From a virus: a stretch of 64,000 nt of DNA. The DNA lies in the IMG/VR virus record IMGVR_UViG_3300005529_000006, positions 1-64,000 of that record, one strand, 5' to 3'. Numbering within the stretch: position 1 is the first letter of the stretch; each line of letters starts with the position of its first letter. The notes beneath the pieces were generated by a model, which saw nothing but the letters and a program-made list of their open reading frames with translations, was not told where the DNA came from and searched no databases. Positions 1 through 64,000 of the stretch are shown piece by piece. Both the position numbers and the translations under genes were made by a program.

Positions 1-120
1 GACTGAGTATTCAACCTCTACCAGATTATAGGCAAGAGAACTATTGTTCTTGGCAATCCGCGTAATAGTCCCTTGCTTCTGTGGCTTCCACACGTCACAA
101 GTATCGACCAGCACCCTCAT
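1..120 (-). CDS. hypothetical protein, N-terminal 40 aa only (gene runs leftward out of the window)
   Basis: ATG at 118-120 on minus strand overlaps the TGA stop of the upstream micro-ORF (ATGA). The open frame MRVLVDTCDVWKPQKQGTITRIAKNNSSLAYNLVEVEYSV continues to position 1. Confidence 0.3.
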   Translation of the reverse strand, partial: MRVLVDTCDVWKPQKQGTITRIAKNNSSLAYNLVEVEYSV

Positions 121-230
121 TCCGACACTAAATTGCATACTTGCCCCCTGATTGGCTGCACATCGCCACACATCACACAGAAGTATGCGCGTATGGTGTG
201 CTGATAAACGTAGCAATGTTTACAGTTCAT
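117..230 (-). CDS. 37-aa Cys4 zinc-ribbon micro-protein (MNCKHCYVYQHTIRAYFCVMCGDVQPIRGQVCNLVSE)
   Basis: Hand translation; below the 60-aa cutoff of the ORF track. Its ATG overlaps the stop of the 227..538 gene as ATGA, and it has two CxxC pairs. Confidence 0.35.
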   Translation of the reverse strand: MNCKHCYVYQHTIRAYFCVMCGDVQPIRGQVCNLVSE

Positions 231-538
231 TTGTTTTCTCCACAACTACACAGTCCAGTTTCAACGATCTTGCAACCGGGCTTATGTAAGCCCCTACGGA
301 CATCAATCACCCCGAGCAAATACCACATGTCCTTGTCCCGCTCGTCCCACTCCCCGTTGGCATAGCGTTCATCAAGAGCCTTGCGGATTTCTTCTATGCG
401 GGGGGACAGGAGGGGATCGGTGTACATGTTTTGCGCGAGTGTCGCCACCAACGGACCTGAGTTGTAGTACGAGATAGACATGGCAGGCGAGGCGGTAAGC
501 ATACCCCCGAAAGTCTCGAACAGATTATTTATAGCCAT
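227..538 (-). CDS. hypothetical protein (103 aa)
   Basis: ORF packed in the minus-strand operon; 14-nt overlap with the upstream Sak4-like gene. Confidence 0.45.
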   Translation of the reverse strand: MAINNLFETFGGMLTASPAMSISYYNSGPLVATLAQNMYTDPLLSPRIEEIRKALDERYANGEWDERDKDMWYLLGVIDVRRGLHKPGCKIVETGLCSCGENK

Positions 539-1346
539 CTAAAATCTTCTCCAACATGTACTTAAACCCCCCTTTGCTGCGCGAGATGTCCTTCTCGTCC
601 AGCTCGAAGATCTCCTCCCTATCGAGTAGCGCCTTGCCTCTGCCGTTGTTTGCCCGGCACTTGGCGATCACCCCCGGCTCCCGATCGGTCAAAAAATATC
701 TTTGGTTGTACCGACTTTTCGGGTCGGACGGGTTCCTTAAAACGGGTCGAGTCCGCATCCTTAATACAAAATCAAAAAGGGCGGGCGCTTCGGTGAACAT
801 TTGACCCGCCAAATTCGGGCCAAAAAGACTCTCCGTCCCCGGAGGATCATTCTCATTCGGACGATCCCACTTCTCCGTCGCGGTGACGATGATGTGAGAC
901 TCCGGATGAGACACCAGAAGTTTGTTCAGCAAGGTAGCTGTAAGGCTCCCGATTACCCCGAAGTCATCCAACTCCGGGACACCCATCTTCCGCTTGGGAC
1001 TCTCCCCTTTGGTGCGGGGAATAGAGAGGGCAGCATCCTTAATAAAGGTCTTGGCCATGGCAGACAAGCTGTCGATGACCAGGATCTTCTTGTCCTTGAA
1101 AATTTTGCCTTCGCAGAACTCCGACAGGTCACTCAAAGAGGAAGGAACAATGTGGTCGTATCCCAAGTGGGCAATAGTCAAAAGGCCATTGCCCACTCCC
1201 GTTTCGCAAGCAGCAATCCCAGTCTCTTCGACTGGACATGTTCCCACGAACTGCGTCTTGCCTGTGCCCGGCAGCCCATAGAGCAGCATCACCAGGCGGA
1301 ATTTATTAGGATCGAGATATTGCTTTGTGTTTAGTACTTTTACCAA
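525..1346 (-). CDS. Sak4-like RecA-fold recombination ATPase (AAA_24 family)
   Basis: N-terminal Walker A LLYGLPGTGKTQF and Walker B-like KILVIDSL, about 270 aa; typical phage ssDNA-annealing/RecA-like ATPase architecture. Confidence 0.6.
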   Translation of the reverse strand: MVKVLNTKQYLDPNKFRLVMLLYGLPGTGKTQFVGTCPVEETGIAACETGVGNGLLTIAHLGYDHIVPSSLSDLSEFCEGKIFKDKKILVIDSLSAMAKTFIKDAALSIPRTKGESPKRKMGVPELDDFGVIGSLTATLLNKLLVSHPESHIIVTATEKWDRPNENDPPGTESLFGPNLAGQMFTEAPALFDFVLRMRTRPVLRNPSDPKSRYNQRYFLTDREPGVIAKCRANNGRGKALLDREEIFELDEKDISRSKGGFKYMLEKILDGYK

Positions 1347-1536
1347 CTGGACTCCATGTCAAAATGCTCTTGTCGGGAAACGCAAACTCCCCCGACACCT
1401 TGTAACTATGAAACGAATACAGCGTTGCACATGCCTTGCACTTCTTACGGGGAATTCCCTTACCCGTGTAGTGCGTGTGTTTGTGACACTTAAACCGTGC
1501 TTCCAACAGCATTTGTGTCCTCCAAGGGATAAGCAT
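1306..1536 (-). CDS. hypothetical small Cys/His-rich protein (start uncertain, possibly M9)
   Basis: ORF fills the gap between the Sak4-like gene and 1490..1687; CHKHTHYTGKGIPRKKCKAC. Confidence 0.25.
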   Translation of the reverse strand: MLIPWRTQMLLEARFKCHKHTHYTGKGIPRKKCKACATLYSFHSYKVSGEFAFPDKSILTWSPVGKSTKHKAISRS

Positions 1537-1687
1537 CCCATACTTCTATTTCACTACTGCTAACAACTCCCCGGTCGCCTTCCTCCAACATCTGTTCGGC
1601 GACCGTAATTGCCTCCTCCGAAGTGCGAGCATCAATCTGATACTCATGCATGGTGGAGACGCCGAGCGAAACCACGAACGTTGCCAT
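1490..1687 (-). CDS. hypothetical acidic protein (65 aa)
   Basis: ORF; stop abuts the start of the downstream nuclease gene. Confidence 0.4.
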   Translation of the reverse strand: MATFVVSLGVSTMHEYQIDARTSEEAITVAEQMLEEGDRGVVSSSEIEVWDAYPLEDTNAVGSTV

Positions 1688-1693
1688 CTGCGC

Positions 1694-2806
1694 TTATTTT
1701 CCTTTAATATAATTAGCGGCTCTGAGTAAGGCCGTTTGATTGTCTTTGAAGAAACCGAGCCCGCGATTGCAATAGTGACACAATAAACCTCTTACCCTCC
1801 CTGTTCCATGATCGTGATCTACAACCAGAGGTTTGCTTTCGAGACAAAGGGCGCATTTTCCCTCTTGCAAAGCCACAAGACTTTCATAATCAGAAAGGGA
1901 GATACCGTATTTTGTCTGGTAATCCCAATCGCGCTTTTTATCTTTGTTCTCTGCGTACCAAAGCTTGGTGCGAATGTTGCAACAGGTTTTACATTGACTG
2001 CCGGTGAACGAAGTTGTGGGTTGCCACATTCCACAACCGTTGCAAATGCGTCCTCCGCTCTCAAGCTCTTTAACTCTTTTGTGTAAAGCTAAAGCGCCCA
2101 AGAACGCTGCACGATCTTCGATATAATCTGTGCGCGTTCGCTCCAACACTTCAAACGCGCCATCTAGTTTGCCTAAGCGTATGATGTAACGACGTTGGAT
2201 TCTATCGTTTGTCTCTTCTTCATACGCATACTGATACGCCGCTGTTTGAAGGACGTACTCAGGGTGAAAGTTCTTTGAACTCTTCCAGTCAATGATGGCA
2301 GAGTAACCGTTAACGAGGGCACGTCCGTCCAATCTCCCGGCAAATCTGTGCCTTCGTGAATAAACAAGTCTTTCGTGCTCAACAAATGAGACTCCGTTCG
2401 CATTGACCCACTTGAGAGCAGAATCGAAACAGTTCCTAACTGGAGTACCTTCGGCGGGAAGAACAGGGTTCTCCCCCTTGAAGTAGGCTTCGATGAGCCT
2501 GTGTGCTTCTGTTCCAACATCGGCTGCCTCCTTTTTGATTTCCCGATGTGCACGCTTCGCGTGTTGATACACTTCCTCCAGATATACACTTGGGTAAGCT
2601 GTATCTGGCTGAATAGCCCCCTTCAAAATCTCCACGGTTTCCTTAACCGCCCATGGAATAAGTGCAGGCTTATTAAGGATTCCAAGTACACTTGTGACAG
2701 AGGGAATCTTGACACGATTCTCGTTGACGACAAGCGAATAACGGTGACGATCTGGGTCAAACTCCAGATGAACGTCACCGTTATAGAGTAGGAAGGATTC
2801 GATCAA
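1694..2806 (-). CDS. PD-(D/E)XK-type nuclease fused to a C-terminal endonuclease VII / HNH domain
   Basis: C-terminus CALCLESKPLVVDHDHGTGRVRGLLCHYCNRGLG matches the EndoVII HNH signature. The upstream part has the D...IDWK pattern and a Cys4 cluster like Cas4/RecB-type nucleases. It sits next to the Sak4-like gene. Confidence 0.6.
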   Translation of the reverse strand: MIESFLLYNGDVHLEFDPDRHRYSLVVNENRVKIPSVTSVLGILNKPALIPWAVKETVEILKGAIQPDTAYPSVYLEEVYQHAKRAHREIKKEAADVGTEAHRLIEAYFKGENPVLPAEGTPVRNCFDSALKWVNANGVSFVEHERLVYSRRHRFAGRLDGRALVNGYSAIIDWKSSKNFHPEYVLQTAAYQYAYEEETNDRIQRRYIIRLGKLDGAFEVLERTRTDYIEDRAAFLGALALHKRVKELESGGRICNGCGMWQPTTSFTGSQCKTCCNIRTKLWYAENKDKKRDWDYQTKYGISLSDYESLVALQEGKCALCLESKPLVVDHDHGTGRVRGLLCHYCNRGLGFFKDNQTALLRAANYIKGK

Positions 2807-2874
2807 ATATACGGTGCCCCCGTATTGAGCATAGCCGTGGACTGCACGCGATCCACCCGGCTTACTATGGGGGC

Positions 2875-3177
2875 CTAACTTTTATGCGGGACTTCTTCTT
2901 TTGACATATTCAACACGATCTCCGCCCTCTCATTTAGCAAATATGGCAGGTTAATCATGATGATCCCCAAAGAAGCAGCGATCATTTGTGCACGGGTCAG
3001 ACCCTGTTCCTGCATGAACTTCTCTGCTGCCTGTCCCTCTTTTGAAATGTCGAACGATGTGAACTCATCTTTCGCCAAGAGATGCAACGTCTCCTTAACA
3101 TCTTCGAGCGTAAAGCCTTGTACCTTATCGAGAATATCCCTAGCTATATCCCTATGCGACTTCATGTTTGGCTCCAA
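2875..3177 (-). CDS. hypothetical protein, paralog A of a tandem pair
   Basis: About 100 aa; shares the pattern ...IL.K..G..L.D......L....F.SFDIS... with the 3152..3457 product. Confidence 0.5.
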   Translation of the reverse strand: MEPNMKSHRDIARDILDKVQGFTLEDVKETLHLLAKDEFTSFDISKEGQAAEKFMQEQGLTRAQMIAASLGIIMINLPYLLNERAEIVLNMSKEEVPHKS

Positions 3178-3457
3178 TCATTGCTTGCACGATCTCCTTA
3201 TTGTCGATGACCGCAGTAGGCACGGTAGTGAAAGTCAAAGCCATAGCGATCATGGCAATTTGTGCAGATGTCAGCTTCTTATCGACCATCAGGTTGTGTA
3301 GCTCCTCTGCGATACCTGAAATATCAAAGGACAGCACGTCATCGCCCAAGATTTTCAACAAAATATCCCGGACGTTTTTAAGTTTTAATTCCGCCAAGAG
3401 ATCAAAGGTCTTGAAAACATCCCTGGTCTCCCTGTTTTCTATTCCACTCCAATCCAT
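3152..3457 (-). CDS. hypothetical protein, paralog B of a tandem pair
   Basis: About 100 aa, similar to the 2875..3177 product (LSFDISGIAEELHNLM vs TSFDISKEGQAAEKFM); GGAGGG RBS upstream. Confidence 0.5.
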   Translation of the reverse strand: MDWSGIENRETRDVFKTFDLLAELKLKNVRDILLKILGDDVLSFDISGIAEELHNLMVDKKLTSAQIAMIAMALTFTTVPTAVIDNKEIVQAMIGAKHEVA

Positions 3458-3469
3458 CTTTCCCTCCGT

Positions 3470-3488
3470 GAACCCCTTTTTAGGTAGG
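3470..3488 (+). repeat. 19-bp motif copy A (GAACCCCTTTTTAGGTAGG)
   Basis: Exact copy. On the minus strand it reads CCTACC-TAA-AAAGGGGTTC, with the TAA being the stop of 3480..3785; 13 nt upstream of the 3457 start. Confidence 0.8.
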
Positions 3489-3785
3489 ACACAGGCTTCG
3501 TCTTTGCTGCCACAAAGCGGCAGCAGAATAGAAGTGATAATCCTGCAATAAGGGGCCTATTCGCTTTCTCGGTTTTGAGCGACATCTACCTCTCTGATAC
3601 TCCCGTTTCATGTGACATGAGCGACAGACTGGCTCAACATCCAAGGGGTAGTCGTAACCAAGGTAGTGGTCGTAATCTCGCGCTCGACCGCCGCAGTCGG
3701 TGCAAGATAGCGATTTAGCTGGAGGGATCTTCCCTCGCTTTACGTAGTTCTTAATGCGCTCTCGCGCACGTAATTCCTTGGTCAT
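3480..3785 (-). CDS. zinc-finger protein (CTDCGG...CRSCH)
   Basis: ORF with Cys4 motif; ends ...CPT* inside the 19-bp motif. Confidence 0.45.
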   Translation of the reverse strand: MTKELRARERIKNYVKRGKIPPAKSLSCTDCGGRARDYDHYLGYDYPLDVEPVCRSCHMKREYQRGRCRSKPRKRIGPLLQDYHFYSAAALWQQRRSLCPT

Positions 3786-3947
3786 TCGACCTTTTCTGAA
3801 ACAGAGCGTAAGGGTATGGGGCTTGTTGGGATACGCCTACCACCGAGTCGTCAGGGGTCACGGACGTTGCTCGGATTTTCTATTCATCTCCCTCATCCTT
3901 GAATTGCGAACCCTTACACTCCATTTCAGAAAGGGCCGAAAGCCCTT

Positions 3948-4106
3948 TCACTTCTGTAACTCCCGAACGTTCTCACAGTATCCTTCATACATCAGGATGC
4001 TTTCTTCCTCTGCGAGCCGTCCGACATGAATCCCCCCACAATTTTCACATTCATACATTGTGAAGGGAGCTTTACTTAGTTTGTTGAGCTTATTCGCCAG
4101 GTTCAT
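3948..4106 (-). CDS. small zinc-ribbon protein (start taken at internal Met)
   Basis: C-terminal YECENCGGIHVGRLAEEESILMYEGYCEN; trimmed to avoid the overlap with 4130..4456. Confidence 0.3.
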   Translation of the reverse strand: MNLANKLNKLSKAPFTMYECENCGGIHVGRLAEEESILMYEGYCENVRELQK

Positions 4107-4129
4107 AGCGAACCACCAATCAGGAAGGT

Positions 4130-4456
4130 CTAACTTCTTCCTGCACTGGTTTCGCCTGAAGTCGTACTCTCTTTGCCTGAGGAGTTTGCTTCTCTGTCCC
4201 ATTGCTTTCCGATTTCTTGAATCTCTGCAATCGCGCCCCAAGGGATGGTAATGTCATCAATGGACGCACGGGAGTGCCCAATGGAAGTGGTGAGCACAAT
4301 GCCTTCTTTATTGGTCTGCACCACGTAACCGATGGACTGGATTTTCGCACAACCCCTCTGGAGCGTATCGTCGTATGTCCATCCAAACATGCTCTTGGAG
4401 TCATACCACCTGACTTGTACTGCCTTCCCAAAGGGATACTTTCTTGCCTTCGTCAT
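4130..4456 (-). CDS. hypothetical protein (108 aa)
   Basis: ORF preceded by AAGGAG-like RBS, a hairpin and a motif copy. Confidence 0.45.
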   Translation of the reverse strand: MTKARKYPFGKAVQVRWYDSKSMFGWTYDDTLQRGCAKIQSIGYVVQTNKEGIVLTTSIGHSRASIDDITIPWGAIAEIQEIGKQWDREANSSGKESTTSGETSAGRS

Positions 4457-4479
4457 CCGTCTCCTTATTAGATGAAACA

Positions 4480-4503
4480 GGGGGAGGTTTTATTTCCTCC
4501 CCC
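4480..4503 (-). terminator. GC-rich hairpin (GGGGGAGG-N8-CCTCCCCC) between two minus-strand genes
   Basis: Perfect 8-bp stem read directly; a weak U-tract follows on the minus strand. Possible attenuator or terminator. Confidence 0.35.
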
Positions 4504-4521
4504 AAATATGAATTCTGCGCA

Positions 4522-4540
4522 CCTACCTAAAAAGGGGTTC
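4522..4540 (-). repeat. 19-bp motif copy B (reads CCTACCTAAAAAGGGGTTC on plus)
   Basis: Exact copy; overlaps the TGA stop of 4539..4862. Confidence 0.8.
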
Positions 4541-4862
4541 AGAAGCTATATTGTTCTTCGTACTTCACCTTGAACATGAACTCGAAAGGTTTAACGGGTT
4601 GTTTTTCGTCAAACTTGACGATGAAGTCATCTGCCTTCTTCGGGGCGGAGAGAAAATATGTAACTCCGTCTAAAGTAATGGAGTAGTACCCGCCTCCAGA
4701 TATGTCCACGTTTATTTGTTCGGACGGCTTCAAATTGAGGATTCGTCCACACGCCCGAGCAATAGGACAATAAGAGCCATTGCCAACTTTTCCCTTGTCA
4801 ATATCCTCTTGCGTCACAACCACCTTGAACTTCTTTGGTACCGTTCGTTTGATTTTTGCCAT
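4539..4862 (-). CDS. hypothetical protein (107 aa)
   Basis: ORF; first gene after the 450-bp non-coding gap. Confidence 0.5.
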   Translation of the reverse strand: MAKIKRTVPKKFKVVVTQEDIDKGKVGNGSYCPIARACGRILNLKPSEQINVDISGGGYYSITLDGVTYFLSAPKKADDFIVKFDEKQPVKPFEFMFKVKYEEQYSF

Positions 4863-4976
4863 ATTTTCATCCTTTCACCAGTTCTACTGCCTTTTTGTGT
4901 CCCTCTTCCGCTTCTGTTTCTGGCGGCATCCAAGATGTAATTCATGTTGCGTTTCCCTTTATTCAAAAATTGGTGG

Positions 4977-5082
4977 GGCAGGAGTGGCTCACTCGCAGAC
5001 TGAGTACAACTAGAGTATCCGGGCTTATGGCCATGCCGGACTCGCCCTCATTCGTCCCTATGAGCTAAACCCCACTCCTGCA
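4977..5082. other. non-coding element closed by a 10-bp inverted repeat (GCAGGAGTGG ... CCACTCCTGC); contains the palindrome ATGGCCAT
   Basis: Read directly from the sequence; lies in the 4863-5318 gap with no ORF. Possible structured RNA or ori element. Confidence 0.35.
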
Positions 5083-5094
5083 CCGGGAGCGACC

Positions 5095-5350
5095 CGGCGA
5101 CCCATGTGTGGGCACAACATCACCCAAGTGGTCGATTCTGTCTCTCTCACTACCCCCCTGAACACCTAATTCCAACTTCGAGTGGGCACATCTTTACCCA
5201 GGTGGTAGAATCTGTCACTCTCTCTTTCCCCCTTAACCCCTTTAGAATCCTATAAATAAATAAACACCCAAAAAGAGAGAGACATATCTAACCACTTGGG
5301 CGTAGTTGTGCCTAAATTTCAGGACTTACCACTTGGGCAACTTGTGCCCG
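5095..5350. repeat. repeat cluster: two ~60-bp direct repeats starting GTGGGCACA(A), then two inverted partial copies (ACCACTTGGGC..TTGTGCC)
   Basis: Repeats at about 5108-5165, 5182-5240, 5291-5312 and 5328-5350. The same GGGCACAA core recurs at 56759-56950. Confidence 0.6.
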
Positions 5351-5561
5351 AATCTTGGTAATACTGACAATGATTGTTCCCTTCCGCGTCCAGTCCACCT
5401 CTTTCATTGAACCCGAAGTGTTCACATTCCTCCGGGATGAACTGTTCTCCAGTAGCTTGCAACCACACTTCGTTCATGACCACACCTAGGTGATGCTCCG
5501 TCCAAGAGTGGCCGCAAACACATATGCCCGAACATTCCGGCCCACTGTATCTAGGATTCAC
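5319..5561 (-). CDS. Cys/His-rich small protein, candidate anti-sigma or zinc-binding partner of the sigma factor
   Basis: Its start overlaps the sigma gene end by 11 nt; motif CSGICVCGHSWTEHH. Confidence 0.45.
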   Translation of the reverse strand: MNPRYSGPECSGICVCGHSWTEHHLGVVMNEVWLQATGEQFIPEECEHFGFNERGGLDAEGNNHCQYYQDSGTSCPSGKS

Positions 5562-6078
5562 GTCCCCTCCTCATCTTTTCCGCAATATCAAACCACTTCT
5601 TACACGCCCCACCCACAGTGATCCCCAACCTCTCTCCGATCTCCTCATGCGTGAGCCCTTCCAATCTCATCCTCACCACCAACTTCTCCTCATCATCCAA
5701 GACCTCCATTGCCTGCTCCAACTCCGCCTTTGCAAGCATGGCTCGGCCTTGTCTTTCCTCATCTCCTAATGTCTCCTCCAACGTGTCCACGGATATCTCA
5801 GGGTGCGTGATCTTCTCCCTCAAAGAGAGATTGCACATTTGCGTCACAATCGCCTGGAACCACGTACTAAACAGGCTCTCTCCCCTGAACGTATGGGCCT
5901 TATCAATTGCCTTCCACACGGCATCGGCCACAATATCCGGCCTATACTCCCCCAACTTCAACCAACAAACCGCGAACGCATGTCTGCGGAGGAGAGGAAT
6001 CAGCAAGTCCAACGCCGCTCGTTTCTCCTCCTCAGTCTGCGCACTCTGCCATAACGCGAACGCCTCATTCTCCTTCAT
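5551..6078 (-). CDS. ECF-type sigma-70 family RNA polymerase sigma factor
   Basis: Region 2 (DAVWKAIDKAHTFRGESLFSTWFQAIVTQMCNLSLRE) and region 4 HTH (LEGLTHEEIGERLGITVGGACKKWFDIAEKMR); 175 aa. Confidence 0.75.
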   Translation of the reverse strand: MKENEAFALWQSAQTEEEKRAALDLLIPLLRRHAFAVCWLKLGEYRPDIVADAVWKAIDKAHTFRGESLFSTWFQAIVTQMCNLSLREKITHPEISVDTLEETLGDEERQGRAMLAKAELEQAMEVLDDEEKLVVRMRLEGLTHEEIGERLGITVGGACKKWFDIAEKMRRGRES

Positions 6079-6415
6079 CTAACGGACTGTTCCTGTCCTC
6101 TTTCGGCTCCGTAATCACGATCTCCGTCTGTTTGACTTCGACCTCTGGAGCGAATCCAGCAGGTTTCCCCACCTTCTTTGTACGGATGATCCAAGCAATA
6201 TCCTCCATTTCATATAGACCCGGAGTCCGTTTGTCATCGTAGCTAGTACACTGACTCACCGGCCATTCAACGAAGTAAGGTTGCCACTCAGAGAGCTGAC
6301 CACACCTCACCAACTCTTGACTTGGAGTGACCCCCTTAACAATCGTCGCTTTCCTGCAAGTCCGGCACAGGCTTTCTCCGTCTGGTGCCGTCCCTCCAAC
6401 TACTTTTATGCGCAA
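6065..6415 (-). CDS. hypothetical protein (116 aa)
   Basis: ORF overlapping the sigma gene start by 14 nt. Confidence 0.45.
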   Translation of the reverse strand: MRIKVVGGTAPDGESLCRTCRKATIVKGVTPSQELVRCGQLSEWQPYFVEWPVSQCTSYDDKRTPGLYEMEDIAWIIRTKKVGKPAGFAPEVEVKQTEIVITEPKEDRNSPLDEGE

Positions 6416-6424
6416 AGTTCCCTC

Positions 6425-6658
6425 CTATGCGACTCCTACCCCTTGATAGGCCATGCTCCCCACTGCCACCTGTACCACCTCCTGCCCACAAGTCATACAC
6501 CTGACTGTAAGCACTCCAGTAGAGCTATACGCGACATCCAGCCCCGTACCGGGATGACACTTACTCGTAAGCAGCATCTCTTCATGCTTTCCACCACAGT
6601 GCGTACAGCCTTTGTCCAGCGACCCGTCCAAATCTTCACGAAACTTTATTTTTGCCAT
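6425..6658 (-). CDS. zinc-ribbon protein (CTHCGG...CMTCGQ)
   Basis: ORF with two CxxC pairs. Confidence 0.45.
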   Translation of the reverse strand: MAKIKFREDLDGSLDKGCTHCGGKHEEMLLTSKCHPGTGLDVAYSSTGVLTVRCMTCGQEVVQVAVGSMAYQGVGVA

Positions 6659-6721
6659 GTCTTATCCTTTCCCTGAGGAATCCAATCAAAATTGCTAGGC
6701 CCAAAATAATGAGCCCAATCT

Positions 6722-8149
6722 TCAAAGCACTCCTATGCCAAGCTTGGCGCACAACATATCAAGATCATGGCAATGTATGAACTGCTTGTTCTTCAGTGCT
6801 CCCTTGAAGAGTTCATCCGTCGCCTTCCGGAAAGAGTCATCTCCTGTCCATCCAGTATCCGTTACAAAGTACCTGGGGGCAGGCTGTTTCAATAACCACT
6901 GAAGCGCAGGGAAATCAATATAGTTCTCCCCATACCTGAAGGGTAGTTTTCCTCCGCCTTGATGCTTATAACGTCTGCCTTTCTCGGAGTAGATAGCCAA
7001 GGTGCCGTTGTACTGGATACAAGGGTCCCCCTTGCTATCCTTAACAGCCTTCCCATTCTGCCCCGAGTAATACGCCACCGTACCCAAGGGGATCTTCTCC
7101 GCCACAGCCTGGAGCTGTCCATCAGGAATACTCATACTCCCCGACGCATCAATCAAAACCGTCCCGCCATTCAGATGTTTCGCTCTTCGCAAAAACATCC
7201 TTGGCGGAGCAGGACTAATCGCAAGCGCCAACTTCTTCGCCCGAATCTTCATGCCTGCCATGACCAGCTTCTCGCTTGGCCCCTTGAAGGTGGCTTCACT
7301 GGTGGCCTTCTGCGCCATGTGCTCGATCTTCATGCGCGGGTAACCATCGGGCTTGGACATGATGTCTTTAATCGAACCGCCCGACAGATAGTCCGTGGCG
7401 TCCCCCAGAGAAAGGAAGTTGCTTTTCTCCTCTTCCCTTTTCTTGCCCCCTCCACGTCCCCATCCCCGCGTGGTCATCTTCATCAGCTCTCTGGGGCTTT
7501 GCATCTTGGCCCCAGTGAAGAACTTCTCGATGATTCTCCGAGCCGCCGCCTTGTTGTCTTTCTTCAGGTAGTCCAAAGCAGAATCAATTGCATCCCGCGC
7601 CAATTGCCCGTTCCCAAATAGCGGCATATCTGGGTCATAGAAGTGCCCTAAATCTGTACACTTCTGAAACAACTTATCCGCCAATTCTGGATGAGGAACA
7701 TCCCCTCCCTGCATCATGGCCCTGGCTCTCAAGGCCACAAGAAATGCAGCATCCTTCATGCCCAAAGGCATATACCTGATCGACCGCAAATCCAAGTAAG
7801 CCATGGTCAGCTCGTCCCGCCTGACCGAGCCCCTGGTCTGTGCGCACTTCACATGCAAATACGCATCTTCCACAGCCTGACTCAGGAAACTCTGATCGAC
7901 AGAAGCCTCCCCTGAATAAAGCGCATGAAGAGATTCATGAAGTCGAATTGTTCTGCCCACTGCATCTTCAAAGGTGGGGAGGATGGCCTCTTTCTTTTCC
8001 GGACTATATCCCCCCATAACATTGTTCAGCGGGTCGGCCTGTTTGACCTTGACCTTCGCCCCATCCTCCTTAAGCCTGTCCTTGAAGAGTTCCAACACCT
8101 CATCGACGTTGGACTTCAGGTACTCCGCACCGAAAACCTCTTCACTCAT
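6722..8149 (-). CDS. VWA-domain protein (CobT-like partner of the MoxR ATPase)
   Basis: MIDAS motif VLIDASGSMS in the C-terminal half; 475 aa; coupled by an ATGA overlap to the upstream Cys-rich ORF. Confidence 0.65.
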   Translation of the reverse strand: MSEEVFGAEYLKSNVDEVLELFKDRLKEDGAKVKVKQADPLNNVMGGYSPEKKEAILPTFEDAVGRTIRLHESLHALYSGEASVDQSFLSQAVEDAYLHVKCAQTRGSVRRDELTMAYLDLRSIRYMPLGMKDAAFLVALRARAMMQGGDVPHPELADKLFQKCTDLGHFYDPDMPLFGNGQLARDAIDSALDYLKKDNKAAARRIIEKFFTGAKMQSPRELMKMTTRGWGRGGGKKREEEKSNFLSLGDATDYLSGGSIKDIMSKPDGYPRMKIEHMAQKATSEATFKGPSEKLVMAGMKIRAKKLALAISPAPPRMFLRRAKHLNGGTVLIDASGSMSIPDGQLQAVAEKIPLGTVAYYSGQNGKAVKDSKGDPCIQYNGTLAIYSEKGRRYKHQGGGKLPFRYGENYIDFPALQWLLKQPAPRYFVTDTGWTGDDSFRKATDELFKGALKNKQFIHCHDLDMLCAKLGIGVL

Positions 8150-8727
8150 GACTTCCTCCGTTTGCAGTTGCCATCTTCGTCGAAATGATCTGTTAGATCG
8201 GCGTTAAGCCACCGGTCGCCTTTGCGCCAAAAGGCTCCGGAGCAGTAGCCGCAGTTAGTAGGCCAATAGCCCTTCTTCACCAGCGCCCCCGCAGGAATAT
8301 AACAATCGGGTTCGCCTTCGCTTGGTGCCCAATTATGGTGTTCCCCCCAAGACTTCCCGCAGTTCGCACAAGGCTCCTTCGAGTTCCTGTCATCAAACGT
8401 TGCCCCACAGACCATACATCCCATCCCATCACATACACATGGTTTGTAAATGACTATGGGCTCGAAAGAACAGCCGACCCCTCCTTTTGTTGTATGCCTA
8501 CCTGCATGTTTCCCACACTTCTTACAACGCGCACTGTATGGATAACCGTAGCTGCCAACAGTGAGAGGATCGCCGGAGGGATACTCTTTCCTGTATCCCT
8601 CCGTATCCAGCACAACCACTTCCCCCTCACTTGTTGTCCAGGTCTCAGCTACGTCCCCTAAAAACCGGGGTGAGTCAAATACCCCTTGCCTCCAGGACAC
8701 TTCATGGCCTCTGAACTCCCCGCCCAA
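8146..8727 (-). CDS. Cys-rich protein with repeated CxxCG..W.EHH zinc-binding units
   Basis: CKKCGKHAGRH, CANCGKSWGEHHNW, CGYCSGAFWRKG; sits between the AAA and VWA genes. Confidence 0.45.
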   Translation of the reverse strand: MGGEFRGHEVSWRQGVFDSPRFLGDVAETWTTSEGEVVVLDTEGYRKEYPSGDPLTVGSYGYPYSARCKKCGKHAGRHTTKGGVGCSFEPIVIYKPCVCDGMGCMVCGATFDDRNSKEPCANCGKSWGEHHNWAPSEGEPDCYIPAGALVKKGYWPTNCGYCSGAFWRKGDRWLNADLTDHFDEDGNCKRRKS

Positions 8728-9707
8728 CTATGGTCGTTGGCAGTGAGGCCACAGTTTCTACATTTCACACTTGAGTAATCATTGGGCAGATACCCTTGCT
8801 TCGAGCCCCCATCCTTTCCATGTGGCCCATTCCTATGCGGACAAGTCTGCCCAGGGCCAAACTCCGGATGAGCAAGGTGCGCTCCCTGTTGTTCCCCACA
8901 GTAATAACAGGGGCTGCTCGTATCAGGAATCTTTCCCTTATATCTCGCAGCCGTGGTCAGTACCGACAGAATCTCTTTCCCCGTCGTTCCAAACACACTC
9001 TCCGCGATCTGTGTCTCGCACAGAATCTCCGCCTGCTTGATCTTGGCGAAAGCCCGCATCCGGCGCAGCGTGGGTTTAGTAGAAAACTGCCACGGAGCAG
9101 GAGCCACGTTCTTGAAATGGTTCTTAACCGCCGCAGCTTGCGCCTCATCCAACCCGGTCAGCGCATCGGGATGAGGGTCTTTGGCAATCAAAACCGCCTC
9201 AAACCGATCAATGATGGCTTCCGGCAGACTGGCCAAGTTCGCATTAGTAGTGGCAATCACCACATACCCCTGCTTCGCCTTGACCATCTCTCCGGTGGGG
9301 AGCATAATCTGCGGAGCGTCATCCAGGAACGCATACATCAAAGACGCGATCTCACTTGGATGGTGGTCGATCTCGTCAATGAGCAGAGCCTTCCCTTCCC
9401 GGAGGGCTCTCGTTCCTGGGCCATCAACCCAAACGGTTTCCCCTTCCCGGAGCTGATACATCCCCACAATGTCCTCCACTCCCGTGCCTTCCGTCATGGT
9501 CAGACGGTAATCACTGCGAGTGACCTCTACTGCGGTGCGGCTTTTGCCCGTTCCCGGAGGGCCACAAAGCAAAATCCGGTTGCTCCCGCTATCCACCAGT
9601 GCGGGAAGGGCCTGGTACCATGCCACACTACGTGCAAACTTCGTCGCTTCGCTCATCTTCAGTAGCTCCTTCGATCTCTTCTTTTTCGTTCTCAATGACG
9701 TAGCCAT
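8658..9707 (-). CDS. MoxR/CobS-like AAA+ ATPase (AAA_5) with a Cys/His-rich C-terminal tail
   Basis: Walker A LLCGPPGTGKSRTA, Walker B LLIDEIDH, sensor ATTN, IDRF; C-terminal CYYCGEQQGAHLAH...CRNCGLTANDHSW. Confidence 0.7.
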   Translation of the reverse strand: MATSLRTKKKRSKELLKMSEATKFARSVAWYQALPALVDSGSNRILLCGPPGTGKSRTAVEVTRSDYRLTMTEGTGVEDIVGMYQLREGETVWVDGPGTRALREGKALLIDEIDHHPSEIASLMYAFLDDAPQIMLPTGEMVKAKQGYVVIATTNANLASLPEAIIDRFEAVLIAKDPHPDALTGLDEAQAAAVKNHFKNVAPAPWQFSTKPTLRRMRAFAKIKQAEILCETQIAESVFGTTGKEILSVLTTAARYKGKIPDTSSPCYYCGEQQGAHLAHPEFGPGQTCPHRNGPHGKDGGSKQGYLPNDYSSVKCRNCGLTANDHSWAGSSEAMKCPGGKGYLTHPGF

Positions 9708-9767
9708 GTTGCTCCTGATGTTTCTTACTCAGCCGCCTGAACACTTCCAGCATGTCTGCTGACTGCA

Positions 9768-10052
9768 TCAGTTGGCCTTTTCCTTGCGGAACTTCTCGTC
9801 CAGCTCCTTGAACTTAGCCGGATCACCTATGTAGCTCTGATCGACTTGTTGTAGAGTCTGTTTGGATTCCCCTGCAAAATGGGTTTCCTGACAAACCCCT
9901 CCAACCTCTTTTGTCCATTCCCGGAGGGTGTGTTCCAGTCTCTCGACCAGATTTTTCGCTATTCCTTTGGGAATCTGTGCTCCAGTCACGCTAACCGAAA
10001 AGGTGTCCGGCCCATCTGGTTCCCACCCCACTGCCAATACACTCCTGCGCAT
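9768..10052 (-). CDS. hypothetical protein (94 aa)
   Basis: ORF. Confidence 0.4.
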   Translation of the reverse strand: MRRSVLAVGWEPDGPDTFSVSVTGAQIPKGIAKNLVERLEHTLREWTKEVGGVCQETHFAGESKQTLQQVDQSYIGDPAKFKELDEKFRKEKAN

Positions 10053-10061
10053 AAGAACCCC

Positions 10062-10373
10062 CTAGTTGCTATCTTTTTTCATTGCTTCCATGATTTCCTG
10101 ATTCCCAAAAGTGGTGGACTTGATCTTCTGGAGGTTCTCCAGATTCTCTCCCCCATACACTTCTTCGGTACCAGTCGCGCCACAAATCTCACACCACTGG
10201 TTAAGGGCTGCATTGAATAACGCACTGAGAAGTGCAGCTTTCTTAACTCCAGGGATGTTGAGGGCTTTCACGTTCACGTTAAACAAGTCTCCCCCGTCGC
10301 CAACTGGAGTCTGTGTGATCTCCAGTTTGATTCCGGGATGGACATTGAACTTCTCGACCTCTTCACGTTTCAT
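10062..10373 (-). CDS. hypothetical protein (103 aa)
   Basis: ORF directly downstream of an intrinsic terminator. Confidence 0.4.
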   Translation of the reverse strand: MKREEVEKFNVHPGIKLEITQTPVGDGGDLFNVNVKALNIPGVKKAALLSALFNAALNQWCEICGATGTEEVYGGENLENLQKIKSTTFGNQEIMEAMKKDSN

Positions 10374-10404
10374 GCTTCCTTCGTTTACTTCTACCCAATA
10401 AAAA

Positions 10405-10436
10405 AGCCCACCCTTTCGGGTGGGCCTTGTCTGCCT
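10405..10436 (-). terminator. rho-independent terminator (minus orientation)
   Basis: Stem GCCCACCC/GGGTGGGC with loop, followed by UUUUUUAUU on the minus-strand transcript; about 38 nt after the SPFH gene stop. Confidence 0.55.
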
Positions 10437-10473
10437 GTATTTGAGCGAAACCGGAGAGCTTCGGGACTCCCCT

Positions 10474-11352
10474 TTATTGTTTTGAATTTACAGGCAAATT
10501 GAATAACAATCCGCCACCGGCACCTGTCATCACACTTGGCACATCTCCATGCCAGCGATCAACAGCTTTGTCCTGGATAGCGAGTCGCCGCCACTCTAAC
10601 AACTGAGGTGTAAGGCTCTCAGTCAGCTTTTTGTTGGCTTGCGCTTCACCATCAGCTTGAGCGATATGCGCTTTGGCCTCACCTTCAGCCTGCGCCACTC
10701 GCTTCTGCGCTTCCGCTTGAGCAGTCAGCACTTCATTCTGAACTTTCAGTGCAATTTGCTGCGCTTGCATCTTCGCATTGATAGCTTCAATGATCTGCTG
10801 CGGTGGACGAGGAGAACCGATCAAACCAAAACTCTGAATCTGCACTCCCAAATCCTTCGTGCCATCTTGCACACAACCCCGCACATCATCCAACAGCGGC
10901 TGCACATTGCTCATCAACTGATCCACAGTGTATTTCCCACCGTGGCTGGTGAAGCAATCCCGCGTGACATTGTGCAGATACCCAAAGGTAAACTGCGTAA
11001 TATCGTCGGTGCGGAACTTCACATAAAACGCTGGCACCTTGGTGGAATCGAGCTGATACGAAAGGTTCACGTCAACATTCACCGTCATGCCCCCGTTCGT
11101 ATTGAACGTGAAGGACTCATCGCCCTCCGAGTTCTTCGCCGTCCACACGTACGTTTGCACATACGTGGGATATTCCATGATGCTCGTTGTGAACGGGTTG
11201 TAGAACACCCAACCCGTCGTGGTGGTGTAATCCTGTACCCCACGATGCGTTCCGGCCATGTCTACCACAATTCCCACATGGCTCGGGTTAATCCGCGTGC
11301 ACCCCACTCCTGCCATTAACAGGAGCACTACCCCCAACAGACTCTTTCTCAT
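10474..11352 (-). CDS. SPFH/band-7 (stomatin/HflC-like) lipoprotein
   Basis: Signal peptide MRKSLLGVVLLLMAGVGC (lipobox-like); band-7 core; C-terminal coiled coil AQAEAQKRVAQAEGEAKAHIAQADGEAQA. Confidence 0.65.
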   Translation of the reverse strand: MRKSLLGVVLLLMAGVGCTRINPSHVGIVVDMAGTHRGVQDYTTTTGWVFYNPFTTSIMEYPTYVQTYVWTAKNSEGDESFTFNTNGGMTVNVDVNLSYQLDSTKVPAFYVKFRTDDITQFTFGYLHNVTRDCFTSHGGKYTVDQLMSNVQPLLDDVRGCVQDGTKDLGVQIQSFGLIGSPRPPQQIIEAINAKMQAQQIALKVQNEVLTAQAEAQKRVAQAEGEAKAHIAQADGEAQANKKLTESLTPQLLEWRRLAIQDKAVDRWHGDVPSVMTGAGGGLLFNLPVNSKQ

Positions 11353-11536
11353 GCTTCTTCTCCTTTTTCCAGACCCGACGCAAGATAGTGGGGACAACAA
11401 TACCCCACGAAACTAAAAACAACCCCGCTCCCAAGAACAACTGAGTGTCACTGGGAGCGTCCATCATAGAGAGAGCGATGGTTGTCACTCTCATCATGAG
11501 CAAGAACAACAAAGCCGTAAGTATCGCTTTCTTCAT
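11288..11536 (-). CDS. small membrane protein (NfeD-like partner candidate)
   Basis: Two TM helices; immediately upstream of the SPFH gene, with overlap. Confidence 0.4.
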   Translation of the reverse strand: MKKAILTALLFLLMMRVTTIALSMMDAPSDTQLFLGAGLFLVSWGIVVPTILRRVWKKEKKHEKESVGGSAPVNGRSGVHAD

Positions 11537-11920
11537 TCAGTTAGTCCATTTCCCCATAGGGACGGTTTCGACCTTAGGCTCTCCTACCTCTACCAACGCC
11601 CCATGAATGTGGAAATTGCAAGCCTGGGCTACCGCTGCCTTGAAAGAGCACGCTGCCCCATAGGGCAACATCCCGGAATCCACCAACATGGCAAACGCAT
11701 CTTCCATGGCATCACCCGCAGCAATTCGGTCATCGTTCAAGATGCCATCCCGCTTTAGTGATTGCACATGTTTCAGAGCTTCCTTGTCGTTCATCCGGCG
11801 CTCTTGCCAAGCCCGCAGAGTTGCTCCTTTAGGCTTCGGTGTCTTTTCCGAGCGTTTTCCAAACCGCCCGAGTAGTGTCGTCCACTTTCCCATATCTGTG
11901 CTCCTGTATGCACTCGCCAA
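11537..11920 (-). CDS. hypothetical protein (127 aa)
   Basis: ORF contiguous with the next gene. Confidence 0.4.
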   Translation of the reverse strand: MASAYRSTDMGKWTTLLGRFGKRSEKTPKPKGATLRAWQERRMNDKEALKHVQSLKRDGILNDDRIAAGDAMEDAFAMLVDSGMLPYGAACSFKAAVAQACNFHIHGALVEVGEPKVETVPMGKWTN

Positions 11921-12086
11921 GAGTGCGGGTGATTTCCATGGCTACCATCCCCGGCAGAGCCTCTGCCTTGACCAGCTTTGCCATGGCTTTTGAAAACAAA
12001 ATCAGCCCCTCAAATTGATCGGGAGTCAAAATCCCCAACCCTATGAGTTTGGCCTTGTGCTTCTCGATCTCAACCATCAAGTCCAT
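11829..12086 (-). CDS. hypothetical protein (85 aa)
   Basis: ORF; 92-nt overlap with the downstream gene, so the start is uncertain. Confidence 0.35.
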   Translation of the reverse strand: MDLMVEIEKHKAKLIGLGILTPDQFEGLILFSKAMAKLVKAEALPGMVAMEITRTLGECIQEHRYGKVDDTTRAVWKTLGKDTEA

Positions 12087-12124
12087 CAGTCCTCCAACAC
12101 GTTGCTAGTAAATGAATACATGGC

Positions 12125-12643
12125 TTACTCCGGTTTGCGCTCTAGTTCAGCTAAACGAGCCTCAGCAGCCCAGGCTTTGTCGCGCCAGAGATTGAATAAC
12201 TTCATTAAATCGTCCCGTTCGGCTTTCAGGCGCTCTACTTTGTCAGCCAAAGTCATCTCATGACCGCCTAGAGCTTCTGGATAATGCAAATCGGGCAGCA
12301 CCTTTTCGGCCTCGTCGTATTCGAGGACTTTCCCAATATTCTCGCGCTTCCATAATTCGAGGCGCTCTACTTGCTCGCGGAGAGAAGTGACTTCATCACA
12401 TCGGCACGTTCCCTCAATGCAATGCCGCACATCGCCTGTAGTTATATGGCCGGGGCGGGCATCTTGTGGGGCGGGCTGCTCGGGTTGTTTCTGGCAATCG
12501 TGGGTTTCCCCGAAATTCCCGTTATCGCAGCATGTGGAGGGTTGCTCTAGCGGAACAGTCGCCGACAAATCCTGTCTAGAAGCGGCGGGAGTCCTATCAA
12601 CACTCCGAACACTATCAGTGGCAATATCCAATGATCGAACCAT
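12125..12643 (-). CDS. hypothetical coiled-coil protein
   Basis: C-terminal heptad-like ERLELWKRE...LKAERDDLMKLF. Confidence 0.4.
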   Translation of the reverse strand: MVRSLDIATDSVRSVDRTPAASRQDLSATVPLEQPSTCCDNGNFGETHDCQKQPEQPAPQDARPGHITTGDVRHCIEGTCRCDEVTSLREQVERLELWKRENIGKVLEYDEAEKVLPDLHYPEALGGHEMTLADKVERLKAERDDLMKLFNLWRDKAWAAEARLAELERKPE

Positions 12644-12786
12644 GTCATGTGGTTTCTCCTTGACGGGTTGTTCTAGCGTGCGGGCATCTTGTGGGGCGTT
12701 GAATCATGCATCGTCCACATGCTCGCATCTTGACGCAGTTGGCATCGACATACGGATTGTTGTCAGTTGCTCCGCAGCTTGGGCAT

Positions 12787-13119
12787 TTACTCATGGCTCA
12801 CCTCCACCAGCACGCGCCCAACCTCATCGGGTAATCTGATTGCCGATTGAGGCATCCAGTGTGTCACCGTGCGGATTCCGTAAAGATGATGTTCATCGTC
12901 GTAGCCGTAAGTCGCCTCGGACTCAAAGATTTCTTCAGCGGCCCTATACGTGCCACATTCCCAATACTTCCATTCGGGCGACCAATAAATAACCAACTCG
13001 CCCTCAGTGGGCAGTTTGTCATCGACCGAAATCCACTTCGGCAGGGCTTCTACCAGTCTCCGTTTGTCCTCCGCTAGATCACCGTCAGCCATTTTGCTCT
13101 CCCCCTTGGGCACGTCCAC
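12787..13119 (-). CDS. DUF551-like phage protein
   Basis: KWISVDDKLPTEGELVIYW pattern typical of DUF551. Confidence 0.5.
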   Translation of the reverse strand: MDVPKGESKMADGDLAEDKRRLVEALPKWISVDDKLPTEGELVIYWSPEWKYWECGTYRAAEEIFESEATYGYDDEHHLYGIRTVTHWMPQSAIRLPDEVGRVLVEVSHE

Positions 13120-13348
13120 GAATAGCGGAGGCCACGCTTGCTACTAAGTCTCGGCGGTCATCACAATCGGGGCAGCCGCATCCGAGCTCAGGGAACCACT
13201 TGTCGCATACTTGGGCGCAAGCCTCTCGTTCAGCGGAGCGGCCTAGCTCGTAAGCCTCACGGAAATACTTGACGCACCACTCTTGGTCAGTACCCGATAC
13301 GTCACGCAACATTCTGACCGCGATCTCTCTCAGCTTCTCGTCACTCAT
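13085..13348 (-). CDS. hypothetical protein (87 aa)
   Basis: ORF. Confidence 0.4.
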   Translation of the reverse strand: MSDEKLREIAVRMLRDVSGTDQEWCVKYFREAYELGRSAEREACAQVCDKWFPELGCGCPDCDDRRDLVASVASAIRGRAQGGEQNG

Positions 13349-13475
13349 CTAGGCTCCTCTTTCTTCTTCTCCTCCATCTTGCAATAGCAGGTTCCCTTGA
13401 TGGCATTGCACCGTTTGCACAGCAGCCCCTTAGCAGCTAACTGACTGCCAATCGAATAAGCCCCCTTGGGCAGTT

Positions 13476-13850
13476 TCATAAGATCCCCCATATCCACCTC
13501 ATCAGTGCCAGTCCCAAACCAGCAAAGATGAAGAAATCTCCAATGCTGAATCCCGCGAACCGATCACACAGGAACAAAAATCTATGCGTGCTATCCGCTG
13601 GAACCCAAACACTCAACGGGTTTCCGAGCTTGCTCAGCACAGGCATATAGCCCTTGTTAGCAATCGTCACAATCGCGTTCATAAGGGCACCCAACGCACT
13701 GACTAGCACCGTCCAGTCATGCGTTCGACCGTAGCTGTAATTCATCGACCAGAACACCACCACCCAAAACAGCGAGCAGGTGAACATTCCCGGCCACATC
13801 TGCCAAATAATCCGAAATCCCAGGCTAATCAATGGGCAGTCCTCCAACAA
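13476..13850 (-). CDS. integral membrane protein (about 4 TM)
   Basis: Hydrophobic segments FWVVVFWSM, LVSALGALMNAIVTIA, FAGFSIGDFFIFAGLGLAL. Confidence 0.45.
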   Translation of the reverse strand: MLEDCPLISLGFRIIWQMWPGMFTCSLFWVVVFWSMNYSYGRTHDWTVLVSALGALMNAIVTIANKGYMPVLSKLGNPLSVWVPADSTHRFLFLCDRFAGFSIGDFFIFAGLGLALMRWIWGIL

Positions 13851-13902
13851 AAGCCCCCGAAGGGGGCTTTTGCAAGAGCACTTACTCAGGCCAGAGCGTG
13901 CT

Positions 13903-14148
13903 CTACAGGTTGAATGGAATCAGTCCTTCAACCGCAGGCGTGGGAGGTTGTGTCATCTCGGTGTACTCTGCCACGATCACAAAGTACGGCAGCTTATAGA
14001 CCTTCTCGGCCCACGTCTTGGCCTCCAGTGCTGCCTTGACTGCCTCTTCTTTGTTCTCCCTCATGTGAAACTGATAGGCCACCAACGCCTCTCCATTGAC
14101 ATCGTTCGTGTCCTTCTTTCTCACAACCGTTGCCACATACATCTTCAT
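13903..14148 (-). CDS. hypothetical protein (81 aa)
   Basis: ORF; ATGA overlap with the upstream gene. Confidence 0.45.
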   Translation of the reverse strand: MKMYVATVVRKKDTNDVNGEALVAYQFHMRENKEEAVKAALEAKTWAEKVYKLPYFVIVAEYTEMTQPPTPAVEGLIPFNL

Positions 14149-14504
14149 CGCATGGCCTCCGCTATCAGTTCAATCGCAGAAATCGCGTCGTTGTCCTTGA
14201 TCCACTGATTGGCAACTTTCCGCACACGATTGGGGAGATCTGGCATCTCTGCAATCATGCGCACCACATTGGCCTTGAAGGGAGCACGCACACTGGCGAT
14301 TGCCTTGCCCTCTAATAGCCTGCCCTTGGCGAGCTGCCTGCCCAAAGCCTTGTTGTACTTATCCACGGGATTGTGGATGCTCATGGCGAACTCCACCACA
14401 TCCCCCTTCACTTTCCTGCTGGCTATGCAAGCCACAGGAAACCTGTCTCTGTTGCGTAGATAGAACACCCTCATACAGCCTTCACCTTTCCACAGACCGT
14501 GCAA
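14145..14504 (-). CDS. hypothetical protein (119 aa)
   Basis: ORF. Confidence 0.45.
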   Translation of the reverse strand: MHGLWKGEGCMRVFYLRNRDRFPVACIASRKVKGDVVEFAMSIHNPVDKYNKALGRQLAKGRLLEGKAIASVRAPFKANVVRMIAEMPDLPNRVRKVANQWIKDNDAISAIELIAEAMR

Positions 14505-14707
14505 GTGGCTACTTTCTTCCCACTTGGTTTGTCCGTAACCGTATGGAGCCGCATCCCTTTGCCATAAGTGGCATCCTGATATTTGGCTCCATTCTCTTTG
14601 GTGTTAAAGGGCACCTGCACCATGGGACGTGCGGTTCGCAAGCCAGAGCCTGCCTGAATCACATGAACCACCGTGCAATCACATGTCAGCACTCTTGTCT
14701 CCGCCAT
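14471..14707 (-). CDS. small zinc-finger protein (CDC...CTVC)
   Basis: ORF with Cys pairs. Confidence 0.4.
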   Translation of the reverse strand: MAETRVLTCDCTVVHVIQAGSGLRTARPMVQVPFNTKENGAKYQDATYGKGMRLHTVTDKPSGKKVATCTVCGKVKAV

Positions 14708-14896
14708 GTAGCTCCTCTCATCAACTTCCTATACTTAGCCCTGCACCTCTCGCAATAAACATGGCCAGGACTGTCTTCCTTGCATCTCACACACAGCCCC
14801 TTCTCCTTGAGCAATTCATACCTGCTTTTAAGGTCTGCGGCTGATGTCATAGCTCCTCCACACCCTCCACATCCCCATATGGAAGGTGCGCAACAG

Positions 14897-15331
14897 CTAA
14901 TCGACCGTTACCGTACTGCCCATCTTCACTACGTAATGCCAGCCCAACGTCGCCCCACAACCTCTACCCGAACAGGTCTTGACGTAGTAGGCATAGACAA
15001 CGAAGTTCCCGTTCACCAGTCCGGCATCTGACGCATATGTAGCCACTCCATAAAACGGGTCAGTTCCAGATGATGGTTGCGGGAAGCTGTATCCTCCGTG
15101 ATACCAAGTGGTGCTGCCGCCACTCGGAGTGATTCCCAAGTACCCTTGTCGATACGGCAGTCTGTTGTCTATTGTGATCTGCACAACATTGCCGTTCTGA
15201 TCGACCGCATTGAGCCAGCACAACATGCTGGTCTTACCTCCACACGAATCTTGTGTGGTGGTATAGGTGGTTTGTCCGAACGACGCCAAAGACATCAGCA
15301 GGAACAACAAGGTGGTTGTTATTGTGCGCAT
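14897..15331 (-). CDS. secreted protein (signal peptide MRTITTTLLFLLMSLASFG|Q)
   Basis: Classic signal peptide followed by Gln; Thr/Gly-rich mature part. Confidence 0.5.
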   Translation of the reverse strand: MRTITTTLLFLLMSLASFGQTTYTTTQDSCGGKTSMLCWLNAVDQNGNVVQITIDNRLPYRQGYLGITPSGGSTTWYHGGYSFPQPSSGTDPFYGVATYASDAGLVNGNFVVYAYYVKTCSGRGCGATLGWHYVVKMGSTVTVD

Positions 15332-15492
15332 ACTCCCTTTCCTGGATAGAGTTTTGTGGTGATGTCATCGCCCTCAGTTACAGCAGCCATGAACACCGCT
15401 CCACACGAACAAACAAACCTCCATGTCCTCTCGTCATCAGTCTTGGTTTCCGTCCACTTATGACCAGTAGGCATGGAAATCAACTTGACCAT

Positions 15493-15786
15493 TTACGCCT
15501 CCTCAACACGCTTGAATATGTGCTTTGCTCCTTCATAGTGGTGCACATGATTGCTGCACGGATGAGCGAGATTGTCGGGATACAACAAATCTTGAAAAAC
15601 CCTTCCAGCAAACTCAGTGTGCTGAGTTGTCCCATCCTTGCCCACTAACATACAAATACAAAAGCCCGCTTTAGCGCGGGCCAGGGCGGGACGTGCAACT
15701 TCCCGGTCGAATTCGGCTGGATTATCTTTCGCTTGCTGTAATACCCGAGCAACAGTCTTTACGTCTTGCTCGGTTTTAACGGCCAC
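15493..15786 (-). CDS. hypothetical protein (97 aa)
   Basis: ORF. Confidence 0.4.
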   Translation of the reverse strand: MAVKTEQDVKTVARVLQQAKDNPAEFDREVARPALARAKAGFCICMLVGKDGTTQHTEFAGRVFQDLLYPDNLAHPCSNHVHHYEGAKHIFKRVEEA

Positions 15787-15864
15787 GTCAGAATCTTCTC
15801 CTTTCCCCGAACGTTGTGTCCGTTAAGGCACTTGATCGTGCCATAACTGTGCTTGCCGTCGGTC

Positions 15865-16173
15865 CTAACAAGCCTCCACATACTTAAACAATGCACTACC
15901 TTCCTCACTTGATTGGTTGGCCTTGCTACGATTTTGTGGCAGGGATGAACTGCGCTTCTTAGCTCCAACTTTGCTCTCATCGCCTCTCCTCTCGCATCGA
16001 ATAGAACAGAAACTTTGCTCGTCATTAGCAGTGCTGAGTGTGAATAATCCTCCACACCCATAGCACAGCCTTGCTGAATGCCTACAGGCCGCACACTCTT
16101 TGTGGCTCCTGCGCGTCCACACCTTGGGTTCCCCAGGCTCTCCCTCACCAAACCAGTTAGGATGAATTTTCAT
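15865..16173 (-). CDS. zinc-finger protein (CAACRHSARLCYGCGG...CSIRC)
   Basis: ATGA overlap with 16170..16652. Confidence 0.4.
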   Translation of the reverse strand: MKIHPNWFGEGEPGEPKVWTRRSHKECAACRHSARLCYGCGGLFTLSTANDEQSFCSIRCERRGDESKVGAKKRSSSLPQNRSKANQSSEEGSALFKYVEAC

Positions 16174-16652
16174 GCCCTTGCCCCACCTTCACTAAGATCA
16201 AACGCAAATCTTCCTGCACCCTCAGAACTCCAAACGAAGTCCTTAAAAACCCTCTCACCCTTGTCATCCCTGGAGTATTTCCACACACAGAGCGATGGCT
16301 TCATGCCTTGTGCACTGACCGAAGCGATAAACGCCTCAGTTCTGTCTGGATGCTTGCTTGGAGGAATCGCCATATCTGCATCCGTCAGCTCTCGATCTAC
16401 CGTCCAGGCATCACAGAGCAGGATCATGGCGGGATACTCATTTAACATCTCCCTCAACCAATCAGCCAGTTGATCCTTGAGTTCCACATTCTCCATGCCC
16501 TGAGACACATCCACGCCCTTGGCAATCTTCCCTTCCTTGTTGAGAAAGAGCACACAGGCAGGCAGATTGGTGGAGGCAGGATATTGTTTGGCCGCTGTCC
16601 TCATGGCCTCTTCAACAAATAGCTTGAGATCTTTCATGCCGCTCCTCCACAT
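16170..16652 (-). CDS. hypothetical protein (160 aa)
   Basis: ORF. Confidence 0.45.
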   Translation of the reverse strand: MWRSGMKDLKLFVEEAMRTAAKQYPASTNLPACVLFLNKEGKIAKGVDVSQGMENVELKDQLADWLREMLNEYPAMILLCDAWTVDRELTDADMAIPPSKHPDRTEAFIASVSAQGMKPSLCVWKYSRDDKGERVFKDFVWSSEGAGRFAFDLSEGGARA

Positions 16653-16879
16653 CTCCGGCTTGCTCCCACCGTCCTGTTTGGAATAAGAAAGTGGCCTATG
16701 AACTCCTGATAGCTCAGGAGTTCCACAGGCTCAGTAACTATCCCTTTTGCTGCCGCTCTCTCAGCCTTGAGTCTCGCTAACCTGCGAACCTCAAATGCCT
16801 GGTTAGAGCAGCGTTTGGTGCAGAACTTCTGTTTGTTGTGGTGCGGACTAAACTCCTGCTGACATTGCGGACAACGCAT
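16634..16879 (-). CDS. zinc-ribbon protein (CPQCQ...CTKRC)
   Basis: ORF. Confidence 0.4.
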   Translation of the reverse strand: MRCPQCQQEFSPHHNKQKFCTKRCSNQAFEVRRLARLKAERAAAKGIVTEPVELLSYQEFIGHFLIPNRTVGASRRCGGAA

Positions 16880-17054
16880 CCGGCACCTCCATTCCCCGAG
16901 TTTCTATTTCCCCTCTAAGCTCCTTGAGGGAATACTTAAAACACTTGGGATGTGCACTCGCTGCTTCCCAAGCTTGCTTTAGCTCCGCATCACTGAGATA
17001 GGGGAGCTTTACGCCCTCTGAGAAATCCCACACTAGCGACATGACATCCCCCAA
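16848..17054 (-). CDS. hypothetical protein (68 aa)
   Basis: ORF. Confidence 0.35.
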   Translation of the reverse strand: MGDVMSLVWDFSEGVKLPYLSDAELKQAWEAASAHPKCFKYSLKELRGEIETRGMEVPDALSAMSAGV

Positions 17055-17169
17055 ATAATTAAAGCGTCCATTAGCAGGACGCCCACATAGGTCACGATAA
17101 AGCGCCAGTTAAGTTTACCGACCAGCGCATGAGCCAACACCATGGCCCAGAACACCAGCACACCAGTGG

Positions 17170-17472
17170 TTATGAAGCTCTCCACGGCTCGAACCCCCTG
17201 CCAATCCGAATTGCATTGGCCTTGTCCAACAAGGCTTGCGCCCTGCGGACCATCTCGTTGAGGGTGTTCACATCAGCGATGTGGATAACCTTCTCTACCA
17301 GAGTTGGGGTAAGCTCGGGACTCTCATGCTCACCCAGAAACAACACCGCAGCTTGCTCCGCCGTCCTGCACGTACAGCCAATCGTGGCTGGTGCAGTCAT
17401 CGGCACACCATACAGGCTGTGCAGATATGCCGGACATTGTTTGTCATGCTGCATATTGCTCTCCTGAGGCAA
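17170..17472 (-). CDS. hypothetical protein (100 aa)
   Basis: ORF. Confidence 0.4.
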   Translation of the reverse strand: MPQESNMQHDKQCPAYLHSLYGVPMTAPATIGCTCRTAEQAAVLFLGEHESPELTPTLVEKVIHIADVNTLNEMVRRAQALLDKANAIRIGRGFEPWRAS

Positions 17473-17677
17473 AAAGCCTCACAGAGCAGTAAGTCCAGTG
17501 TTTTTGCCGTAGCTCACACTGGCAGTCATACTGCTCTGCGCGGCTCTTATAGATCAGCCACTCCACTCTCCAGCCATCTCTCCAGCCATGGCCATATCTC
17601 AAATATCGGAATCCCAATTGCCACCAATGGCTTGCCCTGCCACATCAAAATCCACGCAAATGGTTGGTAGGTGATGG

Positions 17678-17923
17678 TCATAGCAGCATCCCTTTCACAA
17701 TCTCCTGTAACTTAGGCCCACGGTCATAACCACAGCGACTATCGAAGCTACGAACCAAAGTGAACTTCCGGCCATTGAACAGAACCAACTCATGCCGATA
17801 GTGCTGAAACGCAATCTCCTTGCGTACTTCTTGCACATACGGTCTGTCCTTGGGCTCGCTGCCCCTGATCTGCAACTCACCGCTGCGAAGTTTTACCCAA
17901 TAGATCACTTGAGCACCTCCCAC
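17678..17923 (-). CDS. hypothetical protein (81 aa)
   Basis: ORF. Confidence 0.35.
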   Translation of the reverse strand: MGGAQVIYWVKLRSGELQIRGSEPKDRPYVQEVRKEIAFQHYRHELVLFNGRKFTLVRSFDSRCGYDRGPKLQEIVKGMLL

Positions 17924-18312
17924 TTTCTCCGTTTCCCATCACCCACTGGACTAACCACAGCCCGCATATAGTCTCGACTGTTAATGTCCTGTGCCAATGG
18001 GCCTTTCTGATATGCTCTCGCTTCCTTGGCAGTGCAGGCGTGCCAAGTGGGAGCATCAGCACATTGGGGCATGACCTCTACCCATTTCTTCTTGGGGATG
18101 AACTTCTCAGTGTTGTCTTCGTGGTTGTATAGCTTCCTGACTTGCCTCTCCAGGCTGTCTAACTCATCCATCTGCCGCTTGAACTCAAGTCCATCAATAC
18201 GTCTACAGATGCCAGCCTTCTCAGCCTTGGCAGAGATGACAAATAACTTACGCAGAGAGCTACGCTCACTCTCAATTGTCTCCAGCATCGACTTGAATTC
18301 TTTGTAGGTCAT
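17905..18312 (-). CDS. hypothetical protein (135 aa)
   Basis: ORF. Confidence 0.45.
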   Translation of the reverse strand: MTYKEFKSMLETIESERSSLRKLFVISAKAEKAGICRRIDGLEFKRQMDELDSLERQVRKLYNHEDNTEKFIPKKKWVEVMPQCADAPTWHACTAKEARAYQKGPLAQDINSRDYMRAVVSPVGDGKRRKWEVLK

Positions 18313-18515
18313 TACTCACCCCCTACCTGAGATACCCACAGCATCCAGTTAGCCCCGATAACCTGCCGAGCAAGCCAACGCATTGCCCAATAGAACCCAT
18401 GTGACCTGTTGGCATCGAACACATTGCGCGAATCAAATGCGTTCCCGGTCAAACTCAGGAACACATGCAAGCAATTGCGATTTGTCCGAATTGTCAGCAT
18501 TGGTTTCTCCTTCAC
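18312..18515 (-). CDS. hypothetical protein (67 aa)
   Basis: ORF. Confidence 0.3.
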   Translation of the reverse strand: MKEKPMLTIRTNRNCLHVFLSLTGNAFDSRNVFDANRSHGFYWAMRWLARQVIGANWMLWVSQVGGE

Positions 18516-18561
18516 TCGATGCCCACTCAGTAGGCATCCAGCGAAGAAGCCCCATAAGGGG

Positions 18562-18966
18562 CTACTTCTTGGACATCTTGGCCTTGAACGTGTTGACCTT
18601 GGCCTGCTCCTGAGGGGTCAGGTCAGTGCGCTTCGCCAGAACTTCATACTCCGCGAAGGTCAGCTCGCTGTTGTCGATGGGATTGCCCTTGGTCGCCAGC
18701 TTGTCCTGATTGGCAGCGATGAACTTGCTCACCTCAGGGGCAAACTCGATCAGCCGTTTCCACTGCTCCCCATACAGGGTCACGGGCATACGCTGTAGGC
18801 CATAAATGCTCACAGCGCCCTTCTCGCTGACCTTGCAGACCAACTTGCCCGAAGTACGGGCTGCTAACTGCGATTCCAGTTCAGCGATTCTCGCTTTCAT
18901 CTGCTCAAGTGTTTGTGACATGTTGTTTCTCCTTTCGGCCTGTCGCCGTTTGTTCGAACGGGCCAA
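18562..18966 (-). CDS. hypothetical protein, first gene of the leftward operon
   Basis: ORF abutting the control region; basic N-terminus with a coiled coil. Confidence 0.45.
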   Translation of the reverse strand: MARSNKRRQAERRNNMSQTLEQMKARIAELESQLAARTSGKLVCKVSEKGAVSIYGLQRMPVTLYGEQWKRLIEFAPEVSKFIAANQDKLATKGNPIDNSELTFAEYEVLAKRTDLTPQEQAKVNTFKAKMSKK

Positions 18967-18993
18967 ATACCCAACTTTCGATTCCGCGGCAAG

Positions 18994-19053
18994 TTGAAGA
19001 AAACAAAGGACTTAGAAAAAACCGCTCTAACTTGTTGAAAACAAAGGACTTAG
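18994..19053 (+). repeat. two direct copies of TTGnnGAAAACAAAGGACTTAG, 39 bp apart
   Basis: aagTTGaaGAAAACAAAGGACTTAG and aacTTGttGAAAACAAAGGACTTAG, read directly. Confidence 0.7.
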
Positions 19054-19476
19054 CGGCCTTGCTATTCCCCCTCAATCTCCCTGATAACGCTCATGTCAGC
19101 ATGATTTAGATAATCAGCGCACAATAAGGGGCGATGTGCTATGTCATTGGCAGGTAATGAGTTGGCATAGGTTTAAGCTGATCGCCAGGGGGGTGGCAGT
19201 TTTTAATTGGGTGGGCCCCAACGCTCCTCAAAAATATAAAAATATGCTATTAAATTGTTGATTCTGAAGGGGGGTGGGCTGTTTTCTTATGGGGTCCCCA
19301 AATATGTATTGGACTGCCTGGCCAAAAGGAGGTAAGTTGCTGGAATGCACCTCTACCGGTTCATCCAGTTTTTGCCTTATACCAGGCGGCAATATCCGGA
19401 TCTGACCTTGTGGCAGCAGGTAATCCTGACCTGGCGAGATGTTCGAAGGTTCTTATGAGGGTGTATACAGTTCTAT

Positions 19477-19495
19477 GAACCCCTTTTTGGGTAGG
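19477..19495 (+). repeat. 19-bp motif copy C (GAACCCCTTTTTgGGTAGG, 1 mismatch)
   Basis: In the control region, followed by AGGTATG. Confidence 0.65.
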
Positions 19496-19584
19496 AGGTA
19501 TGACATGTGTTTTCAATGAGATACAAGAATTTTCCTTGTAAGTCGTTGATTCTAAAGCGCAATGTCCAAATGACACTTTTCTGA

Positions 19585-19604
19585 TAAGTCCTTTGTTTTC
19601 AAGG
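19585..19604 (-). repeat. inverted third copy of the GAAAACAAAGGACTTA element
   Basis: Plus strand reads TAAGTCCTTTGTTTTCAAGG, which is the reverse complement of the 18994 and 19033 copies. Confidence 0.65.
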
Positions 19605-19724
19605 GTCCTCATGTTTCTCACTACCCCGCCGATCACCAGCCCCAGGACCCAAAATCCTTTAGAATATTCACCCCTTTAGTGAGAAACATTTACTATATTG
19701 ATAAATAAGGGTTTATGCATTTTG

Positions 19725-19748
19725 AGTGTCACGACGTTTTTCGTGACA
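19725..19748. promoter_or_regulatory. perfect palindrome GTGTCACG-N8-CGTGACAC (operator-like)
   Basis: Read directly; 8-bp arms. Confidence 0.4.
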
Positions 19749-19836
19749 CTTCCTGCAAGTGGCGTGTTTTCAGCTATTTACCCCTATCTATAACGTACAC
19801 CTGGAGTTGCGCTGATACACAATTTGGACACATCCT

Positions 19837-19855
19837 CCTACCTAAAAAGGGGTTT
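19837..19855 (-). repeat. 19-bp motif copy D (CCTACCTAAAAAGGGGTTt, near-exact)
   Basis: About 72 nt upstream of the first rightward gene. Confidence 0.65.
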
Positions 19856-19927
19856 CGAAGCACCTGTATAAAATATTTTTATGTTGTTGGAAATAAAAAT
19901 ACTTCCGGGGGGATCTAATTCAATGAA

Positions 19928-20401
19928 GTGCCGAGATCTAAGTTCTCTGAGAACATAACTCCTGATTGGTTTCGGGAAGCGGCCCGGTTGATGGCCAGGA
20001 ATGACATCAGCCTCAAGCAAGCCGTGGTCGAACTCCAGCGTGAGTTAGCCCCTGAAGAATGCGAGCGCCTGGCTCGCCGGGATGACTTCAAGCAGATTCT
20101 CCAGCAGGAGAAGAATCGCTACCGCTCTGAAGTCGCCAACAGTCCCGACCGCACCAAAGCCACCAAGATCGGCATTCTCCAACTGGCAGTTGAAAAACTT
20201 CTGGCCGAAGGCGAGTGGGAAAAAGCTGCCAAAATCACCATGGAACAAGCGAAGCTCGAAGGGGAGCTGAACGCTGACTCCAATATCAACATCTTCGCTG
20301 GCCTGACCGCCAAAGATATCGCCTCCGAACGCGAAAAAGTCCTCAAACAGATTGAAGCTGACCGATCCGACCGAGATACTCCAGAAATTCTCCCCAACTG
20401 A
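19928..20401 (+). CDS. putative terminase small subunit
   Basis: First gene of the late operon, immediately upstream of and overlapping the TerL gene; 157 aa, helical and charged. GTG start is uncertain. Confidence 0.4.
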   Translation: MPRSKFSENITPDWFREAARLMARNDISLKQAVVELQRELAPEECERLARRDDFKQILQQEKNRYRSEVANSPDRTKATKIGILQLAVEKLLAEGEWEKAAKITMEQAKLEGELNADSNINIFAGLTAKDIASEREKVLKQIEADRSDRDTPEILPN

Positions 20402-21863
20402 GCGTCTCGCCATCATCAATGCGCTCGAAAAGAAGCGCAAAGATGAACAATTCGCCAAATACTGGACTCCTCAGCCTCAACAAGAGCCGCATTTCGCCCA
20501 GTTCACCTCCAAAACCAAGATTTTCGGCATTCTCGGAGGCAATCGCTCAGGTAAGACAGAAGAAGGGGCTTTTATAAGTGTAGCTTGGGCTCTAGGTAAG
20601 GACTATTTCATAGGAGAACCTGCCTATGAGTGGGTCAAGGACCTTCCTATTCCCGAGCCTCCCAATAACATCTGGGTCGTGGGGCTCGACTTCCCCACAC
20701 TCAGAGATGTTATCTGGCGAGAGAAACTAAGGTTTGGCAGACAGCATCCCCCGATCCTCCCCAAAGATCCCTCGGTCGTCACCAAAGTATCCGATGGTGA
20801 CTACCAGATCTTCTTCGCCAACGGCTCCATTATCACAGGCAAATCGGCTGATTCGGGCCGTGAGAAGTTTCAGGGCGCTTCAGTTGACCTGGTGTGGATC
20901 GACGAGGAGCCTGAGGTTTCAATTTTTGATGAAGCGTATCAGCGAACCGCTGACTGCGCAGGAAAGATCCTACTTACACTCACTCCTCTTACGGACATTT
21001 CCTCGGGCGTTAGGACTCCCTGGGTCTTCGATCTCTACGAAGAGATGAAACAAGGGCGAGACGACATCAAGTTCGTCTCCCTGAATGTTCTAGAGAATCC
21101 CTACGTTCCCGATGACGAGAAAGATAAGCTCGTTAAAAAGTGGACGGGACACTTTGAAGAGAGAGCCAGGTTGTATGGCGAATTCATCCAGCGATCCGGA
21201 CTTGTTTATAACCTCTGGAAACCCTCTGTCCACCTTATCCCACCCCGAAAGATCCCACGCGAATGGCGAAGGATTGTCAGTATTGATCCTGCCGCTACTG
21301 GCACTACTGCTGCTATTGGGGCCGCCATCGAGCCAGGCACGAATAACCTCTACCTCTACCAGGAATATTACGACCGAAACAAGGTTGTCAGTGACCACGC
21401 TCGAAATATTCTTGTGCGTTTCTCGGGAGAACCCGTCGATATTTGGCTCATTGATCCTAAATGGGGAACCCAACGTAATGGCGAGACCCACAAAACTGGG
21501 ATGCAATTGTATCGAGAGAATGGAATTCCAGTCCGACTTGCCGAGGTCGATGAAGATTATGGTCTTAACGCCTCCCGAGAGTATATTGCCGCCACGCTTG
21601 ATCCAAATTCCCGCCACCCCAAAGTCTTCGTTTTCAATTCCCTCAAGAACTTTCGATTCGAGATAGAACATTACGTTTGGGACTTCTTCCAAAAGGGAGA
21701 ACAAAAGGGCCTCTCAAAGGACAAACCTCTCAAGCGTAACGATCACTTGATGAATGCCTTCCAATATCTTTGCGCTTTACGGCCACGCGGACGGAGATCC
21801 TCCGGACTTCCTCTCAACGAAGAGGACAAAAAGATCTACTCCAACCTCAACAGTTACACATAA
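20352..21863 (+). CDS. terL: terminase large subunit
   Basis: ATPase motifs FGILGGNRSGKTEEGAF (Walker A) and VDLVWIDEEPE (Walker B); C-terminal RNase H-like nuclease region (VSIDPAATG); 503 aa. Confidence 0.85.
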   Translation: MKLTDPTEILQKFSPTERLAIINALEKKRKDEQFAKYWTPQPQQEPHFAQFTSKTKIFGILGGNRSGKTEEGAFISVAWALGKDYFIGEPAYEWVKDLPIPEPPNNIWVVGLDFPTLRDVIWREKLRFGRQHPPILPKDPSVVTKVSDGDYQIFFANGSIITGKSADSGREKFQGASVDLVWIDEEPEVSIFDEAYQRTADCAGKILLTLTPLTDISSGVRTPWVFDLYEEMKQGRDDIKFVSLNVLENPYVPDDEKDKLVKKWTGHFEERARLYGEFIQRSGLVYNLWKPSVHLIPPRKIPREWRRIVSIDPAATGTTAAIGAAIEPGTNNLYLYQEYYDRNKVVSDHARNILVRFSGEPVDIWLIDPKWGTQRNGETHKTGMQLYRENGIPVRLAEVDEDYGLNASREYIAATLDPNSRHPKVFVFNSLKNFRFEIEHYVWDFFQKGEQKGLSKDKPLKRNDHLMNAFQYLCALRPRGRRSSGLPLNEEDKKIYSNLNSYT

Positions 21864-21867
21864 ATCT

Positions 21868-22044
21868 ATGTTGAAGAAATTTCTCGCTCTTGTGAAACTC
21901 AATAACTTCCTGAAGTTCCTCGGAATCGCAGGCTTAGTTGCTGTGCTTCTACTGTTCTGCTCGTTAAAAGCCCGAATCTTGGGATTTGTAAGTCTCGGGG
22001 TACTTGGTGCAGGGGCAGCTTACGAAAAACTCTACAAGGAATAA
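21868..22044 (+). CDS. small membrane protein (58 aa, 2 TM), trimmed from ORF 21754..22044
   Basis: ATG 5 nt after the terL stop; LGIAGLVAVLLLFCSL / ILGFVSLGVLGAGAA. Confidence 0.35.
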   Translation: MLKKFLALVKLNNFLKFLGIAGLVAVLLLFCSLKARILGFVSLGVLGAGAAYEKLYKE

Positions 22045-22233
22045 ATGAAAACAATCGCTACTATCTTGGTTTTGTGCTCTATGTCGTTCGCTTCGGCGCA
22101 CGTCGTAAGTCACGCAGCTAAGGAAGCCGTATCTATGTCTCCGGCTCACGCCGCTAAGCGTGTTGTTCAGGGAGCTAAATTGGCCTCCTTTCCCGTTCGT
22201 CATCCTAAGAAATCTGCCAAAGCGGTTTTCTAA
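22045..22233 (+). CDS. small secreted protein with an internal repeat (HAAKEAVS / AHAAKRVV)
   Basis: Signal peptide MKTIATILVLCSMSFASA. Confidence 0.35.
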   Translation: MKTIATILVLCSMSFASAHVVSHAAKEAVSMSPAHAAKRVVQGAKLASFPVRHPKKSAKAVF

Positions 22234-22235
22234 AT

Positions 22236-22418
22236 ATGGATGTCCACAAGGACTTCCTCCCGAAAGTCCAGCGTATTCCCTCTAAAGACGAGACCTTCTC
22301 GTACTCGGGAACTAAAGACTTCGAGAAACCAGAAGAAGGAGACGTACGAACGTTAGATCGCAAGATCTCCGTTCCTCGCTCCCGGACTCGAAACTCTCTC
22401 AACAATAGCTACACATAA
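22236..22418 (+). CDS. hypothetical protein (60 aa)
   Basis: ORF. Confidence 0.3.
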   Translation: MDVHKDFLPKVQRIPSKDETFSYSGTKDFEKPEEGDVRTLDRKISVPRSRTRNSLNNSYT

Positions 22419-22430
22419 AGGAAAAACAAT

Positions 22431-22781
22431 ATGGCAATCACTGGCTCAATCACATACTCCGGACAAGCGCCCGTGGCTGGCGGAAGCCCTACACTGGCTT
22501 TCGGCGGCACCTCGATGCTTGAGGTCTCGTATGTTGGCACGGTCACGCTGACTCTCGACGGCGCGGCTACCACCTTCACCTTCAACTACGTTGACGGCAC
22601 CACGGCCCTCCCGTTTACCCCGAAGGGAATTCTGTATTCCCTGAACGGTGGGAACGAAGGCACCGCAGTAATCAAGAAGTGGGTAGATGCAGCCGATGGT
22701 GGAAAGACCTCCACTATCACGCTGAGCGCGGCTGGTACCAACACCAACACGCTGATCTACAGCTTCATGATCTTGAAGTAA
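22431..22781 (+). CDS. Thr/Gly/Ala-rich beta-type putative virion protein
   Basis: Composition; position between terL and portal. Confidence 0.45.
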   Translation: MAITGSITYSGQAPVAGGSPTLAFGGTSMLEVSYVGTVTLTLDGAATTFTFNYVDGTTALPFTPKGILYSLNGGNEGTAVIKKWVDAADGGKTSTITLSAAGTNTNTLIYSFMILK

Positions 22782-22799
22782 CTCCTTGAGGAGGGGCAA

Positions 22800-22985
22800 A
22801 TGCAAAATACTCACTGTAATGGGGGTCATGAGATCTACGTAGCTGAAGTCGTCGCGGTGGAAGCAGAAGGCAAAATCGTAGTTATAACGGTTTGCCGGCT
22901 GTGTGATCGCGTCAGCTTTACTGAAAAGCAGATCTGTGGCTCTCACTCCCCCATTGCTTTCTTAAAAGAAAAACAAAAGGAATAA
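22800..22985 (+). CDS. small zinc-ribbon protein
   Basis: CNGGHEIY...CRLCDR...CGSH. Confidence 0.3.
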   Translation: MQNTHCNGGHEIYVAEVVAVEAEGKIVVITVCRLCDRVSFTEKQICGSHSPIAFLKEKQKE

Positions 22986-22986
22986 A

Positions 22987-23490
22987 ATGGGCTACAATTT
23001 TCGTGATGATAACCCGGTCCTGGGCCCTAATACCCAGATCGAAATCCCCAACGGCGCATCTGCACCTACATTGGTCAAGATGCAGGTCATCGAGTGCGTC
23101 AGCGTATTTCTCCCCGCTGCCGCCAACGCGGTGAACCAGCCGATCTTTATCAACCCGCCTGCGGCTTCCGTGGCATCTGGTACTTTCCCCATGGGACAGT
23201 ATTCCCTGGTGGGATGTTCGGTGCGTTTCGGCACCGCAAGTACCTCGGGAACCCTCCAGATTGAACGGACACCTTCCGCCACGGCGGTGGGCTCGGGTAC
23301 CAACCTTCTCTCCGGTACCGTGTCGCTGGCTGGCACAGCCAACACAGTGGTGAATGGAGTTCCCTCCACGTCATTGTCAGCGGCTAACCAGGTCCTGGCT
23401 CCAGGAGATTCATTGAGTTTGATCTTCGCTGGCACCCTGACCAACTTGGCGAATTGCGCCATCACGGTATTTCTCTCAAGGACTGTCTAA
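22987..23490 (+). CDS. Thr/Ser/Gly-rich putative virion protein (167 aa)
   Basis: Composition; TAATG junction to the next gene. Confidence 0.45.
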   Translation: MGYNFRDDNPVLGPNTQIEIPNGASAPTLVKMQVIECVSVFLPAAANAVNQPIFINPPAASVASGTFPMGQYSLVGCSVRFGTASTSGTLQIERTPSATAVGSGTNLLSGTVSLAGTANTVVNGVPSTSLSAANQVLAPGDSLSLIFAGTLTNLANCAITVFLSRTV

Positions 23491-23849
23491 TGGCTAGACC
23501 TCTACAAACGGGCGATCAAGCTCCTGACTTTTCGCGCACCGATAGTTCCACGTCAGCGGATCGTCGTCAGCAAAGGGAAGAAGGCGTCACTCCGGAGTTC
23601 GGCCGCAACCGCGCTCCGCAGCACGACGCTCCTATAGGCATGAGCTGGAGAGCGGGTCAACTGCCTCCCAACTCCTTCCTGAGCGCACCTTTTGCTCCCG
23701 TAAACAGCGATGATCCCAATGAGATCGAAGTACGTGAGCTTGACATCGCCTCCTATGGCGATTGTTACGACACTACCTCTCCCATGCGCGTTCGGGACGT
23801 GAGCCGCGAGTGGGACGTTGACACTGACCACGACGGTCGCAAGAACTAA
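23490..23849 (+). CDS. hypothetical protein (start at internal Met of ORF 23454..23849)
   Basis: TAATG coupling to the upstream gene. Confidence 0.4.
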   Translation: MARPLQTGDQAPDFSRTDSSTSADRRQQREEGVTPEFGRNRAPQHDAPIGMSWRAGQLPPNSFLSAPFAPVNSDDPNEIEVRELDIASYGDCYDTTSPMRVRDVSREWDVDTDHDGRKN

Positions 23850-23864
23850 TATGAAAGGGTTCCG

Positions 23865-24188
23865 ATGCCCTTCTTGTTGGGTTGTGTCGCCCTTATCGTC
23901 CTCGACCTCTACCTGTCCGCAGTGCGGCTGCGCACTTACGGACCCAGAGTGGAACTCAATCCCGTTGCCCGACAGCTCGCAAGTGACTTCGGACCAACAG
24001 TTGGAATTGTTTTCCTTGGAATCTTTAATGCAGGACTTCTCGGACTTGTAGCGCACTCTCCGACCCTCCTGCATGTTTTCTTCGGCCTCAAGCTCGGCCT
24101 GGCTTTAATGCAGCTTAAATCTCTCCAGCTCGAAACTTACATCGAAAGAATCTTAAGAAATGTCAAAGCGAAACATATTCCCCGCTAA
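23865..24188 (+). CDS. membrane protein (3 TM)
   Basis: Hydrophobic helices FLLGCVALIVLDLYL, VGIVFLGIFNAGLLGLVA, FFGLKLGLALM. Confidence 0.45.
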   Translation: MPFLLGCVALIVLDLYLSAVRLRTYGPRVELNPVARQLASDFGPTVGIVFLGIFNAGLLGLVAHSPTLLHVFFGLKLGLALMQLKSLQLETYIERILRNVKAKHIPR

Positions 24189-24378
24189 CGTCACGCCCAG
24201 TTCGAACAACGCTAACGTCTCCACAGGCGCAAGCACACTCAAGGGCATGAAGGACAAATCGGTAATTGTTAAATCGAACAGCCATCCAGTTCAGGTGGAT
24301 GCCGATGGTGCATGTTGGGACACGACCAGCAATGCGTTTGTGAAACCCGAAGACACCAATCTGCACGATCCTGCATAA
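24160..24378 (+). CDS. hypothetical protein (72 aa; start uncertain)
   Basis: ORF. Confidence 0.3.
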   Translation: MSKRNIFPANVTPSSNNANVSTGASTLKGMKDKSVIVKSNSHPVQVDADGACWDTTSNAFVKPEDTNLHDPA

Positions 24379-24478
24379 GCTGGAGCCGGGGGGATGCGCG
24401 TCCTGCCCCTCTCCGCGCCAGAGGTTCCGCCCTACACTCCTAGCGTTGAGCCCTAACCCCCGGCCCCGCCAAACCTAA

Positions 24479-24559
24479 ATGGAAATCATTCCAATTCTCT
24501 TCATGCTCTCGGGAACGATCTTCTTCGTTACCGCCACCGTACACCTGCTCAAGAAATAA
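24479..24559 (+). CDS. 26-aa single-TM micro-protein (MEIIPILFMLSGTIFFVTATVHLLKK)
   Basis: Hand translation; its TAA is followed immediately by the ATG of 24560. Confidence 0.3.
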   Translation: MEIIPILFMLSGTIFFVTATVHLLKK

Positions 24560-24841
24560 ATGGAACTTATCGGAATCACTCGGGACGGCGAAGATCAGTT
24601 CGTAGTCAAGTGCGAGATTCATGATTGGTACTTCGCAGGTCATCCACCTCTTACAACTGGTTGCAGGGAATGTTGGAATGCCTATTACTTTGCCCAAATA
24701 GCTCTGGCAACCGGAGATAAATACACCCTCGTTCAGCAACTAGAGAGTGCCATCCGGCACACGGCGGAATTAGTCGATAAAGGTGCTTGGGACTTCGTTC
24801 CCAACATGCAGATCGAGAGCATTGAAAAAGAACCTGATTGA
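24560..24841 (+). CDS. hypothetical protein (93 aa)
   Basis: ORF. Confidence 0.45.
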   Translation: MELIGITRDGEDQFVVKCEIHDWYFAGHPPLTTGCRECWNAYYFAQIALATGDKYTLVQQLESAIRHTAELVDKGAWDFVPNMQIESIEKEPD

Positions 24842-25551
24842 ACCTAACCTTAGCCAAACAGACAGGTAGTACCACAGACGGAAGCAGCTTCGCAACCACT
24901 GCCTTCACTCCAACTGCTGGTGATCTGTTAGTGGTTATTGTGGCCAGCTCCGGTACCACCGATCCAAGCTCGGTCAGTGATACAGGCCAAGGTTTCACTT
25001 GGACAAAGGTTACATCCTGCGTCAAGAACACCAGCGCAGACACGATGTACATGTTTGTCCCAAGTGGGTTGGCTGCGGCGGTTTCAACCACGATCACCTG
25101 GTCTTGCGGGGCGACAACGGCCACAGGTGCGTTTATCACCGTCATTGCGATTACCGGCATGGCCGCTACAGGGCTTTCGGCAGTTAGACAGTCCGCGGTT
25201 CAGAACAATGCAACCGCAGCTTCTACCCCCACTGTGACGCTCGGACAATCTATCAACAGCGCGAATCCGCTTATCGGAGCGGTGTTCAACGCCAGTTCTC
25301 CAGCCACCATGACGCCACCTACAGGCTGGACGGAATTCAACGATGCAGGCTACACCACTCCGACTACTGGCATGGAAACGGTGGGACTAGTTAGCGGTGG
25401 AAGTGGAACCACGGTCACCTGGGGAAATACCTCTACTGCCTCCGGTGCAATTGTGGCGGAGTTTGCTGCTCCGGTAGTGGCTACTTCAACTTCCTCTCCT
25501 GGCGGCCTAGCCCTCGTTCAGCGTCCGCTCAATCATTTAATACAACTATAA
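24838..25551 (+). CDS. Thr/Ser/Ala-rich putative virion structural protein (237 aa)
   Basis: Composition; ATGA coupling. Confidence 0.5.
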   Translation: MNLTLAKQTGSTTDGSSFATTAFTPTAGDLLVVIVASSGTTDPSSVSDTGQGFTWTKVTSCVKNTSADTMYMFVPSGLAAAVSTTITWSCGATTATGAFITVIAITGMAATGLSAVRQSAVQNNATAASTPTVTLGQSINSANPLIGAVFNASSPATMTPPTGWTEFNDAGYTTPTTGMETVGLVSGGSGTTVTWGNTSTASGAIVAEFAAPVVATSTSSPGGLALVQRPLNHLIQL

Positions 25552-25560
25552 GGCAATTAA

Positions 25561-25875
25561 ATGGCAATCTTTAGTGCGATTTTAACCCCCTCGGACACAA
25601 CCGCTATCAAAGTAGCGGCTCTTGCAACCACCACTAGCTCCTCGGAACAAGCTCTGGGGACGAATGTGGTCTTCGCAATTAACGCCGATCAGGACATCAC
25701 AATTAAGTTTGGAATCGCTGGAATGGCAGCGGCTGCGACCACCGACTTCCGCATCCCCCAGAACCAGACCTTCACCTTCTTCACCGGAAGAAATTTCGAC
25801 CGTATCCGCGTCTTCAACCAGAGCGGCTCCACTGCGGCCAACGTTTACATTCAACCTCTCACTGTCCTTAGGTAA
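25561..25875 (+). CDS. putative virion protein (104 aa)
   Basis: ORF ending at the portal start. Confidence 0.45.
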   Translation: MAIFSAILTPSDTTAIKVAALATTTSSSEQALGTNVVFAINADQDITIKFGIAGMAAAATTDFRIPQNQTFTFFTGRNFDRIRVFNQSGSTAANVYIQPLTVLR

Positions 25876-27986
25876 TGGCGGAATATACAACCCCATCTGT
25901 AGCTCCCATGGTGAGCGTGTCGGACGATCCTAACGCCGACATCACCAATAAGGTCATCGAACATCTGCGCCGGATGAGGTATTTCCGCAAGCAGTATGAC
26001 CAGCGGAGAGCTTATTTCTATCGCCAATACTTGGGCCAGAGGGACCAGCGTTTTTATCCCGACAACATCACCCCCAGGGCAAACACCTTTGTCCCCTATC
26101 CGCTTAGCAACGTAGAGACCATTGTTTCTCGCGTTCTAGACGCTTTCTTCTCTTACGAAGACTGGTTCGAGGCAAAAGGCCGCTCTGCGCAAGACGAACC
26201 ATCTGCGGAGAAGATGCAGGTGGTTTTGTTGTATCTGCTCAAGAAAGGCAAGTTTATTCCTGCCTTCGAGAGCCTGGTCAGAAACATCTGTATCTACGGC
26301 CACGCAGCCATCAAGGTTGATTGGGACTGGGATTACGATTGGGTCACCTATTCCCAACCCATCCCCGCACTCGACGAGAACGGGATGCCGATTATCCAGC
26401 CCGTTCCCGACATGAACACAGGCCAGATCACGATGCAACCTGTGATCCAGGGCTACCAACCTGCCCGCAAACCTGTCCCTCGCGCCTGCCCCAGATTCAT
26501 CCCCATTGATGTTTATGATCTCCTCCTCGATCCGGATGGCGGAATCGTTGCGCATTTAACCGAACGCACCCTGGGCCAGATGCTCCGCGAGCAACAGATG
26601 AGCGTCGAGGCGGCCATGGAAGATCCTTCCAAGAAGCCCCTCTACATGCCCGCAGCGCTTAATCTCCTGGTCCATCGGGTAAGCGAGAACGTCAAGAGTC
26701 CAGATAATCCCCTGGACACGGTTATCCGATTAGCAGAGGTTTGGAATGAATACGATCAGACTCAGACCATTATCACTTACGGAGAGGATGCAGAGGCAAT
26801 CTCTTGGAAAGACCTCCGTGCGTCATATCGAGCTGCGGGTTACTCACCCTATAAGCGAAAAGTTTATGCAGGACAACCCCTCCTTCTCTACCACGGGGAA
26901 ATTCCTTTTATGCATAAACGTGCCCCCATCCTCGCCACTTCGTTCATAAAGATTCCTAACGAAGCTTTTGGCCTGGGGGCCATTGAGATCATCTCCGACC
27001 TAACCGAGTCCATGAACAAGTTCGTAAACATGATTACGGACAACTGGAACCTCGGCATCAATCGCCGCTTTGCCTTCGACGTGAACGCCGATATCGACCA
27101 CGAAGCACTCAACAGTTTCAACGTTCCCGGAGGCAAGGTAGCAGTCAACGGAGATCCCTCGAAGGTGATTCTCCCTCTGCCCTTCTTTACTCCCCAAGCA
27201 GGGGACTACCAAATCCTTGAACTCTTCAAGGGAATGGTCGAACAAACTTCAGGTGTCTCGGACTTCTATAACAAAGCCGTGGGATCGCCCACCGGCAATC
27301 GTACAGCGACTGGCATCAACTCAGTAATGCAGGAGAGCAACTTCCGCTTCAAGATGTTCATCCGGAACCTCGAAGTGGATGTCCTCCAACCCCTCCTCAA
27401 CATGTGCGCCTCGATGGTGCAGCAGTATGTGAAAGATCCCATCGAAGTGCAAATAACCGGGGAGATGCCTCAAATTAAAAAGTGGGTCGCACTTATGCCG
27501 GAGGAGCTTGTAGGCTCCATGGACTTCGACATGGTGGCTGCGAACTACGCCACCAACCGCATGATTAAACAGCGCAATATCATGGCCCTGTTTAACCTGG
27601 CCGCCGCGAGTCCGATCTTCGCGCCCTTCGTCAACCCCTACGAAACTCTCAAAGAGGTCTACAAGGCTTTCGAAATCCGCAATATCAACAAGCTTCTCTT
27701 CACCCCGCCCCAGGTGCAGATGATGCAGCTTGCACAACAGAAGCAACAGATCAACATGATGCTCCTGGAAAACATGATGAACGTCGAGGGCAAAGCACGT
27801 TTACAGCAATCGAAGCCGCAACCTGGCGGCAAGGGTCCTGATGGCCGTCCCCGACGACCGATGCAGCCCGAGGGCAAGATGCCAGGTGCTGGCCTCATGA
27901 GTCCAATCCTGGACCTCGCTCAATCCATGGGCGCTAACGGGCTCGGCCTGGAAGGTATGGGTCAAGTTCCTGGAGCTGAAGGATGA
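25875..27986 (+). CDS. putative portal protein
   Basis: 703 aa; first large gene after terminase in the morphogenesis block; Gln/Met/Pro-rich C-terminal tail. No motif-level confirmation. Confidence 0.55.
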   Translation: MAEYTTPSVAPMVSVSDDPNADITNKVIEHLRRMRYFRKQYDQRRAYFYRQYLGQRDQRFYPDNITPRANTFVPYPLSNVETIVSRVLDAFFSYEDWFEAKGRSAQDEPSAEKMQVVLLYLLKKGKFIPAFESLVRNICIYGHAAIKVDWDWDYDWVTYSQPIPALDENGMPIIQPVPDMNTGQITMQPVIQGYQPARKPVPRACPRFIPIDVYDLLLDPDGGIVAHLTERTLGQMLREQQMSVEAAMEDPSKKPLYMPAALNLLVHRVSENVKSPDNPLDTVIRLAEVWNEYDQTQTIITYGEDAEAISWKDLRASYRAAGYSPYKRKVYAGQPLLLYHGEIPFMHKRAPILATSFIKIPNEAFGLGAIEIISDLTESMNKFVNMITDNWNLGINRRFAFDVNADIDHEALNSFNVPGGKVAVNGDPSKVILPLPFFTPQAGDYQILELFKGMVEQTSGVSDFYNKAVGSPTGNRTATGINSVMQESNFRFKMFIRNLEVDVLQPLLNMCASMVQQYVKDPIEVQITGEMPQIKKWVALMPEELVGSMDFDMVAANYATNRMIKQRNIMALFNLAAASPIFAPFVNPYETLKEVYKAFEIRNINKLLFTPPQVQMMQLAQQKQQINMMLLENMMNVEGKARLQQSKPQPGGKGPDGRPRRPMQPEGKMPGAGLMSPILDLAQSMGANGLGLEGMGQVPGAEG

Positions 27987-28186
27987 TCGAGTGGTTAGCT
28001 CGCTATGCCCGATGGGACACAATCGCCTGGTTGGTGTTAATTGCTATTGGCGGAGTTCTAGAGGGCCTCGGTGTGGCAGACAGACATCTCGCCACATTCA
28101 CTTCTTTCGTGCGTAGTACTGTTCCGGTATGGGCCCGCGCTGCACTTTGGGGCTGGCTCGGATACCACTTCCTGATGCAAAAATGA
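27983..28186 (+). CDS. small membrane protein
   Basis: ATGA overlap with portal; WLVLIAIGGVLEGLGV. Confidence 0.4.
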   Translation: MIEWLARYARWDTIAWLVLIAIGGVLEGLGVADRHLATFTSFVRSTVPVWARAALWGWLGYHFLMQK

Positions 28187-28812
28187 CCTTTGACATGCTT
28201 AGTTGGATGATGATGGACCCGGCGCTGGCCAGCAAATATCATCTGTCGGGAAATGCAAACCCCCTCTACACATTCAACGACCCCGCCAACAACCGCTTCT
28301 TCTGGACCAAAGGCTCCACAGGACTTCCGTGGGATGTCCAACTGTATGACAACAACTATATCTACCAATCCGTTACGGAAGTTTCTTGGACAGATCCGAC
28401 GAACTACAAGATCTTCAATAGCCCGGTTTATGGATTATTTGGCCAGCCCATGTGCCCGCGCATTGCAGAACCTGGGCGGCTCATTCTCAACAATCCCGAT
28501 TCCAGTTACGAACTGCATACCAGTTGTTCGGCGTTCACGGTCAAGACCGTAGGCACCACAAAATTCACTTTATCCGGGCCGACGCCAATGGATATGGGGT
28601 TCGGTTCCCTGCCGACACTCACCCTGTCGTACTTTTGGGGAGGGGACCCCACGTTCACTACCTTCGGCCACCGCGAGGACTACTTCCTCCAGCAGCCCTT
28701 TGGGTTGGTTAAATGGCAGCACACCACTCTGCCTGGAACCACGCCTGACAACGTGAGCAACTTCAACAAGCTCACCTTGGGCACTGTTACTCCTGTGCAC
28801 CCTTGCTTCTAA
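28183..28812 (+). CDS. virion protein sharing a ~170-aa module with the 1334-aa tail protein
   Basis: ATGA coupling at 28183. FFWTKG..GLPWDVQLYDNNYIYQSVTEV and GQPMCPRIAEPGRLIL align with WWIKG..GWPWDINLYDSNFIYLSVTEL and GLPFCKRFSTPGDFVL in 43278..47282. Confidence 0.5.
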   Translation: MTFDMLSWMMMDPALASKYHLSGNANPLYTFNDPANNRFFWTKGSTGLPWDVQLYDNNYIYQSVTEVSWTDPTNYKIFNSPVYGLFGQPMCPRIAEPGRLILNNPDSSYELHTSCSAFTVKTVGTTKFTLSGPTPMDMGFGSLPTLTLSYFWGGDPTFTTFGHREDYFLQQPFGLVKWQHTTLPGTTPDNVSNFNKLTLGTVTPVHPCF

Positions 28813-29049
28813 ATGAAACCTGATTGTTATTACAGCGAATCCACAGGCAAGTACTACTGGCCCAACGGAACTCCGTTTACTTTTCAAAAACGGGACATCG
28901 AATACCTGGATATAAAAAAAGCGGCTGCACGATTGGCTGCGAACATCATCTTCGATCATCCGGAACTCCTTTTGTCCGAATTAGACAATCCTCTTAATGA
29001 TCCGGACATGCTTCCTCCGCCTCCGGAAATTTACAATCCTTGCTTCTAA
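28813..29049 (+). CDS. hypothetical protein (78 aa) ending ...NPCF
   Basis: ORF. Confidence 0.4.
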   Translation: MKPDCYYSESTGKYYWPNGTPFTFQKRDIEYLDIKKAAARLAANIIFDHPELLLSELDNPLNDPDMLPPPPEIYNPCF

Positions 29050-29378
29050 TCCTGGCATTCATCTTCCTCGCCTGCGCAGGTCTCGATTGCGCGTACAGCG
29101 AACGGGGCTTCGCACACGGATACGTAGAAAGCAACGAGGTCGCAGCCCGCTTACTCGGCGAACAGCCCTCGTTCTTCTGGCTGTTTCTCTTTGATGGAGT
29201 GCAAGGACTTCTGTTCTGCCTGCCAGAACTCTTCTTCCACGGATGGGCCTACGGAGTACTCCCCGCACTCGCCTTGAAGCACCTCCTGTCCGTCCGCAAG
29301 TGGAGAAAGGCATTCGCCACAAACGGTGCATCTCTCCGCGAGCCACGCAATGTCTTGCAGAAATTCCTGGGACTCTAA
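29040..29378 (+). CDS. hypothetical hydrophobic protein (TTG start)
   Basis: ORF. Confidence 0.35.
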   Translation: MLLILAFIFLACAGLDCAYSERGFAHGYVESNEVAARLLGEQPSFFWLFLFDGVQGLLFCLPELFFHGWAYGVLPALALKHLLSVRKWRKAFATNGASLREPRNVLQKFLGL

Positions 29379-29572
29379 TGGCCGGTAGAATCTCCATCTC
29401 CTCCCCTGACGGGAAGGACTTCTTCAACGTCCTCACCGTCCAAGGCGTTGTCTTGTTAGTGTGGAACGACGCCCTCTTCTACATGTCCATGGAAGAAGCA
29501 GGCAGACTCCTCAATATGCTTTCCCAGGCAGTAACAGGAGCAGCCCCCCAAATAACTATCCCCCCTACCTAA
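29378..29572 (+). CDS. hypothetical protein (65 aa; trimmed from ORF 29243..29572)
   Basis: TAATG junction; the N-terminal part of the longer ORF looks like out-of-frame Arg/Pro-rich translation. Confidence 0.3.
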   Translation: MAGRISISSPDGKDFFNVLTVQGVVLLVWNDALFYMSMEEAGRLLNMLSQAVTGAAPQITIPPT

Positions 29573-29582
29573 AAAGGGGTTC
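29564..29582 (-). repeat. 19-bp motif copy E (CCTACC-TAA-AAAGGGGTTC, followed directly by ATG)
   Basis: Exact; the TAA is the stop of 29378..29572; ATG of a 38-aa ORF at 29583. Confidence 0.8.
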
Positions 29583-29691
29583 ATGACCATCACGATCAAA
29601 CTTCTCTTTGAGAAGAATCCTTATGGATGGCGATGGGTAGCTGTAATAACCGACGGCTCTACCCAGTGGACAGAAACCTACACAGTTAAAT

Positions 29692-30042
29692 ATGTTTAAT
29701 AGGAAACCTCAATACCTCGTTATTGAGATTGAGAAGGGCAGCAAATTACCAGAATTGACCGGGGACCTCAAAGAGGCCATTAAGGTTCTTCCCCAAATCC
29801 CGGCTTTTAACTACCTCCTTCAGCGTCTCAAGCACCAGCGTGCTGCTCTACAAGCGCATCTCGCAAATGGTCTCAACCTCTCGGAGGTCCAGCTTCGATA
29901 CATTCAAGCTGGCTTGTATTGGCTCAATCACCTAGACCGTGAGATCAAACTTCTAACTCAATCGAAGTCTGCTCCCACCGAAGCAACTCCCGACGTAACT
30001 GAGGAGTTCGAGAAGATTCGCCAATCCATAGAGCTTATTTAA
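29692..30042 (+). CDS. hypothetical helical protein (116 aa)
   Basis: ORF. Confidence 0.45.
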   Translation: MFNRKPQYLVIEIEKGSKLPELTGDLKEAIKVLPQIPAFNYLLQRLKHQRAALQAHLANGLNLSEVQLRYIQAGLYWLNHLDREIKLLTQSKSAPTEATPDVTEEFEKIRQSIELI

Positions 30043-30086
30043 TCTCCACGCCACAAGCGTGAAATCCCATACCCACAAGGTAGCCA

Positions 30087-31013
30087 ATGCCCAATCCAAT
30101 CAATGTCCCTAGCTTCGACCGAGGGTTCGTCCCGATGGACGATGCTCCAGGGGCAGACAGTTCCTTCGATGAATTGTTTCCGCCCGAAGGAAGTGAATCA
30201 GCAGCTCCGCCACAAGCGCAGCCCCAGGAAACAACCCCTCCGGAACCGCCACAAGCTAACACCCCCTTCCTGCAAGCAGGCAAGAGTGTGTATCTCACTC
30301 CAGAGGATGCGGCCAAAGGAGTCGCCCATAAAGACGAACTCATTGACCGCTACCGGACCTTCCTCGCTGAGCAAGGTTTTGACCCTAATACGTTCCAGCC
30401 AAAAGCGTCTGCACAGCCACAAGCCCCACCCAAAGTGGAGCAGTCGCCATACACCTACTTCGGCAACGGCCAGAAACTCTATGACGATCTCGCCCAAGCC
30501 GTAGCTAGCAAAGACCCGGTTCGTTACGAACGAGTCATGCAGCAATACCAGACGGAATCTTTCAACGCACATCTGGCTCCCGTCGCTCCCCTTATCTCTG
30601 AGGTTGCCCGCAATCGCGCAATCCGCGAGGTATCACATGAGCTACCCGAGTTTGCCAAGTTCGCTGATAGTCAAGATTTCTACTCCACCGTGGACAAGCT
30701 CCCTGTACTAAAAACCGGGATTGCCGCATGTGAGCAGAACATCACCGTCCCTGGTGCGGCGGAACAACTTCGTGAGCTATACAAACTAGCTTACTTAGTC
30801 AATCAAGGTCTACGAGGGTCCGTACCCGTGCAAACACCCCCTGCACCAATTCCCCCCGCACGACCCACTACTCTTCCATCCACTATGACTCCTCCCGCAC
30901 CCGGAGTCCCCACACAAAACTGGGCTACTAACCGCGAAGCGCGTAAGCAGCTCATCAAGGACGCCGAAGCCCGAGGGCTTGGTGTAGTGGACTGGTCCAG
31001 TCTTGGGAAGTAG
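30087..31013 (+). CDS. putative scaffolding protein
   Basis: Acidic Pro/Ala/Gln-rich N-terminus, helical remainder, directly upstream of the capsid gene. Confidence 0.4.
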   Translation: MPNPINVPSFDRGFVPMDDAPGADSSFDELFPPEGSESAAPPQAQPQETTPPEPPQANTPFLQAGKSVYLTPEDAAKGVAHKDELIDRYRTFLAEQGFDPNTFQPKASAQPQAPPKVEQSPYTYFGNGQKLYDDLAQAVASKDPVRYERVMQQYQTESFNAHLAPVAPLISEVARNRAIREVSHELPEFAKFADSQDFYSTVDKLPVLKTGIAACEQNITVPGAAEQLRELYKLAYLVNQGLRGSVPVQTPPAPIPPARPTTLPSTMTPPAPGVPTQNWATNREARKQLIKDAEARGLGVVDWSSLGK

Positions 31014-31027
31014 CTCCCTAAGGACCA

Positions 31028-32050
31028 ATGTTTAAGAAATTCCTGTCAGTTATCACTGACCTGTTCCTCTTCGTCCTGGGTTTTGGGGCTGATGTCGTCA
31101 CCGTAACTGCGGGGTCGGCAGGTAATGCAGGTAGCACAGCCGCCGAGCTGATTACCTACATGTCTGCCCGTCTCCTAGAAGTGGCCGAGTTCAATACGAT
31201 TCTCGACCAGTTTGGAGACAAGCATCCACTTCCTAGCAACTCCTCGAAGACGATTCGTTTCGTCCGTGAAGAGAAGCTGAGTGTAGCTTCGACCCCAACC
31301 CAGTTGTCGGAAGGCATTCCGCCCGATGCCGTTGGCATCACCCTCAACCAAATTGAAGCAACGATTGAGCAATATGGCTCCGTAGTTCGTCTGTCGGACC
31401 TGGCTGAGATCACCGCCCGCCACAACGTGGTAGAGCGCACGATCTACATCCTGGGCCTCCAGGCGGCTGAAACCTATGACCAGTTGATCTTCAACGTGCT
31501 CGACGCCGCGACCAATAACTATCGCCCCAACAACCGTGCGGGTGATACCTCGTTGGCTGGCTCTGACCTGGTTAGCTATAACGACCTGGTTGAACTGGAT
31601 GCTCTGCTCCAGGACCAAGGCGCTCGCCCCTTTGAAGGTGGAGAATACGTTTTCGTATGTCCCCCGCAGGTCTACTCCGGCCTGCTCCGTGATCCGGACT
31701 TCAAGGCGTCTAACCAGCTTCGCGCTCCGGAGAAAATCTGGCGTGGCGAAGTCGCCTCGCTTGGTGGGTTCCGAGTTATTCGCTCGAACTCCCCCTCGTT
31801 CGCTGCCACCTCTCAGGCTGGTGCCGGACAAGCCAGCAAGGTGTTCAGCTCGTTCGGCATTGCGCGGTTCGCATATCAGATTACTGATTTGCAGAACCTG
31901 CGTGTCTATGTGGTTGCCCCTGGCGGCCAGATCGACCCCCTCCAGCAATCCCGCAAGATCGGTTGGAAGTTCGCTTTCAAATCGGTCATCACGAACCAGA
32001 ACTGGATTCGTCGAGTGCGATCTGCTGGTGCGAACAGCGTCACTAACTAA
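31028..32050 (+). CDS. major capsid protein (lambda gpE / HK97-fold type)
   Basis: 340 aa, after the scaffold gene, with a strong stem-loop just downstream. Pattern DLVELDALLQDQGARPFEGGEYVFVCPPQVYSGLL resembles gpE-like capsid proteins (recollection). Confidence 0.6.
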   Translation: MFKKFLSVITDLFLFVLGFGADVVTVTAGSAGNAGSTAAELITYMSARLLEVAEFNTILDQFGDKHPLPSNSSKTIRFVREEKLSVASTPTQLSEGIPPDAVGITLNQIEATIEQYGSVVRLSDLAEITARHNVVERTIYILGLQAAETYDQLIFNVLDAATNNYRPNNRAGDTSLAGSDLVSYNDLVELDALLQDQGARPFEGGEYVFVCPPQVYSGLLRDPDFKASNQLRAPEKIWRGEVASLGGFRVIRSNSPSFAATSQAGAGQASKVFSSFGIARFAYQITDLQNLRVYVVAPGGQIDPLQQSRKIGWKFAFKSVITNQNWIRRVRSAGANSVTN

Positions 32051-32059
32051 TTAACCCTT

Positions 32060-32079
32060 GGGGAGGGTTCGCCCTCCCC
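32060..32079 (+). terminator. stem-loop GGGGAGGG-UUCG-CCCUCCCC, 10 nt after the capsid stop
   Basis: Perfect 8-bp GC stem with UUCG tetraloop; no U-tract, so likely a partial terminator or stabiliser. Confidence 0.45.
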
Positions 32080-32093
32080 ATAAAAGGAAAACT

Positions 32094-32306
32094 ATGGGAC
32101 ACAACTTCGAAAGTTCCCGTCCGGAACACATGATTATGCACAAGCGCATCCCATCGAGCCATGCTCATCAAGATCAGAAGCTCGACAAAATGGGACGCTC
32201 GCCCATGATCGGCCAGCTTCCAAGTGACGCCCACTTGGAATCTCCGGAACTCGAACCTATGGTCGATGGCTCAGGCCACGGCGATAGCGAGTACGGAGGC
32301 ATGTAA
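32094..32306 (+). CDS. hypothetical protein (70 aa; start moved past the hairpin)
   Basis: ORF 32058..32306 trimmed to Met-13. Confidence 0.4.
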   Translation: MGHNFESSRPEHMIMHKRIPSSHAHQDQKLDKMGRSPMIGQLPSDAHLESPELEPMVDGSGHGDSEYGGM

Positions 32307-32621
32307 ATGGCCAACAAAACAATGGCGGATCTCTATAAGACCGACAAGGCGACTTGGGAATATATCTCTGTTCCTGAAGAGAACGTCCTTGGTGAGGTGC
32401 ACGCTGATATCGTCATCAACACCGAACGTTTTCGTGCAGGACAGACCTACCTGGTTCCCAAGCTAGTAGCGGAAACCGTCCGTGAACGCCTGAAGACCTA
32501 TCAGAGATCGTGTATGCGCATCATGTCCCCTAAGAAGGACACAGCCGCAGAACAGGCAGTCGCAGTTGGCAGTGCCAACGCAACTGTCCCGGTTGTAGCA
32601 GATGCCAGCTTGATCCAATGA
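32307..32621 (+). CDS. hypothetical protein (104 aa)
   Basis: ORF. Confidence 0.45.
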   Translation: MANKTMADLYKTDKATWEYISVPEENVLGEVHADIVINTERFRAGQTYLVPKLVAETVRERLKTYQRSCMRIMSPKKDTAAEQAVAVGSANATVPVVADASLIQ

Positions 32622-32995
32622 CTTGGGACAACTGGAAAGATGCTCTCCTAGCCCTAACCCTCTGGCGAGAAGCCAGAGGGGAAGGCAGGCGAGGTATGGA
32701 AGCCGTAGCGTGCGTTATTCGTAACCGCGCTGTTGGTTTGGACCAGATTGCTGCGATCTCTAAGAAGTGGCAGTTCTCCAGCCTCACGGCTCCCGGAGAT
32801 GCCATGCTCGTCAAATGGCCCCTCCCAGGCGACGTGGCTTTTGAAACAGCCATGGACATTGTATCGAACCTGGCGCTCCTTCCAGATATCACCAACGGTG
32901 CGACTCACTACTTTAATCCCAATGTTGTCCGTCCACCTTGGGCGGCAAGCATGACCAAAGTAGCCTCCATCGGTCGTCACGATTTCTATAAATGA
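32618..32995 (+). CDS. SleB-like cell-wall hydrolase (Hydrolase_2), putative endolysin
   Basis: LTLWREARGEGRRGMEAVACVIRNRA ... QFS ... ATHYFNP signature. Confidence 0.7.
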   Translation: MTWDNWKDALLALTLWREARGEGRRGMEAVACVIRNRAVGLDQIAAISKKWQFSSLTAPGDAMLVKWPLPGDVAFETAMDIVSNLALLPDITNGATHYFNPNVVRPPWAASMTKVASIGRHDFYK

Positions 32996-33597
32996 CCCCC
33001 CAGATTTTTCTGGTTCGCCACGCCAAAACCCTTCTCAACAACGCATCGTCCGAGGCTATTCGTGGACACTCGGATATTCCCATTTCTGGTGAAGGCGAAG
33101 AGGCACTTAAGCAAACCGCTGAATTCCTCAAAGGTCATTCCATTAAACGCATCTTGGCCAGCCCCTTGCAACGCGCCATGATGACCGCCTTATTTATTGC
33201 GGACAAAATAGGGGCAAAGGTAACTCCCAACTCCGGTCTCACTCCTTGGGATCTCGGCAACCTAACAGGCAAACGCATAGAAGAAGTTGCCCCCAAGATG
33301 AACTATTACCAGGACTACCCCGACATAAAAGTTCCTGACGGCGAAAGCTATAGAGACTTTTATGATCGCTGGTCGCAAGCCCTGGACCGGATGTTGGCCT
33401 ATGCAGAGAAGCACCCCGACGAAATTCTCACGGGCGTAGTGCACTCGCGCAATCTTCTTTCTCTTCCTTCCATCATTGGCAAGCGACCTATGGGCGAAGT
33501 CCCAGTCAAAGGCGGTCCTCCTCCCGAGAGCGTAACTCGCGTCTACCTCGATGATGACACCTGGAAATACGAAACCATTTTTGAATTAAAGCAATGA
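32992..33597 (+). CDS. histidine phosphatase (phosphoglycerate-mutase-like) family protein
   Basis: IFLVRHAKT...RGHSDIPISGEGE...ASPLQRAMMTA; ATGA overlaps on both sides. Confidence 0.65.
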   Translation: MTPQIFLVRHAKTLLNNASSEAIRGHSDIPISGEGEEALKQTAEFLKGHSIKRILASPLQRAMMTALFIADKIGAKVTPNSGLTPWDLGNLTGKRIEEVAPKMNYYQDYPDIKVPDGESYRDFYDRWSQALDRMLAYAEKHPDEILTGVVHSRNLLSLPSIIGKRPMGEVPVKGGPPPESVTRVYLDDDTWKYETIFELKQ

Positions 33598-34109
33598 ACT
33601 TCCTAAAAAAGATTCTCCCCTGGATTGGAGCAGCTGCTACGGGCAACGTCCCGGCGCTTGTGTCCATGGCCGCGAACGCGGTTAGCGGAGCCCTCGGTAA
33701 CAAGGTTGACTCCAGCGTCGATTCCATTGTCTCCGCAGTGCAAGGCGCAACACCCGAACAGCTCGTAGCCTTAAAGCAAGCAGAGTTGGATTTTCAAGCC
33801 AAGATGCAAGCTATGGGCTTCTCTCACGAAGAGGAGCTTGCTCAGATTGAGGTCGCAGATCGCGACTCGGCTCGGGCCCGTGAAATCAGCGTTCGTGACT
33901 TCATGCCCAAGGTTCTCGGTGGGGGAGTGGTCGCGGGTTTCATTGTCGCTACGTTCCTCATCCTCACAGGTCACGGCAAAGCCGATAGCGTGATGGCCGG
34001 AACCCTTATTGGTTATCTCTCCGCAAAGGCAGAGCTTGTCCTCGCCTACTACTTCGGTAGCTCCGCTGGATCTGACCGCAAGACAGAACTCCTCGCCCAA
34101 GGTAAGTAA
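33594..34109 (+). CDS. holin-like membrane protein (resembles 3-TM GTA-type holins)
   Basis: Gly-rich N-terminal helix, ADRDSARARE motif, C-terminal TM segments; position after the lysin. Assignment from recollection. Confidence 0.4.
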   Translation: MNFLKKILPWIGAAATGNVPALVSMAANAVSGALGNKVDSSVDSIVSAVQGATPEQLVALKQAELDFQAKMQAMGFSHEEELAQIEVADRDSARAREISVRDFMPKVLGGGVVAGFIVATFLILTGHGKADSVMAGTLIGYLSAKAELVLAYYFGSSAGSDRKTELLAQGK

Positions 34110-37100
34110 TGAAGAAATACATTCTCCTGTTATTTTTGCTTGTCCCACTATTTGCTTGGGGACAAGCCAGTCGTGTGGATGGTCAGGTACTGGGGCCGAA
34201 CGGTCAGCCCGTTCATTTCCCCCTGGTCCGCGTTTGTACGGATACTTCTAACCTTGGTTCTGGGACGGTCTATTGCGGAACCACAAGCGGGGGACTAAAA
34301 ACCCTATTCACCGACATAACTGCTCAGGTGCAGTGTACCGGGTCCAACGGTTGTGCCAATCCGATCACTGGCGACTATAACGGCAACTACCATTTTTATT
34401 CCGCCCCTGGTAAAGCCATCGTTGAAGTTATTGTCAACGGTGTAGTTCAGGGGGATACCCCTGACACCATCATCCCCTGTGATCCCGATTTCAATTGCGG
34501 AACAGGCACTGGAGGTTCGTCCAGTATTCCCTTGGGTTCGCAAGGGCAATTCATTCAGTACACCGGAGTCGGAGATCTCACTAATCAAATCGGTCCCTCC
34601 AACATGCGGGATCTCACCGGCACTCTCACAATCCCAGATGTCTCGAATGTGGACTTTGGGGGACCGGGGGTAGGCAGTGCGCAGTTTAGTATGCGCGGGC
34701 TTAACTCTGGATTGGTTGTGGTTCGCGTGCAGGACGCGGCAGGTAATTACACCCTAACTTTACCAAACGGTCCTGGGCTAGCTAACCAAGTCCTAGCCAC
34801 AGATGGTGCAGGCAATCTCTCCTTTGTGACCCCTGCCGCAAGCGCTGTAGGTGCAGGCGCAGCCGGACAGGTAAGCGTCTACAACGGTCCTAATAGCGTA
34901 GGTGGTGACGCTCTCTTTACAGACTCAGGCAACACCCTCGCCTATACAGGCACCACCTTCACCCTCGGTAATGCTACCGCTGGAGTATTTAATACCTTTG
35001 ATGGTTTTAGTATAAGCACTGGGACAGGCATTAAGGATACAATCTCCAGCGGCACTAGCACCTCCGCTGGCCTTACATCCGGCAGGCACCTTATCATTCA
35101 AGCCCACGCCGGAACATCCACAGGCTTTGGAGGAGACCTATATCTCCAAGCTGTAGGTTCTACTTTCTCTGGGAACCAATCCTTCTCTCCGGGATGGGTC
35201 TATGTTCTGGGTGGAGTAAATACTGGCTCTAGCGGTGGCGGCATCGCCTTAATCCCCGGTGTGGGGAACACCACTCCTGCTTACGTCACAATAGGTTGTA
35301 ACGCCTCCAACGGCAGCCCTTGCGGCTCTCCGGGCAATCCTTCCAACCCCACAATCACTGGCAAGGTGGCGTTCGTAGGCAAGAATGGCGGCTCGGTCTT
35401 CTTGACCGTGCCGGACAACGTGGGTGGAGCTGTTACCTTAACGCTCCCTACCTCCACGGGTACGAATGGCCAAGTGATCTGCACGGACGGCACGGGAGTG
35501 CTGAGTTTCTGTAACCAAACTGGCGGAGGCGGGAGCGTATCTGGAAGCGGTACTACCAACACTCTTCCTAAGTTTACCGCTGCTACGGTCCTCGGAAACT
35601 CCGGCATCACGGATAACGGAACAACCGTCAACACAGCGGAGAACCTCTCGGTTGCATCCTCGACCGCTGCTACAGGTATTTCAAACGTCAACTCTCCGTT
35701 CTTTCAGGTCGCAGGCAACTCTTGGAACGGCGCGTCTGTCGCAGATGTCTGGAGCTTCCAGAACGTCGCTGGCGCAGGCACAAACCCCACCCAAACGCTG
35801 ACGATTACTCATAGCGGCTCAAGTGGTGCAGCCTCGATCTCGGCTGCCTTCCCCTTCACTATTGCGGGCTTAACCAGCACAGGCAACGTCAACTTAGGTG
35901 GAGCCTCTTCGGTAATCAACTCTACGCTCGGGAACGGCGCTCCCAACAACGCAACTTGCATTTCCACTGGACAGGAATACTTCCAGTTGGACGGGACCGC
36001 AGGGCAAGAGAAGTGGTATTGCAAGGGCAACGTCTGGACTCAGCAACTCAACTCAGGTGCGGCTGGAGCTAACGTCCAGTTAAGCAACCTCTCGGGTACG
36101 ACCGCGATTCCAGTCGCCCTTTTGCCAAACGCGGCTGGCACCTTGGCCTTCGGTAGCAACGCGCTCCCTTGGACCAGCGTGTTCATCGGTGGTGCAGCCA
36201 CAAACAACATCCAGCTTACGGGCACCGCAACGAGTGCTAAGGTAGCCACTCTCCCAGACAACACAGGCACGATTGCCGAATTGAATCTGGCGCAGACGTG
36301 GACTGCCAATCAAACATTTCCGGTTGTAATCTCTTCAGCCGCCAATCCAGCCAATGCCGGGTTTCTCCGCTTCTCGTCTGGAGATGCCCTCAGCTTCCGC
36401 AACAATGCGAACTCTGCCAATGTCAACGGCCTGAGCAAAGATACCTCGGATATTGTCCAAGTAGGCGATACGGCGGGTATCAAGCTAGCGGGTCCCCTCT
36501 CTAGCGTGGGCGCTGGCTCCGCACTGACGATTCGACCCACTCTGCAAACTGTCAATGGCACGGGTGGGGATTTGACTGTCGCCGCAGGTAATACCTCCGG
36601 CACAGGGGCCAACGGCAACCTTCACCTTTTGGCGGGCTCCGGCGGTTCTGGTACTCCCGGCGCAATTGACATCGGAACTTCCCCGTTCGCTGTCACTCTT
36701 CCAAACGACACTAGCAACGGAACTCTGCAATTCAATCTTGTCAGTGTTACCTCCACTGGCAACGCGATTCAAACCCCTGCTGGCTCCAATGCAGGCGTAG
36801 TTGGTATTGCGATCAGCGGCGCAGGCACTTCCGGTAGCGCAACCGTTGTCCAGCTCGGCCAGGTCAATTGCGTATTCGATCAGGCTGCCACACCTGGAAA
36901 CTATGTTGGCATCTCCGTTAGCAATAATGGGCAGTGCCATGATATCGGTGCAGTTCCAACTATCAACACTCAAGCCGTTGGAACAGTCTTGAGTTTGGTA
37001 TCGGGCACGACCTACAAGGTCCTCGTTGATCTCGGCTCGGCTCCTGGGGCGAACAGCAACAATACTGTCATCACTAACCCCGGCAGTACACAGCAAATCC

Positions 37101-39094
37101 AAGCTACCGCGCCTACCGCTGTTTCTCTTGTTGTAAAGCAACCTACCAGCGGGTCGGTTGATATTTTCCAAGTCCTGCTAGCCAACGGCACCAAAGCTTT
37201 CTACGTAGACAGCACGGGTGTTGTTCACTTCGGAACCGGGACTTCTTCGGTCACGTCTTCGGCGTTCATTAGTTCCGCTGCTAACCCTGCGGCTACGGGA
37301 GTTTTCCGTGCGGCATCTTCGGACGTTGGATTGGCTTTCCGCAACAACGCAAACACTGGCGATGTCACGATTGCCAAGAACAACTCCGATGTGTTGACCT
37401 TCAATGGCACTCCCGGCTTCGCGGTTACACAAGCCGGAGCAAGTTTCGGAGACACTGTATCCTTCACAACCCCCGCAGCAAACCGAACTATCACCTTTGC
37501 TGACCCCGGTGGGAATGACAGCGTGGCTTATCTCGCTGCGACCCAGACCTTCACGGGTAAAACTATTGGCACGGGTGGCTTGCTATTCGCTACCCAAACC
37601 GCTCCCGGCAACCCCGCTGGCGGCAACATCCTCCTGTATGCAGATAGCGGCACTGGCAACCTCGCTTGCTTAACCTCTGCTGGCGCAAACTGCTTGCCCT
37701 CTGCTGGAGGCGGCGGCACCGTAGCACTTAGCGCGATCACGGCTGCTACCAGTACACCCGCTGCTATTAACAACGCTAACTTCCCTCAGAAATGGAACTG
37801 GCAGCTTACGACCAACGGCACCAGTGGATTCACCTTTGGCGAGTTCGCAGCATCGACTGCCACTAGTTCTAACCTAGTAAACATCAAGACTCTCGCCTCT
37901 TCCACGTTAAACCCGTTGACCATTACTGCACTGGGCAACGTAAACGGACTTCAAGTAAACAACATCGGTGATCTTACCTTCTTGGGTACGGGCATGTTGG
38001 ATACTGGAACATCCTCCCAGACAGGTAGTGAGTGTGCCAATGAAGGTGTTACAGGTACAACCAACGGCCTCGTCGCCAAACTTAACACTTCCAACCAATG
38101 CATCAAGGCCACTACGTCTGATGTAGCTGGCGTGGAAGGTATCGTCGTCAAGGGCGGCGGCACAAGTGGTAACGCTGTCATCGCTACCTCCGGCGTGGTC
38201 AGTTGCACGTTTTCCAATACCGCAGTGGTAGGAGATTACGTTGGTGTCTCGACTACTACGGGTGGTGACTGCTTAGACTTAGGCTCTCAGCCTACCGCAG
38301 GCACACAGGTCTTAGGACGGGCGTTGACTGCTGGTGCAGGTAGCCAATCTGTCCTCGTCTACGGGCGCGGGATGCTTGCAATCACAGGCGTACCCAACCG
38401 CGTCACTACAGCCTTCGCTGGTGGTGTTCTTACTCTGTCTCTCCCTCAGGATATCGCCACCACATCAATCGTCCAGTTCGGCGGAGTTAAGAGCGGCACT
38501 TCTGGTATTTCCGGCTCCAGCGGCACCAACTCTTACGATGTCCGTTGCGGCATTGATGGCACTGCTTCTCAGGTCTGTGTGCTCACGGTTCGTGGCGCAG
38601 ACTTCTCCGGCACTGGCAACAACAACGGCGGTGCCTTCGTAGCGAGAGGCGGAAACACTGGCTCCAACGGTTCAGGTGTTGCCGGGAACGCTGACTTCCA
38701 AGCTGGACAAGACACAGGAAGCGGCGGAAACAACGGTCACATTCAGATCGACGGCGCTTATGTCAAAGGCGCTACCTACACTACTGGAAACACTCAATGC
38801 TTCACTGCTGACAATACCGTTCAGGATTGCGGCACTAGCGCGGTGAACTTCGTAGGTGTGGCTGTAAGCTCCAACGGCAGCTCCGCCATAGTCGCTCTCT
38901 CCGGCACTCAAGTCCTCGTCAACTATGACGCAACCGTTAGCCCCTCAGCGGGATGGTTCGCGTGCTCAAGCGCCAGCGTAGCTGGCAAAGCCACTGCCCA
39001 ATCAGGAGCTTGCTCCGCAGGCAGAACCATTGGAGTCATCGAAAAAGGTGGAACGAATGTTACGAGCGGTAACGTTACTCTGGCTCATTTCTAA
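34109..39094 (+). CDS. giant fiber-like protein (1661 aa) with N-terminal signal peptide
   Basis: MKKYILLLFLLVPLFAWG|Q; Gly/Thr/Ser/Ala-rich with internal ~300-aa repeats (SSAANPANAGFLRFSSGDALSFRNNANSANV / SSAANPAATGVFRAASSDVGLAFRNNANTGDV). Confidence 0.6.
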   Translation: MKKYILLLFLLVPLFAWGQASRVDGQVLGPNGQPVHFPLVRVCTDTSNLGSGTVYCGTTSGGLKTLFTDITAQVQCTGSNGCANPITGDYNGNYHFYSAPGKAIVEVIVNGVVQGDTPDTIIPCDPDFNCGTGTGGSSSIPLGSQGQFIQYTGVGDLTNQIGPSNMRDLTGTLTIPDVSNVDFGGPGVGSAQFSMRGLNSGLVVVRVQDAAGNYTLTLPNGPGLANQVLATDGAGNLSFVTPAASAVGAGAAGQVSVYNGPNSVGGDALFTDSGNTLAYTGTTFTLGNATAGVFNTFDGFSISTGTGIKDTISSGTSTSAGLTSGRHLIIQAHAGTSTGFGGDLYLQAVGSTFSGNQSFSPGWVYVLGGVNTGSSGGGIALIPGVGNTTPAYVTIGCNASNGSPCGSPGNPSNPTITGKVAFVGKNGGSVFLTVPDNVGGAVTLTLPTSTGTNGQVICTDGTGVLSFCNQTGGGGSVSGSGTTNTLPKFTAATVLGNSGITDNGTTVNTAENLSVASSTAATGISNVNSPFFQVAGNSWNGASVADVWSFQNVAGAGTNPTQTLTITHSGSSGAASISAAFPFTIAGLTSTGNVNLGGASSVINSTLGNGAPNNATCISTGQEYFQLDGTAGQEKWYCKGNVWTQQLNSGAAGANVQLSNLSGTTAIPVALLPNAAGTLAFGSNALPWTSVFIGGAATNNIQLTGTATSAKVATLPDNTGTIAELNLAQTWTANQTFPVVISSAANPANAGFLRFSSGDALSFRNNANSANVNGLSKDTSDIVQVGDTAGIKLAGPLSSVGAGSALTIRPTLQTVNGTGGDLTVAAGNTSGTGANGNLHLLAGSGGSGTPGAIDIGTSPFAVTLPNDTSNGTLQFNLVSVTSTGNAIQTPAGSNAGVVGIAISGAGTSGSATVVQLGQVNCVFDQAATPGNYVGISVSNNGQCHDIGAVPTINTQAVGTVLSLVSGTTYKVLVDLGSAPGANSNNTVITNPGSTQQIQATAPTAVSLVVKQPTSGSVDIFQVLLANGTKAFYVDSTGVVHFGTGTSSVTSSAFISSAANPAATGVFRAASSDVGLAFRNNANTGDVTIAKNNSDVLTFNGTPGFAVTQAGASFGDTVSFTTPAANRTITFADPGGNDSVAYLAATQTFTGKTIGTGGLLFATQTAPGNPAGGNILLYADSGTGNLACLTSAGANCLPSAGGGGTVALSAITAATSTPAAINNANFPQKWNWQLTTNGTSGFTFGEFAASTATSSNLVNIKTLASSTLNPLTITALGNVNGLQVNNIGDLTFLGTGMLDTGTSSQTGSECANEGVTGTTNGLVAKLNTSNQCIKATTSDVAGVEGIVVKGGGTSGNAVIATSGVVSCTFSNTAVVGDYVGVSTTTGGDCLDLGSQPTAGTQVLGRALTAGAGSQSVLVYGRGMLAITGVPNRVTTAFAGGVLTLSLPQDIATTSIVQFGGVKSGTSGISGSSGTNSYDVRCGIDGTASQVCVLTVRGADFSGTGNNNGGAFVARGGNTGSNGSGVAGNADFQAGQDTGSGGNNGHIQIDGAYVKGATYTTGNTQCFTADNTVQDCGTSAVNFVGVAVSSNGSSAIVALSGTQVLVNYDATVSPSAGWFACSSASVAGKATAQSGACSAGRTIGVIEKGGTNVTSGNVTLAHF

Positions 39095-42062
39095 TGCCCT
39101 AGCGTTTGGACAGGGCATTACAGCCACTGGCAACGCCACTGCATCAGGCACACAGACAGTCTTTCAAACACAGGTAGCTTCTGCACCGCCTCCTCTGGCG
39201 TTTACGACTGTCTGCCCGTTACCTACTGCCAACCAGAATCAGACCTATGCGACCAACCTGAACGCTACGGGGGGCCTTGCCCCCTATGCATTTAGCATAG
39301 CGTCAGGAACACTCCCAACAGGTTTGAGCTTGGCTGCAAGCGGAGCTATCAGCGGTACGCCTAGCGGGACGGGGACATCGGTGGTGAACTATCTCGTCAC
39401 TGATTCCAGCACTCCAGTTCCCCAAACGGCGCAACTTAATAGCTGCTCGATCACTGTCAGCCCTGCTCCTCCCCCTCCCCTTAGTGTCAATACCTCCCCT
39501 CCTCCCCCTGCGGGTTTTACAGGGGTAGCGTATAGCTACACCTTCAGCGCGACAGGTGGAACTCCGCCCTATACCAACTGGGCCATTATCAGCGGCAATC
39601 TGCCGAATGGTCTTAGCCTGAATCCAAGTACCGGAGCTGTATCCGGTACGCCAACTACCGCCCAGACTTCCTCGTTCACTGCACAAGTGATGGATTCAAT
39701 TGGAGCCACGGCCAATGCTCCCTTCAGCATCACCATCAACCAAGTGACTCCATCTGGAGGGACAGCCGACGAGCCACACCTTTGGGCCGACCCTCATGAA
39801 GTGGATTCGTCTATCGCAAGCCCCGCTGTCACGCGCTATTGGGGTGCTACTTCCACTGGCTGCCCAACCAACACAGGCAGTGTATGTAACTACGTTGGTG
39901 GCAACTTCACTACGTGGCAGAACATAGAAAATGATTATTGCGCAGACCTAGACAGGGACTGGAAGGTTGTAGTTACCCACCAGCTTCTAGTCTCAGGTCA
40001 TGGCCCTGTTAATCTATGTGCCAAGACAGGAGCCACGCACTTCATCTCCTACATCTCGGATAGCCCCAACCCCTCCAAGGTAACCGTTTGCTCGGGAGGG
40101 ATTAACGACTCTAACCAAGTTGGTCTAGACCCCGGCTCGCGTAACTACCAATGCGCCAACGGCACATGGCTCTCCCATATGTGGACTGCTGAATGCACAG
40201 GCTACTCTGGCAGCAAAGGTTGTGTCATCAGCGCCAATGCAGTAGACGGCAACGGCAAAGGCCCACATCATCATGCGTTCTTTGATGCGGAAATCCGGCC
40301 TAACACATCCATCGGCACGGCAATCCAAGTCTTCATGATCGACCAAGGGGCGGCCTTAAACTCTGCTGCCTCAAATGGCGAAGCCGAGCATATGTGGTAT
40401 TTCCGTAACTACTGGCACGGCACCATTCCCGACAATCCTGTATTTCCAAATCCCGGAACCTACATCAACATCTCAAACTTCATTCGTATGGAATGTAAGT
40501 TCTGCGGAATCATGGATAGTTACATGGACCAAATAGGGTGCTCTCAAGGCTGTGAGAGCCACATCATACTATCCGTAAGCGCCCACGGACCCGAGCGCAT
40601 CGAGCACAACTGGGTCGAAGGTTCCAGTGTCCCTCTCTTCCAAGGAGGCGGGTTGCCCGCCATCGCGGGGACGGTAACCAGTGACGTTGAAATTCGACGT
40701 AACAGATTCACGCGCTCCACTACGTGGATTTCAGCCACGCCTTGTTCTACTGGAAACTTCTTGGACGTAAAAGGAATCGTGGAGCTTAAAGAAGGGCAGC
40801 GAATCCTTCTTGATGGCAACATCTTCGAGAACAACTGCGGTGGTGGTCAGGAAGGTCAGACCATGACCCTCACGCCGCGTGTCGGTTCTGGTCCGTCAAA
40901 CTTCGATGGCTACACTGAGCGGCTGGACGACATTCTTGTAAGCAACAGCATCATGCGCCACTCGGCGACATTCGTTCAGACGGATTCTACATCTGGCGGA
41001 GTTGGAAATGGCAACGGCGTCGGTAACCCTGGTCGTAGGTGGACGTTCATTGACATCCTAGGCTATGACTTGGGAACGGTTTATGGAACGACCACAGCTT
41101 ACTTCTTCAAGAACGTCCAGAGCCGCCACAGTTGGACGGGCTGCATAGCTACCCGTAACGCGGCTGGCACGTCGTCAACCATAGACTGCACAGCCAGTCC
41201 CAGTACTGCCACGGGGCAACTTCAAACTGACATCCTTCCGGGTGATGCGGTATGGGTCAATACTTGCGCTAGCGGCGGGCCAAATCCAGACCCAAGCCCT
41301 ACCAGCTTTCAGGTAGGCAATGGTTCTTTGGGTCCGGCCGCAACCAGCGTCACCAACTTAACTGTGACCTATCCCAACCCCGGAGCCGCGAGCAAGACGG
41401 CTTCGTGTACCTTGGTGGACCCGCAAGGATTCGTGGATGGTCTTAGCGCACGCCACATCACACTCGTCGCTGTCCCCCAGTCCATTAAAGGCGCAGGAAA
41501 CTGGACAGCGCCAAGCTACGCGTCGACGGGCAACATATCCTTCAACAAAAACACCACATACCAAGACGACATCTTCGCCGTCAATGGCAGCTACGGTGGA
41601 TGGGGAGATAGTCTCTCAGCTCCTGGACATGAAGGCACAATCACCGAGAACTACCAAGACACTGCCACTTTAGTTGGCAATCACTTGCTGTTCTCCATGT
41701 CTCGCCCGCTGAGTCAGTACACAGAGTACGGCGGTCCCAACTCTGGGGCAAAGCCTCCTGTAACTATCTGGTCCCCTGCTAACATTAGCTGCGCAGGTGC
41801 CTCGGCTGACTCCACCTGCTTCGGCTTCACCAACATGCGGAGCGGGGCAGCCTTCAACGTGGCGGACTCCGACTACCACGGGTACGCCCTCCACAGCTCC
41901 AGCCTATATAAAGCTGGCGGTTCTCGCCAGGCTTCTGACGGCACTGACATGGGCGCTCGCATTCCTAACATCGACAACGCCCTGACTCGTCCCCAATACG
42001 TCTGTACCAACTCCTCGAAATGCACCCAGAACGGTACAGTCCATGGACCTTACGTTTACTAA
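39030..42062 (+). CDS. tailspike-like protein: Ig-like (He_PIG-type) repeats plus a predicted beta-helix
   Basis: LPTGLSLAASGAISGTPSG and LPNGLSLNPSTGAVSGTPTT repeats. The N-terminus (MLRAVTLLWLISNALAFG|QG) is encoded in the frame overlapping the end of the previous gene, so the start is uncertain. Confidence 0.5.
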   Translation: MESSKKVERMLRAVTLLWLISNALAFGQGITATGNATASGTQTVFQTQVASAPPPLAFTTVCPLPTANQNQTYATNLNATGGLAPYAFSIASGTLPTGLSLAASGAISGTPSGTGTSVVNYLVTDSSTPVPQTAQLNSCSITVSPAPPPPLSVNTSPPPPAGFTGVAYSYTFSATGGTPPYTNWAIISGNLPNGLSLNPSTGAVSGTPTTAQTSSFTAQVMDSIGATANAPFSITINQVTPSGGTADEPHLWADPHEVDSSIASPAVTRYWGATSTGCPTNTGSVCNYVGGNFTTWQNIENDYCADLDRDWKVVVTHQLLVSGHGPVNLCAKTGATHFISYISDSPNPSKVTVCSGGINDSNQVGLDPGSRNYQCANGTWLSHMWTAECTGYSGSKGCVISANAVDGNGKGPHHHAFFDAEIRPNTSIGTAIQVFMIDQGAALNSAASNGEAEHMWYFRNYWHGTIPDNPVFPNPGTYINISNFIRMECKFCGIMDSYMDQIGCSQGCESHIILSVSAHGPERIEHNWVEGSSVPLFQGGGLPAIAGTVTSDVEIRRNRFTRSTTWISATPCSTGNFLDVKGIVELKEGQRILLDGNIFENNCGGGQEGQTMTLTPRVGSGPSNFDGYTERLDDILVSNSIMRHSATFVQTDSTSGGVGNGNGVGNPGRRWTFIDILGYDLGTVYGTTTAYFFKNVQSRHSWTGCIATRNAAGTSSTIDCTASPSTATGQLQTDILPGDAVWVNTCASGGPNPDPSPTSFQVGNGSLGPAATSVTNLTVTYPNPGAASKTASCTLVDPQGFVDGLSARHITLVAVPQSIKGAGNWTAPSYASTGNISFNKNTTYQDDIFAVNGSYGGWGDSLSAPGHEGTITENYQDTATLVGNHLLFSMSRPLSQYTEYGGPNSGAKPPVTIWSPANISCAGASADSTCFGFTNMRSGAAFNVADSDYHGYALHSSSLYKAGGSRQASDGTDMGARIPNIDNALTRPQYVCTNSSKCTQNGTVHGPYVY

Positions 42063-43259
42063 ATGCCTGTAATTCAAGGAAACAGCAGTCCTCTCTATAC
42101 CACGTCCACGACTGTTCAGAACATTCTGGACGCGGTGTCGCAAGACATTCGTTCGCAGTTGTCCTCGCAGGTTAATACCGGTGGGCAGCCGATTCTGCTT
42201 GACTATCTGAATCGTACCCAACTGGAGATGCTGCGGGCGAGCAGGTGGCAGTTCTTGCTCTCTGCTCCACAACGTTTCATTACACAATTGGGAGTAACCG
42301 ATTATTGGCTTGGTACTCCTGGGCAAGCTCCCCCTGGAGCCTATGACACTCTCCTTAACCTGGCGGATCTTCGTACCATAAAGCCCGGAACGGTTTACGA
42401 CCGAACGAACAATGTGCCTCTGGGCCGAGTCGATGAGGCTCCCCTAGTAGCAAAGCTGGAGTATCCCGATGCCAGCTTTCGGATGTTCCGCCCTTCCGAT
42501 TGGCGACAGAGCCCTACAAGTCCACAGGTCCTGAACATCTACCCGGCCCCGGATAACCAGGCAATCTATAAGCCCCAACCCATGCCTGCAATCTGTGGAA
42601 CCATGGCAGGAGGCGCACTAGGCTCCAGGATCTACTACGTCACTCTGACCTACGTGGACTCGTTAAACAACGAATCTAGCTCTCCACAAGTGAGCAAGAT
42701 CTTTGTCCCTGCGGGCAGCGTATTGGTGGTCAATCCTCCAAATCCCCCGATTATTCAGGGCACCACTGGAATCCGCTACGACCGTTACAACGTGTACGTA
42801 AGCACCAACAACACTCAGTTCCAGCAGCACAAGCAGAACAACTCTCCGATCTCATACCTCCAGGCGTGGGTTGAACCCACCAGTGGTATCACCACGAACG
42901 GAGCACTGGTTCCTTCGACCAACAATGTCGAGCCCATTGACGGGTACATCATCGAGTTTCGCTACTTCAAGCAACGCGTTCAACTCAACAGTAATACTGA
43001 TCCCTCTACCGTCATCCAGATTCCGGATGACTACAAAGATGTGGTGGTATCTGGAGTCAACGCCAGGGCCTATCAGTACCTTCGTCAAGGACAAGAAGCC
43101 ATGCGCGAGTTCCAACTTTTTCGAGATGGCCTAACCCAAATGGTCCGAGACATGAACCTGCACCCGCGTGGACAGGAATACCTTAAGCCCGACGGGTCCT
43201 CGATTGGTGGCACTCTCCCCGCAGTCGAAACTATCGACCTCTCTGTACTGAGTAACTAA
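42063..43259 (+). CDS. putative tail/adaptor protein (398 aa)
   Basis: ORF in the tail block. Confidence 0.5.
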   Translation: MPVIQGNSSPLYTTSTTVQNILDAVSQDIRSQLSSQVNTGGQPILLDYLNRTQLEMLRASRWQFLLSAPQRFITQLGVTDYWLGTPGQAPPGAYDTLLNLADLRTIKPGTVYDRTNNVPLGRVDEAPLVAKLEYPDASFRMFRPSDWRQSPTSPQVLNIYPAPDNQAIYKPQPMPAICGTMAGGALGSRIYYVTLTYVDSLNNESSSPQVSKIFVPAGSVLVVNPPNPPIIQGTTGIRYDRYNVYVSTNNTQFQQHKQNNSPISYLQAWVEPTSGITTNGALVPSTNNVEPIDGYIIEFRYFKQRVQLNSNTDPSTVIQIPDDYKDVVVSGVNARAYQYLRQGQEAMREFQLFRDGLTQMVRDMNLHPRGQEYLKPDGSSIGGTLPAVETIDLSVLSN

Positions 43260-43277
43260 ACCCCTTTTTAGGTAGGA
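43259..43277 (+). repeat. 19-bp motif copy F (aAACCCCTTTTTAGGTAGG; ATG 1 nt after)
   Basis: Fills the whole intergenic spacer between 43259 and 43278. Confidence 0.75.
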
Positions 43278-46200
43278 ATGTCGATCTACAAGTCCCCCCT
43301 TCGCCCCTTTGATCCCATCATTGTGGACGATCAGCCTGTCCCGATAAGTCGTTACTTCCGTGATGACTTCGCCGGGTCGGGACAGGACAGTTTTACCGAT
43401 CCCCCTGCTCAAGATCAGAGCATGTGGCAGAAGCTTGTCAACATCATGCCGATTGCGTCTGGGACCATTAAACGACGCTTTGGGTACGCGAGCCTCAGCA
43501 ATTTTACGTTCGCCTCCGGGGTGGTTCCCCAACATCTCTACACCTACCAGAGAGACATAGACGGCCTGCGGAAGATCCTGGTCTCCACCACACAGCCCGT
43601 CCCTGGGAGCCAGTCAGCGCTAGTCGCTCCTTACGACATGCTCTCGTTCATGGTCCTCGATCCCACGCTTCGAGGCAGCTTCCACTACACAGGTGTGAAG
43701 CCGCTCAAGACCATGAACATCACGAACGTTCAGGTCCAGAACAACGTCGTGACATTGACGGGAAACAACACTGTAGCTGTAGGCGACTTCCTGTCTGTCT
43801 CTGGACTATCGGTGGCGACGTTCCTCAATAGTGCCACAGGTTTGCAGGTTGCCAGTCGAACTCCGACCCAGATCACCTTTAACTTCAATCACGCCAATCT
43901 TGCATCAACGCCTGACACTGGCACCGCAATAACCAAGAGCGATCACACCTACTTCCAAATCGACGCCAGTAGATTCTGGTGGATCAAGGGAGATGGCAAC
44001 AATCCTCCCGGCACGGGAGGCTGGCCCTGGGACATCAACCTGTATGACAGCAACTTCATCTACCTCTCGGTTACAGAGCTTAATTTCTCTAGCCCGAACG
44101 ATTGCAAGCGCCAAGAGTCGCTCAATCCGTCAATCGGTCTTAAGGGCTTGCCGTTCTGCAAACGATTCTCCACACCTGGAGACTTCGTACTTTCCCCGGA
44201 ATCGGTTCGAGTTGTCCCTTACAGCAACGGAGTTGCACAGCCTGCTTTCATTCTTGGACACACTCGATGCGAACTGCACGGGCCGTTCCTAAATCAGAAC
44301 TTCAACTCTCCCGGTAATGGGAATCTTCCTCCCAACCTCACTACTCTCGAAGTTCACTATCGTTGGGGTGGAACCGATCCTTCGCCCGTCTACAACACCC
44401 GCGAGATCTATACCTTCGCCTGGGACCCGACCACAAACATTCGATACGGTCTGATTCAATGGCAGACTGCCAATTGGAACGCCACCACTCAACAGTACGA
44501 TCCTCCGAACGACTGGTCTCTTCACAATAATCTTGTCGCGGGAGTTACGGGCCTGCCTGCCTTCGATCCCCAGGGATTCGGTGGCGGTCCTGTCAGTGGC
44601 AATCCTCCTGCCTTCGTTGACACTACTTCCGGGGGCAGCAACATCATTGCCCTCAATGAGGACGGTTCGATCTATGCCAGTGGCGTTTCTTCCGCTACCG
44701 TCCCGCTACCTTCGGACTCTCCCCGTGTAGTTGTCTCCCGGAACTCCGCCTACATCTACGGCACCCAAGGTAGCAACACCAAATGGGACGGGAACGTTGA
44801 TCCCAACGGAAACGCTACCGACGTTACCAAATGGGGCATAGACGTAAACAACGTCGGCAATAGCAGCTTCGGACCTAATCTCCCCACCACCTTCCACGAC
44901 TTCGGGGACAAGGGAATCCCCTGGAGCAATCCCAACAACATCCTCCTAGACGATGGACAGGTTGCTACTGTCACCCAGATTGCACCCGGCGTAGCAAACG
45001 CTCTAGGCGCTGGCACGTTCAACATGAACGCCGCTGGCAACATCCTCGGTCTCAAGGTGGACGTTAAAGCCGCCATCAGCTTCAATAGCTCAGGCATTAC
45101 TTTCGTCCGACCTACAGCTTTCGTAGGCACCAGCAACCAGAACGTTTCTCCTTTCGCCAACCCGCAGAACGCAATTGATGGCCTGGCCAGCACCAGCTCT
45201 ACAGGTTCCGGACACTACATCAAGGTCCCCGATCCCGGCACCCATCAACTTACAGTAGAAGAAGTTCTTGCAGTAGAGACTTGGAAAAGCTTCCCCGCTT
45301 ACACCGGGCCCGCTGCATCTGCAATCAACCTGAAGATAACCTGGTCTTCGAACTTCACCACTGGTGGCAACACACAATTACGCTTGAGTGTAGATGGCGT
45401 GAACTTCACCACTATCGCCAGTTCTAGCTCTAGTGCCCCCCAAGGGCTGACTACTCTAGTCTTCCCCCTGGCCGTCAATCAAGACCTGACTAAGCTTCAG
45501 ATCATAGGGCAGGCTGCTGTAGACGGTACAAGCAGCACAGGCTTGGCTTCGTTGACGATTGTGGATATCTGGGTGGAAGTCACTGGCCCGCAGACCAACG
45601 TTCCACCTAACACCAACCTGGTCATTACCCTGCTCAAGGGCGGTCAGATCTACGGACAAGCCAAGTCACTGGCCCTCACCAGCGGCACACTCTCCACCTT
45701 AACTTATGGTGGAACCACCGATCTTTGGGGCGGGGTGTGGAGTGCAGCGGACATTAACGATCCCAACTTCGGAGTCCTGATTACCGATCAGAACAACGCA
45801 GTCGGGGTGACCACCATCTCGATTGATTCTGTAAAGGTCACGGCCTATACCTCGGGCGCAGGAGTAACCCTCTCCAACTTGAGCAACGCAGGAAACGTGG
45901 TGCTCACGGTAGGCAGGGTCTACTATGTGGCGTTCAAGAACAGTTTGACCGGGCACATCAGCGATCTCTCTTTCCCGAGTGCCTCCACTGGTCCCTTAAC
46001 CAATAAGGCAATCACTCTGGGGCTCCCCGTTAATCTTGATCCTCAAGTCACCTCCAAGGTGATCCTTGCCACCGCAGACGGTGGAGATCCTTCGGTCTTG
46101 TTCCTAGTGGCAGAGGTTCCCAACTCCACTACCTCTTTCGTGGATAACACTGTGGAGACTTCGCTGGTCGTTAACCAGCAATATCTCTTCACCGATGAGT

Positions 46201-47282
46201 TCGGAAACGAATTCGGGATCTCGCAAAACGATCCTCCTCCCCAGGGCACTCTGGCCATCAAGCACAAGGGCCGCATCTGGATGGCAGTTGGACAAAACTT
46301 ATTCTTCTCCAAGAGTATCACCGAGCTGACGCTTCCCAATGGCTTCATCGCCGGGAAATATGAGGAGTCCTGGCCCCAGGATAATTACTTCGATATCTCA
46401 GCGGGCGCTGAAACCATTCGCGGCTTGCTCTCTGATGGTTCCCAATTGTATATCGGCACCGAGCGTCACATCCGTATTCTCTTCGGAGACAATCCGGACA
46501 ACTTCCAAGAACCCGAAGTGGTACATCAAGAAGTCGGAATCCTCAATCAAGATGTATGGCAAACCGTCTTCATTGAAGGCGCACCTGCGGGTGCTATGTG
46601 GATCACTCCTGACTTCCGAGTAGTGGGTAGCGACTTCAACCAGTATCAAGACGTGGGCCACCCCATTCAGGACATCCTGAACTCCATCAACCCCGCAGCC
46701 GCTCAGACCGCGCACGCGATGTTTGTATCGGATGGCGAGTTCGATCTCTATATCTTGGCCGTCCCCACTGGCACGAATACCTATTGCGACACCCATCTGA
46801 TCTATGACATGCGTTCGCGCAAGTGGTTCCCCTGGTACCCGAGTACCCAGAGCACTTCCATGCTCTACAACGTCTCGGCTTCAGGCCAGCCTATGTGGTT
46901 GTTCACTGACCTTCAACATTTGCTGGAGTACAGCAGGGATTCCGTAGACGACAGCGGTACAGTCTTCCCCGCATCTGCGCAGACTTCTTGGCTCCACATG
47001 AGCAGTCCCACGCAGCGGAAGATCCTCAATGAACTTGATATCATCGGCGACCCGGCCCTGACGGTTACAGTCGAGGGTGCTTCTACTCAGGCGGAGTTCC
47101 GCGTTCCCAAACTGTGTGCCCTGCAAGAGTCCCTTATTGTGGATGCTCTGGGACACTACAAACTTCTCCTGGCTGCGGCCAACACCAACTCCCGCTACTA
47201 TCGCTTTACCTTTATCTCGGGTGGGCAACAGAACATCCTCGATAGCTACAGTGTACTCAACATCTCAGTCCATAGCTTGTAA
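43278..47282 (+). CDS. giant tail protein (1334 aa) containing the module shared with 28183..28812
   Basis: See the module alignment under 28183..28812; Asn/Thr/Ser-rich. Confidence 0.55.
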   Translation: MSIYKSPLRPFDPIIVDDQPVPISRYFRDDFAGSGQDSFTDPPAQDQSMWQKLVNIMPIASGTIKRRFGYASLSNFTFASGVVPQHLYTYQRDIDGLRKILVSTTQPVPGSQSALVAPYDMLSFMVLDPTLRGSFHYTGVKPLKTMNITNVQVQNNVVTLTGNNTVAVGDFLSVSGLSVATFLNSATGLQVASRTPTQITFNFNHANLASTPDTGTAITKSDHTYFQIDASRFWWIKGDGNNPPGTGGWPWDINLYDSNFIYLSVTELNFSSPNDCKRQESLNPSIGLKGLPFCKRFSTPGDFVLSPESVRVVPYSNGVAQPAFILGHTRCELHGPFLNQNFNSPGNGNLPPNLTTLEVHYRWGGTDPSPVYNTREIYTFAWDPTTNIRYGLIQWQTANWNATTQQYDPPNDWSLHNNLVAGVTGLPAFDPQGFGGGPVSGNPPAFVDTTSGGSNIIALNEDGSIYASGVSSATVPLPSDSPRVVVSRNSAYIYGTQGSNTKWDGNVDPNGNATDVTKWGIDVNNVGNSSFGPNLPTTFHDFGDKGIPWSNPNNILLDDGQVATVTQIAPGVANALGAGTFNMNAAGNILGLKVDVKAAISFNSSGITFVRPTAFVGTSNQNVSPFANPQNAIDGLASTSSTGSGHYIKVPDPGTHQLTVEEVLAVETWKSFPAYTGPAASAINLKITWSSNFTTGGNTQLRLSVDGVNFTTIASSSSSAPQGLTTLVFPLAVNQDLTKLQIIGQAAVDGTSSTGLASLTIVDIWVEVTGPQTNVPPNTNLVITLLKGGQIYGQAKSLALTSGTLSTLTYGGTTDLWGGVWSAADINDPNFGVLITDQNNAVGVTTISIDSVKVTAYTSGAGVTLSNLSNAGNVVLTVGRVYYVAFKNSLTGHISDLSFPSASTGPLTNKAITLGLPVNLDPQVTSKVILATADGGDPSVLFLVAEVPNSTTSFVDNTVETSLVVNQQYLFTDEFGNEFGISQNDPPPQGTLAIKHKGRIWMAVGQNLFFSKSITELTLPNGFIAGKYEESWPQDNYFDISAGAETIRGLLSDGSQLYIGTERHIRILFGDNPDNFQEPEVVHQEVGILNQDVWQTVFIEGAPAGAMWITPDFRVVGSDFNQYQDVGHPIQDILNSINPAAAQTAHAMFVSDGEFDLYILAVPTGTNTYCDTHLIYDMRSRKWFPWYPSTQSTSMLYNVSASGQPMWLFTDLQHLLEYSRDSVDDSGTVFPASAQTSWLHMSSPTQRKILNELDIIGDPALTVTVEGASTQAEFRVPKLCALQESLIVDALGHYKLLLAAANTNSRYYRFTFISGGQQNILDSYSVLNISVHSL

Positions 47283-47800
47283 TGCGCGTCACTGATCCAA
47301 AAGACCCCACCATACTCAATAAAGAACTGGGCAACAAGGTGGATGCCCTTCGCAAAGAGTTCAACTCCTTGCGGGACATTGTTCATCAAGTGCGGCATCA
47401 GGTGGTGCTCAGCAACTTAGATAAGGCCAAGACTCTGGCCACCAACAACTGTGTCTTCACCTGGACGGGCGCAAGTAACCATCTCTCTTGGAACAACTCG
47501 GCAGTCGTGGACGTGGTGAACACCACCTACCCCATCTACGCAGGCACGCTGACCTTGAGCCCTAGCACCTTCTACTGGATGGTCTGGAACAAAGAGCACA
47601 AGGTCATGACCGCTCTAGCAGACATCCGAACACTGTTCTCTGGGAACTCGGGACAGGCCCTCTCTGGTTCCCACGCAAGCGACAACAACATAATCATCTG
47701 TCAGATCTTCACTGGCACCGGAGGACAAACCGGGATTGCTGGTGGAGGTGGCAGTACAGGTGGAAGTGATCTCATCGGAGCGAGGTATAAAAATTTCTAA
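47282..47800 (+). CDS. putative fiber tip/assembly protein (172 aa, Gly-rich C-terminus)
   Basis: TAATG coupling. Confidence 0.45.
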   Translation: MRVTDPKDPTILNKELGNKVDALRKEFNSLRDIVHQVRHQVVLSNLDKAKTLATNNCVFTWTGASNHLSWNNSAVVDVVNTTYPIYAGTLTLSPSTFYWMVWNKEHKVMTALADIRTLFSGNSGQALSGSHASDNNIIICQIFTGTGGQTGIAGGGGSTGGSDLIGARYKNF

Positions 47801-48091
47801 ATGCTCCACGTCTCTATCAATTGGCAAGTCTTCTACTACTTCCTGGGCGCATTGTCGCTCATGGTAGCGGGAGCCTATGCCGGAATCAAACTCGGAGTCC
47901 ACGTTGTTTCCTTCTTCGTGAGGATGGATACGAAGCTTGATGCTGTCGATGTGAAGGTTGACACCATCATGACCAACCACCTTCCGCACATTTATGAGCG
48001 TTTAGGAGAGAGGTTTGAAGTTACCAAAGATTCGATTAGCTACTCCCGAGGAAATCGTCTCGATAGAAAAGACGAGCGATCTGACCCCTAG
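47801..48091 (+). CDS. small membrane protein
   Basis: TM FYYFLGALSLMVAGAYAGIKLGVHVV. Confidence 0.35.
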   Translation: MLHVSINWQVFYYFLGALSLMVAGAYAGIKLGVHVVSFFVRMDTKLDAVDVKVDTIMTNHLPHIYERLGERFEVTKDSISYSRGNRLDRKDERSDP

Positions 48092-48353
48092 AAGTCAGGT
48101 ATGGGAGTGTGGGGGCATCCTGGGAGTCACCCGGCTGGCAGCCGAGATTGATCCGGTTTACTACGGGGCAGCAACGGACACTCGCAAATACTTCTTCATC
48201 TGGGGCCTGGAAAACATCCTTCGGGGGAATGGCCTCACTGAGTACTACTTCAATGTCCCCGTCTCGGACAAGAAATATCTAGAGATCGTGGAGCACTTCG
48301 GCGCGGTAAAGACCTCCCGCGAACCGGAATTCCGCTTCAAGAAACAACTGTAA
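48015..48353 (+). CDS. hypothetical protein (112 aa)
   Basis: ORF. Confidence 0.4.
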   Translation: MKLPKIRLATPEEIVSIEKTSDLTPRSQVWECGGILGVTRLAAEIDPVYYGAATDTRKYFFIWGLENILRGNGLTEYYFNVPVSDKKYLEIVEHFGAVKTSREPEFRFKKQL

Positions 48354-49051
48354 TGTCAACCAAGACTACTACCACTTCACAGAACCAGAGCAATCTTCAG
48401 TACGACCCGAAGTCCCTGGGGACTTACCAGAACCTTACGGGCTCTGCGGGCAAGGTCCTGTCGGGTTACATGAACAACCCGTTCGGGAATCCGTTCTTCA
48501 ACCTGGGAGCGCAGTTCGCCCAGAAGGGCGCGTCTCAACAGGGGCAGAACAACATCAATGCCATGACCCAGAACATGCTGACCAGTGGCTTGGGTGGGCA
48601 AGCAGGCGCGGGCTTCAAGATGGCGCAGCTCGGCAAGATTGGGAGATCGAATGCTTCCATGATGAGCCAGGCCAACCTGGGCAACGTGATGCAGGCTCTG
48701 CAACGTCAACTTGGAGCAGCGGGCACGGGTCTGGCGTTCCAACCATTGATGACCGGAACCAGCAGCACGGGACAGGAAACTCAAACTAAGAGCGGCTTGG
48801 GGACCTGGTTACCACAGCTCCTGAGCACCGGCATCGGCGCGGCCATGGCTCCCTTCACAGGTGGCGCAAGTATGCTTGGCCCCACGATGGGTGGCAGCAT
48901 GGGCGGTGGAATGGCAAGTGCTATGGCACAAGGCGCACCTTCCCCCTTCAATCTCCCCGGCAACTCTTTCTCGATGCCTAATATCTGGGCGGGCAGTTCG
49001 CCTTCCATCCCGAGCTTCAACCCGTTCACGTTTAGCGGAATCGGATCATAA
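48353..49051 (+). CDS. Gly/Met/Gln-rich low-complexity virion protein
   Basis: ATGA coupling; composition. Confidence 0.45.
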   Translation: MSTKTTTTSQNQSNLQYDPKSLGTYQNLTGSAGKVLSGYMNNPFGNPFFNLGAQFAQKGASQQGQNNINAMTQNMLTSGLGGQAGAGFKMAQLGKIGRSNASMMSQANLGNVMQALQRQLGAAGTGLAFQPLMTGTSSTGQETQTKSGLGTWLPQLLSTGIGAAMAPFTGGASMLGPTMGGSMGGGMASAMAQGAPSPFNLPGNSFSMPNIWAGSSPSIPSFNPFTFSGIGS

Positions 49052-50292
49052 TGGGTATCTACGATTCACTACTGGGTAGTTCCTTTTTAATGGGACCCAA
49101 CCAAGCGATGAGCATGAGTCGCCAACTTGGTGGACTGCGTGCTATGCAGATGATGCAGAGAGAGTCGCGCTATGCCGATCCTCGCCCCATGAGAAGCATG
49201 GGCGGGAGAACGCAAGCGTTCAATCCCTTTGGTGCGGTGGCTCCCGACCAGCCTGACTATTCTCAGTTCACCTTTAACCAGGACGCCCACAACATGGCGG
49301 GCAAGATGCTGGAGCCTTATGGCCTGCATCCCCTAGAGCCAAGCCAGGTAAATCCTTTTGCCCTCTTCCCTAATCGTGGGTTCTTCGGACGCCACCCAGG
49401 GATTACCAACGCTCTAGAAGGCGGGATCTTCGGTGCAGCCTCTGCACAAGGCGCAGACACCTGGGGAGAAGGCATCTCCAATATCGCTCGATCTATGATC
49501 GAAGGCCCGCAGATGCGGCACCAGATGCTGGAGCGCCAGTTTGCTCAACCCTTCGAGGCTGCCGCTGCCATGGAGAAACTCCACGGCCTGGGCCTGGAGA
49601 ACCAACTCCACGAAGCTCAGATCCAAGAGGCTCGGGCGCGGGCGGAGAAACTCGGACAAGATCCCTGGCCGAAGTATGGAGAGCGTTTCAACACGGACGA
49701 TGGCTCGGTGTATGTGGTAGATCAGAACACAGGTATGCCTAAGCAGGTAATGCCTCCGGGTTCCGTCTCTAAGCCTGACAAGGCTCCCACCGGAGTCCTG
49801 GGGATGTACGAGCCCTTCAAAGCGGATTATCTGAGGCGCAATCCCAAAGCCAACGAGGAGCAAATTCAAACCGCTTTCGCCAAGAGTCGCAGAGCCGGGA
49901 GTGCCGGACGCGCAGGCAAGAGTGTGATGGCAGTAGTTAATGGGAAGCTCCAGGAAATTAAACCTGGCGACCCCTGGCCTTCAGGCGCAACCTCCCCAAG
50001 CGTAGCCGAAGGCACCAAGGCAACTTACACCCAATCTCAATGGGACAAAGCCCACCGAGATGTCTTCATGGGCGCGGGAACCAAAGCCCGCTTCTGGCTG
50101 GACAAGAAACTCAAGAGCGGAGAATCTGTTGACTTCTCGAACGAGAAGCAGAAGCAGCAGTGGTTCCAAGAGAACTACGGCGACCGCCCACAGCCATTTC
50201 CTAATCTGCCGCAACCTTTTGGTGGCGTGCAGGTGCTGCCCTCTAGCGTGGTCAACACGCCCAACGACATCCCCGATAATCCTTACGAATAG
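49051..50292 (+). CDS. putative internal virion protein (413 aa)
   Basis: ORF in the internal-protein block. Confidence 0.5.
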   Translation: MGIYDSLLGSSFLMGPNQAMSMSRQLGGLRAMQMMQRESRYADPRPMRSMGGRTQAFNPFGAVAPDQPDYSQFTFNQDAHNMAGKMLEPYGLHPLEPSQVNPFALFPNRGFFGRHPGITNALEGGIFGAASAQGADTWGEGISNIARSMIEGPQMRHQMLERQFAQPFEAAAAMEKLHGLGLENQLHEAQIQEARARAEKLGQDPWPKYGERFNTDDGSVYVVDQNTGMPKQVMPPGSVSKPDKAPTGVLGMYEPFKADYLRRNPKANEEQIQTAFAKSRRAGSAGRAGKSVMAVVNGKLQEIKPGDPWPSGATSPSVAEGTKATYTQSQWDKAHRDVFMGAGTKARFWLDKKLKSGESVDFSNEKQKQQWFQENYGDRPQPFPNLPQPFGGVQVLPSSVVNTPNDIPDNPYE

Positions 50293-53200
50293 TGCCACAG
50301 AATCCTGACATCAGATCGGTCCTCGATCCTCTTCAGGTGGATAAGAGTCTCAAGAAAACCGCTTGGGACTCCTACTACGGAGCGAACAGCCCCGATGAAT
50401 TCCGCCAGAAGTTCGACTCCCTCGCTATCCCAAAGGAAGCTAAAAAGCAACTTTGGGATATGAAGTTTGGAGGGAAACCGAAAGTAAACTTCCCGATCCC
50501 ACAGCCCTTTGAAACTGGGCCACAGCTTCCGGAGAAACCGGAGCAGCCTGGAATTGTCTCCCAGGTCCTAAGTGCGGCCTCGAATATCCCCTTGCTGTCT
50601 GACTTGGGGATACCTTCGAGTCGTGGACCGATGCCTGTCAAGGGTGCAGGTGTAGCCGATGTGACTGGAGCCCGAGGTTATCCCGAGATGTATCAGGGAG
50701 CCAAGGAGTTCTATAACGCGGACCAATACGCAGATAAACGTCGCGCACAATACCAGGGAGCAGCTCGTACCATTGGTGGCGCGATGGAAGCGGCCAAGCC
50801 ACTGATGTATCTCTCCGCAGCGGAAGCCCCCATCGACTTCGCCGCAGGTCTTGCATTGAGTCAAGCAGGAAGTTATGGGGCAGAACATATCTCCCGAAAC
50901 TACTTCAAGGCTTCCCCTGAAGCGCAGCAGCTCTGGGGACAGCTAGGCGGATTCCTGCCCATGGCAGGAGGCATGGCACGGGGATCTATCCGTGGCTACA
51001 AAGAGCTTCGTTCCAATTTGGTTTCGAAACTAGCCGATGACATGTTGAAGCAAGGAGCTACGCCAGAGATGGCACAGCAAGCTGCTGAACATGCGGTGCA
51101 GATGTATGAAGCCACCGGGGACGCGCAACGCATTGGGGCGGAGAACGCTGAACCTCCGAGTGCTACAAAGGTTGCCAAGATCCAAGGAAGGAAGATCGCA
51201 GGTGGAGTGGTTGGAGCCGCACAGCACGCAGCTCCCCTGCCTGAAGAACAAAAGGCAACTCCTATTCCGGAGTTCCAGCAAGCCCCGGTCCCGACGGACA
51301 AGATCGCAACTCCCACGGAGACGTTCGCCCAACCGGAGACACCTAAGACAACTCCCGCCCGTGAGATACTGTCGAGTAGTCCATCTTCTGAGTCTGCCTT
51401 TATGGAGCCTCCGAAAGTGGAGGCTGCTCAGCCGACCGACGTGCGATCTGAGACTCGCCATAACATAACTACCGACGCTGTAACTGGAGAGCAGAAGGTT
51501 GCCCGCAAGGAACTTCCTCCTGCCCAGGAGCGGGCGCAGCAGTACGTCAACGACTATCAGAACTTCGACAAGGAGCAGCAACAGTTAGAGCGCTCCCTCA
51601 AGAACGGCAGACTAAAGAATGCCGACGCCACGCGCCAGCGAGTCGAACTCCTCAAGCAACTCAAGGACAAAGCCTGGAGGAACTATGTCCAGTACGCAGA
51701 CAGGGGAGATGTAGTAGATACCCTGAAGGGCCTGGCCCCTCAGCTCAAGTCTCTTGCCGATCAAAGCTCTCTCCTCCAGAGCATCGGCAAGCATCTCGCC
51801 GACGGCAGCTACACCCTCTACAAAGCAACTGCGGACAAGTCCAACAAGACTTATGTTCCGGATGACCTGATTCAGTCTGCCCTGGGCACAGGCCGCACGA
51901 ACGTAGTGCCTCCCGTCCCTAAGGACTTCGTTGACTCCTTACCCGAAGGCTCCTACAAAGAACAGCTCAAAGCTCTCAATCCTCGCAGCCAGGAAATCCG
52001 TCAAGCCTGGGTATCGAAGTATCTTCTCCAGACCTCCGGAGAAGTCCGCAACCAATACGAGGCGCTTAATGACCGCTTCAACGTCGCACTCAAAGTAAAA
52101 GGCGTGCGACCGGAGGAGTGGCTGCCCCTCACTGCCGAGAGCAAACCCGAACCCAAAGGCCTCCCCGCTTATCGCCCGGAGACTCCTGCCCCCGCTGTCA
52201 ACAAGCCTTCTGCCTCGGCTACCGAGCGCAACTCGATCATCGAGTACTACCAGAAGCAACTGGCTGCCGCTAAGACCGACAAGGATCGGCAGATGTGGCA
52301 GAAGTCAATCGAGAAAGAGCAGAAGAAACTCGGGAAAGTCCCTCCCACAGAGGTCCCCAAGACCGAACCTCCCCTACCTAAAAAGGGGTTCAGCGAACAG
52401 GAGTTGCCTGATGAGATGCGCTCCTTCCTCTCTGCCAATGCCACCATGGGCATGAGAGCGGACGGAGACATAGGCGCACTCCGTCAACTTGCACAGTTCG
52501 GCGACCCCAAAGTTTCTAAACGCGCCCGCCTCTATCTCAAGGCCCTAGGTCATGAAGTCCCCAAAGTTTCCAAAGCCAGCAAAGTGGAAAGTGCCCCATC
52601 AACCTCCGAGGGCACCCCTGCTGAAAAGTCTCTCGAAGCCGCCCAGAGCGCCCAGGCCGCAGGAAAACCCCTTTCGCCTCTCTCGCGGAAAGAAGTTCTA
52701 GATGTAGTTGACAAAGAAATAGCTAAAGCAGGTTTCGACAAAGCCATCGTCAAAGACATTCGCAAGCTGGTGCTCGACACCTACGCCCGTGAAGTGGCGG
52801 CAGGTAACGAGAACGCCCTTGAAGATGTCAAGGGGGTGATCCAATCTTTTGCGAACCAGAAGGGGGTATTCTCCTTCCGTCGCATACCGGGTACGCCGCA
52901 AGGCCCGTCCGTTTTCAGCAGACTCGCTGACACTCTAGACCGAACTCTCAACAAATCTGAACAACGCCAGCTCGCAGAGAACGTTCTCCGTGAAGGCACA
53001 GGCTCGCTCGCCAGGGACAGAGAAAAGGTTTTCCATCGCCTGGAGGATCACCTTGACCGCCACGACGGGGACAATGTAATGGAGTTCCGCGAGTTCATGG
53101 ACGCCGGTGAAGGCAAGCCAGGGGCACGCTTCCTCAATCCCCAAGACCAAGCCATCGCCAACGACCTGCACCAGATGTTCCAAGAACGTTGGGCAAAGCT

Positions 53201-55310
53201 CCAGCAGATGGGCATTGTTGATCCCACCAACGCGGGAATCCAAAACTATCTCAAGCACCTTTGGGAGCGCCCCAACCGCGCCATCGACAGGAACCTCCTG
53301 TTCGGTAAGCGCCCGATTGCAGGCCCAGGAACCTTTCTCAAAGAACGCTTCTACGACTACATGTCAGACGGTCTCGACGCAGGACTAAAGCCTGTCACCT
53401 ACAACCCCATCAAGATGCAGCTCATGGGGATGTTCGAGATCGACCGCTTCATCCGTGCACATGAGATGAAGGACGACCTTATGGCCTCCCGCACCTCGAC
53501 AGGTGCCAGGTTGATGAAGTGGTATAAGCTCGGGGAGTCAAAGCCTCCGGGCTGGCAGAAGATTGATGACCGCCTATTTCAACCGAAGTTCATGACCAAG
53601 AGCGGCCTCACCGAGGCTGGAGCATACTGGGCGCATCCTGACGTAGCCAAGGTCTTCAATAACTACCTCTCCACCGGATTGCAAAACGAAGCCTGGTATC
53701 GAGGGGCCCGACACTTTGGCAACTTCCTCAACCGGATGCAGCTCTCGACTTCTGCCTTCCACGCCACCTTCGAAGTCCTGAACTCAACGATCTCTGAAGT
53801 GGCTCTGGGTTTCCAGAAAGCATTTAACAACCGCGACTTCGGTGCCGCAGCCAAACATATCTTCCGTTCTCCTGTGGCTGCCGCTCATTACTGGAAGCTC
53901 GGCAAGATGATCGAAGCTGAATACCTGACACCTTCGAACAATCTCCAATTGGCTTCTCTCGCTAAGTCCCTGGAGATCGCAGGCGGCAGGATTGGCCTCG
54001 ACCCGCTCTACACTAACAACGCAGTCGAAGCTTTCCATCGTGCAGTGACCGACCGTTCTCTAAAAGCCCTGCCCCGTGCAGTAGATGCATTGGTGGAGAA
54101 ATCTTCTAACTGGCTCATGAAGAACATGGTCCCCCGAATCAAGATTGGGATGTTTGCGGAGATGGCCGACCATCGCCTCAACGAACTCATGAACGCCGGA
54201 GCCTCCCGCGAAACCATCTCGACTGAACTTGGAAAGCTCTGGGACTCTGTGGACAACCGCGCCGGACAGCTTGTCTATGACAACCTCTTCTGGAGCAAAA
54301 CGCGCAAAGACCTGGGCTTCTTAGTTATGCGTTCTCAAGGTTGGAACCTTGGTACGTTACGAGAACTCGGGGGAGGAATGGTCGATCTCGGCAAGATGTT
54401 CGGAGGGAACACCCGCTTGACCGAACGCACAGCCTACATCATGGCGATGACTGCAACCATGGGATCTCTGGGTGCGATCTACCACTACATGGAAACAGGT
54501 CAAGCACCCCGGAAGCCCGCAGACTATTTCTTCCCTGGCAAAGAGGGCCAGAAGAAATCCTTCCCCTCTTATATCCGTGACGTAGGTGCGCTGCTGCACG
54601 CCTTGAGTAGCCCCAACAAGCTTCAGGGTGTAGGCACGATTGCTGCCCACAAACTCAACCCAGAGTGGCAGCTCCTCTACGACCTCTACACTAACCACGA
54701 CTTCTACGACACACAGATCTATGACCCCGGAGATCCGGCTACCCGTCAAGTCTGGGATGTCGCAAAGTACATCGGGAAGCAGGCAACTCCTATCTCTATC
54801 CAATCTGCCATGGAACGGCACCGTACAGGTGAATCGTGGGGTAGCTCGGTGGGTGGCTCCCTCATGGGTATCACTCCCGCGCCCAAGTACATCGGTCAAT
54901 CCCCTGCGGAAGAGATGGCCTTCGAACTTGCCAAGCGCAAGATGGAATCCGGCCCACACTCCAAAGACGAGTTCGCCCGTGAGCAGGCTTTCCAGGAAGT
55001 ACGCCGCACTCTCGCACAGCACGGCAAGCTCGACTTCAACCGTGTTCGCCAGCTTGTAGCCGATGGCAAGGTCACCGCAGAACAGGTAGACCGTATCTAC
55101 GATGAGCAAGGCATGGGTGCCTTGGAGCGCCACGTCGCCAGATTAGACAACCTCAAAGACATGTTCACTATCTGGGATCTGGCCGACCCCAACGAAAAAG
55201 TCCAACTCCGCTCTCGTATTCTGGATGTTTACGATAACGATATCGGTCGCCTGTCTCAGGACCAGCGTGAGTACTACACTCGCAGAATTCGCAGTGAAGT
55301 GCTACACTAG
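50292..55310 (+). CDS. giant internal virion / ejection-type protein (1672 aa)
   Basis: Last and largest structural gene, Ala/Gln/Lys-rich; carries an in-frame motif copy (PLPKKGF). Confidence 0.6.
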   Translation: MPQNPDIRSVLDPLQVDKSLKKTAWDSYYGANSPDEFRQKFDSLAIPKEAKKQLWDMKFGGKPKVNFPIPQPFETGPQLPEKPEQPGIVSQVLSAASNIPLLSDLGIPSSRGPMPVKGAGVADVTGARGYPEMYQGAKEFYNADQYADKRRAQYQGAARTIGGAMEAAKPLMYLSAAEAPIDFAAGLALSQAGSYGAEHISRNYFKASPEAQQLWGQLGGFLPMAGGMARGSIRGYKELRSNLVSKLADDMLKQGATPEMAQQAAEHAVQMYEATGDAQRIGAENAEPPSATKVAKIQGRKIAGGVVGAAQHAAPLPEEQKATPIPEFQQAPVPTDKIATPTETFAQPETPKTTPAREILSSSPSSESAFMEPPKVEAAQPTDVRSETRHNITTDAVTGEQKVARKELPPAQERAQQYVNDYQNFDKEQQQLERSLKNGRLKNADATRQRVELLKQLKDKAWRNYVQYADRGDVVDTLKGLAPQLKSLADQSSLLQSIGKHLADGSYTLYKATADKSNKTYVPDDLIQSALGTGRTNVVPPVPKDFVDSLPEGSYKEQLKALNPRSQEIRQAWVSKYLLQTSGEVRNQYEALNDRFNVALKVKGVRPEEWLPLTAESKPEPKGLPAYRPETPAPAVNKPSASATERNSIIEYYQKQLAAAKTDKDRQMWQKSIEKEQKKLGKVPPTEVPKTEPPLPKKGFSEQELPDEMRSFLSANATMGMRADGDIGALRQLAQFGDPKVSKRARLYLKALGHEVPKVSKASKVESAPSTSEGTPAEKSLEAAQSAQAAGKPLSPLSRKEVLDVVDKEIAKAGFDKAIVKDIRKLVLDTYAREVAAGNENALEDVKGVIQSFANQKGVFSFRRIPGTPQGPSVFSRLADTLDRTLNKSEQRQLAENVLREGTGSLARDREKVFHRLEDHLDRHDGDNVMEFREFMDAGEGKPGARFLNPQDQAIANDLHQMFQERWAKLQQMGIVDPTNAGIQNYLKHLWERPNRAIDRNLLFGKRPIAGPGTFLKERFYDYMSDGLDAGLKPVTYNPIKMQLMGMFEIDRFIRAHEMKDDLMASRTSTGARLMKWYKLGESKPPGWQKIDDRLFQPKFMTKSGLTEAGAYWAHPDVAKVFNNYLSTGLQNEAWYRGARHFGNFLNRMQLSTSAFHATFEVLNSTISEVALGFQKAFNNRDFGAAAKHIFRSPVAAAHYWKLGKMIEAEYLTPSNNLQLASLAKSLEIAGGRIGLDPLYTNNAVEAFHRAVTDRSLKALPRAVDALVEKSSNWLMKNMVPRIKIGMFAEMADHRLNELMNAGASRETISTELGKLWDSVDNRAGQLVYDNLFWSKTRKDLGFLVMRSQGWNLGTLRELGGGMVDLGKMFGGNTRLTERTAYIMAMTATMGSLGAIYHYMETGQAPRKPADYFFPGKEGQKKSFPSYIRDVGALLHALSSPNKLQGVGTIAAHKLNPEWQLLYDLYTNHDFYDTQIYDPGDPATRQVWDVAKYIGKQATPISIQSAMERHRTGESWGSSVGGSLMGITPAPKYIGQSPAEEMAFELAKRKMESGPHSKDEFAREQAFQEVRRTLAQHGKLDFNRVRQLVADGKVTAEQVDRIYDEQGMGALERHVARLDNLKDMFTIWDLADPNEKVQLRSRILDVYDNDIGRLSQDQREYYTRRIRSEVLH
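52373..52391 (-). repeat. 19-bp motif copy G inside the 1672-aa gene (CCTACCTAAAAAGGGGTTC, in frame as PLPKKGF)
   Basis: Exact copy. Confidence 0.8.
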
Positions 55311-55358
55311 AAATAAGATCTGGTGTTTTCAGATCTAATAAGACGAATAACGCAAAGA

Positions 55359-55381
55359 GGGGTTCTCCGGAACCCCTTTTT
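55359..55381 (+). terminator. rho-independent terminator (GGGGTTC-tccg-GAACCCC + TTTTT)
   Basis: Its downstream arm and T-tract are the first 12 nt of motif copy H. Confidence 0.65.
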
Positions 55382-55388
55382 AGGTAGG
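55370..55388 (+). repeat. 19-bp motif copy H (GAACCCCTTTTTAGGTAGG; ATG of integrase 1 nt after)
   Basis: Exact copy. Confidence 0.8.
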
Positions 55389-55389
55389 T

Positions 55390-56259
55390 ATGAATCTTCG
55401 ATTTTGGGCAGGCAAATATGAAGCCTCCCTCGCCACGACAGTACGCAGAGACACCCGCGAACGCTACGGCATAGCCCTCAACCACATCCTGGAATACCTT
55501 GGCCCCCTCCATCCCAAGGATGTCTTCAAGATCGACGCCAAGAACTACATGGCCCACCGGCTCTCTAAGGGCCTAGCTCCCAACACGGTTCGCCAGGAGA
55601 TCTTGGTAGGCTGTGCTTTCTACAACTGGCTCATCGAAAACGAAGTCGTAGAGTACGGCCACAATCCGTTCTCCCGTGTCAAGAAGCCTCGCGCCCCTGA
55701 ACCACTACGTCGGGCACTCTCTAAAGACACTCTCGCCAAACTGTGGGCTGCTGCGGAGAAGAAAAGTGATCTGGTGATGTTGTCTGTGGCATTGCTTACT
55801 CCCCTTAACGCCAAGACAATTGCCATGCTGCAAAAGAGCAACTTCGATTTCGAGCGCAAGCAACTGGTGTGCGAGAGGAGCAAGACAGGTGTGGCCCTGA
55901 TTCTTCCTGTGGCCGATGAACTCCTGGAGCTGGTAGCTTCTCTCCCCGAGGGTCCCCTCTTCCCCAAGGTAATCCTTGACCGCAGGCCCGGCTCTGTGCT
56001 CTCCCGCCGCTTTGCGGTCCTAGCAAAAAAAGCCCTGGGGTTTAACCCAGGGCTACATGCGCTGCGCCATACCTTTGCAACCGACGCACTTCAAAGCGGA
56101 GTTGACATCCGGACCGTTCAAGCACTACTCGGCCATAAGTCAATAATGACGACCGCTCGTTATCTTGCGCCAGCGGACACTGAATCGGTCAGAGGGTTCT
56201 TGGAGACTAGGTTGCTGAAGCTTCAATCACCTTTGTCTCCGCCTCCTGAATCCCCGTAG
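55390..56259 (+). CDS. tyrosine recombinase, Xer-like (289 aa)
   Basis: C-terminal catalytic HALRHTFATDAL...LLGHKSIMTTARYLA (R-H-R-Y). Confidence 0.75.
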   Translation: MNLRFWAGKYEASLATTVRRDTRERYGIALNHILEYLGPLHPKDVFKIDAKNYMAHRLSKGLAPNTVRQEILVGCAFYNWLIENEVVEYGHNPFSRVKKPRAPEPLRRALSKDTLAKLWAAAEKKSDLVMLSVALLTPLNAKTIAMLQKSNFDFERKQLVCERSKTGVALILPVADELLELVASLPEGPLFPKVILDRRPGSVLSRRFAVLAKKALGFNPGLHALRHTFATDALQSGVDIRTVQALLGHKSIMTTARYLAPADTESVRGFLETRLLKLQSPLSPPPESP

Positions 56260-56339
56260 CTTCTTCGATCTGTTCTGCACAAAACCTTAACGACTGTATT
56301 TGTGCAACCAGTTCCATTCGCTTCAGGGGATCTTGTTCT

Positions 56340-56618
56340 CTAGCCAATACCGCATCCAGCTCGTTCGCCCGACGACGCCAATCGTTCCGTAGTCTTAGAG
56401 CGTCGAAAAAGCTTAGAGTCATACGTACTGATAGTAGCACGCTTAGGAGGCCCTAACCAAGCGCCATAATATGCCAACAGATCAAGGGCACCTGATAGGG
56501 TCGCACAGCCAGCACCGAAGCGTAACCATCCCCTAGACGCTACGGTGAATATCGCTGCTCCTAGAGTGAACAGCACACACGACAACAGGGAACATAGGAG
56601 AAGCTCTCTTCCCCTCAT
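56340..56618 (-). CDS. small membrane protein (start at internal Met)
   Basis: LLLCSLLSCVLFTLGAAIFTVA; lies between the two recombinase genes. Confidence 0.35.
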   Translation of the reverse strand: MRGRELLLCSLLSCVLFTLGAAIFTVASRGWLRFGAGCATLSGALDLLAYYGAWLGPPKRATISTYDSKLFRRSKTTERLASSGERAGCGIG

Positions 56619-56734
56619 TTCGGTCCTTTTGTTACCTTTGTTTTGTTTAAGCAGTCCGGGAGGGACTGTACAGTAGATACTGTACTTATTGCGCAGAAGC
56701 AAGTAAAATTATTGTACGTTACGAATTCAGAACA

Positions 56735-56755
56735 AGCCCCGAAAGGGGCTTTTTA
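56735..56755 (+). terminator. rho-independent terminator (AGCCCC-gaaa-GGGGCT + TTTTT)
   Basis: Read directly. Confidence 0.6.
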
Positions 56756-56758
56756 TTT

Positions 56759-56798
56759 GGGCACAACTGGGCACAAAACCTGGACTATTTTGTGCCCT
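56759..56798. promoter_or_regulatory. operator-like site: GGGCACAA direct pair, then a 10-10-10 palindrome GGGCACAAAA-N10-TTTTGTGCCC
   Basis: Read directly; same core as the 5095-5350 cluster. Confidence 0.55.
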
Positions 56799-56889
56799 TT
56801 TTCTTTGTGGCAGAACGCTAACCCACATGGAATCAACAGGGCTTATGTTATATATTTGGGTACCGCGCCCTGCCACAGGGACATTCAAA

Positions 56890-58086
56890 CTATACACCTG
56901 CAACAACTTCTGCCTCAACCGTGGGCACAAGTGGGCACAAAATCGTGCCCATCTGATCCGCTACTTCCCGGTCTTTCTCCCGAATAGCGTGCGCATAAAC
57001 CCGAAGCGTGAGGCTTGGATCGGCGTGGCCGAGCCTGGTTGCCGCCGTTCGGATATCGACTCCTCGGGAAACAAGGAGAGTTGCGTTGGCGTGCCGGAAG
57101 GCATGAAGGCCCCCTGGCTCAATCCCGAGTCGTTCGAGGAGGGGTTGGAGCTTTTGGAATACGATGTCATGGCCATCAAGAGGGGTGCCGTTGCGGGTGC
57201 TAAACACGAATCGCAAAGGGTCTCCCCCTCCAGCACAATGACGTTCAAGGGCATCAGCCAGAGCTTTGGATACCGCGAGCGTTCGTAGTGCGCTCGTCGA
57301 TTTCGGGGTCTGTACTCGACCCTTCCATACACTCTGCCGCACTTGCACTGTATGGTGTCGGGTGTCAACATCACACACCCTGAGTCCAGTGATTTCACCT
57401 GCACGTAGTCCTGTTTCAGCAGCCAGCCAATAGATAGTCCTATATGGTTCTTCGGCTGCGGCGATTATTCTTTGGATCTCCTCCAGGGAGAAGCACCGTC
57501 TCTTGGGTGGCTTCTTCCTTGGGAGCACAATGCCATCACAGGCGTTGTGAGTTACAGTTCCCCAAGATTTGGCGGTCTTCCATATGAGTCTGAAGGTGCC
57601 GATGATATTCCTGACGGTCTTGGGATTTAAGGTGAGGCCCGCGATGAATCTTTGAAGATGCACGGGTGCAATATCCCCCATGTCCATCTCCCCAAAATAC
57701 GGAATAAGATACCTGTTTATGTGGTTCTTCTCCATGCTCTGAGTGGACAACTTGTGGGAGGGCATCACGGTGTCTCGCCAGTTGGTGGCAAATTCCCCAA
57801 AAGACACCTTGACCCTCGGACGATAATCCAGGGCATTTACTTCACCCAGGAGTCGGTCGAGGGCCCGTTGAGCTAAACGTTTAGTAGGGAGTTCCTGTAG
57901 AGTCCCCAATACCTTCGACTTGTGAACTCTCACAATCGCAGAAGTTGAGGCGCTTGCCACAGCTCCAGCAGAAGTCGTAGGTTCCCCATACGAAGGCTTG
58001 ACATCCTCCCTCCACCTGGCGACCCACACCTTCTTCTTGTTTCCCCTGAGAAACAACCTTCCTTTCTGATACCTTCTCCGAGCCAT
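56890..58086 (-). CDS. int: tyrosine integrase (phage type, about 398 aa from the MARRRYQKG start)
   Basis: N-terminal arm/SAM-like region, catalytic C-terminus ...LHAFRHANATLL...GHADPSLTLRVYAH. ORF as listed begins at 58143. Confidence 0.75.
   Translation of the reverse strand: MARRRYQKGRLFLRGNKKKVWVARWREDVKPSYGEPTTSAGAVASASTSAIVRVHKSKVLGTLQELPTKRLAQRALDRLLGEVNALDYRPRVKVSFGEFATNWRDTVMPSHKLSTQSMEKNHINRYLIPYFGEMDMGDIAPVHLQRFIAGLTLNPKTVRNIIGTFRLIWKTAKSWGTVTHNACDGIVLPRKKPPKRRCFSLEEIQRIIAAAEEPYRTIYWLAAETGLRAGEITGLRVCDVDTRHHTVQVRQSVWKGRVQTPKSTSALRTLAVSKALADALERHCAGGGDPLRFVFSTRNGTPLDGHDIVFQKLQPLLERLGIEPGGLHAFRHANATLLVSRGVDIRTAATRLGHADPSLTLRVYAHAIREKDREVADQMGTILCPLVPTVEAEVVAGV
56921..56950. repeat. 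GTGGGCACAA x2 plus an inverted GTGCCC half-site, overlapping the last codons of the integrase
   Basis: Read directly; candidate arm-type/attP-associated sites. Confidence 0.5.
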
Positions 58087-58468
58087 TTTCTCCTGGCCCG
58101 TTGATTCCGGTACCATCATACAAGACACCTGTTGCTCTGTCATCTAGCTCCGGATGTGATACGCTATACTCCAATAGACTAAGGAGGCCCCAACACGCAT
58201 GAGAAAGATGTGGCAATCCAGACTCTTCATCCAGTTCTTCTCCGGACCACCACTTCCAGAGGTGCCGCATGACTGCCGCGAATATGCGACTCCATTTCAA
58301 ACCCTTGCGCCAGTTATTGTCCTCATACTTCCCTGCGCCGAACGTGTACACTCGGCCTAGTTCCCACAACGGATAGGCTGGTATGAGGTCCAGCCTATTC
58401 TTCCCTCCATCGTCCTTCGCGCCTTCCTTAAGCTTACTTGTTTGCTGCAATTTCTCTTGCGAACTCAT
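57881..58468 (-). CDS. dATP/dGTP diphosphohydrolase-domain protein
   Basis: DDGGKNRLDLIP...FGAGKYEDNNWRKGLKWSRIFAAVMRHLWKWWSGEELDEESGLPHLSHA, the hallmark of the phage dGTP-diphosphohydrolase N-domain (recollection). Start trimmed to Met-42; about 200 nt overlap with the integrase start is unresolved. Confidence 0.6.
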   Translation of the reverse strand: MSSQEKLQQTSKLKEGAKDDGGKNRLDLIPAYPLWELGRVYTFGAGKYEDNNWRKGLKWSRIFAAVMRHLWKWWSGEELDEESGLPHLSHACWGLLSLLEYSVSHPELDDRATGVLYDGTGINGPGENGSEKVSERKVVSQGKQEEGVGRQVEGGCQAFVWGTYDFCWSCGKRLNFCDCESSQVEGIGDSTGTPY

Positions 58469-59021
58469 CAAAACTCTTAACCCTTTTAATGTCCTTGTGG
58501 GTGTAGCCCTGATTGTGTGAATGATTCCGAAGAAAGACTCGGCAAGCAGGGTTGTATCTCTTGACTGCCTCGCAATTGTGGGGACGGTCATCGAGAAAGT
58601 AATCCAGTTCCAACGCCAAACCTAAAGGCCCCTTGTTGGGCGTGACCAAGACAGTCGGATTAGGAAGCCCGAACTTTTCCTGTAACCACTTGAAGGTTTG
58701 CAGCTCTACAGGTTCCCCTTTGGTGGGGAACCGGGATGTAATGAAGTAGGTTCGATTGAGCTGAATGAACCACTTGTCCAGCAGAGTCACACCACCCTCT
58801 TTGTTGAGGGTCGTGTGGAAGTTATTGATATTCCGGATGCGCCTCCAGACAGCAGCGATCTCTGCCTCGCTGAGTCCGTAGTTGCTCCAGTTCCAATCGA
58901 CAGGCATGGTGCCTTCGACCGGGAGGCCAAAGAGATCCCGCGCCTCTCTGGTAAATGTGGAGATGAAATCTGCTAGGACATCATCCACATCCACCCCGAC
59001 GCGGGGGCGAGTGTCAGTCAT
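58434..59021 (-). CDS. 5'(3')-deoxyribonucleotidase (NT5C, HAD superfamily)
   Basis: N-terminal VGVDVDDVLADF HAD motif I; 195 aa. Confidence 0.7.
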   Translation of the reverse strand: MTDTRPRVGVDVDDVLADFISTFTREARDLFGLPVEGTMPVDWNWSNYGLSEAEIAAVWRRIRNINNFHTTLNKEGGVTLLDKWFIQLNRTYFITSRFPTKGEPVELQTFKWLQEKFGLPNPTVLVTPNKGPLGLALELDYFLDDRPHNCEAVKRYNPACRVFLRNHSHNQGYTHKDIKRVKSFDEFAREIAANK

Positions 59022-59211
59022 ATATTCCTAGTCGGAATAGACAGTAATCCACCACTGCCCAGTACACAAAAGAAGGAACAACCCCTCCTTCGGATACTGC
59101 AATGACCCAATAGATTGCCGCTACTACACCTATGAGTACATAGACGATTTTTTCAAGTAAATTCATGGGGCGGCTTTCGTTTCCCTTCCCCACTTCCCAC
59201 AATCCAGACAA
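59014..59211 (-). CDS. small membrane protein
   Basis: IVYVLIGVVAAIYWVIAV. Confidence 0.4.
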   Translation of the reverse strand: MSGLWEVGKGNESRPMNLLEKIVYVLIGVVAAIYWVIAVSEGGVVPSFVYWAVVDYCLFRLGIYD

Positions 59212-59873
59212 TGGAACCTGCGGTAGCGGTTATGCAACGTCACCACATGCCCTCGATACTCCACTCCCCCTCCACAAGTGGAGCACTTGGCCCGGTCTTT
59301 AACTACCCTGGGATGAGCTGTGTCATAAGGCTGGAGCCTCAGATAAACTTGCTCCAACGTCTGCACGTCTTGGGCACAATACTTCGCCATGTCATGAATG
59401 GCTTCCTTGTCTCCCGCCAGAGCCCTCAGCCACCAGCCCGGCCACTCACTGGGACAATCCTTGTGGTACTTCTTTTCATGGCACCCGAGAATGTCCGCAA
59501 GATGAACCAACCTGTTGCTGGAGAACTTGAAGGTCTTGTAGGCGATATACCAGGTATCGCGCTGCTTGGCTGGCGGAGGAGGCGTCAGTCCGTTGATAAG
59601 GCAACGACCAGCCAGGAATGGCTTGTCAAATCTGTCGCCATAATGCGCAACCAGAACGTCTGCCTCCTCCATAATTTGGAGGGCTGCTTCAAGCAGCCCT
59701 TTGTCACTAATCCCTTTCTTGGGATTGAACCAATCGGGAAATTCATCCACTGTGAGGACGTGGGCTTTCTTTTCCCCGAGCCACTTGTAACCGAAGCACA
59801 CAATAGTGCTCAGGTCTGCATTGAGAGAATTGACACCTGCGGTTTCCAGGTCCCAAATGAGTATTTTCTGCAT
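59163..59873 (-). CDS. stand-alone DEDDy 3'-5' exonuclease (PolB-exo/RNase H-like) with C-terminal zinc finger
   Basis: Exo I ILIWDLETAG, Exo II HYGDRFDKPFL, Exo III YCAQDVQTLEQVY; CSTCGG...CLDCG. Confidence 0.65.
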   Translation of the reverse strand: MQKILIWDLETAGVNSLNADLSTIVCFGYKWLGEKKAHVLTVDEFPDWFNPKKGISDKGLLEAALQIMEEADVLVAHYGDRFDKPFLAGRCLINGLTPPPPAKQRDTWYIAYKTFKFSSNRLVHLADILGCHEKKYHKDCPSEWPGWWLRALAGDKEAIHDMAKYCAQDVQTLEQVYLRLQPYDTAHPRVVKDRAKCSTCGGGVEYRGHVVTLHNRYRRFHCLDCGKWGRETKAAP

Positions 59874-59961
59874 TAACGAGGTCTAAAGTGGACAATCAAA
59901 TACAGCCCAAGGAGCTGTATGCACACCGATACCACTGCACAGATTGTCCGGATTCTTTCCA

Positions 59962-60219
59962 CTACTGAGTCAGTTCCACTTTTCCCGAGAACATGGTGTT
60001 CATTGCCTCCTCTGCCATTTGAAAGAGCAGGTGAACCGTGTCGGGTGCGTCGAAGGGGCCTGAGGCTAAGACGCTGGCTTGATAGGCTTTGTTGTCACCT
60101 TTGAGGGTGACGGTATAGGTAATCTCGTATGACCCGCCCTTGCCAGACTTCACATCCACAATCAGGCGGTCAGCATCGAACGCGGTGACACTACTTGCTT
60201 GTACGTTTGTATTTTCCAT
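59962..60219 (-). CDS. hypothetical protein (85 aa)
   Basis: ORF. Confidence 0.4.
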   Translation of the reverse strand: MENTNVQASSVTAFDADRLIVDVKSGKGGSYEITYTVTLKGDNKAYQASVLASGPFDAPDTVHLLFQMAEEAMNTMFSGKVELTQ

Positions 60220-61405
60220 CTATAACTGCTACGTCCTTTGACTGCAATAAACTGAACAACAACTTGTCCGTATCTTGACTGGAGCAGTAGTTCCTCATCG
60301 CCCGCTTGATTGCGGTATCTGAGAGCATGTCGTCCCCAATCACTTCCAACACCTTGGCTAACATCTTCCCCTGTGGGCTCATCGGCACCACAACCTCCCC
60401 GAGTTTCTTTTGAGAGTACTCATAGAGCGCGATTGCGTTCTTCACATCCTCAGCCGTGATGTGATAACGATTACAGGAGAGGGCGAGCAGGAGCGACAGA
60501 CGGAGGACATGTGCCCCCGCTCGCGCAGCGAAGGGAGATAGCACCCCCAGATCGGGCATGAACATCTGATACCAAAGCCCGTAGGTGTCACTCGCTTCGT
60601 AGTCTAGGAAGTCCACTCTCCCTGCCGAAACATCGGTCAGGCCCTTAAAGGCGTCCATCAAGTCCGCTCGCTCCCGGAGGAGTTGCGCCCTCTGGGTCTT
60701 ACTCATCACCCTGGAGGGGTCAGGAACTCTTTGGCGCTTGTGATCTTCCTTCACAATAAAGAATCGTGGCAGGAATCCGCCTGCGGCAGCGGTGGACGGC
60801 AACTGATCTTGGAGCCACTCTTTGGTACTGCCGCCTATGATGGTCACGGAAGGTTCTTCTACAGTCTGGATACTTCCGGCCTTGGTGCGGATACTGGTAG
60901 GAGCGTAATCAAGAAGGTCAGTAATATAAGGGATCATCCCTTCCTGATAACGCTCCTTGGAGAAGAAGTTGGCCAACTCAGAAGCCACCACAATGGCATG
61001 TCCCCCACATGCAATCAGATCTTCGTGGAGCTTCTCTTTGGTTGCCTTCCCTGAAATAACTTCGGGCTTGCGGTGGGAGGGAAGTTCACCGATAAGCTGC
61101 AACCCAATGTCCCGGATTGCGGTGGACTTCCCAATCCCACTAGGCCCAATCAGCAGCAAGTTCATCATCGGAAATACACGATGCACGTCCTGGTCGAAGT
61201 AGCACTTCCTGCCAATGGCTGCTCCGAACATGGACATTGCGCTGAATAGCAAGTAGCTGGTGGGGGGTTCCGCCAGGGGATAGCAAGCTAGATACTTTCT
61301 AAACCAGCTATCTTTTGGCAGATTTTTTAGCACTGAGTCTTTGCTGTTGGGCTCGACATACCTCATCGAGCCACTTGCCCCACCCGATTTCTCTGATACG
61401 ATCAC
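60191..61405 (-). CDS. P-loop NTPase, putative SF3/D5-like replicative helicase
   Basis: Walker A LLLIGPSGIGKST and Walker B-like HAIVVASE; in the replication module. Family assignment is tentative. Confidence 0.45.
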   Translation of the reverse strand: MIVSEKSGGASGSMRYVEPNSKDSVLKNLPKDSWFRKYLACYPLAEPPTSYLLFSAMSMFGAAIGRKCYFDQDVHRVFPMMNLLLIGPSGIGKSTAIRDIGLQLIGELPSHRKPEVISGKATKEKLHEDLIACGGHAIVVASELANFFSKERYQEGMIPYITDLLDYAPTSIRTKAGSIQTVEEPSVTIIGGSTKEWLQDQLPSTAAAGGFLPRFFIVKEDHKRQRVPDPSRVMSKTQRAQLLRERADLMDAFKGLTDVSAGRVDFLDYEASDTYGLWYQMFMPDLGVLSPFAARAGAHVLRLSLLLALSCNRYHITAEDVKNAIALYEYSQKKLGEVVVPMSPQGKMLAKVLEVIGDDMLSDTAIKRAMRNYCSSQDTDKLLFSLLQSKDVAVIDGKYKRTSK

Positions 61406-61413
61406 GGTCAGAC

Positions 61414-61674
61414 TTATTCAATCCCAGGAGTTGCAGCTCGTCTGGATACTTTGTCAAGCAGGTCCTCCGCCTCTTTGAAGTTCCGGAGCCTTTTGGCTTC
61501 CGGCGTTTCGAGTTCTTCGACATAAAAATCATCCAGTACATGCTGGATTCCACTCTTGCCCATGACCGGACGACGCACACGGGCCATCAGCCGGGTGTCA
61601 ACGTTCATAATCTCCAAGATGAACACGGGTTCATCGGTGGTCTTAACATGTGCGACTTCGTTCACTTTAATCAT
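61414..61674 (-). CDS. hypothetical protein (86 aa; start at internal Met of ORF 61414..61896)
   Basis: Preceded by motif copy I and a 7-codon mini-ORF. Confidence 0.4.
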   Translation of the reverse strand: MIKVNEVAHVKTTDEPVFILEIMNVDTRLMARVRRPVMGKSGIQHVLDDFYVEELETPEAKRLRNFKEAEDLLDKVSRRAATPGIE

Positions 61675-61714
61675 CGAGATATTAGATGGATCACGCTGCG
61701 ACTTTATTTCCCAT

Positions 61715-61733
61715 GAACCCCTTTTTAGGTAGG
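61715..61733 (+). repeat. 19-bp motif copy I (GAACCCCTTTTTAGGTAGG; on the gene strand CCTACCTAAAAAGGGGTTC-ATG)
   Basis: Exact copy; sits 2 nt after the stop of 61736..62137. Confidence 0.8.
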
Positions 61734-61735
61734 CT

Positions 61736-62137
61736 TTAGAAGATCGCCATGGCCGGATGGAACAATTCCCTCCGTAGCGATAAAATCTTGCTTTCAAACC
61801 TTTCTCCATGCTTAAGCCCTGGATAGACGACATGCACCATTTCGTGCAGAAACTCTCGCACAGTAAATTTGAAGGAAGTATTGCACTCAGAATCAAACCT
61901 CATATGAGTCCGACGCTCCCCGTGCTTGATATACACGCACACATCTGCAATTGCGCCAAGATTATCTTTGTATTCAAACCGCACCTTTGCCGGGATCTCC
62001 GGATGCAATTCTTTTAACAAACGATAGTATTTATGCAGCTTTCTGTACGCTTCCCTTTTCGCCATGTAGCGCGGCCACTTCTCGTCTAGCTTTATTCGTC
62101 TTTTCATAGTCCTCACATTCCCCCCAGGAGTCCCCAA
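61736..62137 (-). CDS. SprT-like zinc metalloprotease domain protein
   Basis: HEMVHVVYPGLKHGERF (HExxH...HG..F). Start uncertain; overlaps the polymerase 3' end. Confidence 0.5.
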   Translation of the reverse strand: MGTPGGNVRTMKRRIKLDEKWPRYMAKREAYRKLHKYYRLLKELHPEIPAKVRFEYKDNLGAIADVCVYIKHGERRTHMRFDSECNTSFKFTVREFLHEMVHVVYPGLKHGERFESKILSLRRELFHPAMAIF

Positions 62138-64000
62138 CTTTCACACCAATCGGAATACTCATCCCCTTCAATTCTGGCCAAGGCTGACACATCACCTTGG
62201 TCACCGCATCCACCAGGTCATCCACCAGTTCCTCCGGGCACTCAAACACCAGCGAATCATGCACCTGAATCAACAACCTCGCAGGCTTGGGCAGGGCGAT
62301 GCAGATGGGAGTGACCCGTTGAGCTTGCTCCCGAGTCATCCCAATCCGCTCGTACATCAACCCGATCATGGCCCGGAAGATCACGTCTGCTGCCGTGCTC
62401 TGCGGGATGAAGCTCAGGGCTTCTGTGTAGTAGCTCTGGGTGTAGAACCAGCGTTTACGTCCAAACGGGGTAGTTAAATACCCCCTTCTCTTTGCCTCCT
62501 CCCCTATCCGGGTCTGCCATTGAATGGTGGGCCAGATAGCCTTCTTCCAGGTGTCCTGGAGGGCCTTGGTATCCTTCAACTCCATGTCATAGAGGTTGGA
62601 GATTTTCTTGTAGCCCATCCCATAGTTGGTGCCATGAACGATTCGTTTTGCTTTTCCATATGGAGCATCCTTATCGTTGTCTTTCTCCACGTCCTCGTAT
62701 GCAATTCCCAAAAATAAAGAGGCGGCGTAGCGATGCTCAGAGAACTTAGGATCGACCGCAAATCTTCGCAGTCTTTCCGCATCGCCTGCAAAGAAAGCTG
62801 TAAGGCGGTTTTCGATCTGTGAATAGTCAACATCAACAATCTTCCACCCTGCATGGGATGGTACGTAGATAAAACGAGCTGACTCGGGGATATTTTGTAA
62901 GTTCGGATCAGAACTTGACAGTCTCCCGCTTGCAGTTCCATGCACGTTGAAGTGAGGGAACACTCGGTCAACCTTGACCATATCCGCTTTAGCGAAGGTG
63001 GAAAGAACTTCATCAAGCTGGTTTAGCCTTTTGAGCGCCTTGAGCGAGAGGTTCTTGCTTTTCGCGTAGAGCTTGTCGAGAGCGAGTTTTCCGGTTGTAA
63101 CATTCCCTGACTTGGGGTCGAGGATCGGGTCAAAACCAAGGCAACCTTCTCCGTTAGAGTAAAGATATTGTCTTTTAACTTCCGTACTTCGCCAGGGAAC
63201 AACTTGCTCACTTGCGGGCTCAAAGACATATTTAACAGGCTTGCCAGACTTGCCGAGCGTGCCAGGAGGAGCTGGTACTCGTTTCCTAGTTGCTTCCTGT
63301 CGAGTTCGAAGCCATTCGGGAATAAGCTTTTCTTGTTCATTTCTCTCCGTTAAAAGTTTCTCTCTAACAAACTGAATCCTATTGGGATCTACTTTGAAAC
63401 CTGTTTCGTGCATCAGGCGACAAATCTTCGCCAGCGGCACCTGCACATTGAGATAGAGCTTGTCCAGCCCGTTCTTCTTGGTGAGGGGCCACAGGTCTTG
63501 CCACACCTGAAACGTCACATCCGTATCACGGCAGCAGTAGACTTCCAGGGAGGCTTTGTCATGCTTCCAGGCGGGTTTGCTTACGAACTGGCTTCCGACA
63601 AATTCAAGGTCATGAGGAAAGTCCGGGAAACACAGGTGCTGGAGGAGCATCGTATCGTAAAGAACGGCGCTCGGCCCTGGTGCAACACCGGAGTCCCGCA
63701 GTATGGGCAAATCAAACTGCAAACTATTGTGGCCGACCACTTCTTTTGCATTGGCAAAAATGCGTCGGAGTTCCGGGATGTAGGCTCCCCGGAAGGGGAC
63801 ACAAATGGCGTGTCCGACTCTATCGGAGAGTCCGACACAAACGATTTCTTTGGTGAAGCCTCTGGTTTCAATGTCAAAGGCAAACCTGTCAGACTTGAAA
63901 TTTTGTACATCATCTAAACTTGGGTATGGGTTGTAGTGCTCCTCCGGGATCTCCAGAGGCTTCAGTAGGTCATTGACCGCTACTGGAATATAAACTTGGT
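62031..64000 (-). CDS. polA: family A DNA polymerase (PolA-like), N-terminally truncated by the window edge
   Basis: Pol domain in ORF 62031..63740. Hand translation of the same frame upstream of 63740 stays open to position 64000 and contains Exo I FAFDIETRGF. Exo II GHNSLQFDLPIL and Exo III YCCRDTD follow. Confidence 0.85.
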   Translation of the reverse strand, partial: QVYIPVAVNDLLKPLEIPEEHYNPYPSLDDVQNFKSDRFAFDIETRGFTKEIVCVGLSDRVGHAICVPFRGAYIPELRRIFANAKEVVGHNSLQFDLPILRDSGVAPGPSAVLYDTMLLQHLCFPDFPHDLEFVGSQFVSKPAWKHDKASLEVYCCRDTDVTFQVWQDLWPLTKKNGLDKLYLNVQVPLAKICRLMHETGFKVDPNRIQFVREKLLTERNEQEKLIPEWLRTRQEATRKRVPAPPGTLGKSGKPVKYVFEPASEQVVPWRSTEVKRQYLYSNGEGCLGFDPILDPKSGNVTTGKLALDKLYAKSKNLSLKALKRLNQLDEVLSTFAKADMVKVDRVFPHFNVHGTASGRLSSSDPNLQNIPESARFIYVPSHAGWKIVDVDYSQIENRLTAFFAGDAERLRRFAVDPKFSEHRYAASLFLGIAYEDVEKDNDKDAPYGKAKRIVHGTNYGMGYKKISNLYDMELKDTKALQDTWKKAIWPTIQWQTRIGEEAKRRGYLTTPFGRKRWFYTQSYYTEALSFIPQSTAADVIFRAMIGLMYERIGMTREQAQRVTPICIALPKPARLLIQVHDSLVFECPEELVDDLVDAVTKVMCQPWPELKGMSIPIGVKVGDSWGECEDYEKTNKARREVAALHGEKGSVQKAA

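Follow-up and report, generated by a model that had tools for sequence, protein, structure and literature searches.

A mobile C2HC unit in the tail of a CobS/MoxR-like phage ATPase and in an adjoining Cys-rich orphan protein

The ATPase-vWA pair and the closest described systems

An AAA+ ATPase paired with a protein bearing HExxH and MIDAS motifs is an architecture known from jumbo phages (PMC7824862) and from the cobST clusters of tailed viruses (PMC8651126), and ATPase-vWA pairs of the CobS/CobT kind have been linked to cobalt insertion (PMC8651126). Two families of small Cys-rich sequences are also relevant here. The first is phrog_10623 (PHROGs v4, function unknown), a stand-alone 'hypothetical' protein of about 57 residues, which is present in 114 records of cultured phages (phAPEC8-like, 121Q-like, Erwinia S6). 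Its members include gp054 of Erwinia phage vB_EamP-S6 (YP_007005790.1), gp068 of Escherichia phage phAPEC8 (AFU62641.1), and gp487 of Escherichia phage 121Q (YP_009102074.1). The second is the zf-CCHC knuckle of the retroviral nucleocapsid type (PF00098), with the spacing C-x2-C-x4-H-x4-C.

The window analysed here is a 64,000-nt stretch of viral DNA (positions 1 to 64,000 of IMG/VR record IMGVR_UViG_3300005529_000006). Like the viral CobS/CobT-like clusters, it has an AAA_5 ATPase and, following it, a protein that combines an N-terminal HExxH with a MIDAS motif (Table 1). It differs from them in that the relatives in cultured phages match the AAA core alone, at 26-34% identity, in that the ATPases of its clade have zinc-finger appendages, and in that a Cys-rich gene is inserted between the two partners.

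Table 1. Positions of the discussed features in the window
Feature	Position	Strand	Remarks
475-aa CobT-like partner	6722..8149	-	N-terminal HExxH (RLHESLHAL), C-terminal vWA-type MIDAS motif (IDASGSMS)
CobS/MoxR-like AAA+ ATPase	8658..9707	-	Pfam AAA_5, phrog_16448 and phrog_249; 120 homologues
Unit E, ATPase tail	8841..8909	-	CYYCGEQQGAH..C, CYYCGEQQGAHLAHPEFGPGQTC(P), residues 267-289; A3 profile 34.8 bits
Unit F, ATPase tail	8697..8762	-	CRNCGLTANDH..C, CRNCGLTANDHSWAGSSEAMKC(PGGKGYL), residues 316-337; A3 profile 45.6 bits
193-aa Cys-rich orphan protein	8146..8727	-	Between ATPase and vWA genes; 13 Cys
Unit A, 193-aa protein	8470..8526	-	CKKCGKHAGRH..C, CKKCGKHAGRHTTKGGVGC, residues 68-86; A3 profile 35.3 bits
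Unit C, 193-aa protein	8302..8370	-	CANCGKSWGEHH..C, CANCGKSWGEHHNWAPSEGEPDC, residues 120-142; A3 profile 46.1 bits
CVCDGMGCMVC cluster, 193-aa protein	8407..8439	-	C97, C99, C104, C107; 2.8 bits against unit profile
CGYC...H...C cluster, 193-aa protein	8164..8253	-	C159, C162, H182, C188; 0.6 bits against unit profile
80-aa protein	5319..5561	-	Overlaps end of ECF-type sigma gene; motif CVCGHSWTEHH at 5490-5522
ECF-type sigma-70 family factor	5551..6078	-	TIGR02937 E 1e-16; Sigma70_r4

Counted from its first ATG the ATPase has 349 residues, and the public gene call gives 332. It matches Pfam AAA_5 (PF07728) over residues 45-169 (E 5e-18) and phrog_249, which is annotated 'porphyrin biosynthesis' (E 1.8e-18), and cyanophage genes annotated CobS match it at 26-29% identity. 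Its AAA core extends to about residue 255, and a tail of about 95 residues follows. Cys-rich N-terminal extensions occur in 59 of the 120 ATPase homologues; the finger sits on a long low-complexity linker and is often a LIM-like CCHC. One common type, C-x2-C-x(about 21)-H-x2-C, is similar to finger 1 of LIM domains, their first half (PDB 2mbv, E 7e-4).

The pair of ATPase and vWA genes is conserved in three relatives (L001-L003), all of which lack the 193-aa gene between them. The MIDAS DxSxS of the partner is unvarying in the four homologues aligned, namely the window protein and three others, and its HExxH is retained in L001 and L002 and lost in L003. The partner matches no Pfam model, VWA models included, so that its vWA fold is a putative one. 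A Logan assembly of run SRR5581483, possibly made from the same reads, is 100% identical over 11 kb, and a misassembly at the stop codon of the ATPase is hence unlikely.

Four copies of one C2HC unit in two adjoining proteins

The initial annotation had reported seven CxxCG-type units in three proteins, and all strings it quoted are present on the minus strand. Four of them, two in the ATPase tail as it had claimed and two in the 193-aa protein, are copies of a single unit, C-x2-C-G-x5-H-x7-11-C. As the other three quoted motifs fail the unit profile, we count four units in two proteins. The C-x2-C-G-x5-H spacing is unvarying in the four window units and in all 17 units of the family alignment (A3), and the fourth Cys of the window units lies 7-11 residues past the His. 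In leave-one-out scoring against the profile, the window units reach 11-24 bits. The fourth Cys is followed by Pro in units E and F, by Ser in unit A, and by Tyr in unit C; the downstream G-x-aromatic is present in unit F and looser in unit C. Unit C is the nearest of the copies to the family consensus CxxCGKxWGxH. Across the family the HH pair is not kept, the first His alone being conserved.

The signature of the family is h-C-x2-C-G-[KR]-x-[WFA]-[GN]-x-H-x(3-11)-C-P-x-x-G-x-[FWL], and the mini-domain it defines is genuine and about 30-35 residues long. Aside from four unvarying ligand-type residues, it contains conserved non-ligand residues (G, W/F, G, P, G, and an aromatic). AF2 run on unit F with the unit alignment as MSA gave a compact model with a pLDDT of 71, metals being outside AF2 modelling. 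No nucleotide-level repeat was found between the units, and a recent duplication is therefore rejected.

The 193-aa protein is an orphan. A search of 5.8 billion proteins recovered itself alone, the IMG/VR scan gave no match with either this protein or the ATPase as query, and the AF2 model made without an alignment was useless (pLDDT 38.5). The public gene call has 184 residues from a GTG at 8700, and a GTG at 8613 after GAGGGGG is another possible start. Four units had been assigned to this protein; units A and C stand, while CMVCGATF.. and CGYCSGAFWRKG score 2.8 and 0.6 bits on the unit profile. By ligand counting, the CVCDGMGCMVC cluster is probably a different four-Cys metal site, and the CGYC...H...C cluster, with another spacing, is a possible fourth metal site.

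Could such recurrence be a by-product of Cys-rich composition, with CxxCG being just the generic zinc-knuckle consensus? The window phage does encode many other CxxC proteins, and the regular expression C..CG.{5}H.{3,11}C, run on all six frames of the window, returned one out-of-frame chance match besides the four units. However, residue shuffles give only 0.09 matches of this expression per window, and shuffles of the ATPase and the 193-aa protein, which keep their Cys and His content, give 0.001 expected matches against four observed. The conserved non-ligand positions, and independent members of the family recovered from cultured phages as well as from 1.84 billion proteins, also speak against a compositional origin, which is scarcely credible and can be regarded as largely refuted.

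The 80-aa protein beside the sigma gene

CVCGHSWTEHH in the protein after the sigma gene had been counted as a further unit, and the units of all three proteins had been proposed as possible docking domains coupling the partner of sigma to the AAA/vWA machine; in such a model they would bind each other or a shared hub. The genes of these proteins, of sigma, and of the vWA partner do form one co-directional block, the stop codon of sigma falls within the 80-aa gene, and the 80-aa protein is locally similar to unit C (CG[HK]SWxEHH, pairwise P 5e-4). Its family, comprising 32 homologues with 52-68% identity over the alignment, nevertheless scores at decoy level on the unit profile, at 3-9 bits. 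When scored alongside the window units, CVCGHSWTEHH has 9.5 bits, and an unrelated classical CCHC knuckle has 8.9 bits. The probability given by hhalign for the family against the unit profile is 31%. The family has CxC instead of CxxC, and its own unvarying residues are C14, C16, G17, W20, H23, H24, C46, H64, and C65, together with E39, E45, E47, N52, E53, and D70. Membership in the unit family was rejected. Judged from the sequences, CVCGHSWTEHH is a local look-alike in a separate conserved family.

The genomic context does not favor docking either. In the related phage L006, the 80-aa homologue adjoins the DNA polymerase gene (PolA) and lies some 5 kb away from that for sigma, and in L007 and L008 the called neighbors of the homologue show no sigma Pfam match and no BLAST match to the sigma factor of the window. 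Moreover, AAA-vWA relatives occur without the 193-aa protein. The proposed link between a sigma partner and the AAA/vWA machine is thus unsupported, and we consider docking very unlikely. The 80-aa protein was also considered as a zinc-binding anti-sigma factor (ZAS) and rejected: it has no HxxxCxxC, the invariant pattern being C-x-C-G-H...HH...C...HC, and its family is not beside sigma in L006, with none recognised next door in L007 and L008.

Distribution and probable role of the unit

The unit profile, searched against 1.84 billion proteins, retrieved seven other proteins with E<=1e-3; all of them have two or three copies and share the conserved non-ligand residues. In IMG/VR there are four in-frame matches in three distinct proteins, two of which are fused to DUF3310, at opposite ends. 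The carriers have the unit at the N- or C-terminus and comprise MoxR-like ATPases, DUF3310 proteins, P0156, which has a sub-threshold HTH_38 match, and a protein with a C-terminal hydrophobic stretch that by eye is membrane anchor-like. Among the ATPase homologues, P0010 bears the unit at its C-terminus and P0026 at its N-terminus. The BLAST alignment of the window ATPase reaches residue 290 and hence spans unit E, which is paired with the knuckle-bearing C-terminal region of P0010. The C2HC unit is thus mobile, occurring at either end of unrelated phage proteins or alone. As far as can be read from sequence, the portable metal-binding or interaction module proposed in the initial annotation is supported; zinc binding is predicted.

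The stand-alone form is phrog_10623, which shares with the window units a phage-borne core, C-x2-C-G-x5-H-x5-8-C-P-x-x-G-x-x-x-F. Profile support for this link is reciprocal, if indirect. The phrog_10623 profile matches eight of the 17 units, with weak matches to the 193-aa protein through unit C (E 0.0011) and to unit F (E 0.074), and the above-mentioned members from S6, phAPEC8, and 121Q score 16.6-27.7 bits against a unit profile built without them, compared with 12.6 bits at most for decoy CxxC fingers. The two forms differ in that phrog_10623 members are single units that carry an additional conserved stretch at the C-terminus (GNF[KR]GF...Y.P), whereas the window unit is duplicated and forms part of either an AAA+ ATPase fusion or a larger protein with several sites.

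The unit has no counterpart in Pfam or PDB. The window proteins have no Pfam knuckle match at E<=1, and no knuckle model matches more than one of the 17 units (zf-CCHC_4 and zf-CCHC_5 each match one, below threshold). A profile search of PDB sequences gave generic CxxCG knuckles only, with a best E of 0.15. Tblastn of the units against cultured phages gave nothing usable. A degenerate DNA pattern had 13 matches in 185,579 GTDB genomes, none being a real unit by eye: six contain stop codons, and the other seven fall in stretches rich in Arg and Pro that resemble wrong-frame translations of GC-rich DNA. An HNH/His-Me finger nuclease, suggested by CxxCG...(E/D)HH, was rejected as well, as the unit contains no downstream Asn and no second CxxC/CxxH pair, the window proteins have no HNH Pfam match, and HH is not conserved. 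A defense-system component was considered (PADLOC) and rejected.

The unit resembles zf-CCHC in its C2HC ligands, the Gly after the second Cys, its small size, and its tandem copies on flexible linkers. It might therefore be a nucleocapsid-like knuckle that, through its conserved Trp/Phe and basic flanks, anchors both the ATPase and the 193-aa protein on DNA or RNA. In line with this idea are CxxCG[KR] with the conserved aromatic, the weak HTH match of P0156, and the net charge of +3 to +6 on the stand-alone phage proteins and on unit A. On the other hand, the unit has six residues instead of four between the second Cys and the His, and the loop from His to Cys is longer and variable (3-11). 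The C-x2-C-x6-H-x7-11-C spacing and the absent Pfam match rule out PF00098 itself. The net charges of the units span -5 to +6, many being neutral or acidic, which argues against generic nucleic-acid binding and leaves it unlikely.

Delivery or storage of a metal (Co, Zn, Fe) by the Cys-rich protein and the tail for a chelatase-like motor is suggested by the CobS/CobT kind of the pair, with its tie to cobalt insertion (PMC8651126), and by the location of the 193-aa gene exactly between the ATPase and vWA genes. Yet the unit is also found in non-chelatase proteins, namely DUF3310 fusions and stand-alone early-region proteins, and relatives of the pair do without the 193-aa protein. Besides, four-ligand C2HC knuckles are typically structural sites. 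We hold metal handling to be highly improbable.

The best explanation, and in our view a probable one, is that the unit is a C2HC zinc-knuckle variant of the phrog_10623 family that serves as a tethered recognition or adaptor module of the ATPase-vWA machine. The mobility of the module and the presence of a Cys-rich finger in its stead on about half of the homologous ATPases make this role the most likely. In each copy, three Cys and one His most likely coordinate a single Zn2+, and the metal would fold a peptide too small for a hydrophobic core. Two zinc ions are predicted for the ATPase tail, and ligand counting would give four for the 193-aa protein. With two copies on the flexible C-terminal tail and two in the adjoining orphan protein, the module would bring the remodelling machine and the neighboring protein to a ligand, for which a protein is likelier than a nucleic acid. 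The knuckles may thereby take the role of the N-terminal Cys-rich, often LIM-like, fingers of the homologues, which appears to be equal although spacing and location differ.

A more far-reaching idea, which we rate as rather improbable, is that the unit is a phage-specific address tag sending different effectors (MoxR/CobS-type ATPase, DUF3310 proteins, the weak-HTH protein, and stand-alone inhibitors) to one host target, with the tail and the 193-aa protein making up a multivalent array. The -1 frame at the ATPase stop codon (U UUU UAG) runs straight into the 193-aa frame, and under the address-tag idea a -1 slip at this site might fuse the two proteins in a fraction of the product.

Tiny unnamed Cys-rich proteins abound in phage genomes, and one of them can now be described as a coherent mini-domain that is mobile and has a fixed signature. 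If the module is merely a structural zinc knuckle with varied partners, this is a useful annotation and no more. An orphan PHROG of well-studied coliphages (phAPEC8-like, 121Q-like) is now tied to AAA+ ATPase and DUF3310 fusions. A cultured E. coli phage could supply the small module for purification and for use as bait for its ligand, and a ligand so found would suggest the targets of viral CobS/CobT-like (MoxR-vWA) pairs.

C2HC units in the ATPase and the adjoining Cys-rich protein

All the strings that the initial annotation quoted as copies of one zinc-binding unit are present in the window. Four of these motifs, when extended to the next Cys, represent a single unit, C-x2-C-G-x5-H-x7-11-C. 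Two units (CYYCGEQQGAH..C and CRNCGLTANDH..C) are located within the last 95 residues of the CobS/MoxR-like AAA+ ATPase, and the other two (CKKCGKHAGRH..C and CANCGKSWGEHH..C) belong to the 193-residue Cys-rich protein. Applied to all six frames of the window, the full regular expression retrieves the four units and one out-of-frame match inside the vWA gene, as compared with 0.09 matches per window upon residue shuffling, and 0.001 when the two proteins alone, or just their Cys-rich parts, are shuffled. In leave-one-out profiles, the held-out units score 11–24 bits. Chance is excluded as the source of the recurrence. No nucleotide-level repeat was found among the units, and hence they are not recent duplicates. 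The out-of-frame string, CISCGLESQGHDAGRGC, fits the regular expression but not the unit profile; we regard it as the one chance match, expected at ca. 9% per window. The number of copies in the initial annotation was wrong; what stands is four copies of one unit, as the three other strings fail on the profile. CMVCGATF.. scores only 2.8 bits and CGYCSGAFWRKG only 0.6 bits, while CVCGHSWTEHH of the 80-residue protein, at 9.5 bits, stays at the level of a classical CCHC knuckle from a distant ATPase homologue (8.9 bits).

Judged by ligand counting, the 13 Cys and some of the His of the 193-residue protein could form four metal sites, namely the two canonical units, a CxCx4CxxC cluster, and CxxC-x18-H-x5-C. 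Its candidate start codons are TTG 8727, GTG 8700, and GTG 8619/8613 (GAGGGGG upstream). In the -1 frame, this ORF reads through the ATPase stop without interruption (TTT TTA GGG GAC...). Were tRNA-Phe to slip by -1 on the five T's there, translation would pass into the 193-residue frame, giving a fusion of the ATPase, including both knuckles, to the Cys-rich protein. Such a fusion would join the two knuckles to four more putative sites.

The genes of this region are all on the minus strand, and are transcribed in the order of ATPase, 193-residue protein, 475-residue vWA protein, two small Cys-containing ORFs, sigma factor, and 80-residue protein. The two small ORFs, which sit between the vWA and sigma genes, have no match above curated family thresholds, the 77-residue one having only sub-threshold Pfam zinc-ribbon matches, and the unit profile matches neither of them. 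The CxxCG...DH strings of the 370- and 101-residue ORFs are unrelated to the C2HC unit.

Features of the window and of related contigs
Feature	Source	Position	Strand	Remarks
AAA_5 (MoxR/CobS-like) ATPase	Window	9707..8658	-	Pfam E 5e-18; phrog_16448 and phrog_249
End of ATPase gene	Window	8658-8666	-	GGT TTT TAG
193-aa Cys-rich ORF	Window	8727..8146	-	
Shine-Dalgarno sequence ahead of vWA start	Window	8150-8160		GGAGGAAG
475-aa vWA-type partner protein	Window	8149..6722	-	MIDAS and HExxH motifs; no Pfam match
Out-of-frame ORF, alternative frame within vWA gene	Window	7677-7934	-	CISCGLESQGHDAGRGC
77-aa small Cys-containing ORF	Window	6658..6425	-	CTHCGGKH...CMTCG, zinc-ribbon-like pattern
116-aa small Cys-containing ORF	Window	6415..6065	-	CRTC...C...C
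ECF-type sigma factor	Window	6078..5551	-	
80-aa ORF	Window	5561..5319	-	
101-aa ORF	Window	3480-3785	-	HNH-like CTDCGG...DYDH...CRSCH
370-aa protein	Window	1694-2806	-	Resembles PD-(D/E)XK-type protein of L006; C-terminal endonuclease VII / His-Me-like motif CALC...VVDHDH...CHYCN (by eye)
80-aa homologue	L006	7575-7808		
80-aa homologue	L007	3889-4170		
80-aa homologue	L008	8001-8234		
DUF3310 fusion	L014 (IMG/VR phage contig)	4734-5240		
DUF3310 fusion	L018 (IMG/VR phage contig)	4411-4833		

The window is a phage. Reading of its ORFs by eye suggested terminase, tail genes, integrases, and DNA polymerase, and the PolA and integrase assignments were confirmed via BLAST to the related contig L006. 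The Logan assembly of run SRR5581483 contains 11 kb at 100% identity to the window, with identical gene calls. Gene starts in the window have clear Shine-Dalgarno sequences, e.g. that ahead of the vWA start, and use stop/start overlaps of the ATGA type. These features are a poor fit to a host in Bacteroidota, the group that the initial annotation had proposed to search.

Distribution of the unit and its relation to phrog_10623

A five-unit profile (alignment A1) was run exhaustively against 1.84 billion representative proteins. Beyond the two window proteins, it recovered seven proteins at E<=1e-3, each having two or three copies. Among the unit-carrying proteins, P0156 has CTNCGKRWGEHKGENCPDNKGLF and CAECGERYGDHSGSDPPKCPDGTGGW, P0160 has CARCGRTWGKHISDECPDRAGSF twice, and P0161 has CATCGKTWGEHLGGIYC; the contigs of P0156 and P0160 look phage-like, with small ORFs packed closely together and genes like NAMPT or NeuB. 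The Gly-to-His gap is exactly five residues in all 17 aligned units. Aside from the ligands, the units have in common [KR] after the Gly, W/F at Gly+3, G at Gly+4, and a Pro after the last Cys followed by G-x-aromatic. The HMM search thus returned multi-copy proteins and not only low-complexity matches, which answers the refuting condition set in the initial annotation.

We also searched a degenerate DNA pattern, C-x2-C-G-x2-W-G-x-H-x4-C-P. Seven IMG/VR stretches match it, four of them in frame and representing three distinct proteins. Two of the three are fusions with the uncharacterised Pfam domain DUF3310, the unit being once N-terminal and once C-terminal. In 185,579 GTDB species genomes, the pattern matches 13 times; stop codons interrupt six of these stretches, and the other seven appear to be spurious frames of GC-rich DNA. 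In this narrow form, the unit thus seems to be viral.

Each Pfam model matches at most two of the 17 units, in every case below threshold, and the PDB sequences retrieved are all generic CxxCG knuckles, the best at E 0.15. The 56-position profile of phrog_10623, a family of unknown function, matches eight of the 17 units, and the 193-residue protein with an E of 0.0011. Erwinia phage S6 gp054 (CKHCGKAEGMHQTTEHGQKCPLGK), reached via a non-significant BFVD structural match, is a member of phrog_10623 (E 1.8e-28). A tblastn search with it reached 114 records of cultured phages, most of them phAPEC8-like and 121Q-like coliphages; among the matches listed, each either lacks an annotation or is labelled hypothetical. 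phAPEC8 gp068 reads CMHCGKSFGDHQARTFNCPRKGRGNFKGF and 121Q gp487 reads CKNCGKDKGKHSVQGMACPNPGRGNFRGF. These three independent members score 16.6–27.7 bits on the unit profile; the best of 69 decoy CxxC fingers scores 12.6 bits, and members of the 80-residue family score at most 9. The unit is a genuine C2HC mini-domain, mobile and carried by phages, and the initial annotation was right in regarding it as a portable module. Pfam and PDB lack it, but it is already catalogued, unnamed, as phrog_10623. What is new here is the architecture, in which a CobS/MoxR-like ATPase and the adjoining orphan protein each have the unit in duplicate.

The 80-residue protein and the sigma gene

The 80-residue protein has 32 homologues with 52–68% identity over the alignment. 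Family members are tightly conserved, ca. 75–100 residues long, and share four invariant Cys and three to four His. C14, C16, G17, W20, H23, H24, C46, H64, and C65 are invariant, and so are E39, E45, E47, N52, E53, and D70, while C10 and C75 vary. This set of invariant residues marks the protein as a separate conserved small domain, whose invariant Glu, Asp, and Asn positions hint at something beyond a structural metal site. Aligning its CxCGHSWxxHH with the unit profile requires a one-residue gap and covers 15 columns with an hhalign probability of 31%. Neither Pfam nor PHROGs gave a match to the protein, and no PDB match reached significance.

The initial annotation had linked this protein to the sigma factor. 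In L006, a UDG-PolA fusion gene lies immediately downstream of the homologue, and the sigma gene is ca. 5 kb away. In two other contigs, L007 and L008, none of the called neighbours has a sigma Pfam match or matches the window's sigma factor by BLAST. The description "protein after the sigma gene" is hence valid for this genome only and does not reflect a conserved partnership; the sigma link is wrong. Docking of the 80-residue protein or the sigma factor to the AAA/vWA machine finds no support.

The ATPase–vWA pair and a proposed role of the unit

The ATPase and the 475-residue protein are a conserved gene pair. In the latter, the MIDAS motif (IDASGSMS) is invariant, and the N-terminal part holds an HExxH (RLHESLHAL). 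Among contigs with relatives of the pair, HExxH is kept in L001 and L002, but lost in the closest relative, L003, which has RLQVAVRVQHS at this position; so the peptidase-like site may be dispensable. Two papers describe this architecture, one in jumbo phages as a chaperone-cochaperone pair of MoxR and vWA proteins that includes a peptidase domain, with a proposed function in virion assembly (PMC7824862), and the other in tailed viruses as cobST clusters, with a proposed function in cobalt chelation (PMC8651126). In all three contigs, L001-L003, the ATPase and vWA genes adjoin without the 193-residue gene between them. Hence, this gene is an insertion specific to the window's lineage.

An N-terminal extension of at least 60 residues is present in 68 of 120 ATPase homologues, and is Cys-rich in 59 of the 68. 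A common N-terminal finger, C-x2-C-x~21-H-x2-C (FPARYxGxCxxCGxxIxxGQxITWSRRExGKAYHADC), looks like the N-terminal half of a LIM domain. A second type of finger reads CKYCGxxGLQW...H.C, and one homologue, P0115, has a classical CCHC knuckle. In about half of the homologous phage ATPases (P0003-P0121; L001, L002), Cys-rich N-terminal fingers sit on long Ala/Pro/Thr-rich linkers. The window ATPase has a short N-terminus and carries its knuckles at the C-terminus instead; the homologue P0010 combines a LIM-like N-terminal finger with one C-terminal knuckle, and P0026 has a knuckle at the N-terminus. The finger appendage seems to be freely swapped among these ATPases.

The unit is best read as a recognition module, folded by zinc, through which the carrier protein would be tethered to a ligand. 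The net charge of the units ranges from -5 to +6, which argues against a generic nucleic-acid clamp; the basic members may still act on nucleic acids. Delivery of metal to the chelatase-like motor is unlikely, because the unit is also present in unrelated proteins. Zinc modules that can be swapped in kind and position on flexible linkers are what is expected of recruitment appendages, not of motor parts.

What the first reader, a model, noticed from the sequence alone, without database searches (positions are those of the whole stretch)
6722..9707. MoxR-AAA + VWA (CobS/CobT-like) pair embedded in the early operon
The gene order is AAA_5 ATPase, then Cys-rich protein, then a 475-aa VWA protein with an intact MIDAS (DASGS), all translationally coupled. 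CobS/CobT-like pairs are known from some marine phages but their role there is unresolved. Here the pair carries extra zinc modules and sits beside a sigma factor and an SPFH protein, which suggests a chaperone/remodelling or host-takeover function rather than cobalamin synthesis.
Basis: partly seen in the sequence, partly recalled or inferred. Interest (0 to 1): 0.55.

Follow-up and report, generated by a model that had tools for sequence, protein, structure and literature searches.

The report
Phage CobS/CobT-like ATPase–adaptor pair
A phage operon encodes a MoxR-class AAA+ ATPase and a divergent CobT-like partner that keeps a zinc-protease-type HExxH motif which the one cellular cobalt-chelatase CobT examined lacks, so it is more likely a protein remodelling or cleaving machine than a vitamin B12 gene; the kind of pair is already described in phages.

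Summary
On the minus strand lie an AAA_5 ATPase with an intact ATPase site (8658-9707), a 13-Cys ORF (8146-8700) and a 475-aa protein (6722-8149) carrying DASGS.

It has H71-E72-x-x-H75 plus E94-D95, complete in 137/147 relatives. It is homologous to the N-domain of the cyanophage "peptidase"/CobT (90-93%). A Burkholderia CobT next to a true CobS has GAALR at that site.

The same AAA_5 family sits directly upstream in 84 of 86 loci. The sigma factor (1/110) and SPFH (2/110) neighbours are not conserved.

The parts
8658..9707 (-). MoxR-class AAA+ ATPase (AAA_5), 349 aa (332 aa if started at 9656)
   Evidence: Pfam AAA_5 5e-18; PDB midasin, NorQ and CbbQ; catalytic residues conserved in 36 homologues; gene call in L001.
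9540..9563 (-). Walker A motif GPPGTGKS (residues 49-56 of the 349-aa form)
   Evidence: Read from the translation; G32, P33, P34, G37 and K38 of the 332-aa numbering are invariant and G35/T36 are in at least 90% of sequences.
8658..8939 (-). Cys/His-rich C-terminal tail of the ATPase, with two C-x2-C-G-x(n)-H...C-P modules
   Evidence: Translation; motif scan. Homologues carry Cys-rich extensions at the N- or C-terminus, while the nine that lack Cys altogether are 234-314 aa, mostly minimal forms.
8146..8700 (-). Interposed Cys-rich ORF (184 aa, 13 Cys; 157 aa if started at GTG 8619 behind a GAGGGGG Shine-Dalgarno-like site), an orphan protein
   Evidence: No family or homologue found in the libraries searched; the last large-database protein search was not spent on it. 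An analogous 91-aa Cys/His ORF lies in the same position in L046 and L048.
6722..8149 (-). CobT-like partner protein, 475 aa: N-terminal HExxH domain, disordered linker, C-terminal VWA/MIDAS domain
   Evidence: Homologues; AlphaFold2 model, mean pLDDT 84.8; hhalign to phage and cellular CobT.
7505..8149 (-). N-terminal domain (residues 1-215): three short strands, then a helix carrying HExxH and a helix carrying E94-D95
7925..7939 (-). HESLH (H71-E72-x-x-H75), putative metal-binding/catalytic motif
   Evidence: H71 in 142/147, E72 in 143/147, H75 in 145/147.
7865..7870 (-). E94-D95, candidate third metal ligand on the next helix
   Evidence: E94 in 139/147, D95 in 143/147; aligned with ED, EE or EQ in phage, plasmid and cellular CobT.
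7412..7474 (-). Disordered Gly/charged linker (residues 226-246)
   Evidence: pLDDT below 50. The region is of variable length and is often long and acidic in homologues.
6725..7357 (-). VWA-like domain of CobT_C type (residues about 265-475), including the pre-MIDAS segment
7136..7150 (-). MIDAS D-x-S-x-S (DASGS, residues 334-338)
   Evidence: 147/147.
6914..6925 (-). N409...D412 (NYID), taking the place of the MIDAS Thr loop; resembles the N-I-D of CobT_C proteins
   Evidence: 147/147; compare EDNIDGES in L009 and EGIDGEA in Burkholderia CobT.
6857..6859 (-). D431, last MIDAS aspartate (VTDTG)
   Evidence: 147/147.
10403..10428 (-). Strong terminator-like hairpin (11 pairs, T-run) between the SPFH gene and the unit that contains the trio
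   Evidence: This is a consensus scan only, and the count in the region is not above the shuffles.
6695..6718 (-). Weaker terminator-like hairpin immediately after the stop of the 475-aa gene

Best explanation
The locus encodes a two-component machine of the MoxR-class AAA+/VWA type, a divergent and unannotated branch of the 'cobST-like' gene pair found in tailed phages and plasmids. Shown: the ATPase has an intact catalytic site. Its partner has an invariant MIDAS in a CobT_C-type VWA domain, a flexible linker, and an N-terminal CobT-N-like domain that keeps an HExxH...ED triad. The two genes are almost always adjacent. Inferred mechanism, by analogy with NorQ/NorD, CbbQ/CbbO and midasin: the ATPase forms a hexamer and the partner's VWA domain docks on it. 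The MIDAS-bound metal captures an acidic residue of a target protein. ATP hydrolysis then twists or stretches the linker, which remodels the target and presents it to the N-terminal domain. That domain most likely binds zinc and cleaves the target, so the pair would be a split AAA+ protease. The Cys/His modules on the ATPase tail and the interposed Cys-rich protein are lineage-specific accessories, probably Zn-ribbon adaptors for recruiting a target or a nucleic acid. The target is unknown. The position in early or replication-side gene blocks points to a host or phage protein handled before virion assembly. It is not a cobaltochelatase.
For: ATPase identity and integrity. Partner family: 2650 clusters, no Pfam model. 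MIDAS invariant in 147/147 and HExxH+E/D-D complete in 137/147. Good models. The best alpha/beta fold match is the NorD VWA domain from the NorQ-NorD complex. Homology to the phage 'peptidase'/CobT N-domain: hhalign 90.5-92.8%, E 4e-7 to 1.4e-6, and the family HMM hits the S-WAM2 protein at 7e-9. Link to the CobT_C pre-MIDAS segment: 85%, E 6e-6. A plasmid protein with HEVAH passes Pfam CobT and CobT_C, so the HExxH domain is the CobT N-domain. The cellular Burkholderia CobT, next to a CobS that has CobS_N, has GAALR instead of HExxH. Obligate pairing: 84/86 loci. Mechanistic template: NorQD finger-in-pore and linker twisting (PMC13036017). A MoxR + metallopeptidase-vWA pair has already been proposed in T4-like jumbo phages (PMC7824862). 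CobT-like proteins occur in 1024 plasmid records, mostly from Klebsiella, E. coli, Acinetobacter and Yersinia. E. coli and Y. pestis do not make corrins de novo (established knowledge), which argues against a CobN-dependent role for the superfamily.
Confidence: 0.55

Rival explanations
1. Genuine viral cobaltochelatase subunits. The pair acts as CobS/CobT, hijacking the host CobN to raise cobalamin supply during infection (the hypothesis of Liu et al. 2021 for viral cobST clusters).
For: Remote homology of both proteins to CobS and CobT. The published proposal says cobST clusters are widespread in tailed viruses and that cyanophage cobT is mis-annotated as a peptidase (PMC8651126).
Against: There is no CobS_N, CobT, CobT_C or NCBIfam CobS/CobT match, although a real cellular pair gives them. 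The HExxH motif is conserved here but absent from the cellular CobT examined. Chromosomal copies are stand-alone two-gene cassettes with no cob genes nearby. The related pair is common on plasmids of hosts that have no CobN (plus established knowledge).
Confidence: 0.1
2. A metal-insertion chaperone like NorQ/NorD or CbbQ/CbbO. The HExxH...ED site does not cleave anything; it holds the metal ion that the motor inserts into a phage or host metalloenzyme.
For: The nearest solved relatives are NorQ (9e-17) and the NorD VWA domain, which insert iron by ATP-driven remodelling. A His/His/Glu triad is a generic metal site. No protease fold was detected.
Against: HExxH with an invariant Glu after the first His is the catalytic signature of zincins, not only a ligand set. 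No candidate metalloenzyme client is conserved next to the pair.
Confidence: 0.15
3. A virion-assembly chaperone/protease. The pair folds or processes structural proteins, as proposed for the MoxR + metallopeptidase-vWA pair of jumbo phages and shown for the p618/p892 pair of Acidianus two-tailed virus.
For: Published proposal (PMC7824862). The window phage encodes four very large structural-side proteins (1010-1672 aa) with no family match, which might need chaperoning.
Against: In the window and in six of the seven related phage loci whose gene tables were read, the pair sits in the block transcribed away from the terminase, portal and capsid genes. Often it is the first gene pair of that block, next to replication genes. 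It also occurs as a stand-alone cassette in bacterial chromosomes with no phage genes nearby.
Confidence: 0.15

Closest known systems
cobST-like gene pair of tailed phages and plasmids (cyanophage CobS + 'peptidase'/CobT; the 'porphyrin biosynthesis protein' + AAA ATPase of about 100-120 kb plasmids of enterobacteria and Acinetobacter, including Y. pestis pMT1)
   Same: An AAA_5 ATPase lies next to a protein with an N-terminal HExxH...ED domain, a linker and a MIDAS VWA domain. N-domain homology is 90-93% by hhalign. The position is in replication-side modules.
   Different: Gene order is reversed: here the ATPase comes first. The partner is much shorter (475 aa against 719-764) and has no long acidic linker. 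The plasmid proteins pass Pfam CobT and CobT_C, but the window protein does not. Like the cyanophage protein, it matches no Pfam model, and neither of those two families is covered. The ATPase lacks CbbQ_C and carries a Cys/His tail, and a Cys-rich ORF is interposed. There is no tblastn match in 50,697 deposited phage records.
MoxR AAA+ / vWA-with-N-terminal-metallopeptidase pair of group 2.2 jumbo phages (Iyer et al. 2021, PMC7824862)
   Same: The same described architecture and the same prediction of a chaperone combined with peptidolytic processing.
   Different: That pair was described in T4-like jumbo phages and assigned to virion assembly. Here the genome is about 67 kb and the pair lies in the early/replication-side block. 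Direct sequence comparison with the cited proteins was not possible.
NorQ/NorD and CbbQ/CbbO (CGN subfamily of MoxR ATPases with VWA partners)
   Same: These are the closest solved relatives of both components. The partner is also built as N-domain, linker and VWA, which gives the likely docking and linker-twisting mechanism.
   Different: They have dedicated cellular clients (nitric oxide reductase, Rubisco) and no HExxH domain. The CbbQ_C domain is absent here. The finger-in-pore contact was not tested for this pair.
Aerobic cobaltochelatase CobS/CobT (cellular)
   Same: Remote homology of the ATPase core (94%, E 9e-8) and of the pre-MIDAS/MIDAS segment (85%). The N-domains align.
   Different: The cellular CobS has CobS_N and the cellular CobT passes Pfam CobT and CobT_C; the window proteins do neither. 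The cellular CobT examined has GAALR where the window protein has HESLH.
Acidianus two-tailed virus p618 (MoxR) / p892 (VWA)
   Same: A viral MoxR-VWA chaperone pair, cited as having experimental support (citing Scheele et al. 2011).
   Different: It is from an archaeal virus, has no peptidase domain and acts in extracellular tail development. It was not compared by sequence here.

Membership tests
MoxR-class AAA+ ATPase (Pfam AAA_5; dynein/midasin/CbbQ/NorQ/CobS group) | Matches the AAA_5 model above its threshold | tested here: met
   65.8 bits against a cutoff of 22, E 5e-18.
MoxR-class AAA+ ATPase (Pfam AAA_5; dynein/midasin/CbbQ/NorQ/CobS group) | Intact Walker A, Walker B, sensor 1, arginine finger and sensor 2 | tested here: met
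   GPPGTGK, D94 (at least 90%) with invariant E95, N138, R151 and R198/R199 are conserved in 36 homologues.
MoxR-class AAA+ ATPase (Pfam AAA_5; dynein/midasin/CbbQ/NorQ/CobS group) | Adjacent VWA-domain partner gene | tested here: met
   84/86 loci have the pair adjacent on one strand.
VWA domain with MIDAS | D-x-S-x-S ... T ... D metal-site residues | tested here: met
   D334, S336, S338 and D431 are invariant (147/147). The Thr position is taken by an invariant N409, as in the N-I-D of CobT_C proteins.
VWA domain with MIDAS | Matches a VWA sequence model | tested here: not met
   No Pfam hit for the window protein. Only single weak hits among 39 members: VWA_2 0.0067, VWA_CoxE 0.008, DUF2201 0.12.
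VWA domain with MIDAS | Rossmann-like VWA fold | tested here: inconclusive
Cobaltochelatase subunit CobS | CobS_N domain, or an NCBIfam CobS equivalog match | tested here: not met
   Absent; present in the Burkholderia CobS control.
Cobaltochelatase subunit CobT | Pfam CobT (N) and CobT_C (VWA) matches | tested here: not met
   None for the window protein at E up to 0.1, and neither family is among the 25 of 29 listed for the 39 members. Both matches are present in the Burkholderia CobT and in plasmid CobT-like proteins. Only remote hhalign links exist.
Cobaltochelatase subunit CobT | Works with CobN in a host that has the aerobic cobalamin pathway | not testable with these tools
   The host is unknown. 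No cob genes are in the window's early region or beside a chromosomal homologue.
Zincin (HExxH) metallopeptidase | HExxH on a helix plus a downstream acidic third ligand on the next helix, preceded by a beta-sheet | tested here: met
   H71-E72-x-x-H75 lies in helix 63-78 and E94-D95 in helix 88-102, with strands 34-57 before them. The motif is complete in 137/147.
Zincin (HExxH) metallopeptidase | Zincin fold, or a match to a peptidase family | tested here: not met
Zincin (HExxH) metallopeptidase | Zinc binding and peptide-bond hydrolysis | not testable with these tools
   Needs biochemistry.
RavA-ViaA / MoxR-proper (AAA_3) and GvpN | Match to the AAA_3/RavA or GvpN models | tested here: not met
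   AAA_3 scores 18.2 bits, below its cutoff of 27. GvpN scores 15.2 bits against a cutoff of 266.8. There is no RavA among the PDB hits.
Known anti-phage defence systems (PADLOC) | Match to a defence-system protein model | tested here: not met
   Only P-loop-length hits to IetA (23.6 bits); nothing for the other two proteins.

The most novel reading that the evidence does not exclude
The HExxH-bearing form may be the working, and perhaps ancestral, state of all mobile-element 'CobS/CobT' pairs. On this reading they are split AAA+ zinc proteases that phages and phage-plasmids deploy early to capture a specific host protein through the MIDAS site and cleave it; the target could be a defence, transcription or replication factor. 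The cellular cobaltochelatase CobT would then be a catalytically dead offshoot. If so, one of the most widely reported viral 'auxiliary metabolic genes' is mis-assigned.
Probability: 0.2. Interest if true: 0.75.

Novelty: new variant of a known kind. Interest (0 to 1): 0.42.

Why it matters
cobS/cobT-like genes are routinely counted as cobalamin 'auxiliary metabolic genes' in viral metagenomics. They are core genes in cyanomyoviruses, and related CobT-like proteins sit on more than a thousand plasmid records, many from clinical enterobacteria and Acinetobacter. No function has been shown for them.

This locus adds a large family that no Pfam or NCBIfam model tested here recognises (about 2650 clusters at 50% identity, mostly viral). 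It also adds a simple discriminating character: HExxH is conserved in the mobile-element proteins and is absent from the one cellular CobT examined. That argues the viral pairs do something other than cobalt chelation.

The question is directly testable by metal content, point mutants and MIDAS-dependent pull-downs.

The idea that phage MoxR-vWA partners carry a metallopeptidase domain is already published, so the advance is incremental.

Tried and rejected
- Pfam, PHROGs, NCBIfam and PADLOC scans of the 475-aa and Cys-rich proteins gave nothing usable.
- phmmer and profile searches against PDB sequences gave no significant hit.
- Foldseek of the full model against the PDB gave only noise. The afdb50 library was unavailable.
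- hhalign of the C-domain against the cyanophage VWA aligned only the MIDAS strand, at 9% probability.
- tblastn of the 475-aa and Cys-rich proteins against deposited phages found no match.
- A functional link to the neighbouring sigma factor or SPFH protein was rejected after the synteny survey.
- A duplication relationship between the ATPase tail and the Cys-rich ORF is supported only at short-motif level (E 0.037).
- Membership of a known defence system was rejected.
- Literature searches found no experimental function for phage or phage-plasmid cobST-like genes.
Full report
**What is there.** The window is most of a tailed-phage genome. The same proteins occur on a 67-kb metagenomic contig. 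Terminase, portal and major capsid genes are on the plus strand. DNA polymerase, primase and many small genes are on the minus strand. At the reported coordinates three minus-strand ORFs are packed together:
- 8658-9707, 349 aa (332 aa by an independent gene call starting at 9656);
- 8146-8700, 184 aa with 13 Cys;
- 6722-8149, 475 aa.

The stop of the second ORF overlaps the start of the third (ATGA). The first two either overlap by 43 nt or are 38 nt apart, depending on which GTG is used as the start.

**The ATPase.** It matches Pfam AAA_5 (E 5e-18). Among solved proteins it is closest to the AAA modules of midasin, to NorQ (9e-17) and to CbbQ. In an alignment of 36 homologues, most of them 46-63% identical over the core, Walker A, Walker B, sensor 1, the DRF arginine and two sensor-2 arginines are invariant or nearly so. 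It is therefore very probably an active motor.
- It does not reach the thresholds of AAA_3 (MoxR proper), GvpN or CbbQ_C, and it has no CobS_N domain.
- Cyanophage CobS proteins are only 26-30% identical over about half its length.
- Its last roughly 95 residues carry two C-x2-C-G-x(n)-H...C-P modules.
- Homologues carry Cys-rich extensions at either end; the nine with no Cys at all are 234-314 aa, mostly minimal forms.

**The 475-aa protein, C-terminal half.** No Pfam, PHROG-with-function, NCBIfam, PADLOC or PDB-sequence match exists. It does define a sizeable family: 40 relatives in the word-indexed search, and 2650 clusters at 50% identity in the exhaustive profile search, 1591 of them at E <= 1e-30. 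In 147 aligned members D334, S336, S338, N409, D412 and D431 are invariant. This is a MIDAS site with Asn in place of the usual Thr.

hhalign of the family profile against a cellular CobT aligns the segment just before and through the MIDAS strand at 85% probability, E 6e-6. The N-x-x-D element also resembles the N-I-D of CobT_C proteins. I conclude that the C-half is a divergent VWA domain of the CobT_C type.

Residues 71-75 read HESLH, and residues 94-95 read ED on the next helix. Three short strands precede them. The full pattern is present in 137 of 147 relatives. This is the sequence signature and local topology of a zincin metallopeptidase.

**Relation to CobT.**
- Upstream of cobS in cyanophage S-WAM2 lies a 719-aa 'peptidase'. 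It has HEVGH...IEDARIE at the N-terminus and LDWSGSM...TDG at the C-terminus.
- hhalign of the window family against 16 members of that family gives 90.5-92.8% probability (E 4e-7 to 1.4e-6) over the strand/HExxH/ED core. The window-family HMM hits that protein at 7e-9 in a local ORF set.
- A 764-aa 'porphyrin biosynthesis protein' on an Enterobacter plasmid has HEVAH...AVED. It passes both Pfam CobT (6.5e-20) and CobT_C (5e-73). The HExxH domain is therefore the CobT N-domain.
- By contrast, on a 2.4-Mb Burkholderia multivorans replicon a CobS with CobS_N is followed by a CobT that passes both Pfam models. That CobT reads GAALR where the mobile-element proteins read HExxH.

So the window pair is CobS/CobT-like at superfamily level, but it fails every direct membership test for the cobaltochelatase subunits. 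It also keeps a putative catalytic motif that this one cellular enzyme lacks. Only one cellular CobT was examined.

**Comparative context.**
- Of 110 related loci (viral contigs, metagenome contigs and MAGs), 86 have at least 1.2 kb of upstream DNA. In 84 of these an ATPase of the same family lies directly upstream on the same strand.
- The family is mainly viral: at least 198 IMG/VR contigs against 22 loci in 185,579 species genomes, all of them MAGs.
- It also occurs as a stand-alone cassette among ordinary metabolic genes on a 963-kb Myxococcota contig.
- In six of the seven related phage loci whose gene tables were read, the pair lies in the block transcribed away from the structural genes, and in several it is the first pair of that block.
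- A sigma-factor homologue is nearby only in this window, and an SPFH homologue only here and in one other locus.
- In the window, terminator-like hairpins at 10403-10428 and 6695-6718 bracket a unit of two small genes plus the trio. SPFH and sigma are left outside it (this is a consensus scan only).
- The interposed Cys-rich ORF has no detectable homologue. A 91-aa Cys/His ORF with a similar CxxCG.xWEH knuckle occupies the same position in L046 and L048.

[quoted passage not shown] ATP-driven rotation then stretches the linker between the VWA and N-terminal domains to remodel the client. The authors presume this mode to be general for AAA+ proteins that work with VWA partners (PMC13036017).

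The window partner has the same three-part build: N-domain, disordered linker (residues 226-246, pLDDT below 50) and VWA. I therefore infer a hexameric motor docked on the VWA domain, MIDAS-mediated capture of an acidic residue of a target, and ATP-driven remodelling that feeds the target to the HExxH domain.

Shown: component identities, conserved sites and obligate pairing. Inferred: docking mode, proteolysis, and the nature and timing of the target.

**What is known, and novelty.** Liu et al. 2021 reported that cobST clusters are widespread in tailed viruses, that cyanophage cobT is usually annotated as a peptidase, and proposed hijacking of host CobN (PMC8651126). Iyer et al. 2021 described a MoxR ATPase with a vWA partner fused to an N-terminal metallopeptidase in T4-like jumbo phages, and proposed virion assembly with proteolytic processing (PMC7824862). 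The kind of system is therefore known.

This locus is a compact, unmodelled variant of it. The gene order is ATPase-first, zinc-type accessories are added, and the setting is a mid-sized phage genome. CobT-like proteins occur in 1024 plasmid records, many from E. coli and Yersinia, which do not synthesise corrins (established knowledge). Together with the HExxH contrast, this weighs against the cobalamin reading for the superfamily.

No experimental function was found in the searchable literature.

**Verdict.** I classify the locus as a new variant of a known kind, of moderate interest.

Noticed in passing
L010 383-1423 and 1423-2811 (Methylobacterium sp. AMS5 plasmid pAMS5a): A split CobT-like system. 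The HExxH CobT N-domain (HEVGH...FEDTFIE; Pfam CobT 8e-12) is fused to a C-terminal sigma-70 region-4 HTH (3e-6). The CobT_C VWA domain is a separate downstream gene, and a MoxR ATPase lies four genes further on, next to dnaE. This is a second, independent juxtaposition of this domain with sigma-factor parts.
   Followed up: partly
window 3666-3704, 4026-4049, 6584-6607, 8335-8370, 8494-8526, 8730-8762, 8868-8909, 59247-59285, 63680-63709 (all minus strand): A C-x2-C-G-x(2-8)-H knuckle recurs in several small early-region ORFs, in the ATPase tail and in the interposed ORF. ORF 5319-5561 has a related CVCGHSWTEHH. This phage's early proteins appear unusually rich in small zinc-type modules.
   Followed up: partly
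window 34109-39094, 39030-42062, 43278-47282, 50292-55310 (+): Four very large ORFs (1661, 1010, 1334 and 1672 aa) in the structural block have no PHROG match at E <= 1e-5.
   Followed up: no
window 10403-10428 (-): A strong intrinsic-terminator-like hairpin (11 pairs, 7 of them G-C, followed by TTTTATT) lies just downstream of the SPFH/Band_7 gene. It suggests that gene ends its own transcription unit.
   Followed up: no
P0002 and P0006 (closest relatives, 39% and 35% identical); also P0105, P0107, P0190: These members have lost the HExxH residues (for example RLQVAVR and RLNAALH) while keeping a perfect MIDAS. The N-domain may therefore work without catalysis in some lineages.
   Followed up: partly
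L039, L040, L042, L052, L053, L061, L077, L080 (IMG/VR contigs): In these loci the region between the ATPase and the VWA match is a long ORF with no evident HExxH, apparently a different N-terminal domain on the VWA protein. The N-domain may be exchangeable within the family.
   Followed up: no
L005 1310-3469 (Synechococcus phage S-WAM2) and relatives P0210-P0329: The cyanophage 'peptidase'/CobT family returned at least 8000 clusters at 90% identity (the scoring limit). None of the 120 listed has a precomputed Pfam domain, despite a clear HExxH and a DxSGS/TDG MIDAS.
   Followed up: partly
L004 5519-7789 (Gordonia phage Phendrix gene 101, annotated 'AAA-ATPase'): This 756-aa protein has no Pfam hit. 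It reads IHETGH...FEELRCED, then a Gly/Glu-rich linker, then TDVSGSQ...ITDG. It is therefore a CobT-like HExxH-VWA protein, not an ATPase. The true AAA_5 ATPase is gene 103.
   Followed up: partly
L035 5004-5669 and 1240-2364: In one related phage-like contig a ThiF-family (E1-like) gene lies immediately upstream of the ATPase-VWA pair, and an nSTAND3/AAA gene lies nearby.
   Followed up: no

Follow-up and report, generated by a model that had tools for sequence, protein, structure and literature searches.

A phage SPFH lipoprotein gene is paired with a gene for a small membrane hairpin protein in a conserved two-gene module

The stretch of viral DNA analysed here (the window; 64,000 nucleotides, positions 1 to 64,000 of IMG/VR record IMGVR_UViG_3300005529_000006) carries on its minus strand two overlapping genes that encode an SPFH/Band_7 lipoprotein and a small hairpin membrane protein. 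The two genes probably constitute a membrane module of a temperate tailed phage, in which a lipid-anchored SPFH dome is combined with a membrane hairpin. Assembly of the SPFH protein into an oligomeric dome and any role of the module in infection are inferred, and physical contact between the two proteins is suggested by synteny, gene fusion and co-variation. The window also encodes a large terminase, a portal, a major head protein, a DNA polymerase, a primase and two integrases, in agreement with the phage origin that an earlier note, made from the sequence alone, had assigned to the pair; a megablast search with its first 25 kb as the query gave no match among GenBank phages.

The SPFH gene (292 aa) occupies positions 10474-11352 on the minus strand, with an ATG at 11352 and the stop at 10474, and the gene for the hairpin protein (82 aa; 11288-11536, minus strand) lies 5' of it, both being delimited from the ORF list and the sequence. 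The two overlap by 65 nt, so that the 3' end of the small ORF runs out of frame across the signal-peptide coding region of the SPFH gene (MRKSLLGVVLLLMAGVG-C; 11299-11352, minus strand), and a Shine-Dalgarno sequence, AAGGAG (11360-11365, minus strand), located 7 nt 5' of the SPFH ATG, falls within the coding sequence of the small ORF. A +1 frameshift joining the two ORFs was considered and rejected: the SPFH frame is open from 11400, yet nothing supports such a frameshift. An intrinsic-terminator-like hairpin with a T-run (10393-10428, minus strand) is located 45 nt 3' of the SPFH stop codon. Its stem (10428-10403) consists of 11 bp, 7 of them G-C, with a GAAA loop followed by TTTTTTATT, and is the longest among the 24 terminator-like sites of the first 20 kb of the window, within which it is the strongest such hairpin; the folding energy of the surrounding 81 nt is -35.4 kcal/mol (z = -3.5). 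The earlier note had described a strong terminator just 3' of the SPFH gene that sets the pair off as a unit. The terminator is there and closes the transcription unit, but the pair is not self-contained because the ATG of the small ORF directly abuts the stop codon of the next gene upstream (TGAATG).

The SPFH protein matches the Pfam family Band_7 (PF01145) over aa 20-215 with an E value of 8.8e-29 and 101.2 bits (cut-off 23.6), and the phrog_200 'lipoprotein' profile over the full length of that profile (aa 6-291, E 1.9e-67). Its N-terminus, MRKSLLGVVLLLMAGVGC, obeys the lipobox rule, with a basic n-region, a hydrophobic core and the motif [LVI..][ASTVG][GAS]-C (here MRKSLLGVVLLLMAGVG-C18), in which the Cys lies within residues 15-35. 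Cys18 is invariant, and G17 and G281 are nearly invariant, across 40 homologues. Among the listed full-length IMG/VR relatives, every one whose start was placed correctly has the lipobox Cys; the exceptions are one sequence with a mis-chosen start (L027) and one that stops at a contig end (L059). A Cys at the end of the signal peptide is kept in about 90 relatives that have a hairpin partner. These patterns suggest acylation at Cys18 and speak for an outward orientation of the protein. The next residue is Thr in the window protein, and Asp is often found at this position in the copies of enterobacterial and Burkholderia phages (P88, Fraca, SE_PL and phiE125). Asp after the lipoprotein Cys is the classical inner-membrane retention signal in E. 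coli. This sorting rule may not be that of the host, and the lipoprotein may be located in the outer membrane, which would part it from the hairpin; a Pasteurella prophage lipoprotein, described as HflK/C-like but perhaps of another family, has been reported from outer-membrane vesicles (PMC9872710).

Downstream of the signal peptide with its lipobox (aa 1-18), the protein comprises an SPFH domain (aa ~20-184), a CC1 helix (185-246), a CC2 helix (249-266) and a Gly-rich C-terminal segment, GAGGGLLFNLPV (270-292), in which the GxGxGLLL stretch is conserved among homologues. The AlphaFold2 (AF2) model (mean pLDDT 78.8) has a beta-rich SPFH domain, a single 62-residue helix that accounts for the Ala/Gln/Glu-rich stretch (aa 185-246), another helix and a flexible, Gly-rich C-terminus. 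In a Foldseek search of the PDB, this model matches prohibitin (E 1e-13) and HflK/C (2.5e-12), then erlin, stomatin, QmcA and flotillin, all with probability 1.00; prohibitin, HflK/C and erlin, which are located on the non-cytosolic side, outrank stomatin, QmcA and flotillin. By its predicted fold, and in line with top matches that are themselves full-length cage subunits, the protein is a full-length SPFH cage subunit. The SPFH identity, the lipoprotein signal peptide and the C-terminal Ala/Gln/Glu coiled coil proposed in the earlier note are borne out by the Band_7 profile, the lipobox with its invariant Cys and the one long predicted helix, respectively, and the structure prediction that the note had named as a check contains the SPFH fold. 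With a published regression of subunit number on CC1 length (y = 0.178x + 10.2; PMC12624060), a CC1 of 62 residues translates into about 21 subunits; this length and the C-terminal GxGxGLLL are compatible with the assembly of about 20-26 subunits into a ring or dome.

The small protein consists of TM1 (about aa 4-24), a polar loop with the motif SMMDAPSDTQLFLG, TM2 (about aa 33-52) and a basic tail, RRVWKKEKKHEKE, followed by a non-conserved read-through of 21 aa into the SPFH gene. In the family alignment, the loop motif takes the form [LF]x[LM][MLI][NST]x[PAS][SND][TD]..G, with the Gly in 39/40 sequences. The predicted topology is N-in/C-in with the loop outside. The positive-inside rule agrees with a cytoplasmic C-terminus: Lys and Arg together number 1.57 per sequence over the first 8 residues and 3.4 over the 15-residue C-tail, against 0.12 in the loop. 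The tail beyond TM2 is about 30 aa long in the window protein, the last 21 being read-through, and 0-25 aa long in most relatives; we attribute the 65-nt overlap to loss of the usual ATGA stop, which would have left the non-conserved tail. No Pfam, PHROG or NCBIfam family matched the hairpin protein, and a search with this protein alone against an index of 5.8 billion proteins found nothing. The sole match among 1.84 billion representatives, a 913-aa tandem-repeat protein, was dismissed as spurious, being the sum of 12 weak matches. By contrast with these single-sequence searches, which miss the family, a profile finds its members: derived solely from the ORFs found upstream of the SPFH gene in other phages, it matches the small ORF of the window at E 8.5e-14 (cross-validated), whereas the next best among the 879 six-frame ORFs of the window has an E value of 0.33. 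The hairpin family appears to be undescribed and unnamed.

This cross-validated match shows that the small ORF is not a chance frame, and the comparison of loci points in the same direction. A hairpin is encoded directly upstream of the SPFH gene in 63/70 distinct phage loci, compared with 19/378 (5%) of other ORFs, and in 48/76 bacterial loci in plainly chromosomal contexts, including those of Acidobacteriota; the loci behind these counts are phylogenetically non-independent, many of them coming from one sample and a few clades. Position, topology and motif of the hairpin are conserved in about 90 distinct loci, so that the overlapping upstream protein with two TM helices noticed earlier is a real and conserved partner. 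In-frame fusions of the two proteins also occur: there are at least 20, of which 10 are genome loci and 10 called proteins, and candidate-phyla-radiation bacteria are among the carriers. The architecture of the fusions, TM1-loop-TM2-linker-TM3-SPFH, requires the hairpin to end in the cytoplasm and the SPFH part to lie outside, and an AF2 monomer model of one natural fusion (P0061; mean pLDDT 83) has a confident three-helix N-terminal region together with the SPFH part. On a related phage contig, the fused form adjoins PspA_IM30.

The presence of the partner, moreover, follows the type of membrane anchor. In the raw table, 88/89 SPFH proteins of the lipobox type have a partner, against 5/19 of the others, and after hand correction for cysteines that the regular expression had missed, the partner accompanies 91/93 proteins with the Cys and 2/15 without it. 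The hairpin partner is missing from those betaproteobacterial relatives whose TM anchor is uncleaved. Judged from these sequences, the hairpin co-occurs almost exclusively with SPFH proteins that possess the lipobox cysteine.

The earlier note had likened the pair to HflK/C or to an SPFH protein with an NfeD-like partner, and neither comparison holds. The NCBIfam models for hflK (TIGR01933; 23.8 bits, cut-off 159.4) and hflC (TIGR01932; 16.5 bits, cut-off 134.4) score far below their cut-offs, and there is a single SPFH gene at the locus, the upstream 82-aa hairpin having no Band_7 match; the SPFH protein is therefore neither HflK nor HflC. The E. coli proteins (7vhq, 7wi3, 9cz2; Foldseek E about 1e-12) do share with the window protein the SPFH domain, a long CC1, CC2, a C-terminal strand and, as is predicted for the window protein, a periplasmic bulk, but their hetero-oligomer is made up of two SPFH paralogues that both have an N-terminal TM helix of their own, whereas in the window pair a cleavable lipoprotein signal replaces the TM helix and the partner is a hairpin outside the SPFH superfamily. 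Prohibitin (PHB1/PHB2) is the best structural match (8rrh, E 1e-13), is matched at the sequence level as well, and is similar in its compact size, in a CC1 whose length corresponds to about 22 subunits and in its location on the non-cytosolic side, which for the window protein is a prediction; the two differ in that identity is about 20% and in that prohibitin is anchored by a TM helix rather than by lipid. The description of the prokaryotic p-prohibitins (group SPFH4) mentions no operon partner (Hinderhofer et al., 2009; PMC2636767), whereas the family described here has one.

The SPFH-NfeD operons (QmcA-YbbJ, 8z5g; YuaG-YuaF; PH1511-PH1510) resemble the window pair in that a small membrane protein is encoded directly upstream of the SPFH gene and co-transcribed with it, the two genes here likewise lying in the same operon, and QmcA is the best PDB sequence match of the SPFH protein (E 6.7e-6). 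However, NfeD proteins possess a soluble OB-fold domain and their SPFH partners face the cytoplasm, whereas the window partner is a TM hairpin with only a short polar loop outside and its SPFH protein is predicted to face outwards. Since the NfeD profile (PF01957) matches neither the window hairpin at E <= 0.1 nor any of 40 relatives at E <= 0.01, and the tail beyond TM2 is too short for the OB-fold, the partner is not an NfeD protein. The phage SPFH proteins of phrog_200 (Kayvirus MbpS, P88 gp12, phiE125 gp43 and PVP-SE1 gp117) belong to the same family, although MbpS has no lipobox of the canonical form and MbpV, its partner, has a single TM helix; the papers that name phage SPFH genes call their role unclear (PMC13239085, PMC7150955).

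In the arrangement that we consider probable, the product of the first gene would be a hairpin in the cytoplasmic membrane with both ends in the cytoplasm and the conserved polar loop outside, and the product of the second a lipoprotein whose mature part is an SPFH subunit of the outward-facing prohibitin/HflK-C/erlin type. After cleavage of the signal peptide and acylation of Cys18, about 20-26 copies would form a dome over the outer side of the cytoplasmic membrane, fencing off a patch of it. Because the lipoprotein has lost a TM helix of its own, we propose that the hairpin supplies the membrane-embedded part of the dome assembly, a role comparable to that of the N-terminal helices of HflK/C or of the membrane part of NfeD in QmcA-YbbJ. 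The module would be transcribed with early or middle genes of the minus strand, up to the strong terminator, and used in the lytic programme, the host membrane being stabilised or compartmentalised. Among possible clients, we rank general protection or organisation of the membrane above control of FtsH or another membrane protease, and the latter above superinfection exclusion. The module probably represents a type of cellular operon, chromosomal in Acidobacteriota and fused in the candidate phyla radiation, that is widespread among phages.

An alternative, raised in the earlier note, that we regard as unlikely is that the phage dome encloses or excludes the host FtsH in the manner of HflK/C and so alters the turnover of membrane and regulatory proteins of the phage or the host. 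The nearest solved structures (prohibitin, HflK/C and erlin) gate the degradation of membrane proteins on the same side of the membrane, the prokaryotic prohibitin-like SPFH4 proteins seldom co-occur with HflK/C and may replace them (Hinderhofer et al., 2009; PMC2636767), FtsH is universal, which would fit a module found in so wide a range of hosts, and the window phage, with its two integrases, is temperate. Yet the SPFH protein is an orthologue of neither HflK nor HflC, neither the phage locus nor the chromosomal loci have an FtsH-related gene in the vicinity, and many carriers (Kayvirus, N4-like, rV5-like and jumbo phages) are strictly lytic, so that lysogeny control of the lambda type is not the general function of the module. 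Still less probable is superinfection exclusion, which the earlier note also mentions and in which an early envelope lipoprotein and its small membrane partner would keep out the DNA of later phages, much as T4 Imm/Sp, T5 Llp or Ltp do. The pair is placed among early or middle genes, in the temperate relatives P88 and Fraca it belongs to early operons close to the regions for immunity or integration, and the adjoining gene in Vi01-like phages is annotated 'superinfection exclusion protein'; however, the SieB-like match (PF14163; 12.9 bits, E 0.082) is weak, falls far under the 26-bit cut-off and is confined to TM helices, and no PADLOC defence-system model matched either protein. The same operon is conserved in chromosomes of Acidobacteriota and candidate-phyla-radiation bacteria without phage context, which favours a housekeeping role in the membrane over exclusion specific to phages.

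The overlapping genes and the hairpin topology also bring lysis proteins to mind. Spanin pairs combine an inner-membrane protein that has a large periplasmic coiled coil with a small proline-rich outer-membrane lipoprotein; the outside loop of the membrane protein here is about 8 residues long and the lipoprotein is a 274-aa SPFH protein, and a two-component spanin was rejected. It is improbable, to a slightly greater degree than exclusion, that the small protein is a class II holin or antiholin corralled by the SPFH protein until lysis. The hairpin has generic holin traits (a pair of TM helices, cytoplasmic termini and a charged C-tail), and in Kayvirus mbpV-mbpS lies directly 3' of holA-lysK, with MbpV said to 'resemble holins' (PMC7150955). 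Nevertheless, the only muralytic gene found in the window (Hydrolase_2, 32618-32995) is 21 kb away on the opposite strand, no holin family matches the hairpin protein, and the occurrence of its family in non-phage chromosomal operons and in fusions with SPFH is unexpected for a holin; a class II holin was rejected on these grounds. A chance small ORF next to a solitary SPFH passenger gene could be suspected from the unusually long overlap and the failure of the small ORF alone to match any database, but this reading is contradicted by the profile match, the roughly 90 conserved loci and the in-frame fusions; it was rejected, and we give it hardly any credence.

In a wider perspective, it is plausible, if somewhat short of probable, that the hairpin of 60-100 aa is an unrecognised, widespread and obligate partner of those prohibitin-like SPFH proteins that are anchored by lipid and face outwards, and that phages of very different hosts carry the pair in order to build a membrane cage of their own. 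If so, SPFH operons would have two kinds of partner, NfeD and this hairpin, the latter giving the lipoproteins their missing transmembrane fence, and phages of Proteobacteria, Bacteroidota and Acidobacteriota would place a cage on the host cytoplasmic membrane during infection. The SPFH cages (prohibitin, HflK/C, stomatin, flotillin and erlin) are under intense structural study, with their membrane interface and clients at issue; a lipid-anchored SPFH subunit with a separate, sometimes fused, TM mini-protein would amount to a natural split cage, which could reveal the purpose of the TM fence. The pair is among the commoner unexplained accessory modules of phages, the therapeutic Kayvirus included, and being a defined two-gene unit in the tractable P88, Fraca and PVP-SE1, it makes the purpose of phage SPFH proteins directly testable. 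For the window locus itself the practical outcome is modest, given that it is one further, rather divergent member of the family.

Judging from its homologues, the SPFH gene is an ordinary one among phages: 837 GenBank phage records contain a homologue, the carriers including Kayvirus and N4-like, rV5-like, jumbo and P2- or lambda-like phages, and in several phages of the phrog_200 family the small upstream membrane gene is already annotated. PVP-SE1 has an extra gene between the two, and in Kayvirus (MbpV) and DL54 a different small membrane protein takes the place of the hairpin. The 'lipoprotein' matches in T5-like phages (saus132) were set aside as a different, TM-anchored SPFH type with no partner. 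The window protein is less than 36% identical to any GenBank phage copy, its closest relatives being found in uncultured soil-type phages (65%) and in chromosomes of Acidobacteriota (about 50%). In a neighbour-joining tree (constructed without support values), the chromosomal sequences of Acidobacteriota form a tight clade, with long-branched phage groups beside it.

On its gene content, the window derives from a tailed temperate phage: it carries genes for the large terminase, portal, major head protein, DNA polymerase and primase, for a Sak4-like annealing protein and an exonuclease/endonuclease VII fusion, and for two tyrosine integrases. No close relative was detected among GenBank phages when the first 25 kb were compared. 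The SPFH region belongs to a block of minus-strand genes that occupies the first 19.5 kb. Close to the SPFH pair are genes for an AAA_5 ATPase, a DUF551 protein and a sigma factor. The phage-encoded sigma factor (5551-6078, minus strand) is ECF-like and has both region 2 and region 4; around the pair, no promoter of sigma-70 type was found, which may reflect phage-specific promoters.

The SPFH gene (minus strand, ATG at 11352 to stop at 10474, with AAGGAG 7 nt upstream of the ATG) encodes a 292-aa protein. The Band_7 HMM comparison proposed in the earlier note yields 101 bits (Pfam cut-off 23.6), and phrog_200, annotated as ‘lipoprotein’, is matched at E 1.9e-67. The N-terminus, MRKSLLGVVLLLMAGVGC, combines a basic n-region with a hydrophobic core and a lipobox, in which Cys18 is invariant and Gly17 nearly invariant among 40 SPFH homologues (47-65% identity). 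On the same strand, 45 nt past the stop, follows a terminator-like hairpin (11-bp G+C-rich stem, GAAA loop, T-run). Of the 24 terminator-like sites across the first 20 kb, this one has the longest stem. All the parts that had been read from the sequence, namely the SPFH lipoprotein, the overlapping small membrane ORF and the terminator, are present.

The AlphaFold2 model of the SPFH protein, built from 40 homologues (mean pLDDT 78.8), comprises a beta-rich SPFH domain, a single helix of 62 residues (185-246), which corresponds to the C-terminal Ala/Gln/Glu coiled coil of the earlier note, a second helix (249-266) and a Gly-rich C-terminal end of low confidence. The proposed SPFH fold is borne out by Foldseek, which retrieves from the PDB full-length subunits of SPFH cages, each with probability 1.00: prohibitin (E 1e-13), HflK/C (E 2.5e-12), erlin (E 1.6e-11), stomatin (E 7.5e-11), QmcA (E 1.5e-9) and flotillin (E 1.6e-7), with the vault protein lower in the list. 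By sequence, the best PDB matches are QmcA (E 6.7e-6) and prohibitin-2. Most of the mass of prohibitin, HflK/C and erlin, the top three structural matches, lies on the non-cytosolic face of the membrane, and a secreted, lipid-anchored SPFH protein would be oriented likewise. The conserved C-terminal GxGxGLLL motif occupies the position of the cap-closing strand in other SPFH proteins. Extrapolation of a published regression of subunit number on the length of CC1, the long helix after the SPFH domain (PMC12624060), would give about 21 subunits for a CC1 of 62 residues.

The informative part of the locus is the small ORF (82 aa, 11536 to 11288, minus strand), the start of which directly adjoins the stop codon of the gene before it (TGAATG) and which overlaps the SPFH gene by 65 nt in a different frame. 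It encodes two hydrophobic helices and a tail rich in Lys and Glu; single-sequence searches of Pfam, PHROG, NCBIfam and large protein indexes produced no family match. The two closest phage contigs, in which the SPFH protein is 65% identical and the flanking genes are different, both contain at the equivalent site a two-helix ORF of 60-72 aa with a recognisably similar loop, the end of which overlaps the SPFH start codon in ATGA. Among 80 IMG/VR loci in which the SPFH relative is 30-56% identical (70 of them distinct), we scored small ORFs with at least two hydrophobic helices that end between -60 and +120 nt from the SPFH start. Such a partner precedes the SPFH gene in 63 of the 70 distinct loci vs 19 of 378 control ORFs of at least 150 aa in the same loci (Fisher p 3e-51, the loci not being independent). 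A profile of the relatives' upstream ORFs, constructed with the window omitted, matches the window's small ORF at E 8.5e-14, the runner-up among its 879 six-frame ORFs being at E 0.33.

Members of this hairpin family align as TM1, a polar loop ([LF]x[LM][MLI][NST]x[PAS][SND][TD]), five residues, a Gly conserved in 39 of 40 sequences, TM2 and a basic tail. Lys plus Arg is concentrated at the two ends (on average 1.57 per sequence over the first eight residues and 3.4 over the tail) and nearly absent from the loop (0.12), a distribution that predicts cytoplasmic ends and an external loop. Of the 40 members, none has a Pfam match and just two have a PHROG match (phrog_1130, ‘membrane protein’); database copies are annotated as ‘hypothetical protein’. 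The 21-residue C-terminal extension of the window hairpin is not conserved and exists because the usual ATGA-overlap stop is out of frame here; similar read-through tails are found in several relatives. The stop is lost in the window (11288-11352) and in four relatives' loci (L009, L017, L019 and L031), with 60-120 nt of read-through across the DNA encoding the SPFH signal peptide in the other frame, and the tails (…DGRH…, …GVHAD) are alike only because that SPFH DNA is conserved.

The closest cellular SPFH relatives (47-52% identity) come almost entirely from Acidobacteriota, on contigs that reach several Mb, which weakly suggests an acidobacterial host for the phage. The hairpin profile matches immediately upstream of SPFH in 48 of 76 cellular loci. 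At two of these, a 78-aa gene overlaps the SPFH start among genes for an S41 peptidase, LptD, RDD, PAP2 and DsbD; this ordinary chromosomal context shows the pair to be a type of bacterial operon carried by phages rather than a phage invention. Hairpin and SPFH form a single open frame in 10 genome loci, mostly from candidate-phyla-radiation bacteria, Solibacter and Bryobacteraceae; fusions account for 10 of the 120 best database matches, and one copy lies on a cellular contig. The fused order is TM1-loop-TM2-basic linker-TM3-SPFH, TM3 being the former signal peptide, and a monomer model of one fusion, P0061, is confident across the three N-terminal helices. Topologically, this order requires the hairpin C-terminus to be inside and SPFH outside, in agreement with the independent predictions. 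The fusion P0061 resides on a phage-like contig (L183, 78 kb, Logan SRR28000493) in a block (3996-9128) ordered TPM_phosphatase, PspA_IM30, SbcC-like ATPase, AAA ATPase, P0061, so that one phage block combines two membrane-stress/scaffold proteins.

The partner also co-varies with the lipobox. Among 108 distinct SPFH sequences, the hairpin accompanies 88 of 89 with a lipobox Cys vs 5 of 19 without (Fisher p 1e-12) or, once four cysteines missed by the regular expression were corrected by eye, 91 of 93 vs 2 of 15; the pattern recurs in several lineages, and the counts are inflated by shared ancestry. The Cys-less relatives, a betaproteobacterial clade and a few others, have an uncleaved N-terminal TM helix and no partner. 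On the simplest reading, the hairpin substitutes for the transmembrane element given up by the lipoprotein form.

By tblastn, 837 of 50,697 GenBank phage records encode an SPFH homologue, all below 60% identity. Hosts include Staphylococcus (275 records), Pseudomonas, Salmonella, Bacillus, Klebsiella, Escherichia, Erwinia, Aeromonas, Burkholderia, Caulobacter and Prevotella; crAss-like phages are represented, lytic and temperate phages are involved alike, and SPFH proteins occur in giant viruses of eukaryotes, too. With such varied hosts and lifestyles, the SPFH lipoprotein is an ordinary, routine accessory gene of phages. A hairpin bearing the motif directly precedes it in E. coli phages P88 (P2-like, gp11/gp12), Fraca (lambda-like) and BEU44 (N4-like, unannotated), the Salmonella jumbo phage SE_PL, Pseudomonas phage U2 and Burkholderia phiE125 (gp44/gp43); in PVP-SE1 one small gene intervenes. 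Asp after the lipobox Cys is the classical inner-membrane retention signal in E. coli, and it is present in P88, Fraca, SE_PL and phiE125, so that the lipoprotein would share the membrane of the hairpin. More distant members depart from this pattern: Kayvirus MbpS lacks a canonical lipobox and its partner MbpV, directly after holA-lysK, has one helix, whereas T5-like copies are TM-anchored and partnerless. In Salmonella phage PhiSH19, a 206-nt ‘intergenic’ gap (74,931-75,137) upstream of a Vi01-like SPFH lipoprotein contains a 69-aa ORF that lacks annotation and encodes two hydrophobic helices; these are joined by a loop rich in Lys/Arg, a topology unlike that of the hairpin family. The gene that comes next upstream carries the annotation ‘superinfection exclusion protein’.

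The searchable literature gives no function for phage SPFH lipoproteins; Sec-dependent export was a speculation in a Kayvirus paper (PMC7150955), and an HflK/C-like lipoprotein of a Pasteurella multocida prophage, found in outer-membrane vesicles, was studied only as a TLR1/2 agonist (PMC9872710). Our conclusion is that the two genes specify a lipid-anchored SPFH scaffold that faces outward and a membrane hairpin dedicated to it, which together probably form a dome on the external surface of the cytoplasmic membrane. Because the hosts are as different as Proteobacteria, Bacteroidota and Acidobacteriota, a universal target is expected, either the membrane as such or some universal machine within it, for example the FtsH protease. 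A role in lysis fits the locus poorly, since the sole muralytic gene found in the window is 21 kb away on the opposite strand. That gene encodes a cell-wall hydrolase of the Hydrolase_2 (SleB) type and lies inside the structural block, with a gene for a histidine-phosphatase-superfamily protein directly after it (32618-33597 for the two, plus strand); no holin was identified beside the hydrolase gene. Dedicated exclusion or defence is at odds with the housekeeping-like chromosomal distribution of the pair and with the absence of a PADLOC match, and a lambda-type effect on lysogeny could not be the general function of a pair present in many strictly lytic phages.

The earlier suspicion of a functional pair is upheld; the labels ‘HflK/C-like’ and ‘NfeD-like’ hold only by analogy. 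By sequence, the SPFH protein is neither HflK nor HflC, with scores of 23.8 bits for the HflK model (cut-off 159) and 16.5 bits for the HflC model (cut-off 134). The hairpin partner, which is conserved, linked to the lipobox and in some cases fused, seems to have no earlier description and represents a variant of the known SPFH-plus-partner theme.

Several other features of the window deserve mention. The minus-strand block at 6722-9707 encodes a 349-aa AAA_5 (MoxR/CobS-like) ATPase with a Cys-rich C-terminal tail, an overlapping Cys-rich ORF of 193 aa and a 475-aa protein without a family; its PHROG matches include phrog_249, ‘porphyrin biosynthesis’, and it could represent a CobS/CobT-like ATPase with its partner. 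The integrase genes (55390-56259, plus strand; 56890-58143, minus strand; phrog_1 matches of the pair at E 1.7e-41 and 2.7e-63) are convergent neighbours, and the shorter, the former, could be either a truncated integrase copy or an additional recombinase. The structural block also contains two very large plus-strand ORFs of 1661 and 1672 aa (34109-39094 and 50292-55310), the first of which starts with the signal-peptide-like MKKYILLLFLLVPLFAWGQ.
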